The translations under genes and the position numbers were made by a program. Of a stretch of DNA of 64,000 nucleotides, positions 1 to 64,000 are shown piece after piece. How positions within the stretch are numbered: position 1 is the stretch's first letter; each line of letters opens with the position of its first letter. Under the pieces are notes generated by a model. The model was not told where the DNA came from, did no database searches, and saw only the letters and a program-made list of their open reading frames with translations. The stretch comes from Schizochytrium sp. TIO01 (lineage: Eukaryota > Protista > Bigyra: Labyrinthulomycetes): assembly GCA_004764695.1 (NCBI GenBank), contig SMSO01000035.1, forward strand, positions 3,794,040 to 3,858,039. The letters are read 5' to 3'.

Positions 1-3000
1 ATGGCTTGTGACCACACCTGTCGCAGCTTCAAGCCTTACAAGCTGATGCTCTGAATCTGCTGCACCACAAGCGCGGAAAGAGGCCTCTCAGTGGTCATTC
101 AGCTGAGCCCATAGCTTGTTCCAGCCTCTCCAAAGTCCAAAGAACTTCAAGGTGTTTTGATAGATTTGGTTGGACGGACGTCATCCCCATCGCTGTCACC
201 GCCGTCGTCGCCATCTTCGCCGCCGTCGTCGTTGGCGCCAGTTCTGCCTTTAGAGTTCGCGTTCGCGGGATCGCTCAAGGTCCTCGAGAATTTTGATTTG
301 TCTGTAAGCAAAGAACGCGATGCTTTAGGGAATAAACTCTGTCCGTTTCTTCTTCGTTTCTTCTTCAACGTCGGCCTCCACTTCTTCTCATCCTTTTTTT
401 TCAATTGATTTAGATGTAGGCGCTCGCTCTCGTGATTCGATTGTGCTGTCGTGGTGCTGGGCTTCTCTTCGCTTGGCTTTGATTCTCGAAGGCTTATTCA
501 AGGCTTTTAACAGTGGTGCATTGTGAATTGATTTGATTTGATCTGATCTGATTGATCCGATTGATGGGTTTGGTTGAATTGATTAAGTTTTGTAAAAAGA
601 TATCGTCAACTGCGAAATCTGGACCGCTCGGTTCCGATCGTTTAAACCTTTCCGAGAACGTGGGACCATCATAGGTATAATAAATAGATCAAACAAATGC
701 ACATCTGTCTTGAGCTCCACGCAATGAGCAACGATATCCTCACTTCTTCTGCGAGGAAGTCTTCGTCATTTTATGGTCGTCAGCGCCGTTGCCGTCATCC
801 TCCTCGTGCGTGTCTTAAATCTTCAGGCTGGACAACCGGACCGAGAGACTTGAGAGAGTCGAGAGAACCGATGTCCTGAGAAATCAATCTCACATGGCCT
901 GGGTGTCATTCTTCACGACGAGGGATCTCGGGCTATCCATTCCTTAAGCTCTGAGTCGTGAGCTCTGGCCGTAGATTCGTGCAGCTCCTTTGCCTCTTCG
1001 TGGCAGGCTCTGGGCTGGCCATCACTTGGGAGCACCTCCTGGCATTTCGAAATAAAGCACCAACCTTTCGTGGCACCCATAGGTTTGATTCGATGATTTG
1101 AAGGATTTCACCCTCGATTTGGGCATCGATGATGGCATATTTCCAATGTTCAATCATCACACTGTAATTCATGCTCGTGCATCTTGAAATTTAGTCTTTG
1201 CATACTAGGTACCTGCATTTTCTGGCCCTTAGTTCTCAGGGAGGATGCCCAGAATTGCGCAGCGAAGTAACGGGTGCTAAGCGTTAGTGCGGGTTTCGTT
1301 GAGCTCCGAGTGCAGATCAAGTCCGAGCAAAGCTTTCTTCGAGGTTCACAATCATTAGATTGCATTCGTATTCACTAATATTAACATTCATTTATTATTT
1401 ATTATTTATTATCATTATAATTATAAAATCAATCAAATAGCATAGCAATAACAATAACTATAGGGCAACAAAAAGGAGGGCTCCCTCAGGTCGTCCAGTA
1501 AAAGAAAAACTAAAGAAGAGAAAAGGAAAAGAAAAGAAAAAGAAAAAGGAAAAAGTTAATTCTCATACTACTGCTACTACTATAATAGGTACAATAAGAG
1601 AAGGATAACTAAGTGAATCAACTTTTATCGAACAAAACTTGCTTCTTCAAGGACACTCGAATAAAAGCACATCGCAGCACCAAACTGCAAACTCGTGGCA
1701 GAACCGAATTGCAATTCCAAAGCCGCTCCATATCCGGCGCCCGCCTTTCAATTCTGGGTTGGCAACAAGGTACGTACGGTGTCTTCAAGTTCTTCGATCT
1801 ACTCGAGAGCGCGAGCAATCTCATTGCCTCAGTATCGAGACGAGTTGAGGGCAAGCAAGGTTTATTGGTAAAACAGGGCTGCCTTGTGTGGACGCAGTGG
1901 GCATATATTACAAAGGGAACGCGGGGAACGTGTCAGTGGCGCAGAGCAGGTGCTGCGGAGGGAGGAGATCTTGAAGATCGATCAAATTGCAATTCGATCG
2001 CAGGGAAGATGATCGTTCGCAAAGCGGCCAGCGGCACCATCTGCAGTGCATAGAGCACGAAACAAAGCTCGACGGCAAGCAGGGTAGTTTCCAGGCCGCA
2101 GATTTTTCGGTCCAAGAGAGCCTAGCTACAGCGGAAAGTTGGCGCCGTGCCGGAATTCACTCTGATCGAAAATGCAATTTGGAATCAGAAATGCAATTTG
2201 GAAATAGATTCGTAAAGTGGGTCGAAAATGGGAACGGAATCGACTTGGACTGAAAAAACCAATAGTGCCTAATGCAATCATCAGGCTTCTGGCCTTGCTT
2301 GGGCTTTCTCGCTGCCTCGCTTAGTTATGAAACCTGCTCGACGGGGTGGACCGTTGCTGATTTACACCTCAGCTACTCTGCGGCTTCGAAGCTCTCTGAT
2401 TGATCTTGTGTTCGAGTGTGCAGGCATAAATAAATAATCTCGTGGGCCACACACAACGCTAATGTACCGGGACCTGAATCTCTCCGGCGATGACGATGAC
2501 GACGACGACGACGACGACGACGAGTCCAAGAGGGAGTTCAGGCACAGGCAATTAACTGCCGAGTGAGGGTTGGTCGCTTCGTAGTTTTGTTTGATGGTTG
2601 ATGGCCAGAGGTGCGAAGAAGCGCCCGAAGGTGAGCGAGCTGTGCTTTGCGGCGAATTAGGGGCCCAAAATTTGCCAGCGAGCCATGGCGCTTCTTCTGC
2701 TGCATCCATCCTGACCAGACAGACAACTTACTTGTGGTTCGTGTCTCACATGGCGTTGGCCGCGTTCCGCCGAGCTTCACGAGAGCCAACCCTTCGCTTG
2801 GGGATCCCCGAGATGAGATTGGGATGGATTGGCATTGCGAATTGGCCACGGGCGGGTTTTTGTGTTCCCTGCTGACCCGTAGTTCTCGCCAGCGGCGACC
2901 AACTTAAGCCTGAGCACAGCATTCCTCACTCGCTCACTCGAGGCTGTTGCAAAGCGTGCGGGGCGATGCACCACCGTCGTCGTTGCGGTCATCGTCGCCG

Positions 3001-3329
3001 CTGCGATCGCCGTGACTTCAGTTTTGCTATCCGCATTACCGCTTCGGCGTCATCGCCTCTGAAGAGCACAAATCTGCGCCAAAAACCAACCTGCAGGAGT
3101 CGGCGAGATGCCGCTGCCTCCACGGCGTCGCGGCCGCCGGCGTGCGGGCCTCCCGAGGTCTCTCGCAGGATAGTCTACCCAAATGTCCGGCGATATCCCG
3201 CGCAGGATGACGGTCTGCGAGGTCGATTTGACTTGCGATGGAACTGCTTTGATCGCACAATTTGGTTCATCAATTGTAATTCCATTTGTTTGTGCGATCG
3301 ACAAACAAAGGGAAAAAAACAAAAACAAA

Positions 3330-3420
3330 AAGAAAGAGAAAGAGAAAGAGAAAGAGAAAAGAAAGAGAAAGAGAAAGAGAAAGAGAAAGAGAAAGAGAAA
3401 GAGAAAGAGAAAGAGAAAGA
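3330..3420. repeat. (GAAAGA)n hexanucleotide microsatellite
   Basis: Tandem GAAAGA/GAAAAGA units seen directly; they produce the spurious KEKE/RKRK/SLSL ORFs. Confidence 0.95.
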
Positions 3421-3645
3421 GGATCATCTCTCTCCAACGATCTTGAAAACAGTGGGTCATCAACCCAACCAACCAAGCATCGAGCCAATGCGTACTATTA
3501 AAATGGCGTTGGCCGTCTCTCCGAGCACGGCTACGAGCCTGCGGTCTCGTCAGAGCTGCCGTCTTGGTCTCTGCGTGTCTGCGTGCGTGTATATATGTGC
3601 GTGTGTGTTGATCGATTCGACGGATCCTCGTTCTTGATTTCCTGA

Positions 3646-3762
3646 CATTCTTTCATTCTTTCATTCTTTCTTTCATTCTTTCTTTCATTCTTTCTTTCAT
3701 TCTTTCTTTCATTCTTTCTTTTGTGATGGAATTCATTCAATCATTCCACGAAAAGTTCCTCA

Positions 3763-3833
<71 letters not shown>
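3646..3833. repeat. (TTTC/TTCA)n tract followed by (GAAA)n tract
   Basis: TTCTTTCA-type repeats at 3646-3722 and perfect (GAAA)n at 3762-3833. Confidence 0.9.
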
Positions 3834-3834
<1 letters not shown>

Positions 3835-4770
3835 ATGAATGAGAACTCATCGATCGATTCCGTTTCTTTGCTGACTCCCGTCGTCGTCATCGAGCGCAAC
3901 AACTTTGGTGCCCTCGCCACTGCTGGGAGCGGAAGAGGGACGAGCGAACTCCGGTGCGTCACGCCCGGAGGAGGGCCCGCAGGCCTCAGAGCAGCAGCAG
4001 CAGTAGCAGCAGCAGAGCTCGTGTTCGCTGCCTGCAAGCATGCATTCATGCATGCATGCAAAGGCACAGACTGCTTCTGTCTTCAGATGCAATCGCGGAG
4101 TTTCGTGCTCCAGGCAACCTTTGACCGTGGAAGAACTGGGGCGGGAGGCCGCGGGGAGGCGTGGCGTGGTGGGAGCGGGCTGGAGAGTGGCTTGGGTCTG
4201 ACAGGTCTCGCGTCGAGGAGGGGCAGGAGGAGCAGGAGGAGGAGGAGGACAAGATGAAGGGAACTCACAAACTTTGGAAACATGAGAAAGAAAGTCTGTT
4301 TTAGTTCTTTTCTTTTATTATCTTTCTTTTCTTTCTTTTCCTTTCGGGTACCTAACGATGCTTAGGAGTTCTTACTGGATAACTAACAAAAGCGGAGACA
4401 AATCAGAAAGAAGAAAAAAAAAAGAAAAATACCACAAAAAAGAAGAAAAAGAAACAAAAAAAGAGGTAAAGAAGAACTTTTGTTGATCAAGAAAGAAAAA
4501 AGAAGCACAAGACAGATTCTGACAACAAATTATTATCATTATCAGCGGTTGGCCAACGCGCACGTTCCCATAACCTTTCGGCGCAACCCGGGTTTGTCTT
4601 CAGTCCGCTCGAGCGTACTTCCTGCACCGGTGGCCTCCGGGGCTTCTTTCGCTCGCTGGCCCTCACGAATACTTGCCTGCATACTTGGTATCCAAAGCTA
4701 TTTGTCCATTCGCCCATTCGTCCATTCGTCCATCCATCCATCCGCCCGCCCATCCGCTCAACCTCGGCAG

Positions 4771-5112
4771 GTAAGTAGGCACCTGCTCTCTCCGCCTTGA
4801 ATCTGGCGAGCAGATCAATAAGGTCCCAACCAGAAGCAGAAAGAGTCGTCGCCAGGCAGCGTACTGGGCGAAGATCTGTACCGAGCCGCGAAGATCCGTC
4901 TATCTGTAAGCCTTGAAAGCCGTAATTAGCAGCTTGTTCTCAATTCTTTTTACTATAAAGAAGATAGGTCAAAAAGGAAGGACCCCCAAAAACAGACAAA
5001 ACTGCGGACCAAACCCAGTTCCGCTTCCTCCAGAGAGTCCTACTAGGTACTTAAATTCTTGGTTCCTACGTGCGTGCATACTAGACTAGTACGCACTTGA
5101 TCGATCTATTAG
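4771..5112 (+). other. Putative 5'-UTR intron of the thioesterase gene
   Basis: Consensus donor CAG|GTAAGT at 4768-4776; candidate acceptor ...TCTATTAG at 5112, 56 nt upstream of the ATG. Confidence 0.4.
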
Positions 5113-5168
5113 ACTGTCGTCGTCAGCAGAACGAAGTTCGCCGAAGCAATTCCCCAATTCCTTAAACG

Positions 5169-6218
5169 ATGATGCAAGGCATGGGCAAGATGCTGCGTCA
5201 GACTGGAACTCGCGCAAACAACGTTCTGCAGTCCGCTCAGATTCCGGAGGCCGTAGTGCTTGGGCAGACCCGGGGCTTCGCGACCTTCAACAAGTTGCTC
5301 AACATTGATGATGCCAATCCTGCAGGCAACGCACACGGTGGCGAGCTCATGAGATTCATGCTTGACACCGCTGCCTCGGTCACTACGATCCGACACCTCA
5401 ACCACGATGGCAAGGGAAAGTACAACGCAGCCGTCGGAACAGTCTCAAAGACTGCCTTCCATGCTCCAGTGCACGTCGGTGAGCTCATTACGGCAAAGGC
5501 CGAGCTCCTGAGTGCATCCGCACATACCGTCACAGTGCACATTGACCTCTGGGCTGAAAATCTGATGACAGGCTATCGTCGCCTCACAAACTCGACTGAT
5601 GCTATCTACGTCGCGCTTGATGCCTCCAATGAGAACATGAATGAAGTCACCAAAGATCGCATTCCTCCTGTGGACCCAGTGGACTACACTATGGCTCTGC
5701 ATGGACAGCAGGTTTACAAGGAGCACCTTGAGGCTCGCAAGCACCAACCCTCTGATGAAGAGCTCTCCCGTCGTTTTCACGAGGGCCAGTGGACTGCCTC
5801 GCTCGGGCACGTTGTTCTCCCGACAGACTGCTCGGTTCCCAACAAGATTGCCAAGGGTGGTACCATTATCAAGCTTATGGATAACGTTGGAGCAGTAGCT
5901 GCTTGGCGCCACAGCCGGTCCAACTGCGTTACAGCCTCCGTCGAGACGCTCTGCTTTCGCAACCCTCTGCAGCTTGGAGATCTTGTTACTTGCCGTGCCC
6001 GCCCTACTTACGCTTCGAGCAAGTCCCTCGAGATTGAGATCATTGTCGAGTCTGCCTCCCCTATGACAGGTGAGAGCCGTATCGCTGTGCATGCCTACTT
6101 TGTCTTTGTTGCCCTTGACGAGTCAGGCCATGCCATCAAGCTGCCGCCTCTTGACAGCTTCACTCCTGATGCTGAAGCTCGCTACAAGGCGCGCAAGAAC
6201 GCAAGCAAGAGCTCTTAA
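5169..6218 (+). CDS. Acyl-CoA thioesterase, double hotdog fold (ACOT7-like), probable mitochondrial presequence
   Basis: Two hotdog repeats, DDANPAGNAHGGELMRF and PTDCSVPNKIAKGGTIIKLMDNVGAVAAWRH, with VHVGE/LQLGD strands and YVALD/FVALD ends; N-terminus is Arg-rich and acid-poor, ending TRGFAT. Confidence 0.9.
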   Translation: MMQGMGKMLRQTGTRANNVLQSAQIPEAVVLGQTRGFATFNKLLNIDDANPAGNAHGGELMRFMLDTAASVTTIRHLNHDGKGKYNAAVGTVSKTAFHAPVHVGELITAKAELLSASAHTVTVHIDLWAENLMTGYRRLTNSTDAIYVALDASNENMNEVTKDRIPPVDPVDYTMALHGQQVYKEHLEARKHQPSDEELSRRFHEGQWTASLGHVVLPTDCSVPNKIAKGGTIIKLMDNVGAVAAWRHSRSNCVTASVETLCFRNPLQLGDLVTCRARPTYASSKSLEIEIIVESASPMTGESRIAVHAYFVFVALDESGHAIKLPPLDSFTPDAEARYKARKNASKSS

Positions 6219-6806
6219 GGTAAAAATGCTAGTCAAGTCACCAATATAGGCCTGCATTCGTTCTCTGGAGAGCTTAAGAGCATTGCATTTTCTGTTTAGC
6301 TTTTGGTCGTGCTTGCCGCTTGCAAGTATGCACTATACATCTCTGCACACACAAGTAACATCTCACATTACTAGATCTTTAAAACAAAAATAAAGAAAAT
6401 CTAAATGATCCTCTCGTCTTTGACATATGATACCAATTGCTCCATTTCGGGACTTTTTCTGAAAACTTGTTTTTACAAAAGAAAGAAATGTAGGCGTCTA
6501 ACTTGAGTTTCGCACACAAAATCACACATTTATCATACAGGACTTTGTGTAGACCAGACTCGCTGCATCCTCCCTCTCTCTCCGTCATTGGTTTCCCAGA
6601 ATTGGAACAAAAACACTAAACTTTGATTAAATTTTTATTACTATTTCTGCCTCACTAAAGAAGATATTCATTCATGAAAGGCTCAAACAAACTGTGATCA
6701 AAGTTTAGCAATCAGTTGAAACAAACAATACAAGATTAAACTAGCATCCTTCAGTACACAATAATAATAAATCCGCCGTCAGGAACCACCAAGTGCGCAC
6801 TTTACC

Positions 6807-9800
6807 TTATACAAAAGGCATCCAGCCCTCGTACATCCTTGCTAGACGCTTTTCAGATGTCGCTTGGGCAGTCAACGTCGCAACTAATGTTTCCACGGGC
6901 TCCGACGCCGAGAGTTTGGCATCCAATCTTCGGAGAACCTCCGTTGCTTTGACTTGCCGACGTTTACGTTGTGTCTCCTCGTCCGGAGCACGTCGACCAA
7001 AGTCGCCAGTGCCCTTACGGGCTAATGTCAGTAGCTTGCGCAAGCTCTCGCGAATACGTTGAGTACATTGCACGAGCCGATTTAGGGTTATATCAACCTG
7101 TGAAGAGAGAGTACGCTGTGCAATAAGATCTGACGCAAGCTCGAAGAATGGGCCCTCCTGATCAGCACCACGCCGAATGTTGGAGATGTTCGCCCATACC
7201 TGGGCGTTATTTAATAAAGCAGTACTTCGCACATGTTCAAGTTCATTCTCAAGCGCAGAACGAAGCTGCTCTGCTTTATCAAGTTTTCCTTGGCGGTATT
7301 GACGCCTTGCTTCTTCAGCTTCATCAATTTCCTTGGCAGCCTCGCGAAGACCACGAGTTTGCTGCATGAGTTCCAAGCCCTCAAGTACACCTCGGGCTAA
7401 CTCAAAAACCTCGCGAGAAGTTTCTTCAACAAGCGGCAGGAACTCGGCATCTAGAGACATACTTTCCCATGACTGAAGTGCCATAGGGACCCCTGTGGTC
7501 CCGGCGGAAGACCCCTCTGTACCTTCAGGTTTGTTGCCAGAGTTGTATCCGGTGTCCTCTTCCATCGACGGTGGAATACGGATATCTGCCGCCTGTGCTT
7601 CAATCTTGGCCACACTACTGAGAACGCGTTTCAGGGATTCTGCACTCTCTAACACACTCCGTCGGCTGGTATCTGATTGCGCGCCTGCGCGTCGGAAGGC
7701 TTCAATAGAACGGCCCAATTCAGCATCCATGTACAGAAGTTCACGACGTAAATCAAGGCGTGCCTTGACAGCGCTTAATGCAGCGCCAGATCTATCAAAA
7801 GCCCCAATACCGGCATTCCAAAACCAATCCAACGCATACGCGTGTTTCCATGCAATAGTAGGATCAATGCATTGCTTTGCAATTTGTGCAACTTGATCCT
7901 GAACATTGTCGGGATTCACACCAGAAATAGTGCTCTCAATATTTTGCTGGCAGCGACGAATGCTTTGCGTCATTCGCTCAATATCCCTGTCCGAAAATGA
8001 ATAGTCCTTTACATCAACAAGAGACTGAGCTGTATCAAGAACCTCATGAATACTGCTTCGCAAAATCTGCAAGCGGGCAAGCCAGTCATCTACTAATGTT
8101 TGAGATCCATACGTAGAAGCTTCACCATACTGCTTCAATCCCCGCTGAAGATCATTGAGACAAGTCATGGCGCGATCTGTGGTGGCCTTGAGATCTGCTG
8201 CCGGAGCATCGCGACGAACATCAAATGTAGTGAAACTCTTTGTGAGAGAGGCTTCAACTCGAGGCAACACGTGTCCTTGCTGCAAAGCAATCGACCCGCT
8301 TGCGAGCTGGGCCTGCATACGATCACACCGAACCTGCACCTGGATAATTGATTGAAGCGCTTCTGTAAGCCATTCGCGACGAAGCAACAGATTGTTTCTC
8401 AGTTCATCGATTTCGGCCTCCTGTGCGTGCAGAACGGCACGAGGGTCGTCCTTGACCTGATTCTTAGGCGCGACCCCTCCCTCAATGTCATCTAACATAG
8501 ATTCTACATGACGTAAACTTGTCTCCTCAGAAGGTACTTGGTCAAGGGCGGTTTTATATTGTTCTTCAAGAGACAGAAGAGCATTCACATCTACCACATC
8601 GTCATCTTCAGAGAGGTGAACTTCGGAAGCAAGTAATGAAATACTCACATTTACATTGAGCGAGTTATCTGCAGTCTTTACTTTCGTTCCAGTCCACGAG
8701 ATACTTGAATCATTCACAATAGATCCTACTAATGACTGAATAAGCTCCTTGTGATTCCGCATGCACTGCATGGTGCTTCGCGCCCACCCTGCATATGCTC
8801 CATCTTTTTCCAAGAACTGAAGTCGTTCGCCTTCTGGACCGATTGGACGTTGCAACGGCAACGCATCACGCAGTACCTGAGTAAGTCTAAATGGAACAGT
8901 TTCGGGGACAGCCAGACGATGACCTGATTCAAAGCAAACATTGTAATCAATATGAACAAGTTCGCCACTCCCAGGGCCAGAGGAAAGGTCGAGCATGATA
9001 TTAGAGATGTGACGATCTCCTAATCCCATGATGTAGCCGAAAATACTACTTCCTGCCAATGAGCGAGAGTACCGTTTTGAGCGCTGCCACCAATCACCAG
9101 CATCGCGAGAAGTTGTGCAGAGTTCCCGCGCGAGCAAGTTGCGGGGCACCAAAGCTTCCAGTTCTCTAAGAGACTCAACAACGACTTGCTCGGGCCAATC
9201 GGTACGCCGAATTTCACGCGCAACATCAATTGAAACCCCCTTGGCTTCAGCAAGTCGTCGATGAATCACATTCAAATGGGCATCGCCCTTAAGAGCTTTG
9301 CGATCATCAGCCGCGCATCGCTCTTCATAAATATCCATAATAGGACGGGCTCCCTCAACCCATTGAACAAGGCCCACACTTTGTCCCAAAGCCACTACTT
9401 CATATGTGCGGATGCTGTGGGGCATTGGCATAAGAGAATCCATGATATAACCAATCTGTAGCACACGTTCATCAAGCCGCATATCGTCGCCACCCTTGAG
9501 CAGAAAACCATACTTCCCGCCATCCATGCCTCTAAGCCATACGCGTTTGGGGCGTGTTTTAGACGTCAGTGCTTGGATTCTGTCCTCAAATGAGTGAATA
9601 CCGACATCCCAATGTCCTGGCACTCGCAAAAGACTTGCGCCCTCCAAGGCAGTACTGCAAAATAGCTTAGGAGCAAACTCTCGCATTTTGGCATCTCCTT
9701 GCCGCATGTGAAGCCATGCTGCCAATTTACGCTCTTCCGATTCAAGAGCATCCCACGCAGATTCAACGCCATAAACTTCAAAGCTATCCATCATTTGAAT

Positions 9801-12800
9801 AGCACGGCCGATACTTTGCCGCAATTCACGGCTCCGTGATGGACGTGCAACCTCTTTTCGTTTGTCTGCATAGGTTGAGGAAGTAGATGAGTCGAAGTCA
9901 TCATCAGGGGAGTCCTCCTTGTCTGGTCCAACACTTGAGCCAAACGTCGCTTCAAAATGATCTTGTAAATTGGAGATGGAGGGTTGCATGACATCGCGGC
10001 AACTCTTCCGCTTTGTGGCCTCATCAAAATACACATTACTCTGAATACTACGAATAGCTTCAAGAGTTTTCATTTTTTGGGCTAGAGTACGTTTAATCAA
10101 TGCATACCAGCGTTCCTCAAGCCAAATCGCCGATCCAACAAGCTCCGCGACGATAGCCTCAGCACCGCTAAAGGAAGGAATCTGTGCTCGTAATTCTCGG
10201 AACAAATCCTCGCCGAGTTGCTCGCGAGCAGCAATGATACTCCAGGTGATACGACCTGGGTGCTCTCGTGCAATTCGTAAGGCTAACCCTTGTAATATCT
10301 CAGATGGTCGAGCCGCACCGGCTAGAACTTGTGGCAAGAGCTGAGTCCATGCTAAAGTTGGCGTTTTTGCAAGGCTGGCACGGCATTCGTCCCCGGATAC
10401 CGCTGCTTCAAGCTGGGGAACCATACCCAAAAGACGTAGGCACGCAGCTGTCCGTAGACCTAGCGTTTTGCGTGTGCCGCTGCTCCAGCACACAAACTTT
10501 GCATAAGCAGAAACAGCACTTTCCAGATCCCCCTCATTCTCGCAAAGTTGGCCAAACTCATACCAACACATACCATCAATGTTACTATCAACGAGGCTGG
10601 AAGCAGTCTCACAAGCATGCCAGAGGTGTACTTTGCGTGTCTCTGGTTCAGTTTCCAAGCGCCCAAGCTCCATGTGTGCAGTGTGTGCTTGAGCTGGTGC
10701 AAGTTGTGAAATGAGCTGGTCAGACTGTGGAGAGTCAGGTGCAGCAAGAAATTTACGCAAAAGGTGCACGCTATCAGACTCGTTTTCATTCGTAGGTTCT
10801 CTCTCGTCATAACACAACAGAAGCCGCTGAGCGCATTGCATATTGCCAGTTTCGTGAGCCTTTCGCGCTGCTACAAGAAGAGCACTTGGCCTTGCTTGCT
10901 CAGTGGCAAGACGCAGTGGCCACCACATGGCGGGGAGGGATGATATTTCCTCGATTCGGGATACTGGTAACGCTTGCAAATCATCACGAAGTCCACACGC
11001 ACGTACAGCCCATAGTTGAGTCTGATAACGACTCAAGCAACGGTGGTTTGCCCCAGACAAGAACGCTAGAGTAAAATCTTTTTGCAAAGCACGATCTGCT
11101 TGCACTAGGCCTTCATAGGTTCCATAAATATGGTCTGAGTCGGCTGCGCTTTGTATCATGCCCACTTGCTCGAGAAGTGCTTTGGAAGTCCAATAATCTG
11201 AAAAACTTCTAGAGGAGTCCTCCATGAGCGAAGGTGAGAGACGGCTGATTGGCTCTAGCAGACTTGGCACCATGACACAACCCTGTGTTGTAAGATTTGC
11301 GAGTGGTCCGCTAAGATACAATGAGCTTGCGCTGCAGGTTAGAGCATCGGCGAGTGCCTCCTGGCTGGCTTCCCATGCAGACTCTTGTTCCTGCGTAAGG
11401 AACATACTCCATTGTGACACTCCCGTTGTGTCTCCAGAAGCAACGAGGCAGTCCATGGCACCCTGCACGTTCCAGCGAAGAGCCTCTAAAGAGGCGTCCC
11501 AGGTACCAAGTGTATCACGGTCAGCCAGAAGGTCCTGTGTAGCTGAAGCATACATACGAGCCGCTTCTTCATATGACTCATGGCTTTGCAAAGCAGCAGC
11601 AGCGATAGTTCGTTCCCATATATCTGAACCTGTGGCAGGGACCCATTTGTTAAGCTCTTTAATAATACTCGCATCTTCACAACGTTGTACAAGCGCTTGT
11701 CCAAGTTTCCGTAAAATCTGTGGATTTGGCTGCCCCTCATCTGGTACTTCAAGCAACGATCTCCAAGCATGCCAGATGAAATCTGCATCGGGTGTACTTG
11801 CATATTTATCATCCAAAATACGTTTGCGCGTGTTGCGAAGCCAGTTCTGACATACTTGGCGATTTTTGTCAAAGAATTTGCATGCCTTGCGAGCTTCCGC
11901 GGACTGATCAACATGTACCGGCAGATTCTTCGTGCCAAACTCGGCCCGGGCGCTAGCAGCAGCAGCATCTGGGGTAGACGACGCAGACTCCTTCTCTTGT
12001 GCCTCCTCCGCTCGAATACGTGCTCCTGCATCTGCTGCAAGAAGTATCGCACGTTCTAAGTGAAATACAAGAGCTCGGCCTACAGAAACATGTGCTACAG
12101 CATCTTCAGTTTTCATTGGTGCACTAGGGAGAGTAGCAGCCTGCACGGCGTGGATGAGGTGATCAAGCTGCATTAAGGTCTGGCTTGCAGGACCTGCATA
12201 GGAACGTAATTTGCGCTGAACAAGTTGGTCTGCAAATACCGAAGCAACAGCTGCTCGACGGCTGTGAGCCACTGCTGTCAAATTGCTGTCTGCAGAAATT
12301 CTGTGTGCTACGAACTGCATTCCACACGTAAGTACCTGCTGTAAATAGTCATCAACATGTTCAAAGCCTCGCGAACGAGTCTCACCTGCAGCCCATATGT
12401 GGTCAAGAAAGTTTTGAGCACGGCTCAAAAGTTGTCCCTGAACTGCAAACTCAAGACAACCGACCCGCGCAGCAGCTATTCTTTGGACACCAGGATTGGC
12501 TGCATCAAGAAGGGCAAGCACAAGAGCTTTATCAGACGTCTTTTCCACAGCGAGAGTGCATATTGATACGTCTTCTGCATTACCCAACGTGCAGGCTCGA
12601 GCGATCACAGGAGATAAGCTGTTATCGGGTGCAGATTGGAGGGCCAAAATAAGGAGACTGCGGCGTCGCTGCTTCAGTGCAAGCTTTGCGGCAGTCTCAA
12701 TAAGGCTGCAATATACCTTACTTGAACTACCATGCTCTAGCTTACAATTGACCAAGACGAGTTCTAGCCACTGAGTTTGGAGTTCTGGATGCTCCCGGAG

Positions 12801-14558
12801 CTTGGAGAGAGCCTTTCTAAGTGCTTTAGATGAGGGGGCGCTCATACAGGTCTGTGCCGGTGAGTTTGCCTTGGTTAGTTCAAGTCCTACTTGAATAAGA
12901 AAGTTTGCCCAAGAAGGAGGGTCCTGTCCACTTTGTAGTATCATATTCTTGAGATGCTTCTCGAAGCTGACTTTGGTAAACGCATACTTGTAAAAGGACT
13001 TGAGTGCGTCTTCATGTGAATTCCTACGCAGCAATAACTGCAATATGGCACCACCTCTGTCCTCCAGCATCCTTAACAAAGCAGATTCATCAAGCTGTGC
13101 AGCAGTCCGGCCTAACGCAGGAAGAACAACACTAATTGCTTTTGAAGAGGGGCGCCGGAGAGCACATGAGAGAGCCGATGTCATTTGAGACCACACCACT
13201 TGGTTAACGCCCTGAACAGTCTCTAAAACTGGCACCCACCGTGAACAGACGATGGCCAGAAGATCTAGAGCTGCCCAATCACATTGTGCGAAAAGAAGCT
13301 GTGCAAAGCGCGTTGAATTTTGTGCCCACTTATCTAACTGTACATCGGCAATGACTGGCGGGCGAATGCGCTTAAGCGCGACATAAATAATAAGCCAAGC
13401 AGTCAAGACACCCGTTGTACGTGTGGAAAAGTCCGTCTGCTGACATGCAGAGTGCATATCCTGATCAAGTGCATAGAACATTTGCGTATAAACAGCTTCT
13501 TGCGAAATCCAATCTGACTCGAACTCAGGTCTTAAGAGAAACCTCGTAGCGCTGTTGAGAAGCTCTGCAGTCTCTTTACCTGGGACTGGGTAAGATGCGC
13601 ACATGCCCACCACTGCATTTACAAGTGTTGGAAAATGCATACGTATCTGAAAGAGGCCTGAGACTCTCCGTGCTACGTCTGTGAGAGTGTCCAACACTTT
13701 CACAAACCTCAACTGTGCTACGGCGCTCACGCCCATCCCCCCTCCAGCATTACCAGAGTTCGCGCCATCCAACGTGCTTCTGTGGCTTGAGGCCAGACCT
13801 GCACTTCTTGAAATAAGGTCACGCGTAACTAGAAGATCATTTACCACGGTACTCAGCATACTTGATGGATCGTGGTAATGAATAATCGAAGCTGCTGTCA
13901 AGTGCATCCAGCTCTCGCCAGCATGTTTTTTTGCGAAGATGTAGTTTTGCTCTAATCCAGAAAGGACCCACTCTATCATAGATCCTGGAATCTCCTCTTC
14001 GCAGATGGCCACAACGGCACCTGCAAACTCCCTTCCACATGCCGCCAAATTTGAAGCCGTTTGTTGCAAAATGCTTAAAAGCGTTGCTCGCTCGGTAAGA
14101 TCTGCATTTGATCCCATCAAAAGCCTTGCAAATTCCTGTGCATATCGCTCCCGCAACTCGGAGTCTGATGACCATGATTCTGCTGCATCCGAAATCTCCA
14201 TTGCCCTCTGTGTGGCGCTTGAAGTCCCCACTTGTGATGCCGAAGTCGAGGTTGTATCTCGAATTTTCGCTCCAACCTTCAAAGTTAAATCCGGCTTTTG
14301 CTTTTGTTTCTGTTTTTGCTTTTGGCTTGGCTTTGAGTCAAGATGATCTCCCGCATTGTGATCCATATCCATGTTTAATCCAGACGTTGTCGTCAAAGAC
14401 GGAGACGCTGACGATGGTGACAATACCGCTGTCGAAGCCGCAGCTGCTGCCGATGGGGACGTCGCCGCAGTGTTTGCACTGCGACTTGCAGGTATTTTTG
14501 CGGCGTCTGGGGCGCCAGCAGGCGATGCCTTTGTCTTGGCGTCGCCTTGGTCTCCCAT
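6807..14558 (-). CDS. SMG1: Serine/threonine kinase SMG1 (PIKK family, nonsense-mediated decay)
   Basis: PIKK motifs TSKTRPKR, FLLKGGDDMRLDERVLQ, GLGDRHISN and VHIDYNVCFE (DYN is SMG1-type); ~600-aa insertion between kinase and FATC; FATC end LARMYEGWMPFV. First ATG at 14558; frame open to 14630. Confidence 0.88.
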   Translation of the reverse strand: MGDQGDAKTKASPAGAPDAAKIPASRSANTAATSPSAAAAASTAVLSPSSASPSLTTTSGLNMDMDHNAGDHLDSKPSQKQKQKQKQKPDLTLKVGAKIRDTTSTSASQVGTSSATQRAMEISDAAESWSSDSELRERYAQEFARLLMGSNADLTERATLLSILQQTASNLAACGREFAGAVVAICEEEIPGSMIEWVLSGLEQNYIFAKKHAGESWMHLTAASIIHYHDPSSMLSTVVNDLLVTRDLISRSAGLASSHRSTLDGANSGNAGGGMGVSAVAQLRFVKVLDTLTDVARRVSGLFQIRMHFPTLVNAVVGMCASYPVPGKETAELLNSATRFLLRPEFESDWISQEAVYTQMFYALDQDMHSACQQTDFSTRTTGVLTAWLIIYVALKRIRPPVIADVQLDKWAQNSTRFAQLLFAQCDWAALDLLAIVCSRWVPVLETVQGVNQVVWSQMTSALSCALRRPSSKAISVVLPALGRTAAQLDESALLRMLEDRGGAILQLLLRRNSHEDALKSFYKYAFTKVSFEKHLKNMILQSGQDPPSWANFLIQVGLELTKANSPAQTCMSAPSSKALRKALSKLREHPELQTQWLELVLVNCKLEHGSSSKVYCSLIETAAKLALKQRRRSLLILALQSAPDNSLSPVIARACTLGNAEDVSICTLAVEKTSDKALVLALLDAANPGVQRIAAARVGCLEFAVQGQLLSRAQNFLDHIWAAGETRSRGFEHVDDYLQQVLTCGMQFVAHRISADSNLTAVAHSRRAAVASVFADQLVQRKLRSYAGPASQTLMQLDHLIHAVQAATLPSAPMKTEDAVAHVSVGRALVFHLERAILLAADAGARIRAEEAQEKESASSTPDAAAASARAEFGTKNLPVHVDQSAEARKACKFFDKNRQVCQNWLRNTRKRILDDKYASTPDADFIWHAWRSLLEVPDEGQPNPQILRKLGQALVQRCEDASIIKELNKWVPATGSDIWERTIAAAALQSHESYEEAARMYASATQDLLADRDTLGTWDASLEALRWNVQGAMDCLVASGDTTGVSQWSMFLTQEQESAWEASQEALADALTCSASSLYLSGPLANLTTQGCVMVPSLLEPISRLSPSLMEDSSRSFSDYWTSKALLEQVGMIQSAADSDHIYGTYEGLVQADRALQKDFTLAFLSGANHRCLSRYQTQLWAVRACGLRDDLQALPVSRIEEISSLPAMWWPLRLATEQARPSALLVAARKAHETGNMQCAQRLLLCYDEREPTNENESDSVHLLRKFLAAPDSPQSDQLISQLAPAQAHTAHMELGRLETEPETRKVHLWHACETASSLVDSNIDGMCWYEFGQLCENEGDLESAVSAYAKFVCWSSGTRKTLGLRTAACLRLLGMVPQLEAAVSGDECRASLAKTPTLAWTQLLPQVLAGAARPSEILQGLALRIAREHPGRITWSIIAAREQLGEDLFRELRAQIPSFSGAEAIVAELVGSAIWLEERWYALIKRTLAQKMKTLEAIRSIQSNVYFDEATKRKSCRDVMQPSISNLQDHFEATFGSSVGPDKEDSPDDDFDSSTSSTYADKRKEVARPSRSRELRQSIGRAIQMMDSFEVYGVESAWDALESEERKLAAWLHMRQGDAKMREFAPKLFCSTALEGASLLRVPGHWDVGIHSFEDRIQALTSKTRPKRVWLRGMDGGKYGFLLKGGDDMRLDERVLQIGYIMDSLMPMPHSIRTYEVVALGQSVGLVQWVEGARPIMDIYEERCAADDRKALKGDAHLNVIHRRLAEAKGVSIDVAREIRRTDWPEQVVVESLRELEALVPRNLLARELCTTSRDAGDWWQRSKRYSRSLAGSSIFGYIMGLGDRHISNIMLDLSSGPGSGELVHIDYNVCFESGHRLAVPETVPFRLTQVLRDALPLQRPIGPEGERLQFLEKDGAYAGWARSTMQCMRNHKELIQSLVGSIVNDSSISWTGTKVKTADNSLNVNVSISLLASEVHLSEDDDVVDVNALLSLEEQYKTALDQVPSEETSLRHVESMLDDIEGGVAPKNQVKDDPRAVLHAQEAEIDELRNNLLLRREWLTEALQSIIQVQVRCDRMQAQLASGSIALQQGHVLPRVEASLTKSFTTFDVRRDAPAADLKATTDRAMTCLNDLQRGLKQYGEASTYGSQTLVDDWLARLQILRSSIHEVLDTAQSLVDVKDYSFSDRDIERMTQSIRRCQQNIESTISGVNPDNVQDQVAQIAKQCIDPTIAWKHAYALDWFWNAGIGAFDRSGAALSAVKARLDLRRELLYMDAELGRSIEAFRRAGAQSDTSRRSVLESAESLKRVLSSVAKIEAQAADIRIPPSMEEDTGYNSGNKPEGTEGSSAGTTGVPMALQSWESMSLDAEFLPLVEETSREVFELARGVLEGLELMQQTRGLREAAKEIDEAEEARRQYRQGKLDKAEQLRSALENELEHVRSTALLNNAQVWANISNIRRGADQEGPFFELASDLIAQRTLSSQVDITLNRLVQCTQRIRESLRKLLTLARKGTGDFGRRAPDEETQRKRRQVKATEVLRRLDAKLSASEPVETLVATLTAQATSEKRLARMYEGWMPFV

Positions 14559-14894
14559 CGCGAGCAAAGGTGGACCTGCGACAAAAGAGACACTCCGAGG
14601 CGATGCTGCGGTTTTTGCAACAACCTTCAAGTATGCAATGCGATCAATTCAATCCTATGAGCCTTGAAATAAACAAATGTTTTCACTAAAAATCATTAGA
14701 TACGTACATAGAGTAACACTAGCTAGCTAGCTAGCCCCTGCTCTAAGTGGCACTGCTAATCTACTACTACCACCGCTACCTGCCGCCCTCCACTGGCAGC
14801 AATAGAACATTTCTGATATAGTTCATTTGTGCCACAGGAAGTATGCTGCGACATGCTATAGAGTATAGCAAAATAGGCGCCTCTGTGCCAAAGC

Positions 14895-15960
14895 CGAATA
14901 TTATATGGTTGAGATTGGAAGCAGACTGTAAATTTTAGTTGGTACGCATGGTTTTGTTAGTGCGAATGTGTCACACAGAGGATTGCGATGCCAGATTGTG
15001 GAGTGCGGAGAGGAGACGATGAGGTAGATACACCAATAACAAATACATTGGCCTAAATTGTACGAGCAAATTAGGTTTTGTGCATATACCTGGGATGGAG
15101 AAATGAACTACTTTGCATGAAGTATCAGCTTAGGGATGAGGACAAGAATGCATGACTTTTATCACAGGATAGATTGTTAAAGATATATATATCTCGATTT
15201 TCAAGGGCGATTACAGTCGAAGATGCACATTGTTGATCCTGTTTTATGTGTATACACAAGGCGTCGTTGTTGTCTTTGCATCCCAAATCTTGCTATCCAC
15301 AAAGTAGGAGGAACACTTCTACTGTGTTGATGTGACCTTCTTTGATATATAGACAAGTAAACATCTATTCATTTTGATCGATTACCATATTCCACGACCA
15401 TGCTGTCCATAAAGAATACATTCTATCCATGAAGCTGTCAAAGATCTGAACTTGCTGATTGCGGGTACCGCACCTAATGCATACATACGGCGTTATATTC
15501 AAGGTTCTCAACCGACTTCTTAAAGTGCTAAAGTAGACAACCCCCAACAGAAGTTTAATTGAGAGCTCAAAAGTGTCGCGTCCTTGTTGACGATACTATA
15601 ATGAATTAGTTTCATTATCAAATCTCTCTCAAAGACATTAGTGTTGAAACAGGTTACCTGCCATCCTTGTTAGAGAGATGGCAGAGCTACCTGTGCAGTG
15701 GCCAATTTACATGTAAAATCAGTCTACCGAAGAGGCACTGTCAAACAAAAAATCGCGATGAGCTGTTCCTTTCATGTGGTTGATAATTGTCAATCTGTTC
15801 GATGATTAACGGCGAGAGCATCTCGGCAAATAAGCTTGAATGAAAGCAATGAAACTCGGGGCTAAGTCAGGCTAAGTTGTCTTCACTATCTTCAGGAACT
15901 ACGATGGCGGTCGTCTGTAGTCGTCGCCTCATAACCGAGATGCCTTTGTAAACTATTCTC
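14895..15960 (+). mobile_element. Highly degenerate Ty1/copia RT-RNase H remnant
   Basis: Collinear motif remnants across frames: LYG..W (14901), HGF (14947), GDD (15012), GEMNYF (15097), LLSQ, VDP, PNLA, HEAVKDLNLLIAGT (15428; cf. HxxAVKRILRYLKGT), STEEA (15723), VDN (15778), LHYLQE (15881). Many stops and frameshifts; no LTRs identified. Confidence 0.5.
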
Positions 15961-17279
15961 TGTAAGAAAAAAATAGTTGATGAAGTTGTAGGATCAAGCA
16001 ACGTAGCTAGCTATATAGGTTGATGTAGTTGAAAAATACACCAAGATCAAATCCATGAGATATGTCCAGAGAATTCTATCACCAGCAATATCTTGATTTC
16101 CTATTACAGAACCTAAAAGCCTGTCCGAGTCGTGAGAGCAGGCCTCTTTTAGTAGTCAGATTCTTTCCTGTGTTTCTATTTTATTTAATTAAAAGAGAAA
16201 AAAGTAAAAAAGTAAAAAACTCTCTTTCCAGTTATCAGTGATACTTCATAACCAAATCAATGCAATGAATGTTTTTAAAATACCCCTGTTCAGGTTTTAA
16301 AATGTGAGAAACGAGTTTTTCGAGAGTCCATTTTATTCGTACTTGAACCCCCCCCCCTCCCCCTGTCATTGAGAACATGATCATTTCTATGCTATGAGCG
16401 CTGGTTTCCCACCTCATTGCTGTGTATTTATTGGGTCAAGTCTGTTTTAGAAGGTAATGGAGGCGCCCATTCAGTAGGATTACTGCTCTTGATTCTTGGT
16501 GCCTTGACAAAAAAAGGACAAGGTAAAAATAAAATAGTATTTATTTTCTCCAAGGCTAATGACAGTAGGATCTCCAGTCCACCACGCCACTTGAAAGAAG
16601 AAATGCACACGTGGTAATCTGGTTTTCTCCATCCAAGCACTCTGGAACCTTCTCGAGGTATCATTTTCATTGCAGACAGTCAAAGTCTCTGACGCTGCTC
16701 TCAAATAATTTGATGGCTCCCAGAATAAACATTTGTTTTGATTAAAAGAGCCTGGACACACACAAAAAAACAAAACAAAAAACGAAAACCTTTCTTCTCT
16801 TCGACAAGTTTGGGCCGTATTGGTTCTTTCCGAGTCATTATGCAATAAGCCCGCGAGTTCAAAGTGCCTAACTAGTTCTACATTCCTCGCCATGCTTGCT
16901 CTCAATGGTCTTAGGTATGTATCCCTGCAAGCGCTCTCAACAGAACCGTCTTGCTTCCAAATCCACCCTCAGGAATTTTAATTTTAATTCTTAATTTTAA
17001 AAAATCCTCTTTACATGTATAGGTAGGTAGGTGGTATCCATTGAAGCGCCTCTCGCATACGAGAAGACTTTACATTGAACGACGAGCAATATTTCAGAGC
17101 ACTCAAATAGAGCAGTCGCTCTCAAATAGAGCAGTCGCTCTCAGGTGTTACTCACTTTTCAAAGAAAAAAATACTTTAGAAAACTGTTTTTGTTCTGTTT
17201 TCCTTTAAAATATTAGAAAATATGTGGAGGTACTACATAGAAGCATTCCCCATTTACGAGAAGACTTTACTTTGAACGA

Positions 17280-17733
17280 TGAAGCAGCACTACTAGGAGT
17301 CGAGGCTAGTGAGATCAGCGTCCTGGACACCGACGGCATGATCTCCGTCGAGTACGTCGCTACGAGCGAGGCCGGGTCGGGAGGAGACCCCCTGACTGCC
17401 GAGAATCTTCAAGCGATCCAATCCATCCATAGCCTCCTCCTGGCTAGCGTAACCTCGTTGGTGGAGAGTGGACTTGGACTCGATGCCGGTGACATCGAGA
17501 CGAGTGAGCTCGACCTTTGTACGGGTCGGACTTGCAATGATCGAGGAACTTGTAATAGCGACACCGGGGTCTGTGCTTGTGATTCTGGCGACTACTGGGG
17601 CATCAATTGCGAGACGAGCGTCAGTTGCCTCGCGGGGACCAAGCACCCTTCAAAGGCCTATTGTTTGTGCGACTTCCCAGCCTACGGCGAGCGCTGAGGG
17701 AACGCTGCCATTGATTGTGGTGTGTGCGCGTAA
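17280..17733 (+). pseudogene. 5'-truncated SEA-like/EGF-like extracellular protein gene end
   Basis: DLCTGRTCNDRGTCNSDTGVCACDSGDYWGINCE followed by a second EGF-like module; TGA at 17695-17697 sits where Cys is expected (YGER*), and the frame continues GNAAIDCGVCA to TAA at 17733; no own start codon. Confidence 0.75.
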
Positions 17734-17783
17734 ATTAAATCCATTTTTTTGGGGGGGGATTTGTGCAATGATCTGAGTGTGAT

Positions 17784-17796
17784 CTAACCCTAACCC
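17784..17796 (+). promoter_or_regulatory. Telomere-like/telo-box motif CTAACCCTAACCC upstream of the orphan ORF
   Basis: Two tandem CTAACC units about 72 nt before the ATG at 17869; function inferred. Confidence 0.3.
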
Positions 17797-17868
17797 CTGA
17801 GCGCTCGCTCGGTGAAGGTTTGGTCTTACAAGTCAACCAAACATCTATCTTGATCGCGTCGAGCAAAC

Positions 17869-18426
17869 ATGGCGCCCTTTGACGAGTCTAACAACAACGA
17901 CGGTAGCTCCGGTGGGATGATGGACCTTGCGCGACTCGTTGATTTAAGTCACAAAGTAATGAATTCCATGCGGGAAATTTATCGTTTGGATGTAGCTCAT
18001 GTCAAGAAGCCTGACTTAGAAAAGCTATTGCTTGATATAGAGAAAGCAACCTCCCAGGCATTAAGGGACCCCGGCATAGATAAAAACTCGGCAATCAATC
18101 TCGCCATACATTGTGGTATGGACGAATGCGTCGATTTGTTGGTAACATTGATTGAAAATGTCAAGGAGAGTTTCGCCGCACTTTCGAAACATAAAAATTA
18201 TTATCATGTTTGCCCTGATGTGTATGTCGACTTGTATAATGACGTGATCGAATCGCTCCAGAAAAATATCCCTGAATTCACAATTGAGTTAAGCAATGAG
18301 GAATTCGAAAACACCATGAACGATCTCGGAGCAAAATTGTCATCTATCAACAAATTATACAAGGTGTACAAGTTTAGCAAGAACCTTTGTGAGAATATAA
18401 TTATCACACCCCGGGATAGTTATTAA
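17869..18426 (+). CDS. Hypothetical protein, 185 aa, predicted helical, no recognised family
   Basis: Intact ATG-to-TAA ORF with AAACATGG start context and amphipathic helical patterning; visibly more AT-rich than its flanks. Confidence 0.65.
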   Translation: MAPFDESNNNDGSSGGMMDLARLVDLSHKVMNSMREIYRLDVAHVKKPDLEKLLLDIEKATSQALRDPGIDKNSAINLAIHCGMDECVDLLVTLIENVKESFAALSKHKNYYHVCPDVYVDLYNDVIESLQKNIPEFTIELSNEEFENTMNDLGAKLSSINKLYKVYKFSKNLCENIIITPRDSY

Positions 18427-18501
18427 ATCTTTGCTACATCAATCTATGAATTTACCAACCCCTCCCTTAAACAAGGAAATCAACATTTGATTAGTTTATT
18501 T

Positions 18502-18930
18502 TTAGTTACCACCCTGTGTCCATTGAAGTGTACATCGCTTCCCATGCCAAGGCCATCGACACTGGCAGTAGGAGAGGCCTGTGAAGGGTTGGGATCCATT
18601 GTTGGCACATGAGACGGCGATCTCGCAATTTACACCCCATTATCCACTTTTCTCCTTACAAGTACATAACCCAGTCAAGCTATCACATGTCCCGCGGCCA
18701 TTGCAATCTCGATTGGTGCAAAGGTCCACTGTGCTTGAGCTAATATCGACGCCCAGCTCTTCTTCGATAGAGGATGCAAGTGCACTTGGTTGTGCGCTAA
18801 TGATCTTCGATGCTTTCAGTTGCGCTGCAACCCCCCCGTCGTCGACGTTGTCATCGCTTGCGTCGAATGTGAATATATAGGTCAGGCTAATGCTACCACT
18901 TCCCGTGTCACACCAAGTCAGTGTTGAACC
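18502..18930 (-). pseudogene. 5'-truncated SEA-like/EGF-like gene end, paralogous to 17280-17733
   Basis: GSGSISLTY...DLCTNRDCNGRGTCDSLTGLCTCKEKSG*WGVNCEIAVSC...YCQCRWPWHGKRC...GGN*; premature TAA at 18640-18642 sits where Tyr is expected (paralog has GDYWGINCE). Confidence 0.8.
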
Positions 18931-19961
18931 ATATTTCAGAACACTCAAATAGAGGCGCCCTCAATTAGAGCAGTGGCTCTCAAATGGAGCAGTCGCCCTC
19001 AAATAGAGCAATCGCTCTCAAAGAGAGCAGTCGCCCTTAAGAAGAGCAGTCGCTCTCAAAGAGAGCAGTCGCTCCCAAATAGAGCAGTCGCTCCCAAATA
19101 GAGCAGGTGTTACTCACTTTTCAAAGAAAAATAATAATTAGAAAACTGTTTTTTGTTCTGTTTTCCTTTTAAGTATTAGAAAATGTGCGGAGGTACTATA
19201 TAGAAGCATTCCCCATTTACGAGAAGAATTTACTTTGAACGAGGGACAATATTTCAAAATACTCAAATAGAAGCGCCCTCAAATAGAGCAGTGGCTCTCA
19301 AATAGAGCAGTCGCCCTCAAATAGAGCAATCGCTCTCAAAGAGAGCAGTTGCTTTCAAAACGAGCAGGTGTGCTTTACTCATTAAAAAACAAAAACAAAA
19401 AAACGTTTTTAAATGTGTTTTATGTTTTTTTAAATTAGAAAATATGTGCAGGTACCTAGAAGTATCTCTCATGTACGAGACGACTTTACTTTGAACGATA
19501 ATCTAGTGAACTTCTCCATACTGCCCGTAATCCTGTGTTAAGCTTATTCTTTTCTGAGCCTATCGATGATAACACCCCCTCTGGTAGTGCGCTTGGTATA
19601 ATCTGCCACCATCCAAAAAACATATGAGAGCACTTAGTTCTCGATTAGTGACTATGCGAAAAAAAAAAAAGGAAAAAAAAAAGGATTTCTATCTACTGAC
19701 TTCTTCTTTTCATCATCAAACTTTTAATTAAAATAAATTAAAGAAACGAAAAGGCGACCTTGATAGCAATTTATTAATTAGTACTATATCAAGTAAAAAA
19801 ATAATTTTAAGACTATTTAATTTTTGGTTTGCAAACTTGTACAAAATCGAAAGCAAACCCCAAACGCGCAAAATCAAGAAAGCAAACCCCAAACATCGTA
19901 CACGACGGCAGTGTATTGGACAAAGGTATTCTTTCAGGGCACGTGAACAAGGTATACAACC

Positions 19962-22763
19962 ATGCCGTGGCGCGAGCAACATCAACATGTCAACGGCGGG
20001 TCCTTCCGGTATAGGCCACCTTTCGAACCAGAGGGCAACTTACAGAACAAGTCCAAGTATTGGGAGTCTCACAGTCAGCTTGGGCAGTACCTCACCGGGG
20101 ACGACCTTGACCCTAAGAAGTATCCTCACCTTCTCATTGAACGGTTTGCTCCAGCCCCAAACCCACTAGAGAAACTCACAGCGCATTTCGACGCTATGCA
20201 AATGCATGAAAAATCCGTCAACTTTGGGCTTTTTGGAAAGTCCAACGACAAGAGGTGCACAAGCCAGCGCGACTATGCCTTTGCGAGCTCTAAAGATTTC
20301 CACAGTGAAATGATGAAAAGGCATGACGAGCTTAGAAAATCTGACAACGCTGATGCACCAATTATCTCCGTCTACTCCTTCAAAGGAGGATGCGGAAAGT
20401 CTACGTCTACAATTAACTTAGCAGGAGGGCTGGTTGCGCAAGGTTATCGGGTTGGGATCATCGACGGTGACGCCCAAGGGAATTCGTCAGCTTTCTTCTC
20501 TAATGATAAACTTGCCAACGCAATCCTCGAGACGCTAGACGCTTCTTCGCATGCACCCGAAACCGAATCTTGCATAAGTGTGGATGAAAAAAATAGGGAG
20601 AACGAAGAGGACCATGGTGATACCGACGTAGGCGACGACGACAGCCATGGAAGCAAAAGATGCGGTGCGTTTGACAGCCCTGAAGGAAAGACTTCAAATT
20701 ACATGAGGTCTTGTAAGACAATGAGAGGCGAGCAGAGTGATAGGGCTTCTCTGTACATGGGCTCTAGCGGCGAACGTATGGATGATGGAAGTGGTTATCA
20801 CGATTCCCCAGGCCGCGTCTTCTCGAGTGAGGATGGGTTTGCTACCAGCAGAACTTTTGCTGCTAGTTCTATCTTGAATGCATATGATGCCGAGACTCGA
20901 ACCCATGTGAAACAAGAGATTCCGGACCCGCCCGGAGTTCATGTAAAGCAAGAAAGTCCGCATCGCCCCAGACCTCCAGATTCGAGCCCTCCTACACAGA
21001 GTCCGAGGACAGGGTCAACTAGAGAACACCCGCGGAGCTTCAAACTTCATAATGATACTGAAAGGGTGACTCAAATATACATGAGAGATCGCGAAAATAG
21101 TGGCTGGGACTCGACAACTTCATTAGGGTCAATTTTAAGTCTATTCATAGAGGAAAATTCGAATAAACTTATCAAAGGAGATCCCACCCAGTGCGATGAA
21201 TTCGAAATGCAAAGAGTTGTATTTCCTCCTGACCTACAAGGAAACTTTGGGGGGGAAATCTACATTCTCCCCGTAGGTGATGACCTTCCGGCTGAGGACA
21301 TTCTTTCAAATGAGTTTACCAAAACCCCAGTTGGTAGTTGCTCTTTCTTGTGTAGCTTTCGAATGCTCTGCCACACTCTTGCTCGCAAGTACAAGCTTGA
21401 TGTGGTTCTCGTGGATTTGGGTCCAGCTAAAGCTTTGTTCAACACATGGGTAGTTGCCAGTAGCGATTATGTTCTACCTCCAGCTCAGGCCACATGTTTC
21501 GGATTACAAGCGTCAACTCAAATGTGGCAGAAAGTAATGCCGGAGATTTGGGCCCAACAACAAGAGTGGCACCTGAAAACTCTCCCCACGCCAGGTGCTT
21601 CCTATAAGCATTACTCTCCAGTTGAGAAGGAAAAAATTCGCCGCGTTTGCATCTTCAATCCTCTCACAAAACTTCTCCCAGTTCTTATTAACAACTTTGA
21701 TAAGAACCGTAGTGGCCAAAAAGTAGTAGACGACTTTTATCTAAACCGCAATGGCCAAAGAGCAGCAAACGTCATTAGTCTTGGACTCAACGACTCGCTT
21801 TTCATTCACTCAATAGAGACGGCATTCGCTAGTTTGTCTGAGAATAGCAACCTTTGCAGCAAAGAATCTGGGATGAAGCTCCCTTCTCCTTGGTTTCACC
21901 AAAACAACCCTTTTCCTGTACGAACACACAACCTTTCTCTCGCAGAAGGAAACGTGGTGTGGATGGGACTCGAAAACTCCTCGCTTATTGGACTTTCAGA
22001 GCGCCGCTATTTGCCAGTCGCCCTGTTGTACAAAACCGATGAGAACTTTTCCACTCTACCAGAAGGAAGGCAGCGGTATTTTGATTTATCAGGCCGCCTT
22101 GCTGATACATGCAACATTGGAATGGGCCATAAGCCAAGTCTAACGCAGGAGAAGGATGTGATACTACTTGTTCACCTTCTTGCAGACATTGTTGAATCCG
22201 TATCATGGCCAGTGTCGAAAAAACAGTTTCGAGCTGCAGTCTTTAATCGAATCAGAGACCGTATTCAAAATAAAGAGTGCGGTTGGGATAGATTTCCAGA
22301 CGCTATCGTGGAGAGTTCTCTTAAGCGTTATGAAAAAATTTCCCAGCGGTGCGACATTGTTCTTCGGGCGCATGGTCCTTATGACATGAACCCTATACTC
22401 GTACAGCTTGAATATGTTTCACGCACCAATCGACTGAGGACTTTGGATGCAATCATAAGAGACCTTGAGAGCAGGAAAGTCCTGGCGGAGAAGGAATCTG
22501 ATAGAGGGACATGCCAAGATTGCTACTCCGTTGTTTTTCAGTATGCTACAGGAAAAGATGAGAATAAGCTTTCTAGCGGAATACTCCAACGCCGTGACGA
22601 TAATGCTGCAGACTCTTCTCCTAGAGGCAAACGAAGCAGGGATGGGCAGCCAAAGAGCGACAGCATCTTCGAGATTTGTGAGATCCCACCTTTCAACGGA
22701 GTTCCTTGTAAGGTTGCTTCATTTCGTGGTGTCGAGAGAATCTGGCAATCTCATCATAAATAA
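19962..22763 (+). CDS. ParA/Soj-family (SIMIBI) ATPase with low-complexity insertion and putative C-terminal PD-(D/E)XK-like domain, 933 aa
   Basis: Deviant Walker A ISVYSFKGGCGKST, A' box GIIDGDAQGNSS, Walker B DVVLVDLGP...SSDYVLPP; C-terminal IVE...RCDIVL...ILVQLEY; intronless with ACAACCATG start context. Confidence 0.85.
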   Translation: MPWREQHQHVNGGSFRYRPPFEPEGNLQNKSKYWESHSQLGQYLTGDDLDPKKYPHLLIERFAPAPNPLEKLTAHFDAMQMHEKSVNFGLFGKSNDKRCTSQRDYAFASSKDFHSEMMKRHDELRKSDNADAPIISVYSFKGGCGKSTSTINLAGGLVAQGYRVGIIDGDAQGNSSAFFSNDKLANAILETLDASSHAPETESCISVDEKNRENEEDHGDTDVGDDDSHGSKRCGAFDSPEGKTSNYMRSCKTMRGEQSDRASLYMGSSGERMDDGSGYHDSPGRVFSSEDGFATSRTFAASSILNAYDAETRTHVKQEIPDPPGVHVKQESPHRPRPPDSSPPTQSPRTGSTREHPRSFKLHNDTERVTQIYMRDRENSGWDSTTSLGSILSLFIEENSNKLIKGDPTQCDEFEMQRVVFPPDLQGNFGGEIYILPVGDDLPAEDILSNEFTKTPVGSCSFLCSFRMLCHTLARKYKLDVVLVDLGPAKALFNTWVVASSDYVLPPAQATCFGLQASTQMWQKVMPEIWAQQQEWHLKTLPTPGASYKHYSPVEKEKIRRVCIFNPLTKLLPVLINNFDKNRSGQKVVDDFYLNRNGQRAANVISLGLNDSLFIHSIETAFASLSENSNLCSKESGMKLPSPWFHQNNPFPVRTHNLSLAEGNVVWMGLENSSLIGLSERRYLPVALLYKTDENFSTLPEGRQRYFDLSGRLADTCNIGMGHKPSLTQEKDVILLVHLLADIVESVSWPVSKKQFRAAVFNRIRDRIQNKECGWDRFPDAIVESSLKRYEKISQRCDIVLRAHGPYDMNPILVQLEYVSRTNRLRTLDAIIRDLESRKVLAEKESDRGTCQDCYSVVFQYATGKDENKLSSGILQRRDDNAADSSPRGKRSRDGQPKSDSIFEICEIPPFNGVPCKVASFRGVERIWQSHHK

Positions 22764-23258
22764 ATGATTTTCTTTTTTGTTGAAGTACTACCTCCGTGTT
22801 CTTACAGAATGATCCATGAGATTTACAGCAGCGCCATCATCACCATCCTCAGTAGCAGCAGCAGCAGAAGAAGAAGCAGAAGAAGCAGTAAATTATCCCT
22901 TCCAGGTCTGATTGTCTTGCAACCAGATATAATATACTGTCTTTCGGATGGAAGGAAATATTTTCGTCTCAGTCCTTAATTCTCACTAACTCCAATATTG
23001 TACCCATTTCTTTTTCCCCTCCAATGTTAAACACTATATAAAGTTTCTCCGAATACCCCTTTGTGGGGGCATTATAAAAGACTTCACGGAATTCTTTTCT
23101 AAAAGGAAAATATGTAGAAGGGTGGTTATACCAACTAGTCTCATCGAGATGTATGATTTATGATTAGGCACAGACCTTCTTTCGCAACGTGTACTACGCC
23201 GCTTCGGGTGGGAAGCCGCGCCTGAAGCGTCGTATGAACTCGCGGGGTTCGTAAAGTC

Positions 23259-26234
23259 ATGTCTTGGAGCCGCCAAGATGCTCCTCGAAGTCGACTCCAA
23301 GCCCTGAGTGAATCTGCGCTAGATCAAGAATGGGAGTTGAGCCTTCGAGGTGGAGGCCAGCGGCAGCAGCACCAGCAGCAGCAGCACCAAACCAGCCTTC
23401 CTCAAGGTCAAAGTGATCGAGGTTTGCACCAGAGTTTGTTTGATTCTCAAAGTGCCAGTGCTCACGACCGCTTGTTGTCAACAAGGTCACCACTCCCCCC
23501 CTGGGCTCGAATGAATTTAGGTCCTAGTGCTGATGGAGAAGCTGATTATGCTGCGACTCATGCGACTAATACTGGGGTACACTTAGCACGGAAGTTCTGG
23601 GCCTATAAATTGCTACAAAAGAGTTTTTCTGCCTTCGAGCGATCCGTAAAACTAGCAAGAATTCAACGTCGATCAAGGAAGCTAAGAGCTATGCGAATGT
23701 GGGCTAGCTCCTTGCAACGCAGAATTTTGAGAACATGGAAAGCAGTAGTGGAGAGCCAAAACCACTATCGAGAGCAGACGCTAAAGGCATATTGGTTTTG
23801 GGCACACTGCGTCTCTCGAAAAGTAATCCAGGGATTTCGAATTCACGCACGTGCATCAAGGCTTCAACGCTTTAAGGCGGAACGATTGAGGATACGTCTT
23901 GAAGCTGATCAGAGGAGACGACTTTTACTACGCGTGTGGGGAACATGGTGCGAAGTCGCCTTTCGCAACCACAGGCGCGCAGAAAGATTTGCTAACGAAC
24001 GCCTTCTTTGGAAATCTCTTTTTGCGTGGAGAGACACCCCGAGACAGTCACTTCTGGAGCAAGAGGAGGACAGACTCGCACGAGCAACAATCTATCACCG
24101 TCGAAAATGCCTTAATCAGGGGCTTGGGGTTCTCCTTGAAAATAAAAGGAAAAATCAAAAGGAACGCGAAGACGAATTTGCAGCTATTTGGTTTCGTTGG
24201 CATGTGTTAACTGGCGGCGCATTTCGCAACTGGGTTAAGATGGCTAAACCAGCAATACTTTATGGCCAAAAGGTAAATTCAATGCGCACAAATCGCAGTT
24301 TCGTAACCAAAAATCGTGTCTTTAGTATGTGGAAGCGCCATGTTGAGGATTCGAAGAAGAGATGTGAACAGATAGCACAGGCATTGAGACACTGGGCTCG
24401 CAAAGCGCTGGCTACTGCTTTTCATTCTTGGGTGTACGCCTTGACCCAAAAAGTCAAGATCCGTGGCTGTGAAATTCAGGCAAAGTTGGCAGTAGAAAGG
24501 CTACAAAAAAACCGTGGTATCAAAGCTTTAAAATTGCATCTTCAGAATCGCAAGAATAGCAAAACCTTGATAGAAAAAATGGATAAACAAAGGAGCCGAA
24601 CGTTGCTGCTGCAGGCTTTCAATTGTTTGCGTTTATCCGCTGCTCACTCTAAACAAATTACCCGATTAAACGAAATTGCAAAGAATCATGCTCGCATACA
24701 GTGTCTGCGACGCACATGGAATACTATGGTTCTTTATAAAGTACAGGAAATTGAACATTACAAAGTAGGGCTCTCGCGAGCAGAAAATTTCTATTCACAA
24801 CGCGTAGCACCTCGCGTCTGTGCGAGATCCTGGCATACATGGTCTGAGTTTTGTGCTCAAGCTCAGTTTAACCGTGTTCAGCAGGCTCGGGCAGAAAACT
24901 TCCGGTGTCATTTCGGGAAACAAGTTGGCCTTCGTGTACTTCAATCGAATGCGGCCTCATCCCGCACTTCAAGGCTGTTGAATGTTCAAGCAGTACAGTT
25001 TGCTAATGAACATAAGCTTCGCTTGGCCTGGGTAAAATGGCAAATGTATCATATTTGGTTTTTAAGAGAGGCCCAAAAGGTTGCTAAGGCAAACTTGCAC
25101 TATTGTCACCGGTTGTACAAATGGGTGTGGGGATTTTGGGTCGCACTACACGCTGAAAAGCAGCATGAGCGCGAGCTTGCTGCTTTTGCCAGTCAATGGC
25201 GTCGTAAGCACCTCTTACGACATAGCATGGCAATTTTACTTGATGCTGCTATTGAACACCAAACTCATCACGCGGCGGTCATCCAATCGCGAGAGGCAAA
25301 ACGCGCTGCATCACTTGCTGATCGTGTCGCGCGTATTGCTTTTCATTGGCGGGACTTCACACTCCGCCGGCGACTGGCACGTTCAGAAACCGAGATTACA
25401 GCTCTCGAGAGTGCAAGGCAGCGACCGGTCCTTCGAACTTTCCGTAACCCAAACCCAGAAGCAAACATTCGCCCACCTTTAGTAGCTCCTCGATATTCAC
25501 ATCAAGGCCAAAATCAGACATGGTCATACGAAGCTCGTGCACAGGTTCATGCAAGTCTATCCCTTGATTGGCTCGATGCGCTGGCCCCTCATGCCACCTC
25601 GGGAACTACGACCCGCAGAGCTCGGCCTGCTCCAAGGCGACCCATAGATATCGTACTTAACCACCACCACCCACCGCAGCAACAAAATGTTCACCATCAG
25701 CAGCAGCCCGGCGTAGTAGAGCCAATCCAAGGTGGTGTACCTCTTTTTCCTGCAAACGCCAGCTTTACTCCATCGTTGGTTACAACTGAAGCGAACATTT
25801 TTAATGAGGATCCACAACATTTGTCCCTCGCTTCGCAGCACGCCCAAAATTCTCAGAATCTGTCAAATATCCGAAGCCTTCACCACGGAGACCTCGCCGA
25901 CGACTCAATGTCTTCAACAGCATTATTCACAACAGCAGCTGCAGAAGCATTCGCGCCTGGCATGGGAACAGCTGCCAACAGCTCGGTTTCACCGTCCTTG
26001 GCATCACAAGCCCGAGAATATTTAGACCTGAAACGCCGCGTTAGAGCCGACAAGCGTCGCAGACTAGCTTTGAGAGACCGCCTCCGCACTTGCACGGCCT
26101 CACCCAGCGAGACTGAGGTGTGGTCTCGAGAGCTCGTGCTCATGCAGCAACGCCAAGCAGAGCTCAGACGCAGACGCGAGACACTCCTGCCTCTGATTAG
26201 GGCGGCCCTGCTTGAGCGTGCAAACCCGAACTGA
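23259..26234 (+). CDS. SFI1: Sfi1-repeat (centrin-binding) centriole/basal-body protein
   Basis: Many Ax7LLxxxFxxW-type repeats (AERFANERLLWKSLFAW, ALRHWARKALATAFHSW, AVQFANEHKLRLAWVKW); C-terminal RPAPRRP motif and coiled coil. Confidence 0.75.
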   Translation: MSWSRQDAPRSRLQALSESALDQEWELSLRGGGQRQQHQQQQHQTSLPQGQSDRGLHQSLFDSQSASAHDRLLSTRSPLPPWARMNLGPSADGEADYAATHATNTGVHLARKFWAYKLLQKSFSAFERSVKLARIQRRSRKLRAMRMWASSLQRRILRTWKAVVESQNHYREQTLKAYWFWAHCVSRKVIQGFRIHARASRLQRFKAERLRIRLEADQRRRLLLRVWGTWCEVAFRNHRRAERFANERLLWKSLFAWRDTPRQSLLEQEEDRLARATIYHRRKCLNQGLGVLLENKRKNQKEREDEFAAIWFRWHVLTGGAFRNWVKMAKPAILYGQKVNSMRTNRSFVTKNRVFSMWKRHVEDSKKRCEQIAQALRHWARKALATAFHSWVYALTQKVKIRGCEIQAKLAVERLQKNRGIKALKLHLQNRKNSKTLIEKMDKQRSRTLLLQAFNCLRLSAAHSKQITRLNEIAKNHARIQCLRRTWNTMVLYKVQEIEHYKVGLSRAENFYSQRVAPRVCARSWHTWSEFCAQAQFNRVQQARAENFRCHFGKQVGLRVLQSNAASSRTSRLLNVQAVQFANEHKLRLAWVKWQMYHIWFLREAQKVAKANLHYCHRLYKWVWGFWVALHAEKQHERELAAFASQWRRKHLLRHSMAILLDAAIEHQTHHAAVIQSREAKRAASLADRVARIAFHWRDFTLRRRLARSETEITALESARQRPVLRTFRNPNPEANIRPPLVAPRYSHQGQNQTWSYEARAQVHASLSLDWLDALAPHATSGTTTRRARPAPRRPIDIVLNHHHPPQQQNVHHQQQPGVVEPIQGGVPLFPANASFTPSLVTTEANIFNEDPQHLSLASQHAQNSQNLSNIRSLHHGDLADDSMSSTALFTTAAAEAFAPGMGTAANSSVSPSLASQAREYLDLKRRVRADKRRRLALRDRLRTCTASPSETEVWSRELVLMQQRQAELRRRRETLLPLIRAALLERANPN

Positions 26235-26313
26235 GAGCCCGCGCTGGCCGCTCGCGGCCGCAATCTGTTGCTGGGCCGCTGCTCTGGACCTTGTGCTTGG
26301 TGTATCAGTGATC

Positions 26314-27331
26314 ATGGAGATCACTGGATCTAGGTCGGTAGAGACCGTTTTCTTTTTTGCACTCTGTGCAGCGGTTTTAACAAGTACAGCGGCAACCAAA
26401 GGGAGGTGGAGATCATGTTCACAGAAGCAGCGCGAAGGTAGCAAGCCGCAAAGCGAAGTTGTTGGTCCAAAGATTCAAGCGAAGGACGGGGGATGCAAAC
26501 CGGCGAAGGCCCTAAAGGTAGATACGACGCAAACGAATAAATGTGTTGCAGCGGGTCCGACTGGAATCACTTGTGTAGTGCAACGTTGTAATAAAGCGAG
26601 CCTACTTGTAGATAATGCGGAAAATACTGTGGGGATTAAGCGTGGGTTGGTTGTGTTTGTGAGCTTTGGGGAAGGAGTTTCACGAAACACGGTGCAGCGT
26701 ATGGCGAGACAACTTGTGCAGCTAAATTTGTCAACTACAGGAAAGTGGGGTGATGGTTCCAAGGCGCAGAGCGTGGCAGACATCGTTTCCACCGGAGCTC
26801 GTCAAGAGATCATGGTCATTCCGCAAGCGTGTCTCACTTCTCGCGTCAAGGGAAAACAACTTCGTTATACCGCTCAGCTTTCAAGAGAGGATGGCTTCGA
26901 AATGTACTGCACCTTTCTTGCTGAACTTGAACAAGCTTTATTAGAACAGCTTCTTGCGCTGCTATTCCAGAGTGCAACAGCTCGCCAGTGTCTGTGTGAC
27001 AAATATAGTCTAGATTCATCAAATGTTCGTCTGGTATACGGGAGGTTCGATAAACGTGGAGTTCCGATTGCTCTCGAAGACCAGACAGAGTTAGATAAGG
27101 CAGAGCGAAAAGCGCTTGAAAAAGCTCTTTCGATGCCTGTCCTCACAGGTCCATGGTCATGCTGTCTCAGCGCACAAAGCCTGGGCTACCTGCCAGCAAT
27201 CTCAGCTTGGTACTCTGGAAACGGATCTCGTGCCCAAGCTATTTCGAGTCGTTGGAGGTACATTTGGAAATCGACAAGGGCTGCGCATTGATGCCGACTG
27301 TGGTCCTTCAACTCATGTTTTTACACTTTGA
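26314..27331 (+). CDS. DTD2: D-aminoacyl-tRNA deacylase, DTD2/ATD type, with N-terminal hydrophobic segment; needs an intron or frameshift near 27030-27205
   Basis: Frame 1 has CVVQRCNKASL, IKRGLVVFVSF and VIPQACLTSRVKGKQLRY; the conserved C-terminus GGTFGNRQGLRIDADCGPSTHVFTL* is in frame 2 and ends at 27331. Confidence 0.8.
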
Positions 27332-27535
27332 TGGATATTTAAAACACAACTTTATATATGATTATTTTCTGTTATGGTTCTTTATACATGCAAAGTCTTG
27401 CTAATAGACCAACAAACTTTAGATACTGTCTCATGATAAAAGGTTTTGTAACAAAATAGAAATGCTGTTAGACTTACATTATAATCTTTAACAAAAAACA
27501 AAAACAAAAACAAAGCAAATACTACAGGGGATGTA

Positions 27536-28793
27536 TTAAATATAGTTTTGGTCAAGATCGATAGCAAGCTCAGGCGTAAAAATGAATCTGTCGTCCATGT
27601 GTCGATCAACCTCTTGACCATACACGAAACTTTTGGGCCAGTAGCTATTTGGATGCACATACTTTGTTTTGTCAAATACGCCCATACTAACTAATGCTCG
27701 TACACAAAGCTCGCTGCAGAAATAGCCCTGCTCACTTTCCACTTCCTCCTCGGCCCTGATGTATTCATATGGTTTAGAAGGTATTCGCATAACCTTGGAG
27801 TAACTGTATGGAGCTCCAAGGCAGCTAGTAACGAAATGGTGTAGATTGCCTTGAATATGGCGCATCATAGGTCGATCCCAATTTTTTGCGTACCGAAGTT
27901 GGCGTACACAAGCACGGGCCCCTGCATCCTTACGGTACTGGTTGATTCTCGCTGCAAGAGGACATGAAATGACGCCGTCTGGTGTCGCTTCTAGAAGCAT
28001 CCAAGGTTCCTCGTCGGGAGAAAGACCACATGGATATGACATACCCCACGCAGATGGAACTACGATACCCGTATGGTCCCATGGAGATGATGTGAACGCC
28101 CGCTGAAGACCTGCTATGGGTTGGTTAATACGAAACATAATAATGTCCCCTAAACCAAAATCATCCATGCGACGCTCGTCTGGCCACGCACGGACGTTTT
28201 TAAGCAATGTGCACGAAGGAAGCACGGTCATTTGCTGGACCCATGCGCGAGCATCCTTGATTGAGTTAGTAAGATATGTGATCTTCCCTTTCGAGCGCGT
28301 CCAAATCTGGAGCTCATCATCTACACAGCACACGGCAGATAAGTCATCTGCCGGGAACAAAACTTTCCAGTCTCCATTTCCAGAAGTTGTGCCTAGTTCA
28401 AGTTTCCCACTGTACCGACTACGTTTTGCTTGTAGGTTTGCAATAGACATCCCAAACGTAAATGCTGTGCGGTTTCGGTACACAGGCGCAGTATGAATAA
28501 TCTCCCATTCCTTGGCTTCTGCTGCCAGTTCTTCTGCGAGGATTTTGGCAGCGTGCTTCCGCTACAGCTGCTTCTCTATCTACCGGCGCTGCTTGAGGAG
28601 GGTCAAAAGGAGCTTTTTCTACATTTTCACTATCGCTCTCTCCTTGCAAAGTGTCTTCCTCGTCGTCGCTTTCATCTTTTTCGCCATCTTGGGAAGAGGT
28701 TGTCGAAGTACTGAACGAGGTAGACGCAATTTCCGCACTTGCAGGAATGGACTCTGACACAACGGCCTTCTTCTCAGTCTCCTGCTCAAGCAT
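27536..28793 (-). CDS. Permuted papain-like NlpC/P60 enzyme (YiiX/YebB/LRAT-like) with PH-like and acidic N-terminal regions; needs an intron or frameshift near 28555-28622
   Basis: GDIIMFR, SPWDHTGIVV (catalytic His), LLEATPDGV, VRQL, LGAPY, YFCSELC (catalytic Cys, after His) and YWPKSF; the catalytic frame is open to 28561 and the acidic N-terminal frame starts at ATG 28793. Confidence 0.78.
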
Positions 28794-30114
28794 ATTTGTG
28801 AACGAAACGCCAGTCGTAAATATTGAGAAAACAATTCTGAGGTCCCCAGACTGCGAACTCGGGGTAGGACCTCACAATCGATGATTGATTACTGCACTTG
28901 CACAACTTTGTTTGGAGATCAATTATGAAGAATGGTACTTTCCTATTAATCAACTAAAGGTGGCCAGTTAGCAGGAAACCTCGATACAACACCATAATAC
29001 GTAGTACGTTCCTACGTACGTATCACCACGTGGTTGCGTGGATCGTGTTTGAGACATACGTAGGCTGGTTGAGTTTTTGCCAAACAAGGGCAGCCAATTG
29101 GCGTTCACTCGAGAGTGATTGTGTGTGTTTAGAAATAGCCAATATTTTTTGATCAATGCTAAAGATTCTTTAAAGATGGAAAACTTTGTGTACAACTCCT
29201 TAATATATGTTATGTTAATTAAGTAGTATAGCATTGCGCTGACCCATGAATTTAAGCGATTTGTCCATGACGACACGATAGATGAACCTCAGGTGATATC
29301 TACCGCAATTTTGCTTTTCTGAGAAATTACTCTCCCGGAAAGCAAGCAATCCTGCAATGCCCACTACCCCTGTCAGTTCAACACCTTGGTACGAGCTGTA
29401 AAACCACGCTCTGGTCGTCCCTTCAAAGTACGGCTTTTGCTTTTTGATCCGGTGCAATCGTCTCACAATACTTCGGTACCTCTATAAATTCATCCCGCCA
29501 GATCATCATTCGTATTTTATGAAAAAAAATCATAGAACGTAAAGTCATCCCAGCTTTGGCACTTGCAGTTCTCACTCTTGGTCAGGTTGAAGCTCTCATT
29601 GCCAGCAGACTGTGGGTACATCTTCTCATGATTCGCCATCGCTATCTCAGTTTCTTCAAAAGACCTGCATTGCATATTGTCTTTAAAATTGCGAGACGCT
29701 ATTTTGATTGATACTTCGTTTAGCCCTCTTTCCCACTGCCCACCGCGGCGAGGGTGCACTAAGTGTAATTTAACACCTAAAAGAAGAAGCAAGGAAGGGA
29801 ATGAATTTTACAGAAAAAGGTGCAGCAAACTCGAGACTCGAGACTCGAGAGCCGCCCTTGCGCGAGCCACGGCTTCGAGGCGCTGTGGATTCTCGAATTC
29901 CTGACGCCGTGTGCTTGTTCTGCCTCGTCTTCTCTGGCCCTGTCATCGGTGCTGTGACTGCCTGTTGTTGTGGTTGTCTTGTGCAGCGTACATTAGTAAG
30001 CAAAACTAGTTCATCAGCGACTGTTTTAGCGCAAAGTACAGTACTAAATTTCAATTGTATTGAGGGAAAGTGTCTTAAGGGCAGGGCGCTCAGACATCGT
30101 ATAGAGTTGAAACA

Positions 30115-31164
30115 ATGTCCGTTCCTTTTTCTCTTGAACAGGATGCGCTCATGGCAGCACACAATGAGACCTTCGGTTGGGGCGAATCTTTTGTGAAATC
30201 CATCATTTCTGGGCAGGCGATGCCCTCCCCGACTTCACAACAATTGGCAAACCTTCCACAGTGGAACTGGCCGTGGGTTCTCTTTGCGGAGATGGTCGTA
30301 GTACATTTCATCGTGAACTGGATCATTCGGCTTGGCATTGCCATGCCATTGGCTAGAGCTCTTCTGAAGTCCCGTGCTCGACGCCCAGAAAAGGTTGGTT
30401 ATCTGAAGGTAGACAAATTTGCCCAGAGCACCATGGAGATGATTTGGTATGCATCTTACTTTGTGCTTGGCCTGCGTCTAATCTCAGAGCAACCCTGGGT
30501 CTGGCCCAGTCGTTTCTGGTGGGTGGACCAGCCCAATAACCGTGCAATCACTCAAGACGTGGCTTTCTTTTATGTTTGCTATGCCGCTCGCTACGGTGCA
30601 GGTCTTATGACAGTCTTCCTAGAGACTAAGCGCAAGGACTTTATGGAAATGGTCATTCATCATTCTGTCACAGTTGTACTTGTCTACCTCAGTTTCCAGT
30701 ATGGAATGGTTCGTGTGGGATGCGTCATAATGGTGCTCCTTGACGTTGCCGATGTTCCTTTGCATATTGCCAAACAATGCTCTTACACAAACGAGATTGG
30801 CTCCAAATCACTGTGGGGTCTTGCAGCAGATTTCTTTTTTGTTTGCTTTGCTGTGGCCTTCATTGTCACCCGCATGGTCTTGTACCCTTACGTTGTATGG
30901 AGTTGCTTTCAAGAGCTCTGGTTGGAGTTTGCCCCTGGAAAGAACTTTGTGGACGTCTATAAATCCTACTTTGACTATGTTCCGCCCATGGTTTTTGGCT
31001 GCCAATCCCTTGTTGTTGTATTGCAGATTCTGCAGATTTTCTGGTTTATGCTCCTTCTCAAGGCTATCGTTAAGGTTTTGGGCGGCGGCCCTTTGAAGGA
31101 TAATCGCTCTGACTCAGAGTCTGGTGTAGATACTGACAATGAAGAGACAAAGAAGACCAAGTAG
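30115..31164 (+). CDS. LAG1: Ceramide synthase (LAG1/LAC1, TLC domain)
   Basis: Lag1p motif KRKDFMEMVIHHSVTVVLV...RVGCVIMVLLDVAD; KFAQS; multiple TM helices; DNRSDSE acidic tail and C-terminal KKTK ER-retrieval-like end. Confidence 0.92.
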   Translation: MSVPFSLEQDALMAAHNETFGWGESFVKSIISGQAMPSPTSQQLANLPQWNWPWVLFAEMVVVHFIVNWIIRLGIAMPLARALLKSRARRPEKVGYLKVDKFAQSTMEMIWYASYFVLGLRLISEQPWVWPSRFWWVDQPNNRAITQDVAFFYVCYAARYGAGLMTVFLETKRKDFMEMVIHHSVTVVLVYLSFQYGMVRVGCVIMVLLDVADVPLHIAKQCSYTNEIGSKSLWGLAADFFFVCFAVAFIVTRMVLYPYVVWSCFQELWLEFAPGKNFVDVYKSYFDYVPPMVFGCQSLVVVLQILQIFWFMLLLKAIVKVLGGGPLKDNRSDSESGVDTDNEETKKTK

Positions 31165-31678
31165 AATTTATTTTGAACTAATGGATGCACTAAAATAGCG
31201 ACAGCATTGCAGCTCAGTTTGCAGCGTTTTACTTATGATCTTCGTTCATTTATACATTTAAAAGAAAGAAAGAAAAAGTACCTTTTTATCTTCTTTTTTC
31301 CACTTGAAAGGGGCCTTCAAGAATTCTGAATTGCTAGCTGCATAAGAACGGCTCCCAAAGGTTTATTTTTGGGGATGTTTTGGTTCTCAAGATTCTGAAA
31401 TATTTTGAACCTAAATATGATATATGATAGATGAGATTTATGTTTTTTGTTTTTTTTTAATGGGTTTTTACTCAGACATATTGTTTGATTTTTTTGGTTT
31501 TGTAAGAGACCAGAAAAATGACAGCATTTTGAAACAATCAACTATGCCTATTACCACCCGTAATCAAGATTCTTGCATTGCCCGGGCCATGCTTGCAGTA
31601 GAGGGAATATTGCCTGAAAAGGTAGAGTTAGACAGATAATATATTTCCTATTGCTCACACCCCAAAATGCAAGACTTC

Positions 31679-34600
31679 TTACTCTTGCTTTTTGCGCATC
31701 TCCTCAACAAGCTTGGTGAAAACGGAATCTGGGTTACTAAGAAGCTCATTAGGGGGAGCCTGTTCAACAATCTTACCAGCACTCATGACCAAAATTTGAT
31801 CAGAGTCCATGATCGTCTGCAGACGATGGGCGACGGTAATCGTTGTGGTCTGAGTAAACGAGGTGCGAATAGTTCGCTGCAAAATCGCGTCCGTGGACGC
31901 ATCAAGACCAGAGCTGGCTTCGTCCATGAGAAGAACACGGCACTTGCGGAGGATAGCGCGGGCAACACCAATGAGCTGGCGCTGACCAAAACTGAAGTTC
32001 GAGCCACCCTCGGAAAGCATTACCTCCAAAGCAGTGCCAGGAATAGGGCGGTCAGCCTCAGCGGCCTGTTTCTTAGCCTCCTCAAGAAGACCCTCCACAT
32101 GGCCCTTAAGTTGGGTTACCTCAAGGGCGGCCCAGATATCCTCATTCGTGTACACATGGCGCGGGTCCAAGTTGTCGCGAAGAGAACCTGCAAACATAAT
32201 CGGATCCTGCGGGATAATTGCAATGTGCGTACGAAGGCGGTCAAGGCCAATGGTAGAGATGTCAATACCGTCAATCAGGATACGTCCCTTTGCCGGTTCA
32301 ATCAAACGCAGGAGCTGCAAAAAGAGAGTACTCTTACCACCGCCAGTACGTCCTACTACACCTTGCTTCGTGCCAGCCTTGATGCGCACAGAAATTCCAC
32401 GCAAGACGTAGTCTAGACCAGGACGATAACGAGACCAAACATCGTCCAGCACGATCTCGCCTCGGGATGGCCATGAGTCCTCAATCTGGGGCTTAGTTGG
32501 CATATCCTCATCGAGCTCAGGAGCCTCAGAGGGGACCTCCTTGTACTCATTGATACGTTCCACAGATACAACATTGTTCTCAAGCTCAACACTCATACGT
32601 ACAGTCCAGTTAAGAGACTGGGTGACCTGAAGGGAGTATGAGAGGCAAAGACCGGCGAAGGAAGCATTTACAGAGCCGCCGAGGGCAACTAGAAAAACAG
32701 CTGTTGCAAGCACCAGGAAGTTACCGATGAACTCAAGGCGTACTGCGAGCCAGCGGTTAGCAGCAATTGAAAGGTAGTACGCACCAAGCTGGGTGTCAAG
32801 CTGGGTCTGGTTCTGACGTACAAATCGACGGGTCACACCAAAAGCACGGATGGTAGTTGCGCCATCAAGAGATTCTGAAAAGTGCGAGTAGATTGGCGAG
32901 CGTAACACAGCATCCCAGCGCTTGAGCTCACGGCTTGATGCAATATAGTATCGCTGGACGTAGAAGTATGCAACCAGCATAAACGGTACGACAGCCAGAA
33001 ATTCAGGAATAACGTATCCGATAGTGGAAAAGGTTCCTACTACTGTGAAAGTAGTGCTCAAAAAGCTAAAAAGACTGTCCGGGAGAGACTCATCGATCGC
33101 GTACACATCCTTACTGAAACGGTTCAGGATACGCCCAATCGGGGTCGTATCAAAGAATGACATGGGTGCGCGGCAAACAGAAGTAACGAGGCCATCGTGC
33201 ATGGAGCGCGATGCGTGAAGGGCAATAATGGCCATATACACAGTCACACCACCCACAGCCAGAATACTGGTGATAGACAGAAGGGAGTAAATACCAAGGT
33301 AGAATCCAACATGCGGGCTCTGAGAAGCACCAGCCGTCATCTTGTCCATCCAAGCATGAGTTGACTCAGAGAGCGGCATTTCCATCGCTGACAACATTGA
33401 GGTGCCAAAATCAGAGCTCTGCATACTGGATTGGCCAAAAGCGTGGTGGAGGCCGGTATGCTCATAAGTATTTGCGTAAATAGGCTCCGACATGTTTGAG
33501 GTGAAGTTGTAGTGAAGGTAGCTGGGAGACGCAGCTTCGCTTTTGGCCTTGCTGGACCAAAATGCAAGCCAAGCTGAGGTGCCAACATCAAGGCCAGTGC
33601 GAAGTGCAAACACAATAAGGACAGTGAGGGAAACAAACTTTCCGCCAACAGCCTCAGCATACTGTCCATAAACAGCCCACTCAACACGACCAACGTTACG
33701 CTCCTCCTGGCCAGTAAGGTTACCTTTGCCCTTTGATTTGTCCTTAGAAAATGAGCTCATCTTGCGACCCATACCCTTGGCATCCTGTTGTGCCTCTCCC
33801 TTAGCTTCACCAGCAGCAGTGTCAACATCTCCTTGGTCATCGTCAACACTCTCCTGGCTCTTGGAGCGTACCTGTTCAATGCGCACCATGAGGCGTGCGA
33901 GCTCAGAGTCGCTCTTCGCGGTAATCTCCTTGGCGCGTCCTTGCTCAACGATGCGTCCCCGCTTCATAACAATGATCTGGTCGGCCTGCGGAGCAAACTT
34001 GAGAGCATGAGTAACAATGAGAACTGTGCGCTTGCGGCCAGTTGTTGGGTTAGGCTCCTTGAGAATTCCTTGGAAGCAGTTCTTCCAAAGGAAGGCTCCA
34101 ACGTGCTCATCGACAGCCTCGAAGCAGGTCTCCAAGAACAGAATATCAGCACGAGAGTAGACAGCACGGGCCAAGGCAACACGCGCCTTTTGGCCACCAG
34201 AAAGGTTGATTCCGCGCTCGCCAATCTCGGTTGAGTCTCCATCGGCAAGCTGCTCAAAGTCTGAAGTCAATGAGCAGGCGAAGACAACACGGTTGTACCA
34301 GTCACGATCATAAGGAGCTCCAAAGAGAATGTTGTCGCGCACGCTGGCGTTCTGAATCCACGGGTTCTGCGAGGCGTAGGATAGGGATCCACGAAGGCCA
34401 ACAGCAGGCAGGCCACCGCTCAAAGGGTCGGCAAGGCCAGGACGCAAATCTCCGATGAGCGCATTGAGCAAAGCGGACTTGCCTGAACCAACTTCTCCAG
34501 TGAGAAAACAGACGTCGCCGGCCTTTACAGTGAAGTTGACATCATGAAGAGCTTGGGAGCGGCGAGAATCGTCCCAGAAGAAGTTGCCATGGCGCATCTG

Positions 34601-36838
34601 GATTGCAGCATCTTCAGGAAGCTGCGGGTCACGACGCATTTCCTCAAGAGCATTAAAGTCAATTTCCTCAGAGTACAGAAAGCTACCAATACGACGCAAA
34701 GATACTGAGGCTTCGACGGCAGAGGTCAAAATATTCGGTAAGACTGCGAGCGGAAAACGGAGTGCGGACAACAGAGAAAGACTAGTGAAGGTCGTGGCAG
34801 CATCGAGGACGCCACCAAGTGCCACATAAGTTGCAAAAGTCACAAGAGTGACCACTACAGAAGTTCCAGTCCAGAGCATACGGGCCACAGCACGCATCAT
34901 AACATACTTTTTCAGGAGCTTCAGTTCATCCTCACGAGCATCTTTGATCATGTGGCGGAACGTGCGTTCCCAGCCGTACAGCTTGATCACCTTCATGGAA
35001 GTGATGGCTTCCCCAGTACGACGGATGCGTTCATCCTTAACCTTCATAAGGTCGGCCTGGATTGACTTAATCTGGCGGGCAACGTAGCCTGTAAGGGGGG
35101 TCATAACCAAGAAGACCACAGCGACGGCAGCAAGAGCAGCCCACTTGACCTCTTGCCAAAGAAAAAACATTGAAAGAGTGACCTGGTACGGGGAACTCCA
35201 GATGACATGGAGATACGGAAACAGAAAGTTTAACCGCGAGCAATCTGTGCTCATGAGGTTGACAACCTCACCAGTTGTGCGCTGTTGACGTGCCGAAGGT
35301 GTCAGACGCAAGGCCTTGCGGTAAATGGACGTCAACAGAGCAGAGCGGACACGCATACCTGTGCGGAAAACGCGGTGGAAGTAGATGTGCAAAGTGAAAG
35401 TCTGTGTTGCTGCAGTGACGAACATGAGCAAAGCCAGGAGGTAACCGTGCTCAATGGGCTGGTCCTTGGACTGCAAGTAGCTAATCATACGGCGCAGGAG
35501 TTGAGGTCCAACGAAGATGAGGGTATCGTAGATGAATTTGAAGAACGCAGCCTCGTAGAAAGGTGTCAAGATGCCAGCGTTGTGCAGACCAAGGACCATG
35601 ACCCAAAGATTACCATCTTTGGCGTCATCGTCCTTCGACTTGGTTTCCTTCTTCTTGTCATCTGCTTGTGCACTACCAGCACCACTAGCTCCCGTAGCAC
35701 CGGTGGCGCCTCCATTCTGGGATGTGTTGTTGGCATTAGCACCTTCACCATTTCCAGCTTCGGTATCATCATCGTTGATTCGCGAGTATTCGCACCCAGA
35801 GTCATCAACGTGTACATCATGGCTATGGTCCTCACACTTCTTCGCAGCGCGCTTGCGGTCATCATTTGCCTTGGCCTTTTCAAAGGCATCTGTGAAGCGG
35901 CGTCCAAGAACCTGTGCATCGTCTTCGCGAAGCAACTTGTAAAAGTCCGTTTGTTCCAAAGGACGCTCAAAGCCCTTATGCATGAGCGGTTCCATCCAGT
36001 AGAAACACAATCTCGATAGAAGACCTGCGTACTGCTCAGGGGTACGGGACAGGCGGCTGAGCATCGAAGCGGACTCGTCAGGAGTCGTTGGTACTCCAGC
36101 CTGGGCACCTTCGTTACCTTCGTCCTCCTCAATAGCAGCCTCAGACATGAAGGACTCATGTTGCAAGAGGGCTTCGTGGAGACCACTTTGGGCAGCCATC
36201 TCACGGAGCTTATGGCGGAGTGAACGCCAGTCGCGGTTGAAACATACCATGAAAAAAGCGGCAGCAATCTTGAGCGACAAGAGAGCAATGCTCGTGGAGA
36301 CCACGAACTTGCGACGGTCGTTGTTTGGGTAGTCGAACTCGGCATTGCGAAACATAGACCAGAGACGCAGAGACTCACCGATCATTTCAAAACCGACGTA
36401 GATACGAAGCCAGAGCCATTCTCCAGATCCGCGACGGACTTCATGCACAATCCAGGATGGTGTGATGATGATCCAAGGGAGCACGCCAAGCACAAAGAGG
36501 TCGATCCAGCGAAAGGTAGCCCAGCTAACATATGCTTCAGAATCGCCCCAAGTCTTGCGCTCATGGATAAACGCGGCCAACGGTAAGGTTCCTACTGCCA
36601 GAGCGAAAATGATGCGCAAGGCGTCCAAGATGCCAATGTGACGCAGGCTGAGCCACAGCGGAAACATGGTCTTCTTCTTGCGCAGTTTGCTCTCTATGAC
36701 GTGCCCAAAGCAGAAGCCCCCAAGTGCGACCAGCACTGGGAGGCCCATGAATACTACAGACCTGTAGCAAAGGCTCACCCCACCATCATCGTCCGGTTCG
36801 AGAAAAGATGTTACTCGGGCATCGCTGCCGCAAAACAT
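31679..36838 (-). CDS. ABC transporter subfamily C (MRP-type, with TMD0)
   Basis: TMD0-TMD1-NBD1-TMD2-NBD2; GEVGSGKS, GERGINLSGGQKARVALARA, FFDTTPIGRILNRFSKD, NRWLAVRLE, GRTGGGKST, NFSFGQRQL, LMDEA, AHRL. Confidence 0.96.
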   Translation of the reverse strand: MFCGSDARVTSFLEPDDDGGVSLCYRSVVFMGLPVLVALGGFCFGHVIESKLRKKKTMFPLWLSLRHIGILDALRIIFALAVGTLPLAAFIHERKTWGDSEAYVSWATFRWIDLFVLGVLPWIIITPSWIVHEVRRGSGEWLWLRIYVGFEMIGESLRLWSMFRNAEFDYPNNDRRKFVVSTSIALLSLKIAAAFFMVCFNRDWRSLRHKLREMAAQSGLHEALLQHESFMSEAAIEEDEGNEGAQAGVPTTPDESASMLSRLSRTPEQYAGLLSRLCFYWMEPLMHKGFERPLEQTDFYKLLREDDAQVLGRRFTDAFEKAKANDDRKRAAKKCEDHSHDVHVDDSGCEYSRINDDDTEAGNGEGANANNTSQNGGATGATGASGAGSAQADDKKKETKSKDDDAKDGNLWVMVLGLHNAGILTPFYEAAFFKFIYDTLIFVGPQLLRRMISYLQSKDQPIEHGYLLALLMFVTAATQTFTLHIYFHRVFRTGMRVRSALLTSIYRKALRLTPSARQQRTTGEVVNLMSTDCSRLNFLFPYLHVIWSSPYQVTLSMFFLWQEVKWAALAAVAVVFLVMTPLTGYVARQIKSIQADLMKVKDERIRRTGEAITSMKVIKLYGWERTFRHMIKDAREDELKLLKKYVMMRAVARMLWTGTSVVVTLVTFATYVALGGVLDAATTFTSLSLLSALRFPLAVLPNILTSAVEASVSLRRIGSFLYSEEIDFNALEEMRRDPQLPEDAAIQMRHGNFFWDDSRRSQALHDVNFTVKAGDVCFLTGEVGSGKSALLNALIGDLRPGLADPLSGGLPAVGLRGSLSYASQNPWIQNASVRDNILFGAPYDRDWYNRVVFACSLTSDFEQLADGDSTEIGERGINLSGGQKARVALARAVYSRADILFLETCFEAVDEHVGAFLWKNCFQGILKEPNPTTGRKRTVLIVTHALKFAPQADQIIVMKRGRIVEQGRAKEITAKSDSELARLMVRIEQVRSKSQESVDDDQGDVDTAAGEAKGEAQQDAKGMGRKMSSFSKDKSKGKGNLTGQEERNVGRVEWAVYGQYAEAVGGKFVSLTVLIVFALRTGLDVGTSAWLAFWSSKAKSEAASPSYLHYNFTSNMSEPIYANTYEHTGLHHAFGQSSMQSSDFGTSMLSAMEMPLSESTHAWMDKMTAGASQSPHVGFYLGIYSLLSITSILAVGGVTVYMAIIALHASRSMHDGLVTSVCRAPMSFFDTTPIGRILNRFSKDVYAIDESLPDSLFSFLSTTFTVVGTFSTIGYVIPEFLAVVPFMLVAYFYVQRYYIASSRELKRWDAVLRSPIYSHFSESLDGATTIRAFGVTRRFVRQNQTQLDTQLGAYYLSIAANRWLAVRLEFIGNFLVLATAVFLVALGGSVNASFAGLCLSYSLQVTQSLNWTVRMSVELENNVVSVERINEYKEVPSEAPELDEDMPTKPQIEDSWPSRGEIVLDDVWSRYRPGLDYVLRGISVRIKAGTKQGVVGRTGGGKSTLFLQLLRLIEPAKGRILIDGIDISTIGLDRLRTHIAIIPQDPIMFAGSLRDNLDPRHVYTNEDIWAALEVTQLKGHVEGLLEEAKKQAAEADRPIPGTALEVMLSEGGSNFSFGQRQLIGVARAILRKCRVLLMDEASSGLDASTDAILQRTIRTSFTQTTTITVAHRLQTIMDSDQILVMSAGKIVEQAPPNELLSNPDSVFTKLVEEMRKKQE

Positions 36839-38042
36839 CTTGATTAAATTTCGTAGTCTGTGAAGTTTATTTCTGCCAAGGATGCTCGAGTTTCTATGTT
36901 GCCAAAGGTACTAGAGCTCTATCGATGACGCGGTTTCTCAGCTGATCTTTTGATGAGCTAATCGAATTGTATCGAGTTGTAATGAAATGAAGCTATCGTT
37001 TTCGTGGATCGATCGATGGCTTCCCGATCCTCGCGCCGGCGATTTCAATCCTTCAAACAAATTACGTTTGTAATTGAAGACCCAATTTCAATCGCGTCTC
37101 CACTTAGCGCAAGTCCACCTTCGCGAGGCTACAGCGCAAGCTTCGTGGTCTTCCTCGCCTCGCTCGGCGCCTCCAATTTCTCCGCCTTCGAGTCTCCACG
37201 AGGAGGAGTGAGGGAGCCCCAGCTGCTGCTAGAACCAGCCAGCAGGTTTTGCGTGTCTCCGCGGCAAGCTCCTGTCGAGCTCCGTGGGATTCGGGATTTG
37301 CTTTCGCTGCCGCTGTCGGCCTCCTTGCCTTCCCGCCGCGTTCCCTCGCTCCCGAAGGATCGTGAGAATCAATCGGGCTCTGCTGCGCACAAGAATGAAC
37401 AACGAATTCATTCAACAACAATCATTCGCTCATTCATTCATTTACCTCATTATTCAGAACGACATCACTTTCTTTTTTCTTTCTTTCTTTCTTTCTTTCT
37501 TTTCATTATCAATTAATGATCACTCATTGCAATCAATTCTCATCAGTGATTCCATGTGATTCATAACTCCAAATTTGCTCATTTTTTTTTTCAGATAAAT
37601 ACGCGTGAATTAGACGGAAGCTGTTGACCTGTGAGGAGCATTGGCAAAAGCTATCGATCGCTATTGTCGTTTTCGTTGCTCTCGCAGTTATCAAAGTACT
37701 GAAGCCTTGTTCTCGTCAGTTGACTCTTCTTTTATCAATTCCATTCATATTGATTCATCGATATTAAAAGGCAGAGATTCTTCCCTCTTTTCTTTTCTTT
37801 TCTTTTCTTTCGTCCAATCATGAAATCAGCTCGCCAAAGCCGCACAAAAGGCAGGCGATCAAAGGCTGTCATCGCCTGCCACAGGCTTTGACTCGAGCTC
37901 TCCAAGCCTGCAGCAAACTTGCTAGTGCCTTCGTTGAAACCGGTCTCCAGTTCCCAAGTCTGTGCCGCGTCTCCATTCTGGCCATCTCGCAGCATATGGT
38001 GAGTGCAATGACGCACAGACAAACAATCAAACAAACAAATTG

Positions 38043-38333
38043 AAACAAACAAACAAACAAACAAACAAACAAACAAACAAACAAACAAACAAACAAACAA
38101 ACAAACAAACAAACAAACAAACAAACAAATATAGAACGCCTAAAAGCAAGCAATTCCAGGTCCACCGCATCTGCAAAACCAAACAACGAAATCCTCGCAC
38201 CGTGGTTCATGGCATCATAGTGGCAGTCAAGCAAACAGAAGACAAGAGAACCGTGGCAATGTCTGCGTCCTTTCGCTGATCTTCATTCATTCATTCATTC
38301 ATTCATTCATTCATTCATTCATTCATTCATTCA
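38043..38333. repeat. (AAAC)n and (TTCA)n tetranucleotide microsatellites
   Basis: Perfect tracts at 38043-38128 and 38282-38333. Confidence 0.95.
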
Positions 38334-38675
38334 TATCAAATCAATCTTTTCCAGTGAATGAGTCCTTTTATAGTACTGCGCATACAATTCGAGTTTTATG
38401 ATTTATTTCAATTTTCAACCATAAACCTTAAAAAACCAACTTTTAAAATAAAAATATTGCCTTCATAAATACCAACTCGACAACTTGCACTCCTATCCAC
38501 GGCCACAGTTTACGTTAGGAGGCCGTGGCGTGGCAGGATCAGATCACCCGCTGTGCAAAGAACAGGGAGGCGTTAAAAAGACCTTTCATCTCTTTTCGTT
38601 TCCTTTTGTCTCCGCTTTTCTACAGTTCGTACGTACGAATGTGTTTTAGTTTTGCCTTTTCTTTCTCTTTTCCTG

Positions 38676-38745
38676 TTTTTAATTTTAATTTTAATTTTAA
38701 TTTTAATTTTAATTTTAATTTTAGTTTTAATTTTAATTTTTTTTA
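38676..38745. repeat. (TTTTAA)n microsatellite
   Basis: Seen directly. Confidence 0.9.
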
Positions 38746-41319
38746 ACTCATAGATACGAAGAATATGAACATCGCAATTAAGGAATCTATCGCTTCATTC
38801 GTAAACTCCGAACGGAAGCCTGGCGATCCCGGGAAGCGCTGGCGCCGCCTGCGACAAGGCCAAAGCCTCCTCCTCCTCCTGGCAGGCCAGGCACATATGG
38901 GGGCGGCCTCTGCCCTCGCCTGCGCGGCCTGGCAGCGCCTCGCCCAGGGAGGAAGGAGGCCGAAGCTTCGTGGGATCTCAGATCCTCTTTCATTCTTCTT
39001 CTGCGGATGACGCAGTATCCGCTATGTGGCACTAGGACTGCGCTAGCCACGCCGCGCCATCTTTTCTCCACTGCTTCGGGTACGCCGCAAGTGGGTTATA
39101 GGGCTCTGCACAGTAGAGTATACGTTTAAGGCCCACTTGCGTCTGGTTTGTTTCACTTGTGACGAATGCCACAAAAGAACCCACTCTCTCTCTCTCTCTC
39201 TCTCTCTCGCCTGAAGTTCTTCCGCTTCCCTGTTCTGCAGAACCGCGGCGGATCGATCCTCTTTGAGGGGTACTTCGCACCTTTGGTGCCGGTACCTGCG
39301 GGTAATAAACTACGGGCTGTTATCATTAGTATTGCAGGGGGAGGGGTTTTGGACGCGTATTTAATGCGAGGAGGTGCAGGGAGACCCCTGGGGTCAGATT
39401 CGGTTGGCCATCGCGGTTTTCCCGAGCCTCCCAAAAGATGCTGCCGAAGCGCCGAGATGAATGCACTGTTTGACGATGGATGTGGATTGACTTACGCTGT
39501 TGATGGTGGGTTTATTGTTGGAGGAAGATCGCTTTGATCATTGTCGCTGGAGAAGGACTCGAGGCAGCCAGCCGTCTGGCGATATCTTGGCAAGAGCTGG
39601 CTGACTGGCTGTCTTACTGCTTATCTTTATTTATTTTTAGCGATCGATGCACGAGCTAAATATATCGTGGCCTGTTTGCTTATGTTTAACTTATCTTGTT
39701 CGTGACACACACTTACGAAAAGGTTCCCAAAGATTGATTGCCTTTGGCTTTCTTTGTGGTCTTGTAGAAAAGGTAAAGCTATGGAATGACTGGCTGATGA
39801 ATGAATGAATCATGGAGAACTGGGTAAATTGAAGAATGAAGCTTCCTCCGCTTCAGCGTAGCCTGGGCAGCGTCGCTGGAGCTAGAGGTTTTTTATGCTC
39901 TGCGTTCGCACGTCTCCGGGGAGACGCAGGCCTTTCGAGGTGATTTCGATTTCACGCAATATATGAATGACCCGTCTGCGAGCGAAGGAATCGGTGCAAC
40001 CTAAGTAAAGCTGCCACCAAGAAAGCTATCACCATCATCACAACTACTGTTGTACTTGTGCCTACTTGCTACAGCCCTAAATCGTGCAATGCGCTTCCAA
40101 CACAGCGAGTTCCAACTCCAAGCGATGATGCCTTCTGTCGAGCACGCTGGTCCACGTGCACGACAGAACGCCAACCTTCTCCAGCCGGAGGAACTCGTGG
40201 AGGGTAGGGCCAATATCGACGGGTCGGCGTTAGATTTCCCAGCTCTAGGACCAGCTGCTTCTTATATTCTTAAGTGGATCATCATCGTTCCCACGAAGAC
40301 ATAGCTACCTGCATCTTTGCAAACTCTGCGAACTTTGCAGAGGCATGAGCTCAAGACGGAGCTCACAGTATTGTATTGTATTGTGCGATGAGCCGAGATC
40401 TCAGTCATTCTGAGCCCGAGACGAATGAAAAGTATCGCTAGCTCTCGAATGCAAAACTAGCTTATCTCAAGCTCGACAATGAGGGTAGCTCCGGACCACC
40501 GGGTCGTTGTTCAAGTTGGATAGTACGCAGGTGCCTAAGTAATCACTCCTCCAATGAGTCGGATGGCCACCTTCAAGTTCGAAGGTGTCGTATCAACAAC
40601 CCTGTGCTGGTCCGCTTTACATACAATGCATTGTTATGATTCATCAGTGCCATTCGTGATATCCAACCGTAGTGCCGAGAGTGTCTGAGATTGATTTAAC
40701 TTTATTCGTGCTTTTGGGACTCGGGTGCACGTGCAAGTGCCAGCGAGAGGTCTTGGTCTTTGAACAAGGCTTTTTATGAAGTAGGTACCAGGTACTAGCT
40801 ACTAGGTACTAGCTAGCTAGGTGTAGCTAGCACCTTGAACGAAGGAGGACCCAGATGCTGGTCCGAGCGCTTCAGAGACATTGCCCGTCTATAGTACTGC
40901 CTACCATTCGCCACTTGAAGTGAACTGAGCTTCTTTGTTCGAAGTCGAGAGCGAGCTTCGCACTTTTAGGCCTCGCACCCGAGATCTTCACGGTACACTG
41001 CCCGTTGGAAGGAAGCAATTCCAAATTAGCACTCCCAAAAGCTGACCTTGAGAATGATAAAACCTTGAACAAAGAATTTAGAAACTACCCTACCTCCGTT
41101 TTTAGTTCGCAAGTTGGGTAGATAATAAATAGAGAAATAGTCTTCAAGAGTTCCTCGGTTGTTCTACCTACCTTTGATCGAGGGTATCAAACTTGGCGAG
41201 GTGGCTTAAGGTATTCATTAAATAGACCTTCAAAAAATAAGTTCCGACTGGGGTTCAAGAAGCTAATAGCGACGAATTAGCTTCAACTGGGGTTCAAGAA
41301 GACAATAGCTAAAGATTGG

Positions 41320-43060
41320 TTATCTATGGTTAGTCAGTATGTTTCGAAGTTGCTCGCGTTCCGCTTTTGCAGACTTCTTGAAGTCAGCTGGGCTCCTTTC
41401 ACCAGCGCGTTTGGCTAAACCGAGGTCGGTGAACATGGGTTCTCCTGAGTCTTTGCGACGAAGAATACTGTGCTTGATCAAATCACCGTGTAAAACACCA
41501 TGGTCGTGGATTTTGGCTAGAGACTCGACAGCCGTCTCTACGAACTCGTCTCTGAGAGTTGCCTCACTTGAAACATCCTCACCTGAATATACGGTGCCAA
41601 GAACGTCGAAGAAACCCTCCCTGAACATACCAATATCGACAAATCCGGGATACATTTGCCCTGTAGCGAGGCAAGTTCCCTGTAAATTGAAGCTTCATGT
41701 TGAAGTTCCGAAACCTGCTTTTGTTGCTTAAACGTGTCCAAAATCTTCTACACAGTGTCCGCATTGCCTGACTTCAGGGGTATCTGAGCACGCACCATTC
41801 GACCCGTGTACACGGCTGGTAGAGGCACCTGATCTGGCAGATCAATGAATTACAATGGCTTTCCATCTACAGTCTGATCTTCGGCGAAGAAAGTGCCACG
41901 TGGTGGGCTATTTTATTTTCATGTCCTTCATGATCCACATTGCAAGCCTCCGGCAATTTTCCGTGACCTTGACAAGGACCGTCATGATGACCATCTGGGC
42001 ATGGTACAAGGACACCATTTATAACAATCGCCTTCGGATTCGGGCATTACACCTTCATAGGCAATCAGAATACTGAGCGCAACGAATTGCAGTACACTGA
42101 GCTGCCCCTGATCTATATCTCCCTTAGTGACTTCCTGAATAAGCTCAGTGATCAGCAAATTCCCTGAACAACATCTGAAAAACCCAAAGTTCTGCTTATA
42201 GTTCGTGTTGATGTCAACAAACAAACCGTTTCGTACCTTGTAATTGTACGTCTGGCGAATAATGGAGTCCCTCGTATGCCGCCGCGACTCACTCGCTTGA
42301 TCTTGACATCCTCGGTCACAGTAAATTTCAGCGAGATTGGCGAACGAAAAACTTGGGAGCTGGTATTCGCCAACAATCATTGGTTGATAGTCAGCACCTG
42401 CAAGGTGATCACGATAAAGCATACTGAAGTCTGCATTACCTACAACCCTTTGCAGAGGACTCTGAGCAATTAAGACTCTCATGGGACGCTCCAGGATCTT
42501 GCTCCTCCATCATGGCTGGTACTGCTGTCCACTAACAAGTAAAGCGAAGGGTACACAAACTGACGCCTCAGCTGCGAAAACACTATTTGCTACTGCTTCC
42601 GCAGTTTCCTCCACATTGGGCATTGTTTTTATGTTGCTGCGGCGTTCAATGTATTCTTTTGTCCTGCAGTAGCTTACAAATGAACTTATAGACAACTGAC
42701 ATACTGTCACAGGTGATGCAGGATAGTTCTCCAGAATTCTCTGGACGATTATTTTGGCCTCTGTCGAGTTGAATCAACCTTGGAGATTTCGTGCCAAGTG
42801 CCTCTGTAACAGCAGGAGCATGTATTCTTTCTGCCAGCTCGTTCTCCAGCTCTTCATTCCCTTTTAAAAGGCCGACCATGCCGACAAGGAGTCTTTCCCG
42901 ACGCCTTTGTTCGGTCTTTATTGGATCTATGATTTTTTTAAAGAGTGCTTCATCATCATAGATTTCGCGGTAGGTTTTCAGCGCCCTCTTGAATTGCTCC
43001 GTTTCTTCACCTTCTAGCTGTTGAAGACCCTGGTCAGCCTCTTCATCGACACATAATCAC
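41320..43060 (-). pseudogene. Degraded REase-fold + protein kinase gene (Crinkler/RHS-effector or fungal-type kinase architecture)
   Basis: Collinear fragments in shifting frames: VGNADF...PMIVGEYQLP and IIRQTYNY..N (REase-like), ELQHEASIYRELASLQGKCIP, LAKIHDHGVLHGDL...MFTDLGLA (kinase VIb/VII, degenerate). Confidence 0.75.
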
Positions 43061-44282
43061 CAACGCGCTCTAATTAACCGAGAATCTTTTCGTGACACTT
43101 GATTCTTAAAGTTGTCTTTCAATTCACGATTTTTTTTTCTCATAGGTTAACCTTTGAGCATGAAGCTCTTCCAGTAGAGCACGTGATTCATTTAGCTCGA
43201 CAGTTTCCTTCTCAATCTTCGCGTTATTTTCATTTGATGGTTTCCCGAGTATCCTTTAGAAAAGCCCCCAGGGGTTTCAATCGGCCACTGGGTTTGTTGG
43301 GGGATGTCATCACCCCTCGAATGGATTGTCGTAATCCATCCCTGAAGGCAGTTGCTACTCTACGCATTTTGGCCAGAGTGTTTCGGGTTTGCTGAGGGTT
43401 GGTGCGAAGCTAAACCTGCAAGGGTTCGGGATATTGTCATAATTATTACTAGAATTATTTCATAGATGAGTACTTAAGAATATAGCACTCGGGCTAATGT
43501 TTCGTAAACGAAAATAATTGGGACACTGCATGTGCAACTTATTAGCATTCGGACCCATATATCATTGACGAAAAAAGTTGAAGCGAGCGAAGGAAAGTAA
43601 ATCGTTTCGGTGGTTCGATCTTTCGCTTGTGTAGGTAGATATGATCAACTTCGAGATCAACGCAGGTGCTAATTAAGAGGTCGACTCAAAACCTAAGAAC
43701 ATTCTGAACTAATTCTCAGCTTCGTTAGTTTATAGTGGGTGACGAAGGGAATGCTAGACCCATACCATGGAGAAGAACACGGAAAAGTCGGAGCGTGGTT
43801 AGCAATATGGATAGTTTTAATAGATTACCTTTGATAAAACCTTCTATTCCAATTATTACTTACTATATGGTAATTATTTCGTTTCTTTGTGGTTCTTTGC
43901 CCCTTTTGTACTAAAACAGCGATTTCTATATTGCTCGAGAAGGGGTGTGTACTTTGGGTTAACTGTGAACGCGCAGGGTCCGTTCCGGGTCACAATCGAC
44001 CAGAAAGCATATCTGTTGATATGTTGCGTCAGTTCAACGTCCGGATGCAGTACGAGGACTAAGGTTCAGGTTGCTTGCTCGATACAGAAATCATATTGTT
44101 GAGTGAACGAGAAGGAGGGATCCATGCGCTGAAAAGGCTATACTTTATTTGACCGGACTACGTTGGGTGTAGTAAAGAGGTTGACAATTCGGTTCGTCTC
44201 CCAGTCATCAGCAGAAGGAATCACCCCCCCTCTTGTTTAAAGGCGTCCTAGCTTGTAGGCGTGTATAAAAATCCTAAACGTG

Positions 44283-46376
44283 ATGATGCATGAGGAAGAG
44301 ATCAGGGAACTCAAGTTCCACGCTCCCCATTTGAAGTTGCGTGAATTGGTTTCAGGTGATGAAGACACGAAACTTAACGCGTTGAAGAAAGCACCACGAA
44401 AAAATCCCCTTTGTGATGGTCGTTATGATTCCGTGCAAACTGAGCGTCTAGAAAAGCTCAAGCTTGTGGGTCTCGATCGATGTGAACCTTCGGACAAATG
44501 GAGAGACCTGATGTTACGAAAACCTCGACGAGTGCCTCGTTATTTGAGGGAAGATTTCCCCAAGGTCTCCATGGCTGGTTCTGCAAACATGGACGGTATT
44601 ACTTTGAAATCTGCTCGAAGGAAGAGGCGCCGGGCTCGTCGCAAAGCGAAACAACGCAAGGCCACTGTCTGCATTGCAGCTCCAAAGATTCCTCCACCAC
44701 CTGAGTTGAGCAAACTCTTACATGAAAGGCTCAAAGGGAGAACCTGTCGAACTCAAGCTGTGAGCACAGAAATGAGCTCAGGCCTGGAAAGTTTATTGTA
44801 TGCCCCAGCTCCACCTCGGATACCCAAGCCTCGAGATCTTGGTCCCAGAGGTGGAGGAGCATGCCTTCTTCGAGCACCCGGATCAGCGGTTCTTCGGATC
44901 AATGATAAATTAATGAACCTCCAACCAGCTAAAGCAGCAGCTGCATTTCTCGATACTGTAGAAGAACGTGAAGCTAGTCAACAGGACAAAATGCACAGGG
45001 AAAGAACAGAGCTTCGTGAGAAAGGGCAAGATTATGTATTCTCTAATGTGAAAACTTTACAAAAATCTGCTGATGAGCACAGGCTGGAGGACGAAGAACG
45101 GCGGCGCAATCTTATGGCCGAGTTACAAGCTTCGTTAGAGAAAGCTCGTCAACGAAAATCAGAGCTCGATGCGGAAAGGGCCGCTAAAATACAGCTACTT
45201 ATTATCAAACATAAAAGTGAAGCCGAGCGGCAAGCGATGCGCACCCAAAAACAGCGCGAGGCTCATGCGTACCTTGTTGCTATAGTAAATGCTTTGTGTG
45301 GATCAAAGCTAAAGTCTGTAGCTCAAAGTCTAGGTACGCGTCGTCGTCTGCGAGAGGCCACTGTTCGAATCCAGCGAAACATCAGAATGTGGCGTGCAAT
45401 GCGGCAAGTGCAAGTCTATCGTGAGGCAAAAGAACGCATCGTTCGATTTTTTCGTTCGGTCGTCTTTTGGCGCAAAAAGCGCCGGCAGCGGTGGTATGCT
45501 CAAAGTATCTTGCAATTTTTAGTAGACAATCGCGTCAATTTTGGGCAAATTATTCGGGACTATCGATACCGAGTCATAAAGTGTCAAAGATTTGCGCGCA
45601 TGTTTCTCTCGTGTACACAAGCGCGCGTTGCAGCCTTGACACGCATCTGGGTGCACCAAGAACGCCGACTAGTCGCCAAAGCGCGCGCATTACACTTGAA
45701 AACGCTAGAGAAACACACAAACCGGCTCGAAGAAGAAGCACATGCATTGCAAAAAACAGCTTTTCATGAACAAATGTCTGCTAAGTGGATGCGGCAAATT
45801 ACACTTCCTGAACAGGTTTGCGCAAGAGGGGATACTGAAACAAAAGATGGGACTGTGCGATTTCCTGTGGGAATGCATCTCAAAGTACGTCAAGAAAACT
45901 CCCCATCTGCCCGCGTGGAAGCACAGTATAAAGCCCAGATTTCTAAGAACGTCAATTTCATCATGGATTTCTTCCTGAACGAGGAATTCCAATCCAGGCT
46001 CGCTCGGGAGAGGGCACAACCATTGAGTTTCCCCCCAGTTTCACGCGAGATTCGCTATGAAATACTTCGGGATGTTGTTTCACATGCACGATCTGCGCAC
46101 CAACTTCGTATGGCTAAGCTCAAGCGTGAACGGAAAGTCCTGGAAACTCAGAAGGTGAAAGTCGATATTTCTGAAGCTCAAAAGCTGCTCAGTGAACAGA
46201 CGAACATTGTTACGGTGACTAAGACCTTGTTTTCAGACCTTGGACGTCAACAAATTGTATTATTATTCTCAACAATTGACCATCGTGATATTTTTAGACT
46301 TGTACAGAAAGCACAAGTTCAACTTGTGCAGACAAATTCGATGAAACAGCTTCTCTTTCAAGTACGCTATGACTAG
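44283..46376 (+). CDS. Coiled-coil protein with IQ-like calmodulin-binding motifs
   Basis: 697-aa intact ORF; ATVRIQRNIRMWRAMR and VIKCQRFARMFL; long E/R/K coiled coils. Confidence 0.75.
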   Translation: MMHEEEIRELKFHAPHLKLRELVSGDEDTKLNALKKAPRKNPLCDGRYDSVQTERLEKLKLVGLDRCEPSDKWRDLMLRKPRRVPRYLREDFPKVSMAGSANMDGITLKSARRKRRRARRKAKQRKATVCIAAPKIPPPPELSKLLHERLKGRTCRTQAVSTEMSSGLESLLYAPAPPRIPKPRDLGPRGGGACLLRAPGSAVLRINDKLMNLQPAKAAAAFLDTVEEREASQQDKMHRERTELREKGQDYVFSNVKTLQKSADEHRLEDEERRRNLMAELQASLEKARQRKSELDAERAAKIQLLIIKHKSEAERQAMRTQKQREAHAYLVAIVNALCGSKLKSVAQSLGTRRRLREATVRIQRNIRMWRAMRQVQVYREAKERIVRFFRSVVFWRKKRRQRWYAQSILQFLVDNRVNFGQIIRDYRYRVIKCQRFARMFLSCTQARVAALTRIWVHQERRLVAKARALHLKTLEKHTNRLEEEAHALQKTAFHEQMSAKWMRQITLPEQVCARGDTETKDGTVRFPVGMHLKVRQENSPSARVEAQYKAQISKNVNFIMDFFLNEEFQSRLARERAQPLSFPPVSREIRYEILRDVVSHARSAHQLRMAKLKRERKVLETQKVKVDISEAQKLLSEQTNIVTVTKTLFSDLGRQQIVLLFSTIDHRDIFRLVQKAQVQLVQTNSMKQLLFQVRYD

Positions 46377-47371
46377 CAGCCAGCACGATATATCTATGGT
46401 GCTTCTAATTTATTGAGGGATACCAGAAACTGCTTTCATATGAACGGAGGAGCTTTGGTCATACTGCATACCTTCTTGAGACGATTTTAAAACTAGGCAT
46501 AGTATTGCTCACTCTGTACGAAGCAAACATGTAGAATCTCATTTCATATTAGTCAAATTGGCAATGAAAGATTCACCTGCTTACCTGAAAATATCACATT
46601 TAAAAGAATAAACTGACATTTCTTTGTTTTTGTATAATTTTTGTTGGCTTGTGATACTTGTCAGGTCAGAATGATCAGTTAGTATTTTCAAGCCAGGAAT
46701 TTGAATGAAACGCCAAGTAGCTATATTATACCCAGGGGACTCTCACTTATGAATTAAGTCTGAGAGTAGAGTAAAACAACAACATAGAATTCAAAAGAAA
46801 GAAAGCAGATGCAAAAAAGTCAGAAATCATTATTAAGGGCAATTTAGTCTGCACATCACGGTCGATAATTTTAATAGACTACAGAAATATTTCGAAAGTG
46901 ATGTTCAGAATCTAGCTCGGGCAAAGCTGCATAGTGGTGAAGCAAAGATTCAATTGCACGCGACTGCGCAAATCTTATAATGAGTTTTTCTTTGGAAAAG
47001 GTCAAGTGTAAATGACAGTGGAGTAAGATTGCTAATGAACCAGGCGTAGACCCAAAGATTTGGTAAATCACAGGAGAAAACTTGGCTAACCGGCTGTCCT
47101 CGGTAATTCCTCCTGGGGGATACTTTTACTCATTTTGAGGAGCAGAGAGTGTGTCAATCCTGATAACAGCAGGAAGTTCCGCGTGCGCCTTCGATATTTA
47201 GAGTAATAGACAATGGTTCTTTTGTGTGTAAATTTGTAGTGGTAGTATACGTAGAAACAGTGAGAGACAATAGGCGGACAACTGCACAGCCTACTGTTGA
47301 TCTAAGTGCCGGATTAGGGTGGGTAACAATTGGTGACAAATGGGAGAATTTCTTAACCGTCGCGTACATGC

Positions 47372-48862
47372 TTACAAAGACGGTGTGACACTTCCAGTGC
47401 TGCGACGATTGCGGCGCCCCCCAAATGAACGTGCAGGCGGCTCTGTGGATGCTGTGGATGCTGAAGATGTGGAAGAGGTGGAAACTGCGGAAGCAGACGC
47501 AGGGAGCATACCAGCGTGAACCAGGTTATCATGAGGCATAATAGAGCGCGAGGAGCGGGACACTGGGTCAGGGCCACGAATATGACGACCACTTGCATAC
47601 ATTTCGGCCTCAGTTTGAGGGGGGAGGTCGTCAATAAAGTCTGAGTTAACGTCAAAGTTGTCCTTGCCGAGCGCTTCGTCAAGGTCAGCACGTCCAGGAA
47701 CGTGTTTGTCGTAACCAAAGATGCGAAAATCCTCCTTGTACATTTCGTACACAAGTCTTACCGTACGACGGTTGTAATAGTCTTGCCAGGGCTTGGAGCG
47801 CTTGCGACGATTTGAGTGAGGCATATCCTTGAGAGCCTGAAGAACACGCGGTGGGATAGTGGAGATCCGGTCATTGCGAAAACATTCGTTGAGTGCGCCG
47901 TTTGTAATGTCGCGGAGACTTTCTTGTTTGACGACACAACCAATAATTTGCTTCTGCTTTTCGTGTGTGAACTCAAACATGGGAAGCACGTGACAGTAGA
48001 CATTCCATTCTTCAGTGTCCCCAGTTTCCTTGTAAAGTTTCCACTTCTTGAACCAGCACTCTACAAAGTGCTCAAAGGATTCGAGCGGGCCAAAACGGTT
48101 GTACATGTAAATGGAAACCATGCGTGAATAAGGGTTGCGAATCACGGAAAAGGATTCAAGAGTGGCGAGCTCGTTACGCTGGACAAAGCCATATTTGATA
48201 CATTTGGCAAGCGTGAAGTGGACAACGTATCCCTTCCGGCTAACACCTGTAAGCCACTTTTCTGCCTCAGTAAGGTTACAAAGGAGCTGTCCAACGATGA
48301 TAGCATATGCACGGCGAACAATATCCGTGCGCCCTGAAAATGGTGCTGTAAAGAGGAAAGTGGAGCTCAGAAATGTCAGGCACGCGCATGCGTACATAAC
48401 AATGGTGAGTAGACTCGGTGGACAGGAAAATCCGTTGATACCAGGTTCATTGACGCAAAGAGCAGAAATAGATTTAATCCAGCCTGAGTACCAGAGCGCT
48501 GTGCTGATGCCAAGACTGACACACACGAGCAAGTTCTCTATTGTGAAGAAAGGAAAGTTGGCCTTTTCAAGGAGACCGTAACGATAAAAGAAGTACTTCA
48601 TGCCAAACTTGTGATAAAAGCCACGATGTGCGGCAGCCTTGTATGGCACTTTGTACAATTTTGTGAGACTTGTACCACCGCATCGGGGAACATGAATAAA
48701 CAGTAAATCACGGTCGTCTTCAAGTTCAATAGCCGCCTCGAGATCTGGCCCATGATGAACAGCTGCCACCGCGTCAGGTTCACGATCCTTTGTGCTCAAC
48801 TCTTGTGCTGAGATTTCGCCATCGGCTAATCTGCGAGCCAGAGATTTGATAAGCCAGGGCAT
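47372..48862 (-). CDS. Sulfotransferase family 2 (carbohydrate sulfotransferase-like) with internal TM segments
   Basis: 5'-PSB FIHVPRCGGTS, 3'-PB FSVIRNPYSRMVSIY, HSN..YY..LVYEMYKEDFRIFGY; first ATG at 48862, frame open to 48913. Confidence 0.85.
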   Translation of the reverse strand: MPWLIKSLARRLADGEISAQELSTKDREPDAVAAVHHGPDLEAAIELEDDRDLLFIHVPRCGGTSLTKLYKVPYKAAAHRGFYHKFGMKYFFYRYGLLEKANFPFFTIENLLVCVSLGISTALWYSGWIKSISALCVNEPGINGFSCPPSLLTIVMYACACLTFLSSTFLFTAPFSGRTDIVRRAYAIIVGQLLCNLTEAEKWLTGVSRKGYVVHFTLAKCIKYGFVQRNELATLESFSVIRNPYSRMVSIYMYNRFGPLESFEHFVECWFKKWKLYKETGDTEEWNVYCHVLPMFEFTHEKQKQIIGCVVKQESLRDITNGALNECFRNDRISTIPPRVLQALKDMPHSNRRKRSKPWQDYYNRRTVRLVYEMYKEDFRIFGYDKHVPGRADLDEALGKDNFDVNSDFIDDLPPQTEAEMYASGRHIRGPDPVSRSSRSIMPHDNLVHAGMLPASASAVSTSSTSSASTASTEPPARSFGGRRNRRSTGSVTPSL

Positions 48863-49562
48863 CTTGAACAGATTCTGTGTATTGTTGTTTGCGAAACCCG
48901 GCAACAAGAGCAATTCTCAGCGCAGGCGGTAAAAGGAGGAGATACTTTTGTTCAACACTAGCAGGACAGGGAAAGGCTCTGCCTCACTTGACTTCTTCGT
49001 AGCGAGTGGTTTCGTACCGCTTGCTGATTGATTCCTGTGGCTCGCAAATTCGGCTCACCAGCTCACTCCACTTTCTCTGCTTCTCTTATTTAAGCAGGCA
49101 GGGAAATACAATAAACAGGAGTCGTCCTGACGAACTAGAAGCTTTCTCAAATCTGCTCCCGACGTCCCGACGATTGGCCTGTCAGCTGTCCTTCGCACCG
49201 TACCAGCAGGTGCCTCGAAGAAGATGCGCGCAGCCCGAGTTGGGTTTCTGCCTTTTGCAAGACGCGAATAGTAACCCCAAAGAAAGGAAGGAAGAAAGAA
49301 GACAGAAACAGAGAAATAAAGGAGCACCAGAGCACGTGCAATCTCACTCCGGTCAGCCAGTCCAGCTAAGACGTCGCAGCCAGAGTTGCAGACCAACCAA
49401 GCAAGTGCAGCGCCGTCCAGCGCAGTCTACAGCCAGCAACCTGTCTAGAGTAGCCGCAGACCTCCTGGCTTCTCGTCGCTCGCTTAGTGGACGAATCGAT
49501 CGTCCAATCGGAGTTTGGTTGTTTTGCTTTTGCTACCTCGGCGCACCGTGCACCAGCGACTA

Positions 49563-49564
49563 AA

Positions 49565-49604
<40 letters not shown>

Positions 49605-49819
49605 AAAAAAAAAAAAAAAAAAAGAGGTTAAAGAAGCAGAATAACAGAGTGGACAAGTAAAGAAACAATACGCCAGCAAAGAAGAAAGAAAGGAGACACG
49701 GTCGCTCAAGTGCCTCTCCACTGCCTGGCCTCCTTCCCAACTGCAAAGATCGATCACGGTTTGCTTTATGGGTTTCTGGGTGGCGTCGTTTGTTAGTGTG
49801 TTTGTTGGTTTGTGACAAC

Positions 49820-49850
<31 letters not shown>

Positions 49851-50265
49851 AATATTACAAGTTTGACTGTTTCAGAATGAAAGAAACAAAGAAAAAGAAA
49901 TAAAGAAAAAGAAACAATACGAAGAAGAAGAAGAAGAAGAAGAAGAAGAAGAAGAGAATTCCTCTGCAGAGATGGAGGTTCAAGTGAGTGAGTGAGTGAG
50001 TGATTCGTTTCGTTACTTGCGTTGCTATAATCCCTTCTTACTCTTTCCATCTTTTTCTAAATCTAAGCTCTTTTTACTTGTGATTTATATTTCGCTCCAG
50101 AGCAAAAGGCATTTATACCATTTGACCCAACAAGCAGGGAAGAAAAGAAAAAGAAAATACTGATTGAGAATTCATTGAAGGGGTGTTCTCTCACGTACGG
50201 TCGTACTTCCTTCCTTTCCATCAAAATCAATCAATCAATTAATCAATCAATCAATCAATCAATCA
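49563..50265. repeat. Cluster of simple repeats: (GAAA)n plus poly-A, poly-T, (GAA)n, (GTGA)n, (TCAA)n
   Basis: Seen at 49563-49623, 49819-49843, 49921-49953, 49984-50003 and 50226-50265. Confidence 0.9.
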
Positions 50266-52145
50266 AAACCTGAAGACGGTAACATGACATGGCATCATGC
50301 CATGTCCTCTCCCCCTTCCCTCCGAGCCTTGCCCAAGTCGTTTTTGGAGAAGATCCTTCTTGAAAGGAAAGAAGAAGAAGAAAGAAGTCAGTGCTTTCAG
50401 AATTACACAACTTTGTGCAGACTACTCCAATGAGTTATAGGTAACCATAAGAAACGAAGAGCTTCCACATTTTTAACCTTAAAAGAAAAGAAACGCGACA
50501 TCAGCATTGAAGCAGAGCAGTTCTGGTTGAAGAAGGGGAAACACGAAAACTCTGTCGGCGCTGTCTCTATCTATTACAATGACCTGAGTAGTTCCTGCCT
50601 TCCGTCTGCACAGATATTGACTTCCTTTTCTTCTTCTTCTTCAAAGCGCTTCACGTTGATCTTCCTCGTTTTGAGTTAATTTTATTTTTATTTTTAATTC
50701 ACATTCTGGTTTTCTATTTGAAGTTTGGAAAAAAGTTTCTCAGTCTGTTTCCCCCCACAAGTTGTTCCAAATGAGCCTTTTAAATGTTTATTGCTAAGAA
50801 AAACCAGAAAACCCAATTCAGTTTTAAAGCTTTAAAACTTTTGCTTTGTTTTTATCAGGAAAACTACTACGGTACAAATAAAACTTTTGCCAATTGCAGT
50901 ATTCCATTCGATGACTACCTATGCAATCGAGTTCAACTTCGATCTGAAGCTCCGCAGGAATCCTCAATACCGTAAGTACTCCTTGTTATTATAGACATTA
51001 CCAATCTTTTCACGCAAGAAATCTTCGTCGCGCCAATGCAATAGTGTTTTGTGATGACCAAACCATATATTTATTTATAGTCTTTGCTTTGTGTCCAATG
51101 CAGCTCACACACACGAAAGCGGAACGCCGAAGTACGATTTCTCACTTCAATCATTGCTCCATTCGTTTCCAACAATCGCAACAATCGATGCAACAAATGC
51201 AACAAATGCATTGAATGCAACCAAATGATGCATGAATGCAATCAATTCAATGATGCATGAATGCAACAATTCCAACAATTGCAACAAATGAAAGAAGGGA
51301 CCACTACTGTAGAAAGCGAGTCTCATTTCTGGCCATGTTCCACTCTCATTTATGATCGTAACTCTTCACATGAGGTCCTGCGACAAATCTAAACAACCAA
51401 TGCACATCATAAACTCGTATACGATACGCAGCGATTTCTGAAGAAACCTGGAGGTGATTCTGCGGAAACTGACGAGTCTTGGTGCAGGTTTTAAGCGAAG
51501 GCTGCCGCTGATGACCTTGAACTCCAGAGAATCAGTTCCAGAGCCGCGACGGGGGTTTTGGCCCGCGAGGTTGACTTGATTCAAGGTTAATGACAGGTAC
51601 AGGAATGCTCAAAGCCTCTGATGTTTGGTTAGTTTTTTCTTTACACAGGCGCGCATTGTTCACAGAAAGCCGCTGTTCGGTCTTTCTTTATCTCTGCCTT
51701 TCCTTCTTTGAGAGTTTCTTTCTTTGCTTTCTATGGAAGTTTGGTTCTTTGAGAGTTTCTTTTCCTGTACTTCCTCTTAGCCGCGCATAGGCAGGTGCTA
51801 GGTGGCGCCAAGTGATAGTTTATAATATTTGATCGACTCATTTGCTTTTAAAAGTCAAAGTTTAGACACAATAAAAGTAGTGAGGTGTAGGAAACAAACA
51901 ATGGAAGAAGGCTTCAATGACAGCATTGCTTTTCGATGTCGAAGCAATCAAAGCCTGGTTTTCGAGGTCTCACCTCCGGCATGGTGCCGCCCCTCCCACC
52001 TCTCTCGCGCCGTGCCACGCCACCACGCCAGCCCAGCTAGTTTGGTGCGTACGCTCTGACTTCGATGTCAAGAGCCTTCCTTTTTGGATCATTTGTTATT
52101 GTTGATTGCACTTGCTCACATTTCACATGTGTCAAATAAAATAAA

Positions 52146-52455
52146 TGCATTGTATTGCAATACAATGTATTGCATTGCATTGCATTGTATTGCATTGCAT
52201 TGTATTGTATTGCATTGCATTGCATTGTATCGTATTCTATTGTATTGCATTGTATTAGATTGCATTGTATTGTATTGTATTGTATTGTATTAGATTGCAT
52301 TGTATTGTAGGTGCACTCTATGGCAATATTACATTGGATCATCGCATTGCAATGCATTGCAATTGCACTCGATCGCAATATTACATTGCATTGTCGCATT
52401 GCAATGCAATGTTGGATTGAATTGACTTGCTCTGCACCGCATTGCAATGAACTGC
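52146..52455. repeat. (TGYAT)n pentamer satellite, degenerating rightwards
   Basis: TGCAT/TGTAT tandem units, near-perfect at 52146-52310. Confidence 0.9.
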
Positions 52456-55400
52456 AATCCAAGCACCCTCCATCCCCGCCTCAACGAGGGGCTCTCGCGT
52501 GTGCGCTGAGCGTCGCAGGTCTCCTCCCAGATAATCGTCCACCTTCACAGCTGAGCTCGAAGCGAGCGATGATCTTTTTGTTGAGGTTTGTTTGTGAATT
52601 GTGCAACAAATAAGAGTACACACCAACGAGGCCGCATTCGTGGTGCGCCTTGCTGTCGCTGTCACTGCAGCTTTCGAAGAGTTCGAGCTCTTGCAGAATA
52701 AAGTATGATCCAATTGGATTAATCCAGGGCTGCTCCTGAGCAACCACACCATAGTTTTAGCTTGACTGAAGTTGGTTCTGCCAGCTTATTATAAGTTAGT
52801 TATAGCTTGTTCTTTTTTGGTTTAATAAACAGTTTATATCGAAAAATAGTAATTACAATACAAAACATCGATGCTAAAAGGTAATCATAGGTATGCATGT
52901 TTGCATGTATGTATGAAGAGTCTCAGCACGTGCGCGACCTTCGTTTCTTCACGTTCGTCTCTGCGGACAGAGCCCGCTCTCCTCCGAGTTGTCCTGCGAT
53001 CTCTCCCCGAGAAACACTCCGCTGGCGGACTCTCCACTTCTCCGTGGGTCCTTTCCCTGAGTCCACCTCGGTCGCGAGCGGGAGCACAGCAAGCCTCCTT
53101 ATCATAGGCTCCGCAAGAACCCGCACGTGTCCATACACAAGCGCAGTCCATCACTCAATCAATCACTCAATCAATCAACTCCGCTCAGCTCAGTCCAAGC
53201 TGCGTAAGAATTACAAACAAACACACAAACAAACAAACATTCATCGTGCACTCTTCGTGGCCTGCGAGGTTGGTCAAGAGCGCGACGATCTTGGTTGCGC
53301 ATTGAAGTCTAATAAGTAATGTCTAATAATGTCGAGCACGTTTTTATCATGTGCTGCCATTCATTCCCTCATTCACTCATTCACTCATTCACTCACTCAT
53401 TCATTCACGCGATGCCGCGGCGTGTGTACTGAGTTGCGCTGAGCCATGGATCAATCCTGTCTCTCTGTGGTTCGTGTCTGAATTCTGTTACGATCGTCGC
53501 TGAGCTGAGCGGTGGAGGGAGCTCTTCTGAGGGCAGGAGAGCAGGCGTGTCAGCGAGTCTAGTTTGCAGAAGCTTCGCCGACTATCCGGAATAAATAACT
53601 AACTGCACTGCCTCAGGGTTGGTTGCGAGATTCCATTCACTCCTGCAGAGAAGGCAGCAGCGGCTGCGAAGCGGAGGGTTTGGTTTAGTTTGATCCCGTT
53701 TGTTTGGGCGCAATCAATGTAACTTGTGCGCCATGTATGAGGTTATTGTAAAGGAGATCGATTCTCTTTGTTAGAACAGAACATCGCCTTTTCCAATAAT
53801 TAAAAGGAATAGAAATTGGAAAGAAAGCCAACAAGAACAAGAATAAGAACAAGAGAAAGAATTTTTAAGGGGCAATCGCAAAGGCATAGTTGGCTACGAG
53901 GATTGGTAAAAGTGGAGGAAGAAGAAGAGGTTTAGAAGGGAGTTTGGCTCCTCTATTCAGAAATTTAGACTCACGAACGGAGTCTCTGCCACGAATCAAG
54001 GAAAGCGACTAAACAGCTTGTTCCTTTCACTTTCCAGAGTAACTTGCAGATTTTGATGTTGGTTTCTATGTTCCTCTAGCTAGAGTTAATTAAAAATCTA
54101 AACAAAACTAAAATGATAATTGTTAAAAATGTTTTAATTTTTTTTTAATTAATTAAAACGTGAAAACCGTGCTTACCTATCTTGCTAATTTACAGTAGAC
54201 AGAGTCAATCTACGCTGTCACCACTTCATTCATTCTCTCTTCTATTCAGTTCTCTTTCCACTTCCTCCGCAATCTTCCATTATCGAGAGTTTCTTTGCAT
54301 TCTCCGCCATCGCTCACGAAACGGGAAATCAGCAGAAAGAAAGAAAGAAAGAAAGAAAAAAAAACGAACACCACTTTTCTTTCCTTCTTCTACATACACA
54401 GCCACGTTATCACACCTATACCTTTCAAGCTATTATTTTAAGCTATTATTTTAATTTAAAAGAAAATACTAATAAACTATTTTTAGTAAACCAAAGTGGT
54501 CTCCAAATCAAACTAAAACAAACAAAACAAAACAAAACGAATCAAAACAAAACATTATTCGATTCCAGAGAGACGAAACCGTCTTTGGCCGAGGGTCGTT
54601 TCGCGTGGTCCTGCAAACCTGCTCGACCGCCGCCTAGCCAGCCAGCCAGCCAGCCAGCCTGTCCGGAGCTCGGCCCGCCTCGCAGGTGCCGCGAGGCCTG
54701 CTCTCCTGCGAGCGTGCGGCCTGCAGCGCCTGGGCATTCATGCCTGGAAAGGAAAGGAAAGAGACAAACAAACAAACAAACAAACAAAGAAGGAATCGCG
54801 AGGGCCAATTCCCAGGCATGTCAAATGCCACATTTGAGCGGCAGGGTTTACAAGTATGCGAAGACTGTCGAAGAGGAGACAAAAACCTGAGCCGGTTACA
54901 AGGGAGCAGAGCATGCTGGAGATGCATGGGAGCGCAAGGGTAGTTTGCTTTATTACAAACGAACAAATAAATAAGCAAACGCAGACCTTGCCTTGACGAA
55001 CGGCAGCGCGACTGCTGCTGCTGCTGGTGGTGGTGGTGCGTGGTTTTGTGGGTCTCGAAATGGCGGCGAGCGGGAAACCGTTGGGGCTGGAGTTTCTTGG
55101 GGTTGTTTCTGGTATATATGCATCGATCGCTCTTTGGGCAGCACTATACATACATAGCTGGCTGGCGAGCTTGGGTATCGATGGAAATGGACATGAGTCA
55201 TCCACGTGCATGCAAGCAAGAGTCGTCAACGTCTTGAGGCAAGCTGTGGATTATGGGTGATTCTAAGAGACAGGACTCACGCACGCTTGCCAGTTTGATT
55301 GGCTTGGTGAACACTGGCATCGATGATGCATTTGGTGGGGAGCGGGTTGAATTACAACTATATGTACTTTTCAGGACCGATAAGTTGTGCAAAGCTTGAA

Positions 55401-58400
55401 GAAGCTGTACCTACCTACTCGTTCTCTAGCTAGAGCACTCTGATAACGAAGAGCACCACCGTGGTGAAGTAGCTACTGTTACGAAGTGAGAACGTACATA
55501 TTTGGCGTCTGAATCCTAAACCGCACCGGTATCGTGGTTAGCGTTTATCGCTTTGGCGTCACCACAAGCCATGAGTTATAGTTAGCAGTTATCATTCTCG
55601 TGCTTCCAAGGCCCGGTTTGTCTGTACTTCACATAACCACGCCAATGCAGTCTTGGGCTGGTCCTCCTCAAGTCGATGCAACTTGAATGTAATCTTGAAA
55701 GGGAGGTAGCTGCCCCGGCATATAGGACGAATGATCTTGCTCTCCTTTAAGATTGCACACAACTTCTTTAAAAAGATGTCCCGCCGTTCAGGAAAAGGTG
55801 ACCTGTCGCAAGCTGTATAAACCCAACCTTGCAGTAAAGACTTTGGAGTTTAAAGGCCGGTTTGACGTATTCATCGTGCAAGCTGTGAAGGCCGAGGAGA
55901 CTAAATTCCATCAACGTCCGGCGTTTGCTCCTTCTTTTATTCGCACGACCTAGGTAGGTACGTACGTACCCATTTCATGAATGCTGCGATAAAGTCACCT
56001 CCTATTTATTAATTAGCTTCAATGGTAAAACACCGATATTGCGATTGTTCTTCAGCGATAATTGATCAACCTAATTGAGCACGGATTAACTGATACACAG
56101 CCTGGATGGAGGCTCATGAAACTTGCCAATGCAGGTTGAGCTTGAGCTTGCTCTAGCTAGAGAAAGATAATACGATAATTCTTCTTTATTCATACTGTAG
56201 TAGTTTGTACTGGTAGTATTAAGAAGACGTTCATTTAAAAAAAATGGTGGTGTCTAACCCGTTTTCTTGCACGATGAGTCAGTTCATACAGCTACTGGAC
56301 GAATCTCAGGTTGCACAGCGACTTTCAGGACGGCGTTACACATTACGGCGGTCGGCTTCGAGGCTCTGTGGCACCGCTGACTCTGGCCAGCCATATATGG
56401 CAGGCAAGCTGACTCACTGATCGCTCCTTCGGAAAAGATAATTGCTGCACAGGAAAAATGTTTTTATATTAAACTTGAAGATGATAGATGGTTAATGTAT
56501 GATTTCATCAGCAACGCCGGAGTACTTGAGTAATTGGTAGCATGGCAGAGGTCATCCAAAACCCTTCGATCGAATTTTGCATATTAAAGGTTGGCATCGA
56601 TGATATTATTGTTGGGGTTCACGAGAGCTGAGTGAAACCTTATTTAGCAGAACTTGATTGAAGTTGTGTGTGGTTTCGTTTCGTTCGTGAACTTTAAACA
56701 AAGAAAAAACCAAACAAACGTAAAAAGCGTTTTTTTTTTTTTTTTTTTTTTAAATAAATAATTAAATTAAAATTTAAACGTTTTTGCTAGAAAAAGTAAA
56801 AGAAACAAAAAGAGACTTCACCTTAACAACTGAACATTTTGAAGGGATTCGGATGACATTTATTTAATTAAAACTCTTAAAAACTTTTATTTATTAAAAA
56901 ACAAAACAAAACAAAACAAAAACACAATACCAACGAACGTCTTCTTTAAAAGACGGCAACAAGTGCTAATACTGCTACCTAAACAGGTAGGTAGGCAATT
57001 AAAAGAATTCAAGAAGGATATAAATAAAGTGAGCGTTCAAGATCTTGAGGGAGCCACAGACAAAAGCGAGAGAGGCCAAACTCAGCTGCTCTTCGCAGTG
57101 CTACACTACAAATCGAGAACGAACCTGCATTCGTTCGCCTTTTCTGGGCTTTCCGACAGCGTCTGCGATGTAGGAATGGCTCAACTAAAGAAAAGCTAGC
57201 TAGCATCATTTTTCATGAAGGATAATGATAAATGCTGACTCCCCATTTCGACCAATTCACCCAATGCACCATATATATATATATATATATATATACATAG
57301 TTATATGGGAGATCAAACTCTATTCCTCGTGACACAATCACATTGAATCGAGCAGACCAAAGCACTCTTGAAAACTCTTTCTTCACAACTAACTCAATCG
57401 ATCATCACGTTCATTACACTCAGGACTGCTCTATCCGACTGCAACAAGGGCTTGCTTGCTTGGCATGAGCACTTGTGTTCGTTCGCGTTGTTGTGGCATG
57501 AAAGTTTCGCGAGATGATTCGAGCTCCACGAAGGTCCTCACTTTCGTCTGGATTTGATTTGTCTGCTCTTTCTTTGCCTTTCGAGAAGTGGATGGATAAC
57601 CTAAAGTTTCTTGTCCTGAAGCATTGAATCGAGATCACTCAACTTGAGAACTGGAGAAGGAAGATCTTCAAGAAACTGTCGGCCCTTGCAAAGCGTGCAC
57701 ACCTAGGGGCTTCCATGAAGCGCCTCCTATGGATTCCCCTAGCCAGGCCCTACATGGGCTGCCTCGCGTTGATGGTCAGCAGTAGAAATCGTACACTCGG
57801 CGGACCGCGATGGAAATCTTGAAATCCTTGGCGAAGTTTTTCTGCTCAATTGAGTCAATTCTATTCTGGAGTCATGACTCATGAAGACTGTGTTTCTCGA
57901 GAACTACCTTTTGCTGGACCCGACCTGTTGGGTAAAGCGAGTTTAGACTTGGACATCAATGCGAAGTCAGGGAGGTTTTCTCGATTTCACTTGGCCTAAA
58001 GGTCCTTGAATACATTCATTCATGAATCGTCGATCATGATGCACCTCAGTATGTGAAATTCATGTGCAAATTGAGATGGCAAAGAACATCAAATAGGTCA
58101 ATATCAATGAGGCATGAGTTCAAGGTGCTTTCATTTCTACAGAAAGACTGTCTATCTCAGGTGAAGATCAAGCTCGCTGGAAGGCAGAGGTCGCCCTCGT
58201 TGGCTCGAGTGTAGACCTTGTGTGCTCTGAATTCTATACGAGGTCGCTCGTAATCTCCGCTTGGTCTGCCCAATGCTGGAGGCTGCGTTGGCACGTGTTC
58301 GTTTTTCTTACCACGATTGATTGTCCATTCCTCTTGCATCCCTTATCATATTCACTTTACTTCCCTGTTAAAACCAAGCAAGTTCATAATCGCAGGCTTT

Positions 58401-58556
58401 GCACCCTAATTTCATCTTCGCAACCTTCTCAAAGGTACAGATTAGGTACTACCACGTCGCGGAAGCTCTCGGTTTGCATGTCACTGAGCGGCCTCCCTAG
58501 CGAGAGGTCGTTTATTTGTTCACATAGGTGTACTTCATTTATAATTTAGATTGAGA

Positions 58557-58620
58557 CAGCAGCAGCAGCAGCAGCAGCAGATGATGATGATGGTGATGGT
58601 GATGATGATGATGGTGATGG
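58557..58620. repeat. (CAG)n(GAT/GGT)n trinucleotide tract
   Basis: Seen directly. Confidence 0.9.
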
Positions 58621-59677
58621 TCTCGCCAGCTCGTGCGAAACAAGCTGGCCATTGCACATTTTGCTCTTCTGTTGGCTTGGTGTTTCAAGATGTAGGACTC
58701 GCAGCTTTCGATATTGTTCCGTTTAACTTCATACACAACATTCAAGACGTGGCATTTAACCTCGAAGTTAAGCACACCGCAGTGAACTAAGTAACTAACC
58801 CACTCACTCCGACAATCAAATAACAAAGCTTTGATGATGATGGGCTCTGGGCCCGGCACGCGTGAGGTCTGAGGTCGATGTGATGCTGCTTCGGTCTCAA
58901 TGGAGAGAGCTGTCCACATGACTAGTTTTGAGAAATGAATGAATGAATGAAAGGACAAACAGGGGACTCAAGAGCTCAAAAGTTGTGCACGAGCTGAAGT
59001 ACTTTCAAGACAAGGAATCCTGCTTCCACAACGCTAATATATACACACACCTAAACACTCGTGCCAATTAGTTGCCATAATTTGCTTTTTCTAGGTACCA
59101 TTCATACTAATAGTCAGGAAAAGGGAAATAACAAAGGCATGCTTTCTTGTCCTGGGTACATCTACTACCAGTACTTACCGTCTCGATAGGAATCGGCCAT
59201 AATAAATGAAAGTTTTTTGTTTTTGTTTATTTCATTGTTTTTGCTGAAATAAATAAATAAAACCTGGATGGATGAAATAAATGGATATCAAATATGTTAT
59301 AAAGTTGCTTAATCTTCGAAATACACCTGAAGATCCCAGCCTGGAAATTGTACTAGCTCCAGAAAACGAGCAGCTCGCACGTTGGAAGTCCACGTGTCAA
59401 ACACTGACCATTTACTTCACTTGCACTCACTCTATTTTCTCTGAAAGCTATCCATCGGCTGATCAACTCCTTCCTTGGCAACCGGAGTTGTGCAAAAAGA
59501 CCTTCCTTTGGCTGTATGGTGACCAATTTTTATTTTCTTTTTAATAAAAATATCCCATTTATTATCACTTTTCTTTTAAACAAACTAACTGAATACACAA
59601 TAGGATAACTTTTCTTCCCCGAACTTTTTTTTTTTTTTTTAAAAAATAAATTAAAATATTTAATACAAATACATACT

Positions 59678-59740
59678 TTTATTATTCTTTATTATTCTTT
59701 ATTATTCTTTATTCTTTATTCTTTATTCTTTATTCTTTAT
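59678..59740. repeat. (TTTATTATTC)/(TTTATTC)n AT-rich tandem repeat
   Basis: Seen directly. Confidence 0.85.
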
Positions 59741-62474
59741 TTTTTCAAAATGAAGAATGAGTAACAACGACTAAGATATCACTAAGAGGACCTTTCTCTT
59801 GTTTTTCCATTTCGTTTAAATAAAAGAAAATAAAAAATGCCACGACTGAAGAAGAGCAAATGCTGAGTGAGCGAGGGTCCGTCACGAAACTCGTTGCGCG
59901 CAGATGCCGCGCTCTCCAGGCTCTCCCTCTCGAGCGAGGCCAGGCTCGATGCGATAGCTCTCGGGGCCACCTCGGTCCGTGCCGTGTCGTGCCATCTCGT
60001 GTCACCCCGTGCCGTGCCGTGACAGAGACCCTCGAGGGACTTCTGATGCAGTAGTTCCTGAAGAACTAAACCTGCAAGCGCGCAGTTTGTCTGGCCTGTT
60101 CCTTGGCGCCATCAACAACGCCAACGTCGGCACCGTCGATGTTGCTGCTGGTGCCAGCTCCGCGAGGTCATCAGCGCCATGAACGTACCGCAAGACCCAG
60201 TAAGAACTGATGCACTCGGCCAGGTGTCAAGAGCGGCCAATGGCAAAGAACCCGAGGTCTGCAGAGAGGCAAATCGAGAACTCGGGATGACGGTGAACTT
60301 GTGCGACATTTATTCGTCATCTCGAGAGCGGCGATGGAGCGAAACCTCTGTGGCTGGCGCTTGCAAGGATGGCACTGCGTAGCTGCTGTTTCTGTCGTAC
60401 TCAGGTGAGCATTCAACAAGGTCCATCAATCTGGCAGTCCGGTGTTGGTCTCAAATGTGTCCATCGGCGGCTTGGCTAGAAGAGCGTAGCAACCACTCAC
60501 GCCCGTTCAGACCGCCTCTGCAAATGAGCTCCGCAGAACGCCCGACGGCGGTCGCAGAGATCTTTGCTGGGCCTTTGGTTGGCACAAGGCACAACCGCTT
60601 CGGGGCGACGGGAGACGTCAACGGGAATTTCTTTGCGTGCAACTACAGAGGTCAGCAAAGATGTACTTACTTATATAACTCAGATTAGATTATCTACTTG
60701 TAAATTAATAGCGAGAACCTATTCGCTGACATGCTTGCATTGAGCTGAAAGGATAAAGAAGCTCGGCACCTGTTGAGCGAGAGCCCTTTTGCGGGCGAAT
60801 ACAAGCTCGTGTGCGTGTGGCTCTTGCGTCCTCCAGCAGAAGTATAAAGTTGTTCCTTTTGTTTGCTTCCCTGCAACGGCAATTGCAGATCGTCCGACGC
60901 CGATCGAGCGAGGTGCCATGTTGAGGATTTTCAATGCGTTCCACAGAACAGAAGATTCTAGTCCTATTTCGTGCTTCGGCACATTTGGTGCTCCAGCGCG
61001 GGCTTTCTTCTTGGTGATTTGTCGGCTTCACACACCCGTCATGTATCTGCATAGATGTATGTTATGTACCTAGTGAATTGATTGATTTAATTGATTGATT
61101 TTGAGATTTTGCTATTTATGAATGCTGCTAGTCAATAGCGAAGGCTAATACGGGGAGCAGTACGCCCACTACCTGCTCAGGTTGCTCGAGGCTGACTCCG
61201 ATGTGCTCCGATGTCAACGTGTGCACCAACAGTTGAAACGCTTATCCTCAGGTACTCACTCGATCGATTTGGAAAAGAGAGCCCATTTTACTTCTCTCTT
61301 TTTTATTTTTTTATTTTTAATAAGGGTGGAGTTGCCAATACTCAGCTGTCCTTCGCGTCTTCACTTCGAAACATATGAGCTTCACAGGGCCTTGTGAGAT
61401 GTTTTGCAGCTCCAAGCTGAGAAAATTGGTTCTGCAGTCATCTTCTACTTGTGCCAAATACAGCGATTCAGCTCATGTTGTGCATTTTGACTTTTAGTGG
61501 TAGTGGGTAGGTACCTACGGTCCTAACCCTATCAGGTCTAAAAGTTATCAAGGTCTGTGCAGGCCCAAAGCGAGAGTTTCGAAAGGGGTGTATGTCTTTC
61601 GAGTGAGAAAGCGACTAGATCAAAGTACTTCATTCCTAAGGCAAGGCAACATGCTCGATTTATTGGACAAACAGTCCCTGCCCAGTGATAGCATCGACGC
61701 AGCTGTGTGACCCTTCAATCTTGACAAGTTCATGCGTCCTTTACACACGGGAAAATCAGATTGGTCAACATACACAAATGAGATCGCAATCTTTTACAGG
61801 TTCAATTCCAGGAAAAGCGCGCTCACAAAAGCAAAAGCAAAAAAGGTGTCATAGAATTCAGATCCAACGCGATCCTTCAGAACAAGACTCAGCGTTCACG
61901 TGCAAAATCAAGTTGACAATACAAGCGAGATCTCAAGATTTCTTGAGTATTAAGTGGCGAGTCATCCCAGCGGTCAGAACAGGAAGAAAACAATCGTAGG
62001 AACTCGTGTCGAAATGGTCCAGAAGCTGAATTCCATTCGAGCTCAGAGTATTAAGCACAGCGCTAGATGGGAAACCGTGCTGACTCTAAGGAAAATGTAT
62101 TTGCATCTCAGTATATGCCTGAAAGATCTGTCAAATATATCTGCGAGCTCGAGTATTAAAGATCCCCTATATCGCAGCACCATTAATTAGAGCTTTTGAT
62201 CCTTTTTTCGACATGCATCGAAGATCCACCTGTGTTGCGTTTCGTGGGTATATATATCTTTTTTCTTCTTCTACTCAAACGCGAAGATGTTCGTCTTGAC
62301 AAAATCTTTATTCATTTAATAATCTAACCCGTGACACCGTGTCGAGCTTTTTAGCCGTGAAGCCAATGTCTGTGTGTCTGTTACTGGACCTTCCTCGATC
62401 TGCATTTTAATTTGTGCGCATGACCTTTTCATAGCGATTAGTTCGTAGAGTGCGACATTGAAAATAAAATTTGC

Positions 62475-62668
62475 TTAGCCGACATAAAGCAATGCAGTGA
62501 ATGAAGCCAAACAAACATTCCTGCTTGGGCCATCGTAAGGGTCAGTGCGTCGTTCATCATGTCGTTATTTTATTTTCTTAGCCGACATAAAGCAACACAG
62601 TGAATAAAGCCAAACAAATATCCTGTTTGGTCTGAGATAGGAGTCAGTGCATCGTTCATCATGTCGTT
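62475..62668. repeat. Diverged ~102-bp-period direct repeat, 2 copies
   Basis: CTTAGCCGACATAAAGCAA..CAGTGAAT.AAGCCAAACAAA...GTCAGTGC.TCGTTCATCATGTCGTT at 62475 and 62577. Confidence 0.9.
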
Positions 62669-63305
62669 GCAGTTACGTCGTGCATTCTCTAATTTGTTCC
62701 TATATTTTAGAGGCGCCCTTGCCACCATCTGTCCTTCATAGGCAATCGTTCTCGCCTTTCCACAGCATATACAGTACCAGAGTCTCTCCACTCTTTGTGT
62801 AAATCTCTGCGGTTTCACCTAATAATTCGGCAACGAACCAGTAGCCAGTAGAGCACCAAATTACAATCAACCAGAGCATTCCAAAATAGAATCGTTTACC
62901 TGGCACCTCTCAGGAATCCCATTCGTGTACCACGCGCGGAATCGACGCAGACTACTCCAGGCTGGATCCAGCGAAGAGGCGCATTACATTTCGACCGCTG
63001 CTCCATAAAAAAGCTCTCTTCGCTTGAAAGAAAGAAAGAAAGAAAGAAAGACCTTGAAAGCGAGTAAGTAAGAGTAAGTGAGTCAAAGCTCTCGTGCCCA
63101 ATTACAGGGGAAGCAAAGCAAAGCAAAGCTCCTCTTGCTTCCCCTTTCGCCCTGGTTCTTGTAAGATCCGCAGCACTCTCCAGCTTTCCGCATATCCCGC
63201 TAGTTTTAAAAGCATTTTAATCATGATTTTATTCATATATAAAATGAAAAAAATAGTATTTTCAGTACTTTGAAGGTCATGATAGATGTAATGTGAATTG
63301 AATTG

Positions 63306-63452
63306 TTCAATTCAACTCAATTCAACTCAATTCAACTCAATCCAACTCAATTCAACTCAGTTCAACTCAATTCAATTCAATTCAATTCAATTCAATTCAA
63401 TTCAATTCAATTCAATTCAATTCAATTCAATTCAATTCAATTCAATTCAATT
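63306..63452. repeat. (TTCAA/CTCAA)n pentamer microsatellite
   Basis: Seen directly. Confidence 0.95.
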
Positions 63453-64000
63453 CTTCTGTTTTGGTACTGCGAGGATGGTCGCCTTCCAAGGCTGTGCTGC
63501 TTCAAGATGCTGTGAGTTTGGACCGATTATAAATGCTGGAGTATTTGCTGCTTTCAGCTGACGATGAAAGAAGCTTCTCATGATACTTTAGAAGCTTCTT
63601 TGGGCGAATCTGGCTATAACTTAGTTTGTGTTTTGAGTTGTTTTGAGTTGCTTTGAGTTGCTTTGAGTTGTTTGGTTGGTTTTGCTCAGGTCAATTAAAC
63701 AATGCCTTTCGTGAGAGCGCTCGCTCGCTCTGAGGGTGTATCATTCTCGAGCCTCGCCTGCAACCGATGGACTTGAACGCGTTGAAGGGTCCGCTTGGGG
63801 TCTCTTGAGGGCTGCGTGTTTAGAGGTACCTCGAAGAGTGGCAAGATTGCAAAGCCTGGAATCTGAGAATGTCTTGTTCATGGAAAAGTAAACAAACTTC
63901 TCACTTGAAAGAAAGCGGAGTTTAAAGTTATGTATCTTAGTATAATCTGTTATTAAAAAAATAAAAATGTAATCATAATAATATATATGAAACAGCCTTT

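What the first reader, a model, noticed from the sequence alone, without database searches (positions are those of the whole stretch)
17280..18930. 1.65-kb gene-dense cargo inserted at one point inside a repeat unit
Seen: uninterrupted units read TTGAAC-GACGAGCA-ATATTTCAGAGCACTC (17075) and TTGAAC-GAGGGACA-ATATTTCAAAATACTC (19235). The second unit stops at TTGAACGA (17279) and resumes at ATATTTCAGAACACTC (18931), with TTGAAC recurring at the right junction (18924-18929), suggesting microhomology. Both ends of the insert cut through coding sequence, so it is a DNA-level slice of another locus rather than a retrocopy or a TE with termini. Intergenic gaps are only ~135 and ~75 bp. Inference: foreign (viral or other-locus) DNA was captured at a break in the repeat, possibly a recurrent capture site. 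If other copies carry different cargo, this would be an integron/CRISPR-like archive next to an ATPase-nuclease.
Basis: partly seen in the sequence, partly recalled or inferred. Interest (0 to 1): 0.8.

Follow-up and report, generated by a model that had tools for sequence, protein, structure and literature searches.

The report
Giant-virus DNA scrap in host repeat
A 1,645-base piece of DNA, likely from a giant herpes-related virus (mirusvirus), sits inside a short repeat of a marine protist's chromosome, where some strains also carry the empty site; it is likely a one-off repair accident that is now decaying, not a system that archives foreign DNA.

Summary
The insertion is real. Contigs carry it in 6 of 6 DNA-type runs laid, and an empty form of the same repeat unit appears in 3 of 6. 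The empty form corrects the junctions. The insert is 1,645 bp (17280-18924), flanked by a 4-nt repeat, TGAA, not a 6-nt TTGAAC. The cargo is two converging, 5'-cut ends of paralogous genes, each with a premature stop, around a 185-aa orphan ORF whose changes between strains look neutral (7 replacement, 2 silent). The gene family (variable head, conserved EGF-bearing tail) occurs in giant-virus contigs with mirusvirus-type markers (Snf7, TBP, split RNA polymerase); best match 54% identity. The host is most likely Aurantiochytrium, a known mirusvirus host. No other cargo was seen at the site, and only 1 of 4 repeat cores is interrupted. The neighbouring ParA does end in a PD-(D/E)XK-like domain, but its E-x-K reads Q-L-E, so it is probably inactive. 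Verdict: an old, polymorphic, probably one-off capture of viral DNA at a staggered break. The integron/CRISPR-like archive is not supported.

The parts
17037..19499 (+). Short tandem array: 4 cores (about 47 nt, ending TTGAACGA) and 3 bodies of 189-310 nt, each with 19-nt sub-repeats and an AT-rich stretch; bodies 79-92% identical
17075..17095 (+). Unit 1 site, uninterrupted (TTGAAC-GACGAGCA-ATATTTC)
17280..17283 (+). Left copy of the 4-nt junction repeat TGAA; likely host-derived, because it puts E at a position that is L, F or M in all 15 homologues aligned
17284..17733 (+). 5'-cut 3' end of a virus-type secreted-protein gene (conserved tail with two EGF-like modules); premature TGA at 17695-17697, natural stop at 17731-17733
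17734..17868 (.). 135-bp gap; holds CTAACCCTAACCC (17784-17796)
17869..18426 (+). 185-aa orphan ORF; the only relative found is P0001, likely an allele from another strain (90%); 7 replacement and 2 silent changes, plus a divergent 41-nt block at its end
18502..18924 (-). 5'-cut 3' end of a second paralogue, converging on the first; premature TAA at 18640-18642, natural stop at 18502-18504
18925..18928 (+). Right copy of TGAA; unit 2 resumes here
   Evidence: joint 17279 to 18925 in X5, X6, X7
19235..19255 (+). Unit 3 site, uninterrupted (TTGAAC-GAGGGACA-ATATTTC)
   Evidence: table 5c
19453..19499 (+). Fourth core; the array ends right after TTGAACGAT, and no matching right half lies elsewhere in the window
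19962..22763 (+). 933-aa ParA-family ATPase (fold at residues 130-718) with a C-terminal PD-(D/E)XK-like domain (D798 kept; Q815-L-E817 in place of E-x-K), predicted inactive as a nuclease

Best explanation
This is a 1,645-bp fragment, likely of mirusvirus DNA, that was probably patched once, long ago, into a double-strand break in unit 2 of a short host repeat, leaving the 4-nt TGAA on both sides, and it has since been decaying while some strains also keep the empty site. Shown: the filled and empty forms, the TGAA repeat, the truncated and stop-bearing gene ends, and homologues in giant-virus contigs. Inferred: a viral genome present in the nucleus supplied a broken piece. A staggered cut around TGAA was filled in by end joining, or one end annealed through a chance TGAA at the donor's end. 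The piece has no machinery of its own and no function.
For: Left junction bridged by 31 or more letters on each side in X1, X2, X8; right junction in X1, X5, X6, X7, X8 (X1 may be the window's source, leaving studies P2, P5 on the left and P3, P4, P5 on the right). Empty joint 17279 to 18925 with 4 shared letters in X5, X6, X7. In X5 and X6 the filled and empty depths add up to the depth of the contig they share (102.2 + 90.8 against 198.5; 59.3 + 53.6 against 112.1), as two chromosome copies would. Same ends in every run. No variant at either premature stop in X5 or X6. ORF185 changes 7:2 on 409:101 sites, and right gene end 3 of 3 replacement. The five clear homologue-bearing contig groups among 18 loci are gene-dense and intron-free. 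Four of them carry giant-virus genes: L003 Rpb1, thymidylate synthase, kinase; L004/L005 ribonucleotide reductase, Rpb1; L006-L008 A22-type resolvase and TBP, with Snf7 in L006. Rpb1 ORFs of L003-L005 stop early in domain 5, as with the two-ORF RNAPL of thraustochytrid mirusviruses (bioRxiv 10.64898/2026.07.28.741200, section 7). Snf7 is reported absent from nucleocytoviruses (PMC12768974, passage). Best match of the left end is the viral L004_b (54% over 145 aa), against 40% for the Hondaea protein. L004/L005 hold two family members 1.9 kb apart with one other gene between, so a paralogue pair around one ORF is natural for such a genome. No host donor at 80% or more appeared in the four runs, apart from a 55-nt relic.
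Against: The actual donor genome was not found. The best match is only 54%, the tree does not resolve the left end (no starred group holds it), and no capsid or terminase gene lies in the contigs fetched. One homologue is in a thraustochytrid assembly (Hondaea, P0007), so a host-resident family is not excluded. The empty joint has only 26 letters on its shorter side. In X7 the depths (insert 22.9-24.6, empty 16.6, flanks about 29-30) fit an extra tandem unit better than a second allele; contigs cannot phase this. The empty form could also be derived, by deletion between the two TGAA. The 6 nt at the site differ at 3 of 6 places between every pair of units (P 0.009 for this window, 0.26 when any window is allowed), which a hot spot would also give.
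Confidence: 0.7

Rival explanations
1. The whole repeat-plus-ParA block is itself a relic of viral origin, or the cargo came from a host-resident copy of the family, and the empty unit arose later by deletion between the two TGAA.
For: AurliV-1 encodes a ParA with a similar Walker A segment followed by a long low-complexity insert (PMC12606086 supplement 3; compared by eye). 19-nt repeats beside a parA resemble a partition or origin region (recalled). A second relic of the left gene's end lies elsewhere in the genomes of X1, X2, X5, X6, X7. A full-length homologue is in Hondaea.
Against: The empty spacer has the same length as those of units 1 and 3, as an ancestral site would. The repeat patterns were found in neither viral nor metagenome contigs. 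The ParA family gave no viral contig. Hondaea carries endogenised mirusvirus DNA itself (PMC10827195, passage).
Confidence: 0.13
2. The site is a recurrent break and capture point, cut by a ParA-PD-(D/E)XK protein (this one or an ancestor), so the array works or once worked as an archive of viral DNA.
For: The neighbour 460 bp away has a PD-(D/E)XK-like tail, with E-x-K intact in 10 of 11 homologues that have the domain. The array also ends at the same core position (19499). The 6-nt spacer is the most varied part of the site. A 4-nt duplication fits a staggered cut.
Against: One cargo only, with the same ends in 6 of 6 DNA-type runs. 1 of 4 cores interrupted. No other cargo among loose ends (0 of 7 rows). 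The window's copy reads Q-L-E, and its closest homologue P0011 is also degenerate. The cargo is mostly pseudogene ends. Spacer variability is not significant after allowing for the scan (P 0.26).
Confidence: 0.08
3. The cargo is an excised invertible segment (shufflon or Mu G-segment type: two alternative C-termini back to back), integrated as a circle by a recombinase through a TGAA core.
For: Two converging paralogous 3' ends of similar length (149 and 140 codons), and a 4-nt direct repeat that chance gives about 0.4% of the time.
Against: The cuts are about 8 codons apart in homologous register, and the two junctions are not inverted copies of one site (11 of 44 letters). In this family the C-terminus is the conserved part and the head varies, the reverse of a shufflon. 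No constant 5' part or recombinase lies beside it. No strand-changing joint was listed in 7 runs.
Confidence: 0.06
4. Misassembly.
For: Junctions lie in a repeat.
Against: Both junctions are bridged by contigs from independent studies with their own SNPs.
Confidence: 0.01

Closest known systems
Small degraded giant-virus insertions in protist genomes (Acanthamoeba 'scattershot' integration, PMC12210455, passages read)
   Same: Strain-variable, pseudogenised viral ORFs in host chromosomes, no mobility machinery, relaxed selection.
   Different: Here the donor is likely a mirusvirus, the piece is interstitial between conserved host genes, and both junctions and the empty site are resolved to the base.
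Endogenous and episomal mirusviruses of Aurantiochytrium limacinum (AurliV-1, AurliV-2; PMC12606086)
   Same: Same likely host group; nuclear viral DNA is a plausible source; AurliV-1 has FG-GAP secreted proteins and a ParA.
   Different: Those are about 300-kb expressed genomes. This is 1.6 kb and dead. No match to this family was found in their gene tables, but table cells are cut at 400 characters, so long proteins' tails could not be searched.
Capture of foreign DNA at double-strand breaks by end joining (NUMT-type insertions; recalled)
   Same: Arbitrary slice cut through coding sequence, short junction repeat, presence/absence polymorphism.
   Different: Donor is viral rather than organellar; target is a repeat unit.
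Integrons and CRISPR arrays (recalled)
   Same: Foreign DNA inside a repeat array next to a nuclease-like gene.
   Different: One cargo only, gene fragments rather than whole cassettes or short spacers, no integrase, nuclease motif lost.
Shufflons and the phage Mu G segment (recalled)
   Same: Two converging paralogous 3' ends in one segment.
   Different: No inverted recombination sites, no constant 5' part, no invertase; the conserved part, not the variable part, is duplicated.

Membership tests
Endogenous viral fragment (mirusvirus-derived) | Genes whose closest relatives lie in viral genomes | tested here: met
   Best hit 54% in contig L004/L005 with ribonucleotide reductase and Rpb1; further members beside TBP, Snf7 and an A22-type resolvase
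Endogenous viral fragment (mirusvirus-derived) | Joined to host chromosomal DNA, with an empty site known | tested here: met
   flanked by an SMG1-like PIKK gene and other host genes
Endogenous viral fragment (mirusvirus-derived) | Donor lineage is Mirusviricota (HK97 capsid, terminase, portal in the donor) | tested here: inconclusive
   Only indirect markers (Snf7, early-ending Rpb1). No capsid gene in the contigs fetched; the fold of a protease-like ORF in L003 failed (pLDDT 32)
Endogenous viral fragment (mirusvirus-derived) | Decay after insertion | tested here: met
   Premature stops in both gene ends; 7:2 replacement to silent in ORF185 (few changes)
CRISPR-like or integron-like archive | Several repeat copies each holding different cargo | tested here: not met
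   1 of 4 cores interrupted; same cargo in 6 of 6 DNA-type runs; 0 of 7 loose-end rows with other cargo. Sensitivity is limited: units 1 and 4 themselves were not picked up in that call
CRISPR-like or integron-like archive | Dedicated integrase (Cas1 or tyrosine recombinase) next to the array | tested here: not met
   No such Pfam family in the 8 ORFs scanned around the array (the window has 25 ORFs of 150 aa or more)
CRISPR-like or integron-like archive | Cargo processed to guide or small RNAs, or expressed as whole cassettes | not testable with these tools
   No small-RNA data; two of three cargo genes are fragments
PD-(D/E)XK nuclease (C-terminus of the neighbouring ParA) | Fold of the domain | tested here: inconclusive
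   Alignment to homologues with PD...E-x-K; one homologue has a sub-cutoff PDDEXK_3 hit; weak Foldseek rows to Hjc, cap-snatching endonuclease and AdnA at E 0.19-0.24; domain not folded alone
PD-(D/E)XK nuclease (C-terminus of the neighbouring ParA) | Catalytic D and E-x-K | tested here: not met
   D798 kept, but Q-L-E at 815-817; E-x-K in 10 of 11 homologues with the domain (3 of 14 lack it)
DNA transposon or Polinton-type element | Terminal inverted repeats and own transposase or integrase | tested here: not met
   No inverted repeat at the ends among the 25 longest of 83 pairs; junctions 11 of 44 alike as inverted copies; no such Pfam family
DNA transposon or Polinton-type element | Target-site duplication | tested here: met
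   TGAA once in the empty site, twice around the insert
Shufflon or Mu G-type invertible segment | Two alternative 3' gene ends in opposite orientation | tested here: met
Shufflon or Mu G-type invertible segment | Inverted recombination sites at the same position of both genes, with a constant 5' part and an invertase | tested here: not met
   Cuts about 8 codons apart; 11 of 44 identity; non-coding repeat upstream; no invertase

The most novel reading that the evidence does not exclude
The repeat array and its neighbouring ParA-PD-(D/E)XK gene are the remains of a eukaryotic cut-and-capture system: an ATPase-nuclease cut the repeat core with a 4-nt stagger, leaving scars (the variable 6-nt spacer) and sometimes captured mirusvirus DNA, and active copies with an intact E-x-K motif still do so in other protists.
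Probability: 0.07. Interest if true: 0.85.

Novelty: new member of a known kind. Interest (0 to 1): 0.3.

Why it matters
As it most likely stands, it is a base-resolved example of how mirusvirus-type DNA leaks into a thraustochytrid chromosome in small pieces, with filled and empty forms both in culture collections. It records a past infection by a virus other than those matched here. Two side results may matter more than the insert. One is a family of secreted proteins in giant-virus contigs with swappable heads (FG-GAP propeller, RCC1-like and others) on a conserved EGF-bearing tail, candidates for host-binding surface proteins; no paper held mirusvirus, signal peptide and EGF-like together. 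The other is a family of long ParA proteins ending in a PD-(D/E)XK domain. If the unlikely archive reading held, it would be a new form of eukaryotic capture of viral DNA.

Tried and rejected
No genome of the window is held, so other repeat copies could be sought only through contigs laid on the window; 7 of the 24 listed runs were laid. No RNA holder listed. X15, RNA only by guess, has contigs over 17266-17706 and 17857-18957; this says nothing on expression. ORF185: no relative except P0001 among 144 candidates of near length; none in viral contigs, PHROGs or the fetched loci; the Atlas could not read it. Family searches of viral contigs gave one spurious phage hit (L001) and nothing. Of 18 loci, L002-L008 were taken as family members; L009-L019 match only a generic EGF stretch and were set aside. 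Repeat patterns: 0 in viral contigs, 0 in metagenome contigs; no plasmid match; no Rfam match. ParA family: no viral contig; its C-terminal region alone found only itself. The VIA search covered only the ParA domain. Fold of the protease-like ORF of L003 failed and had no PDB sequence match. Atlas search with the Hondaea tail gave no usable hit. Motif searches in the AurliV-1 and -2 tables found nothing, but cells are cut at 400 characters. The 41-nt divergent block in ORF185 is not an inversion or a local copy. The joint with GGGACA between is unit 3 itself, not a new cargo. Rejected: misassembly, retrocopy, transposon, shufflon, 6-nt microhomology. Literature searches for a eukaryotic repeat array that captures giant-virus DNA, for viral capture with target duplication and for ParA-nuclease fusions in protists listed nothing on point; only listings were seen. 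Supplements of the bioRxiv preprints could not be seen and may list this family.

Full report
Observation. The window holds a short array at 17037-19499: four copies of a core ending in TTGAACGA, and three bodies with 19-nt sub-repeats and an AT-rich stretch. The core matches 5 times at up to 3 mismatches against 0.10 expected; four matches are in the array. Units 1 and 3 read TTGAAC, 8 nt, ATATTTC. Unit 2 is interrupted by coding DNA.

Is it real? No whole genome is held, so contigs of public runs were laid on the region: 7 of 24 listed runs, six DNA-type (X1, X2, X5, X6, X7, X8) and one RNA by guess. All six carry the insert. The left junction is bridged by 31 or more letters on each side in X1, X2 and X8, the right in X1, X5, X6, X7 and X8. 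X1 matches the window without a difference over 1,733 nt and may be its source; the others come from four further studies and carry their own changes (for example 30 in 1,708 nt for X5 and X6). This is not a misassembly.

The empty site. X5, X6 and X7 each have a contig that joins 17279 to 18925, skipping 1,645 nt, with 4 letters fitting either side. The empty unit therefore reads TTGAAC-GATGAACC-ATATTTC, the same spacing as units 1 and 3. The insert is flanked by TGAA on both sides, which cargo composition would give about 0.4% of the time. In X5 and X6 the filled and empty depths add up to that of the contig they share (102.2 + 90.8 against 198.5; 59.3 + 53.6 against 112.1), consistent with two chromosome copies. 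In X1 the insert has about half the depth of the ParA flank (187 against 353), with no empty joint listed. Against a simple allele reading: the joint has only 26 letters on its short side, contig depth is a poor copy measure, and in X7 the sum exceeds the flank depth, so the empty unit may there be an extra tandem copy.

The cargo. The left part (17284-17733, +) and right part (18502-18924, -) are converging 3' ends of two paralogous genes, 42% identical over 84 aa. Each has a premature stop (17695-17697; 18640-18642) and reads on in family-like sequence to a natural stop. No variant at these stops is listed for X5 or X6. Between them lies a 185-aa ORF with no relative but P0001, likely an allele. 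Outside a divergent 41-nt block at its end, it differs from the X5/X6 form by 7 replacement and 2 silent changes on 409 and 101 sites, about neutral, though on few changes.

The donor. Full-length relatives are proteins of up to 1,245 aa, most starting with a signal-peptide-like hydrophobic stretch (by eye), with a variable head (FG-GAP propeller, RCC1-like, others), often a PT linker, and the conserved EGF-bearing tail. A metagenome scan gave 18 loci; L002-L008 hold true members, the other 11 only a generic EGF stretch. Their neighbours are giant-virus genes: Rpb1, thymidylate synthase and a kinase (L003); ribonucleotide reductase, deaminase and Rpb1 (L004, L005); A22-type resolvase, TBP, dNMP kinase and Snf7 (L006). 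The Rpb1 ORFs stop early in domain 5, as expected of the two-ORF RNAPL described for thraustochytrid mirusviruses (bioRxiv 10.64898/2026.07.28.741200; abstract, section 7, part 1 of section 10 and passages read). Snf7 is described as not identified in nucleocytoviruses (PMC12768974, passages). The left end's best match is L004_b at 54% over 145 aa; the Hondaea protein is 40%, and Hondaea carries endogenised mirusvirus (PMC10827195, passages). L004/L005 hold two members 1.9 kb apart around an ankyrin gene, in divergent orientation, so paired paralogues occur in such genomes. Limits: the tree does not resolve either end, no capsid gene was seen in these contigs, and the true donor was not found. 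The AurliV-1 and -2 tables gave no motif match, but their cells are cut at 400 characters (PMC12606086, passages and supplements 3 and 4 searched).

The host. The neighbouring ParA is 99% identical to an MMETSP transcript protein. That MMETSP0961 is Aurantiochytrium limacinum is recalled: the taxon id in the record resolves to a fungus and differs from the species' id by two swapped digits. Run sizes of 62-69 million letters fit its roughly 62-Mb genome (10.1101/2023.06.15.545109, listing and passages). An earlier, unchecked note of this scan reports an AurliV-2-like virus in the same genome.

Is it an archive? With the left and right sides of the site laid at 80% likeness, the loose-end table was complete and had no other cargo at the site in X1, X5, X6 or X15 (0 of 7 rows). 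The only other joint is unit 3 itself. In one search, 22 of 31 rows were shown and none lay behind a core. Sensitivity is limited, since units 1 and 4 were not picked up. The repeat patterns are absent from viral and metagenome contigs. The 6 nt at the site carry 5 changes among three units; P is 0.009 for that fixed window and 0.26 for any window, so a hot spot is possible but not shown.

The ATPase-nuclease. The 933-aa neighbour folds as ParA over residues 130-718 (Z 23.5, rmsd 2.7, 250 aligned). Pfam sees no nuclease in it, but its homologues end in a PD...E-x-K domain: 10 of the 11 that have the domain keep E-x-K, and 3 of 14 lack the domain. The window's copy keeps D798 but reads Q-L-E, and its closest homologue is also degenerate. 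Foldseek gives only weak rows to PD-(D/E)XK nucleases (E 0.19-0.24). AurliV-1 encodes a ParA of similar layout by eye.

Mechanism. Most likely, a broken piece of nuclear viral DNA was joined once into a break in unit 2. The left TGAA is probably host, since it puts E where homologues have L, F or M. The right TGAA fits the donor's reading frame and could be either. A 4-nt staggered cut filled in, or annealing at a chance TGAA, both give the product seen. Identical ends in all strains, shared stops and strain-level divergence point to a single old event followed by drift. The back-to-back gene ends suggested an invertible segment, but the cuts are about 8 codons apart, the junctions are not inverted copies (11 of 44), and the duplicated part is the conserved one.

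Comparison and verdict. It works like capture of foreign DNA at a break and belongs with the small decayed giant-virus insertions described in Acanthamoeba (PMC12210455, passages). It fails the tests for CRISPR-like, integron, transposon and shufflon membership. Searches for a published eukaryotic capture array or for this protein family (listings only) showed none. New member of a known kind; interest 0.3. The archive reading keeps about 7%.

Noticed in passing
P0002-P0009; L002-L008: A family of likely secreted proteins in giant-virus (probably mirusvirus) contigs with swappable heads (FG-GAP propeller, RCC1-like, others, or almost none) on a conserved EGF-bearing tail; candidate host-binding surface proteins.
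   Followed up: partly
window 19962-22763; P0011-P0026: A family of long ParA ATPases with a low-complexity insert after Walker A and a C-terminal PD-(D/E)XK domain, intact in 10 of 11 homologues that have it; the window's copy is degenerate but kept open and present in a transcriptome.
   Followed up: partly
window 17679-17733 (laid contigs of X1, X2, X5, X6, X7): A second relic of the left gene's 3' end lies elsewhere in these genomes (8 differences in 55 nt, other flanks, about twice the insert's depth in X5 and X6): the same viral gene was captured or copied at another place.
   Followed up: no
window 17751-17827 and 17867-18501 (run X2): A low-depth contig (21 against about 60-65) skips these two stretches; the second runs from just before the ATG of ORF185 to the stop of the right gene. 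It may be a deleted derivative or a related segment with another middle.
   Followed up: no
window 18379-18419: The last 41 nt of ORF185 differ at 16 places between the window/X1 and X5, X6, X15, while staying in frame to the same stop; not an inversion or a local copy.
   Followed up: partly
window 17784-17796: CTAACCCTAACCC, a TTAGGG-type telomere-like run, unique in the window (0.02 expected); the host telomere is reported as TTAGG. A 10-nt match lies upstream of the family gene in L006.
   Followed up: partly
window 19401-19402: Seven listed loose-end rows in four runs diverge right after this A-rich stretch with several different sequences; other copies of a unit end or chance A-tract matches.
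   Followed up: no
window 17269: A loose end before this place was listed for X1 and X2 but not for X1; probably a short chance match.
   Followed up: partly
L003:5488-6018: 176-aa ORF that by eye resembles a herpes- or phage-type capsid maturation protease (recalled); no Pfam or PDB match, single-sequence fold failed.
   Followed up: partly
L005:2533-3906 and 7093-8553: Two near-identical ankyrin genes flank one member of the family in a viral contig, suggesting a duplication or recombination unit.
   Followed up: no

Follow-up and report, generated by a model that had tools for sequence, protein, structure and literature searches.

The locus and its gene

The window is a stretch of 64,000 nucleotides from Schizochytrium sp. 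TIO01, a thraustochytrid protist (assembly GCA_004764695.1, contig SMSO01000035.1, positions 3,794,040 to 3,858,039 of the forward strand), and all positions are counted from its first letter. It contains a gene for a protein in which a ParA-type ATPase, split by a long insertion, is followed by a domain with a predicted restriction-endonuclease (REase) fold. The gene and the parts of its product are listed below.

19962..22763, + strand: complete coding sequence without introns, 933 aa and a stop codon (ORF list; P0001/P0002 99% identical; sole genome copy)
19962..20342, + strand: N-terminal region, aa 1-127, without assigned domain (no Pfam match; weak alignment to relatives)
20343..20537, + strand: ATPase, first half (aa 128-192), containing the deviant Walker A and A'/sensor-1 (Pfam, PDB search, invariant residues)
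20538..21206, + strand: low-complexity insertion (S, D, E, T, R, G, P), aa 193-415, 223 residues, which splits the ATPase (composition computed)
21207..22127, + strand: ATPase, second half (aa 416-722), containing Walker B, SSDYVLPP, NPLTKLLPVLINNF and a C-terminal helix (family matches, BLASTP, invariant residues)
22134..22601, + strand: predicted REase-fold (PD-(D/E)xK-like) domain, aa 725-880, with degenerate active site (AF2, VIA-align, Foldseek, BLASTP)
22353..22355, + strand: codon of D798, the D of PD and the sole retained catalytic-motif residue (invariant column in alignments A1, A2 and A3)
22404..22412, + strand: Q815-L816-E817, where the family has an invariant E-x-K (family alignments)
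22629..22640, + strand: KRSR (aa 890-893), a basic cluster similar to a nuclear localisation signal, in the C-terminal tail (similar clusters in relatives)

The reading frame is intact, as the initial annotation had proposed. Its product is colinear with P0001 and P0002, two complete 933-residue proteins derived from MMETSP transcripts (type:complete), at 99% identity along the whole length (100%). Such a match to a transcript-derived protein of equal length indicates that the gene is expressed and intronless, and it is this MMETSP transcript that constitutes the evidence of expression. The samples MMETSP0958-0961 are presumably Aurantiochytrium limacinum, and the taxid 87120 (Rhizopogon) in the MMETSP header is presumably a slip for 87102, that species, with two digits exchanged. 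The gene is single-copy in the 64-Mb genome, no paralogues were found in that genome, and its GC content is like that of the flanking sequence. The window protein and the transcript-derived proteins differ by 9-12 allelic substitutions, with four in the insertion, 5-7 within aa 653-884 and none in the ATPase core. By this measure, constraint on the protein is strongest in the ATPase core, and the distribution suggests a relaxed constraint on the C-terminal part.

The long ORFs on both flanks are intact housekeeping genes, and the neighbours include a PIKK kinase, a thioesterase, a D-Tyr-tRNA deacylase, a TLC protein and an ABCC transporter. The surroundings had been described as a decayed island and the gene as a possible part of a selfish element. 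Neither description is supported, as no island was found around the gene, no terminal inverted repeats flank it, and it exists in one copy. Three origins were rejected: a viral island or mirusvirus integrant by the housekeeping neighbours, transposon cargo by the single copy and the missing terminal inverted repeats, and contamination or a recent transfer from bacteria by the composition, the transcript and the near-absence of the family motif from prokaryotes.

The ParA-type ATPase

ParA-type ATPases are DNA-segregation and positioning motors of bacteria. Four motifs of such an ATPase had been pointed out in the window protein, and all of them were located at the expected positions. The deviant Walker A, KGGCGKST, spans aa 141-148 (nt 20382-20405) within SFKGGCGKST (aa 139-148), and IIDGDAQGN (aa 166-174) provides the A'/sensor-1 DxD with D168, D170 and Q172. 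The Walker B, VVLVDLGP, is found at aa 481-488 (nt 21402-21425), with D485 following the hydrophobic strand, and the family motif SSDYVLPP at aa 500-507 (nt 21459-21482). In the family alignment, the invariant residues of the first half are K141, G142, G143, K146, T148, D168, D170 and Q172, and those of the second half are D485, G487, P488, N494, S500, D502, L505, P506 and P507. As read from the sequence, the ATPase thus keeps every residue that would serve ATP binding, hydrolysis and sandwich dimerisation through the signature lysine.

The Pfam models AAA_31, CbiA and ParA match the protein at aa 134-192. The scores exceed the curated thresholds for AAA_31 (E=1.5e-16, 61.3 bits against a cut-off of 27), CbiA (3.7e-13, 50 bits against 25.4) and PF10609 (38.6 bits against 27.1), and the search of the PDB with the ATPase recovers the pNOB8 ParA and Soj. 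The signature-Lys Walker A, the DxD, the Walker B Asp and the profile match that define the ParA/MinD superfamily are therefore all present, and the ATPase is a genuine member of it. In most family matches found by phmmer, the best-matching stretch is the second half, aa 416-722. The two halves are separated in the relatives as well, with 160 to 359 residues between the Walker A and SCDYxLPP; the insertion of the window protein is probably disordered.

Assignment to a known orthologous group fails at the level of the profiles. The partition-ParA equivalog (NCBIfam NF041546, ParA_partition) reaches 47.5 bits against a cut-off of 180 and matches only aa 134-185, while ApbC (30.7 bits against 348) and minD_bact (22.5 against 212.9) are far below the orthologue level. 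The match to Cfd1 (6G2G, E=0.02) is confined to the N-terminal ~40 residues. These sub-cut-off profiles and the weak Cfd1 match rule out an orthologue of Nbp35/Cfd1/Ind1, Get3 or plastid MinD, in agreement with the earlier reading of the sequence. No ParB-like ORF was found near the gene and no parS partner was identified, and PADLOC returned weak N-terminal matches to PDC-M28B and nothing more.

The C-terminal domain

The initial annotation had outlined a helix-and-strand pattern in the C-terminus and likened it to a PD-(D/E)xK core. This pattern is reproduced exactly in the AF2 model, where a helix at 753-770 (KKQFRAAVFNRIRDRIQN) is followed by strands at 782-785 (IVES), 799-802 (IVLR, directly after D798) and 812-818 (ILVQLEY), a helix at 826-848 and a strand at 855-862. 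The model has a mean pLDDT of 61.6, with means of 52-90 for blocks of ten residues, and contains an alpha-beta-beta-beta-alpha-beta(-beta) core. In the VIA-align comparison, R.SwaI (Z 8.0), CinB (7.1), EcoRV (6.6) and HincII (6.0) were matched, scores that lie in the "middling" range of the method (<=8), and about 40 of the best 50 structural neighbours are REase-fold proteins. The Foldseek search gave HincII, EcoRV, a cap-snatching endonuclease and Hjc at E-values from 2e-3 to 6e-2. The top three structural neighbours (R.SwaI, Rep15 and CinB) are common to this model and to that of P0157, a relative with the canonical nuclease domain, although canonical members were included in the AF2 input alignment and the fold match is therefore not independent of them. 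On the strength of the model, the C-terminus is assigned the REase fold, and the fusion of a ParA-type ATPase to an REase-fold domain is real.

The homology of this domain to the canonical nuclease domain of the family is only moderately supported by the sequence comparisons. The BLASTP search aligned the window C-terminus with the intact domain of P0007 at E=3e-4 in the same register, and an HMM including P0007 matched it at 1.5e-3. An HMM of the canonical nuclease domain built without P0007 gave no match to it, hhalign returned a probability of 0.3% against the canonical domain with the register the same, and no Pfam PDDEXK model matched the window protein. The link to the canonical members came through the bridging sequences P0007, P0005 and P0004, together with the ATPase tree and the fold.

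Residues 1-127, in which Pfam detects no header domain, align weakly with the N-terminal helical region of P0004, P0005, P0008 and P0013. Of 13 full-length or fragmentary members of the nuclease-bearing clade, 7 have a K[KR]x[KR] or similar cluster within their final 70 residues, and the KRSR cluster of the window protein may act as a nuclear localisation signal.

The protein family and its phylogeny

The exhaustive HMMER phmmer search gave 817 matches, of which 54 have E<=1e-10. Outside the species, the nearest relative has 38% identity over the matched stretches, and no orthologue above 50% identity was found among 15 billion proteins. The BLASTP match to P0004 (1e-43) covers aa 416-816 at 28% identity. 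The family is recognised by the motifs D[VL]GP and S[CSA]D[YF]xLPP and by an ATPase that is always split by a variable insertion. The consensus of its first motifs is NFKGGVGKT / DADxQGN, from which the window protein deviates by S139 and C144 and of which it keeps Q172. About 13 clusters carry a C-terminal domain with invariant E, (P)D and ExK and a near-invariant Q. In the numbering of P0157, E149, D196, E215 and K217 are invariant in the canonical members and Q236 is nearly so, which gives the canonical set E / (P)D / ExK / QxxxY. Sub-threshold matches of these relatives to PDDEXK_9 (PF08011; three relatives, best E 0.0021) and PDDEXK_3 (PF13366; one, 4.3e-4) were obtained, and the P0157 model matches Cas4, AdnAB, SPARDA, CinB, R.SwaI and Hjc.

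In the tree of the ATPase core, the nuclease-bearing clade has a support of 0.937. The window protein nests inside it, in a group with P0004 and P0007, which are sisters, and with P0005 (support 0.996). The named members of the family come from Hanusia phi, Cymbomonas tetramitiformis and MMETSP; the nuclease-bearing members other than the window protein are metagenomic or unnamed records that are presumed to be eukaryotic. Across 185,579 genomes of prokaryotic species, the family motif block had a single dubious match, and in IMG/VR it had none; there, as in metagenomes, the related-locus searches returned only generic phage, plasmid and bacterial ParA at the Walker A and no family members. 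The word-indexed protein searches with the full protein, the family profile and the C-terminal part of P0011 recovered only the window protein's own cluster or generic ParA; they are uninformative, since the divergence within the family is too great and low-complexity words filled the candidate lists. The ESM Atlas look-ups, with scores of 0.85 or below, were likewise uninformative. The family is divergent and apparently restricted to eukaryotes. The initial annotation had called the ATPase bacterial-type, partly from the segments FRMLC..LARKYKLD, VMPEIW, KLLPVLINNF and SLIGLS..LPVALL. These segments do fall in family-conserved columns. The bacterial-type reading of the ATPase is not supported: the family has motifs of its own and a variable insertion, its motif block is nearly absent from prokaryotes and missing from IMG/VR, and the gene has the base composition of its genomic surroundings.

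The family relationships bear on a housekeeping role. According to this explanation, which is doubtful, the protein is a ParA-like ATPase that positions a nuclear or cytoplasmic cargo, and the REase-fold domain is a mere adaptor unrelated to conflict. The positioning of many cargos by ParA is established (reviewed in bioRxiv 10.64898/2026.10.19.760177), and a single-copy gene in a housekeeping neighbourhood, most constrained in its ATPase core, is in line with such a function. The patchy distribution and very high divergence of the family, evident from the identities given above, speak against it, and the intact nuclease to which the ancestral protein was fused suggests that the substrate is DNA.

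The degenerate catalytic site

The initial annotation was right in placing QLE at the (D/E)xK position, as Q815-L816-E817 occupy it in the family alignments. The alignment A2, which scattered the query fragment, was left out of the modelling. The idea of an intact, active nuclease is not supported: four of the five catalytic-motif positions are substituted, and the window protein has there R757 (for the helix Glu), Q815, E817 and A830 (for the Gln). The combination D...(D/E)xK, helix Glu and Gln expected of a catalytically active PD-(D/E)xK enzyme is thus missing, and these substitutions suggest that the canonical nuclease activity was probably lost. The relatives illustrate the difference, with LLLEVK in P0007, VIEAK in P0005 and VIEVK in P0011 at the site where the window protein has ILVQLE. 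P0007 keeps CD...LLLEVK...Q..RRY, against CD...ILVQLEY in the window protein and CD...VLVNIT in P0004. To judge from these motifs, the P0004 lineage appears to have lost the activity separately.

The Lys of ExK is replaceable in working enzymes, as in BamHI (ExE) and BglII (ExQ), so D798 and E817 might still bind metal. This precedent underlies the unlikely explanation that the protein is an active ATP-dependent nuclease with a variant, BamHI-like site, acting as a conflict or anti-invader enzyme. The presence of the REase fold, the invariant D798, the acidic residue at the Lys position and the intact, expressed reading frame are all compatible with it. Such an enzyme would have to work with Q815 where ExK has its first acidic residue, which is a metal ligand, and without the helix Glu and the conserved Gln. 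The placement of 5-7 of the 9-12 substitutions in aa 745-884, with none in the ATPase core, and the failure of the canonical-domain HMM to recognise the domain also argue against it.

Comparison with known systems

Li, Burroughs and Aravind proposed in October 2026 that ParA proteins are widespread immune "fulcrum" NTPases, with a few standalone transfers to eukaryotes (bioRxiv 10.64898/2026.10.19.760177). The eukaryotic clades of that work, Euk1 and Euk2, derive from bacterial mobile-element lineages; they are standalone ParA of metazoans and photosynthetic eukaryotes, placed within ConB1 as sisters of the bacterial STP (transposon/prophage) lineages. In the bacterial ConB1 assemblage, ParA is accompanied by REase effectors, and REase domains that are inactive were suggested to be DNA sensors. 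The present family resembles these groups as PriB1-type ParA NTPases, with Asn before KGG, Gln at two residues from DxD on its C-terminal side and Val in the Walker A; its consensus has all three states, which are common to many ParA and discriminate poorly. It shares with Euk1 and Euk2 the occurrence in protists and algae, including Cymbomonas and Hanusia, and with both Euk1/Euk2 and ConB1 a proposed action against invading or selfish DNA. Unlike the standalone Euk1 and Euk2, the window protein is a ParA-REase fusion, and its REase domain is C-terminal to ParA, whereas it is N-terminal in the effector-ParAB systems of the preprint. The preprint mentions neither a eukaryotic ParA-REase fusion nor a thraustochytrid, and no literature on a ParA-like protein in Aurantiochytrium was found. 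As its eukaryotic ParA clades are reported only as standalone proteins, the fusion looks new.

The best solved relative is PDB 3PG5, a ParA-like protein of Corynebacterium diphtheriae (361 aa), matched by the family profile at E=7.2e-25 over both ATPase halves. It shares the D-V-G-P-S...N...C-D block after the Walker B but is bacterial, lacks the long insertion and a C-terminal REase domain, and ends the block with CDAFVTP instead of the family's SCDYxLPP. The partition proteins ParA and Soj (pNOB8 ParA, 5K5Z/5U1J; T. thermophilus Soj, 1WCV) have the same signature-Lys Walker A, DxD and Walker B, and by analogy ATP-sandwich dimerisation and non-specific DNA binding would be expected. The window protein differs from them in being encoded by a nuclear gene of a eukaryote and in having both an insertion of 223 residues and an additional domain at the C-terminus.

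RecB/Cas4-type nucleases carry E...(P)D...ExK...QxxxY, as do the canonical members of the family. R.SwaI (5TGQ), EcoRV, HincII, CinB (7ESZ) and Cas4 SSO0001 (4IC1) share the alpha-beta-beta-beta-alpha-beta core with the window domain, which departs from PD-(D/E)xK nucleases by R757, Q815-L-E817 and A830 beside D798 and has no Pfam PDDEXK match at threshold. Crinkler/RHS effectors are multicopy, rapidly diversifying proteins with a header and an AAA+/STAND NTPase; a header-NTPase-REase effector of this type was rejected because the window protein has an NTPase of the SIMIBI/ParA class, is single-copy and has no Pfam header.

Proposed function

The explanation favoured here, considered rather probable as a whole, is that the gene is native to the nuclear genome of a thraustochytrid protist, Aurantiochytrium limacinum or a closely related species, where it is expressed from a single copy. 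On this explanation the gene belongs to a divergent, apparently eukaryote-restricted ParA-nuclease family, and its product has lost the cutting and is an ATP-switched DNA binder. In the ancestral protein, ATP-driven dimerisation on DNA would have joined two nuclease domains and led to the cutting of the DNA, be it foreign or selfish DNA or a repair intermediate. The cutting would then have been lost in the Aurantiochytrium lineage and, independently, in that of P0004, with the REase module probably retained for DNA binding or sensing. The present protein would bind nuclear DNA under the control of ATP and coat, sequester or position it without cleavage, which matches the 'interceptor' role proposed for immune ParA by Li, Burroughs and Aravind (2026). 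By analogy with their systems, a conflict or anti-invader role is plausible. It is highly improbable that the gene is instead carried by a viral island or by a mobile or selfish element, was recently transferred from bacteria or contaminates the assembly: repeat units lie directly upstream (17037-19499) and ParA genes are frequent on plasmids, phages and transposons, but the gene is transcribed in MMETSP, present in one copy without flanking inverted repeats, similar in GC to its flanks and surrounded by the housekeeping genes named above, and the IMG/VR and metagenome scans met only generic Walker A matches, with the family motif absent from IMG/VR.

A wider extension of the favoured non-cutting DNA binder can be offered as a long shot. 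The eukaryote-specific nuclear ParA-REase family might represent an undescribed system of innate defence or DNA surveillance in protists, and the nuclease-dead Aurantiochytrium version might have been re-purposed to recognise, sequester or partition episomal or foreign DNA, perhaps with the upstream 19-bp dyad arrays as parS-like sites. Aurantiochytrium hosts persistent mirusvirus episomes (PMC12606086), so that a connection of the host's ParA-like protein with the control of episomes is open to a direct test.

The locus anchors the protist family of ParA-REase fusions to a culturable organism. Aurantiochytrium is genetically tractable. Within the family, relatives with an intact nuclease and two lineages that kept the ATPase and apparently lost the site independently form a natural comparison, by which DNA cutting can be discriminated from ATP-dependent binding or sequestration.

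A minor observation concerns the sequence directly upstream of the gene, where the repeat units at 17037-19499 are specific to the locus and form arrays of 19-bp dyad repeats.

The ATPase and its encoding gene

The window protein is encoded by a single reading frame, whose features are listed below.

Features of the window protein gene
19962-22763, + strand: uninterrupted ORF of 933 aa
20382-20405 (aa 141-148), + strand: Walker A motif, KGGCGKST
+ strand: A'/sensor-1 motif, IIDGDAQGN
aa 193-415 (223 residues), + strand: insertion rich in S, D, E, T, R, G and P, which splits the ATPase
21402-21425, + strand: Walker B motif, VVLVDLGP
+ strand, after Walker B: SSDYVLPP motif

Every motif quoted in the initial annotation was found at its assigned place. 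The first half of the ATPase matches the Pfam families AAA_31 (E=1.5e-16) and CbiA (3.7e-13), both far over the thresholds. The NCBIfam and PDB sequence searches return ParA, Soj and MinD proteins, with matches confined to the first 50-80 residues and, weakly, to a further stretch around Walker B. At the level of sequence, the ATP-binding and dimerisation apparatus is demonstrably of the ParA type and intact.

The gene is single-copy in the genome (64.07 Mb, 37 contigs). In a collection of 5.8 billion sequences, one protein cluster is 99% identical over the full 933 aa; its members are two ORFs from MMETSP transcripts (sample MMETSP0961, type:complete) and a protein from a Logan contig. Such a full-length match derived from transcripts means that the gene is transcribed, colinear with its mRNA and intronless. 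The transcript header carries the taxid of a fungus, 87120, which we read as 87102 with two digits exchanged; 87102 is Aurantiochytrium limacinum, the species of MMETSP0958-0961. Compared with the transcript and Logan proteins, the window protein shows 9-12 residue differences, and evidently represents another allele or a close strain.

A divergent, apparently eukaryotic ParA family

When 1.84 billion representatives were searched exhaustively with HMMER, 817 passed E<=1e-3, 54 of them also E<=1e-10, and the best hits cover both ATPase halves. The family is characterized by a D[VL]GP that follows Walker B, by S[CSA]D[YF]xLPP preceded by an invariant Asn, and by NPLTxxLP. The best matches also have in common a variable-length insertion that separates the ATPase halves, and 160-359 residues lie between Walker A and the SCDYxLPP-type motif; in ordinary ParA proteins this spacing is about 135 residues by our own estimate. 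P0004, the closest relative outside the species, has 38% identity across the matched stretches (HMMER) and 28% across aa 416-816 (BLASTP).

A cryptophyte, Hanusia phi (EukProt), and a green alga, Cymbomonas tetramitiformis (KAK3235361.1), supply the named members; the remaining ones are from marine and other metagenomes and Tara. The motif block, scanned as a degenerate DNA pattern of ~45 bits by our own estimate, had no match in IMG/VR and a single one among the 185,579 species genomes of bacteria and archaea. This sole match (L162:1-1790) is a high-GC MAG contig of 1.8 kb, CAIUWO010000215.1, binned to Candidatus Hydrogenedentes. It encodes a Hanusia-like ParA variant with a GGVYKTT Walker A, upstream in-frame stops and a poly-Gly tail. 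A eukaryotic origin, and hence contamination of the bin, is probable. The family as sampled is evidently eukaryotic and old enough for high divergence. The closest solved structure to the family profile (E=7.2e-25) is 3PG5, an uncharacterised protein of Corynebacterium diphtheriae; it has the DVGPS..N..CD block as well, and the ATPase is thus of bacterial ParA ancestry.

The Hanusia phi protein P0006 (EukProt, 909 aa) consists of two tandem ParA-like ATPase units, with SCDYILPP at 225 and SCDFLLPP at 678, and has no REase domain. Such an arrangement could represent a covalently linked pseudo-dimer.

The C-terminal nuclease domain of the relatives

A conserved domain of 150 residues follows the ATPase in 11 representative clusters (P0005, P0008, P0009, P0011, P0013, P0015, P0017, P0018, P0019, P0025 and P0096), and likewise in P0007, a fragment that is the sister of P0004. 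It contains an invariant helix Glu, (R)PD, [VI]IExK and then QVxxY. Numbered as in the canonical fragment P0157, the residues E149, D196, E215 and K217 do not vary, and Q236 hardly does. RecB/Cas4-type PD-(D/E)xK nucleases have this motif set. Sub-threshold Pfam matches were obtained for PDDEXK_9 in three members (best 0.0021) and for PDDEXK_3 in one (4.3e-4). The AF2 model of P0157 (mean pLDDT 65.4) retrieves with Foldseek Cas4 SSO0001, a bunyaviral cap-snatching endonuclease, AdnAB, SPARDA, CinB and RecE, and with VIA-align R.SwaI (Z 7.5), CinB (7.4) and Rep15 (7.2), as well as TT1808, EcoRV, HsdR and Hjc.

The C-terminal domain of the window protein

The initial annotation had proposed that the C-terminus of the window protein adopts the REase fold, and modelling bears this out. 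The AF2 model of aa 640-933, whose underlying alignment contained canonical members, has a mean pLDDT of 61.6, with means of 52-90 for the 10-residue blocks across the domain core, and places the elements alpha, beta, beta, beta, alpha, beta, beta at precisely the predicted positions. Foldseek retrieves HincII, EcoRV, cap-snatching endonucleases and Hjc (E 2e-3 to 6e-2). VIA-align, which is independent of Foldseek, retrieves R.SwaI (Z 8.0), Rep15 (7.3), CinB (7.1) and EcoRV (6.6); each single Z is middling, and REase-fold proteins occupy ~40 of the 50 rows. The fold is assigned because of this enrichment of one fold and because the top three neighbours are identical for the window and P0157 models.

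The sequence evidence alone for homology of the domain would be modest. The HMM of the canonical nuclease domains misses the window's C-terminal domain, and its hhalign comparison with the canonical domain is non-significant, yet in the same register. Within the 13-sequence set, pairwise matches form a chain: window-P0004 at 6e-4, window-P0005 at 0.03, P0004-P0005 at 0.04 and P0005-P0008 at 6e-4. The window protein, P0004 and P0005 have in common an insert confined to their subclade, [HK]ESxG..R..C, which precedes the fourth strand. P0007 reads CDFVIWANGPFDRRMLLLEVK...QQLRRY where the window protein reads CDIVLRAHGPYDMNPILVQLEY (BLASTP E=3e-4).

The phylogeny was built on the ATPase core alone (299 columns for 45 sequences; FastTree with LG+gamma and a midpoint root), leaving out sequences that cover <70% of the core and near-identical cluster members. 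All nuclease-bearing members fall into one clade (support 0.937), in which the window protein, P0004 and P0007 are joined by the canonical P0005 with a support of 0.996. The shared insert, the match to P0007 and this tree therefore point to the window domain as a derived member of the nuclease family.

Probable loss of the active site

At the five conserved positions, the window protein has R757 for Glu, a retained D798, Q815 and E817 for the E and K of ExK, and A830 for Gln. Canonical nuclease chemistry has quite probably been lost, although in BamHI and BglII an E or Q can stand in for the Lys. The allelic differences point the same way, with 0 in the ATPase core and 5-7 within aa 745-884. 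P0004 has N-I-T at ExK, and since its sister P0007 is intact, the active site appears to have been lost twice, independently, on this tree, in which the grouping of the window protein, P0004 and P0007 has a support of just 0.838.

Possible role and published ParA systems

Like other ParA proteins, the window protein would form ATP-sandwich dimers that bind DNA. In the canonical relatives, dimerisation would juxtapose two nuclease domains and lead to cleavage. In Aurantiochytrium, the REase module may instead have been kept to bind or sense DNA; the protein would then act in the nucleus as an ATP-switched, non-cutting DNA binder. Its tail carries a KRSR basic cluster, and K[KR]x[KR] or a similar cluster is present in 7 of the 13 clade members. 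A conflict-type role, directed at foreign or selfish DNA, has somewhat higher odds than a housekeeping substrate, because the family is patchy, fast-evolving and ancestrally nuclease-fused, and because there is bacterial precedent.

ParA in prokaryotic immunity was surveyed by Li, Burroughs and Aravind (bioRxiv 10.64898/2026.10.19.760177, 22 Oct 2026), who define the PriB1/ConB1 features as Asn before Walker A, Gln after DxD and Val in Walker A; the family consensus shows all three states, which many ParA proteins share, whereas the window protein itself has S139 and C144 and keeps Q172. In their "effector-ParAB" systems the REase effectors are fused N-terminally to ParA, whereas here the REase is C-terminal. 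They also consider inactive REase domains as possible DNA sensors, and describe Euk1 and Euk2, standalone ParA clades of metazoans and photosynthetic eukaryotes that come from transposon or prophage lineages. Their survey mentions neither a eukaryotic ParA fused C-terminally to an REase nor thraustochytrids. The theme of ParA in conflict and the eukaryotic transfers are thus already published; the eukaryotic C-terminal REase fusion family, the nuclear-type tails and the repeated catalytic inactivation are, as far as found, apparently not.

The locus

The gene had been placed in a decayed island, and its surroundings contradict this. Its GC (0.47) is like that of the surroundings, no inverted repeats bracketing 19962-22763 were found, and the long ORFs on either side are ordinary housekeeping genes.

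Flanking long ORFs
6807-14630, - strand: PIKK kinase, 2607 aa, intronless, with PI3_PI4_kinase and C-terminal FATC domains
Tandem 4HBT thioesterase, housekeeping
D-Tyr-tRNA deacylase, housekeeping
TLC-domain protein, housekeeping
ABCC-type transporter, housekeeping
Sulfotransferase, housekeeping

The intact PIKK-family kinase marks the region as ordinary gene-dense chromosome.

Upstream of the ParA-like gene, a repeat unit of ~250-320 bp occurs in three copies (17037-17280, 18928-19243 and 19253-19499). Each contains a tandem array of a 19-bp unit (3, ~9 and ~5 copies in succession; consensus ~AGAGCAGTCGCTCTCAAAT) with the 5-bp dyad AGAGC/GCTCT; the arrays lie within 17096-19376, and the last one ends ~590 bp before the start codon. 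In the 64-Mb genome, a probe of two units matches this locus only, at a tolerance of 3 mismatches. A parS-like function of the arrays is pure speculation. The 1.65-kb stretch between the first two repeat units holds an ORF of 185 aa (17869-18426, + strand), for which Pfam gave no above-threshold match and ESM Atlas nothing >0.85. Directly downstream of the ParA-like gene lies an ORF of 991 aa (23259-26234, + strand) with no significant Pfam match. By eye, it has Gln-rich ends and many Trp-containing basic helical repeats (LRTWKAVV, FRNWVKMA, FHSWVYAL), which presumably resemble the Sfi1-type centrin-binding repeats.
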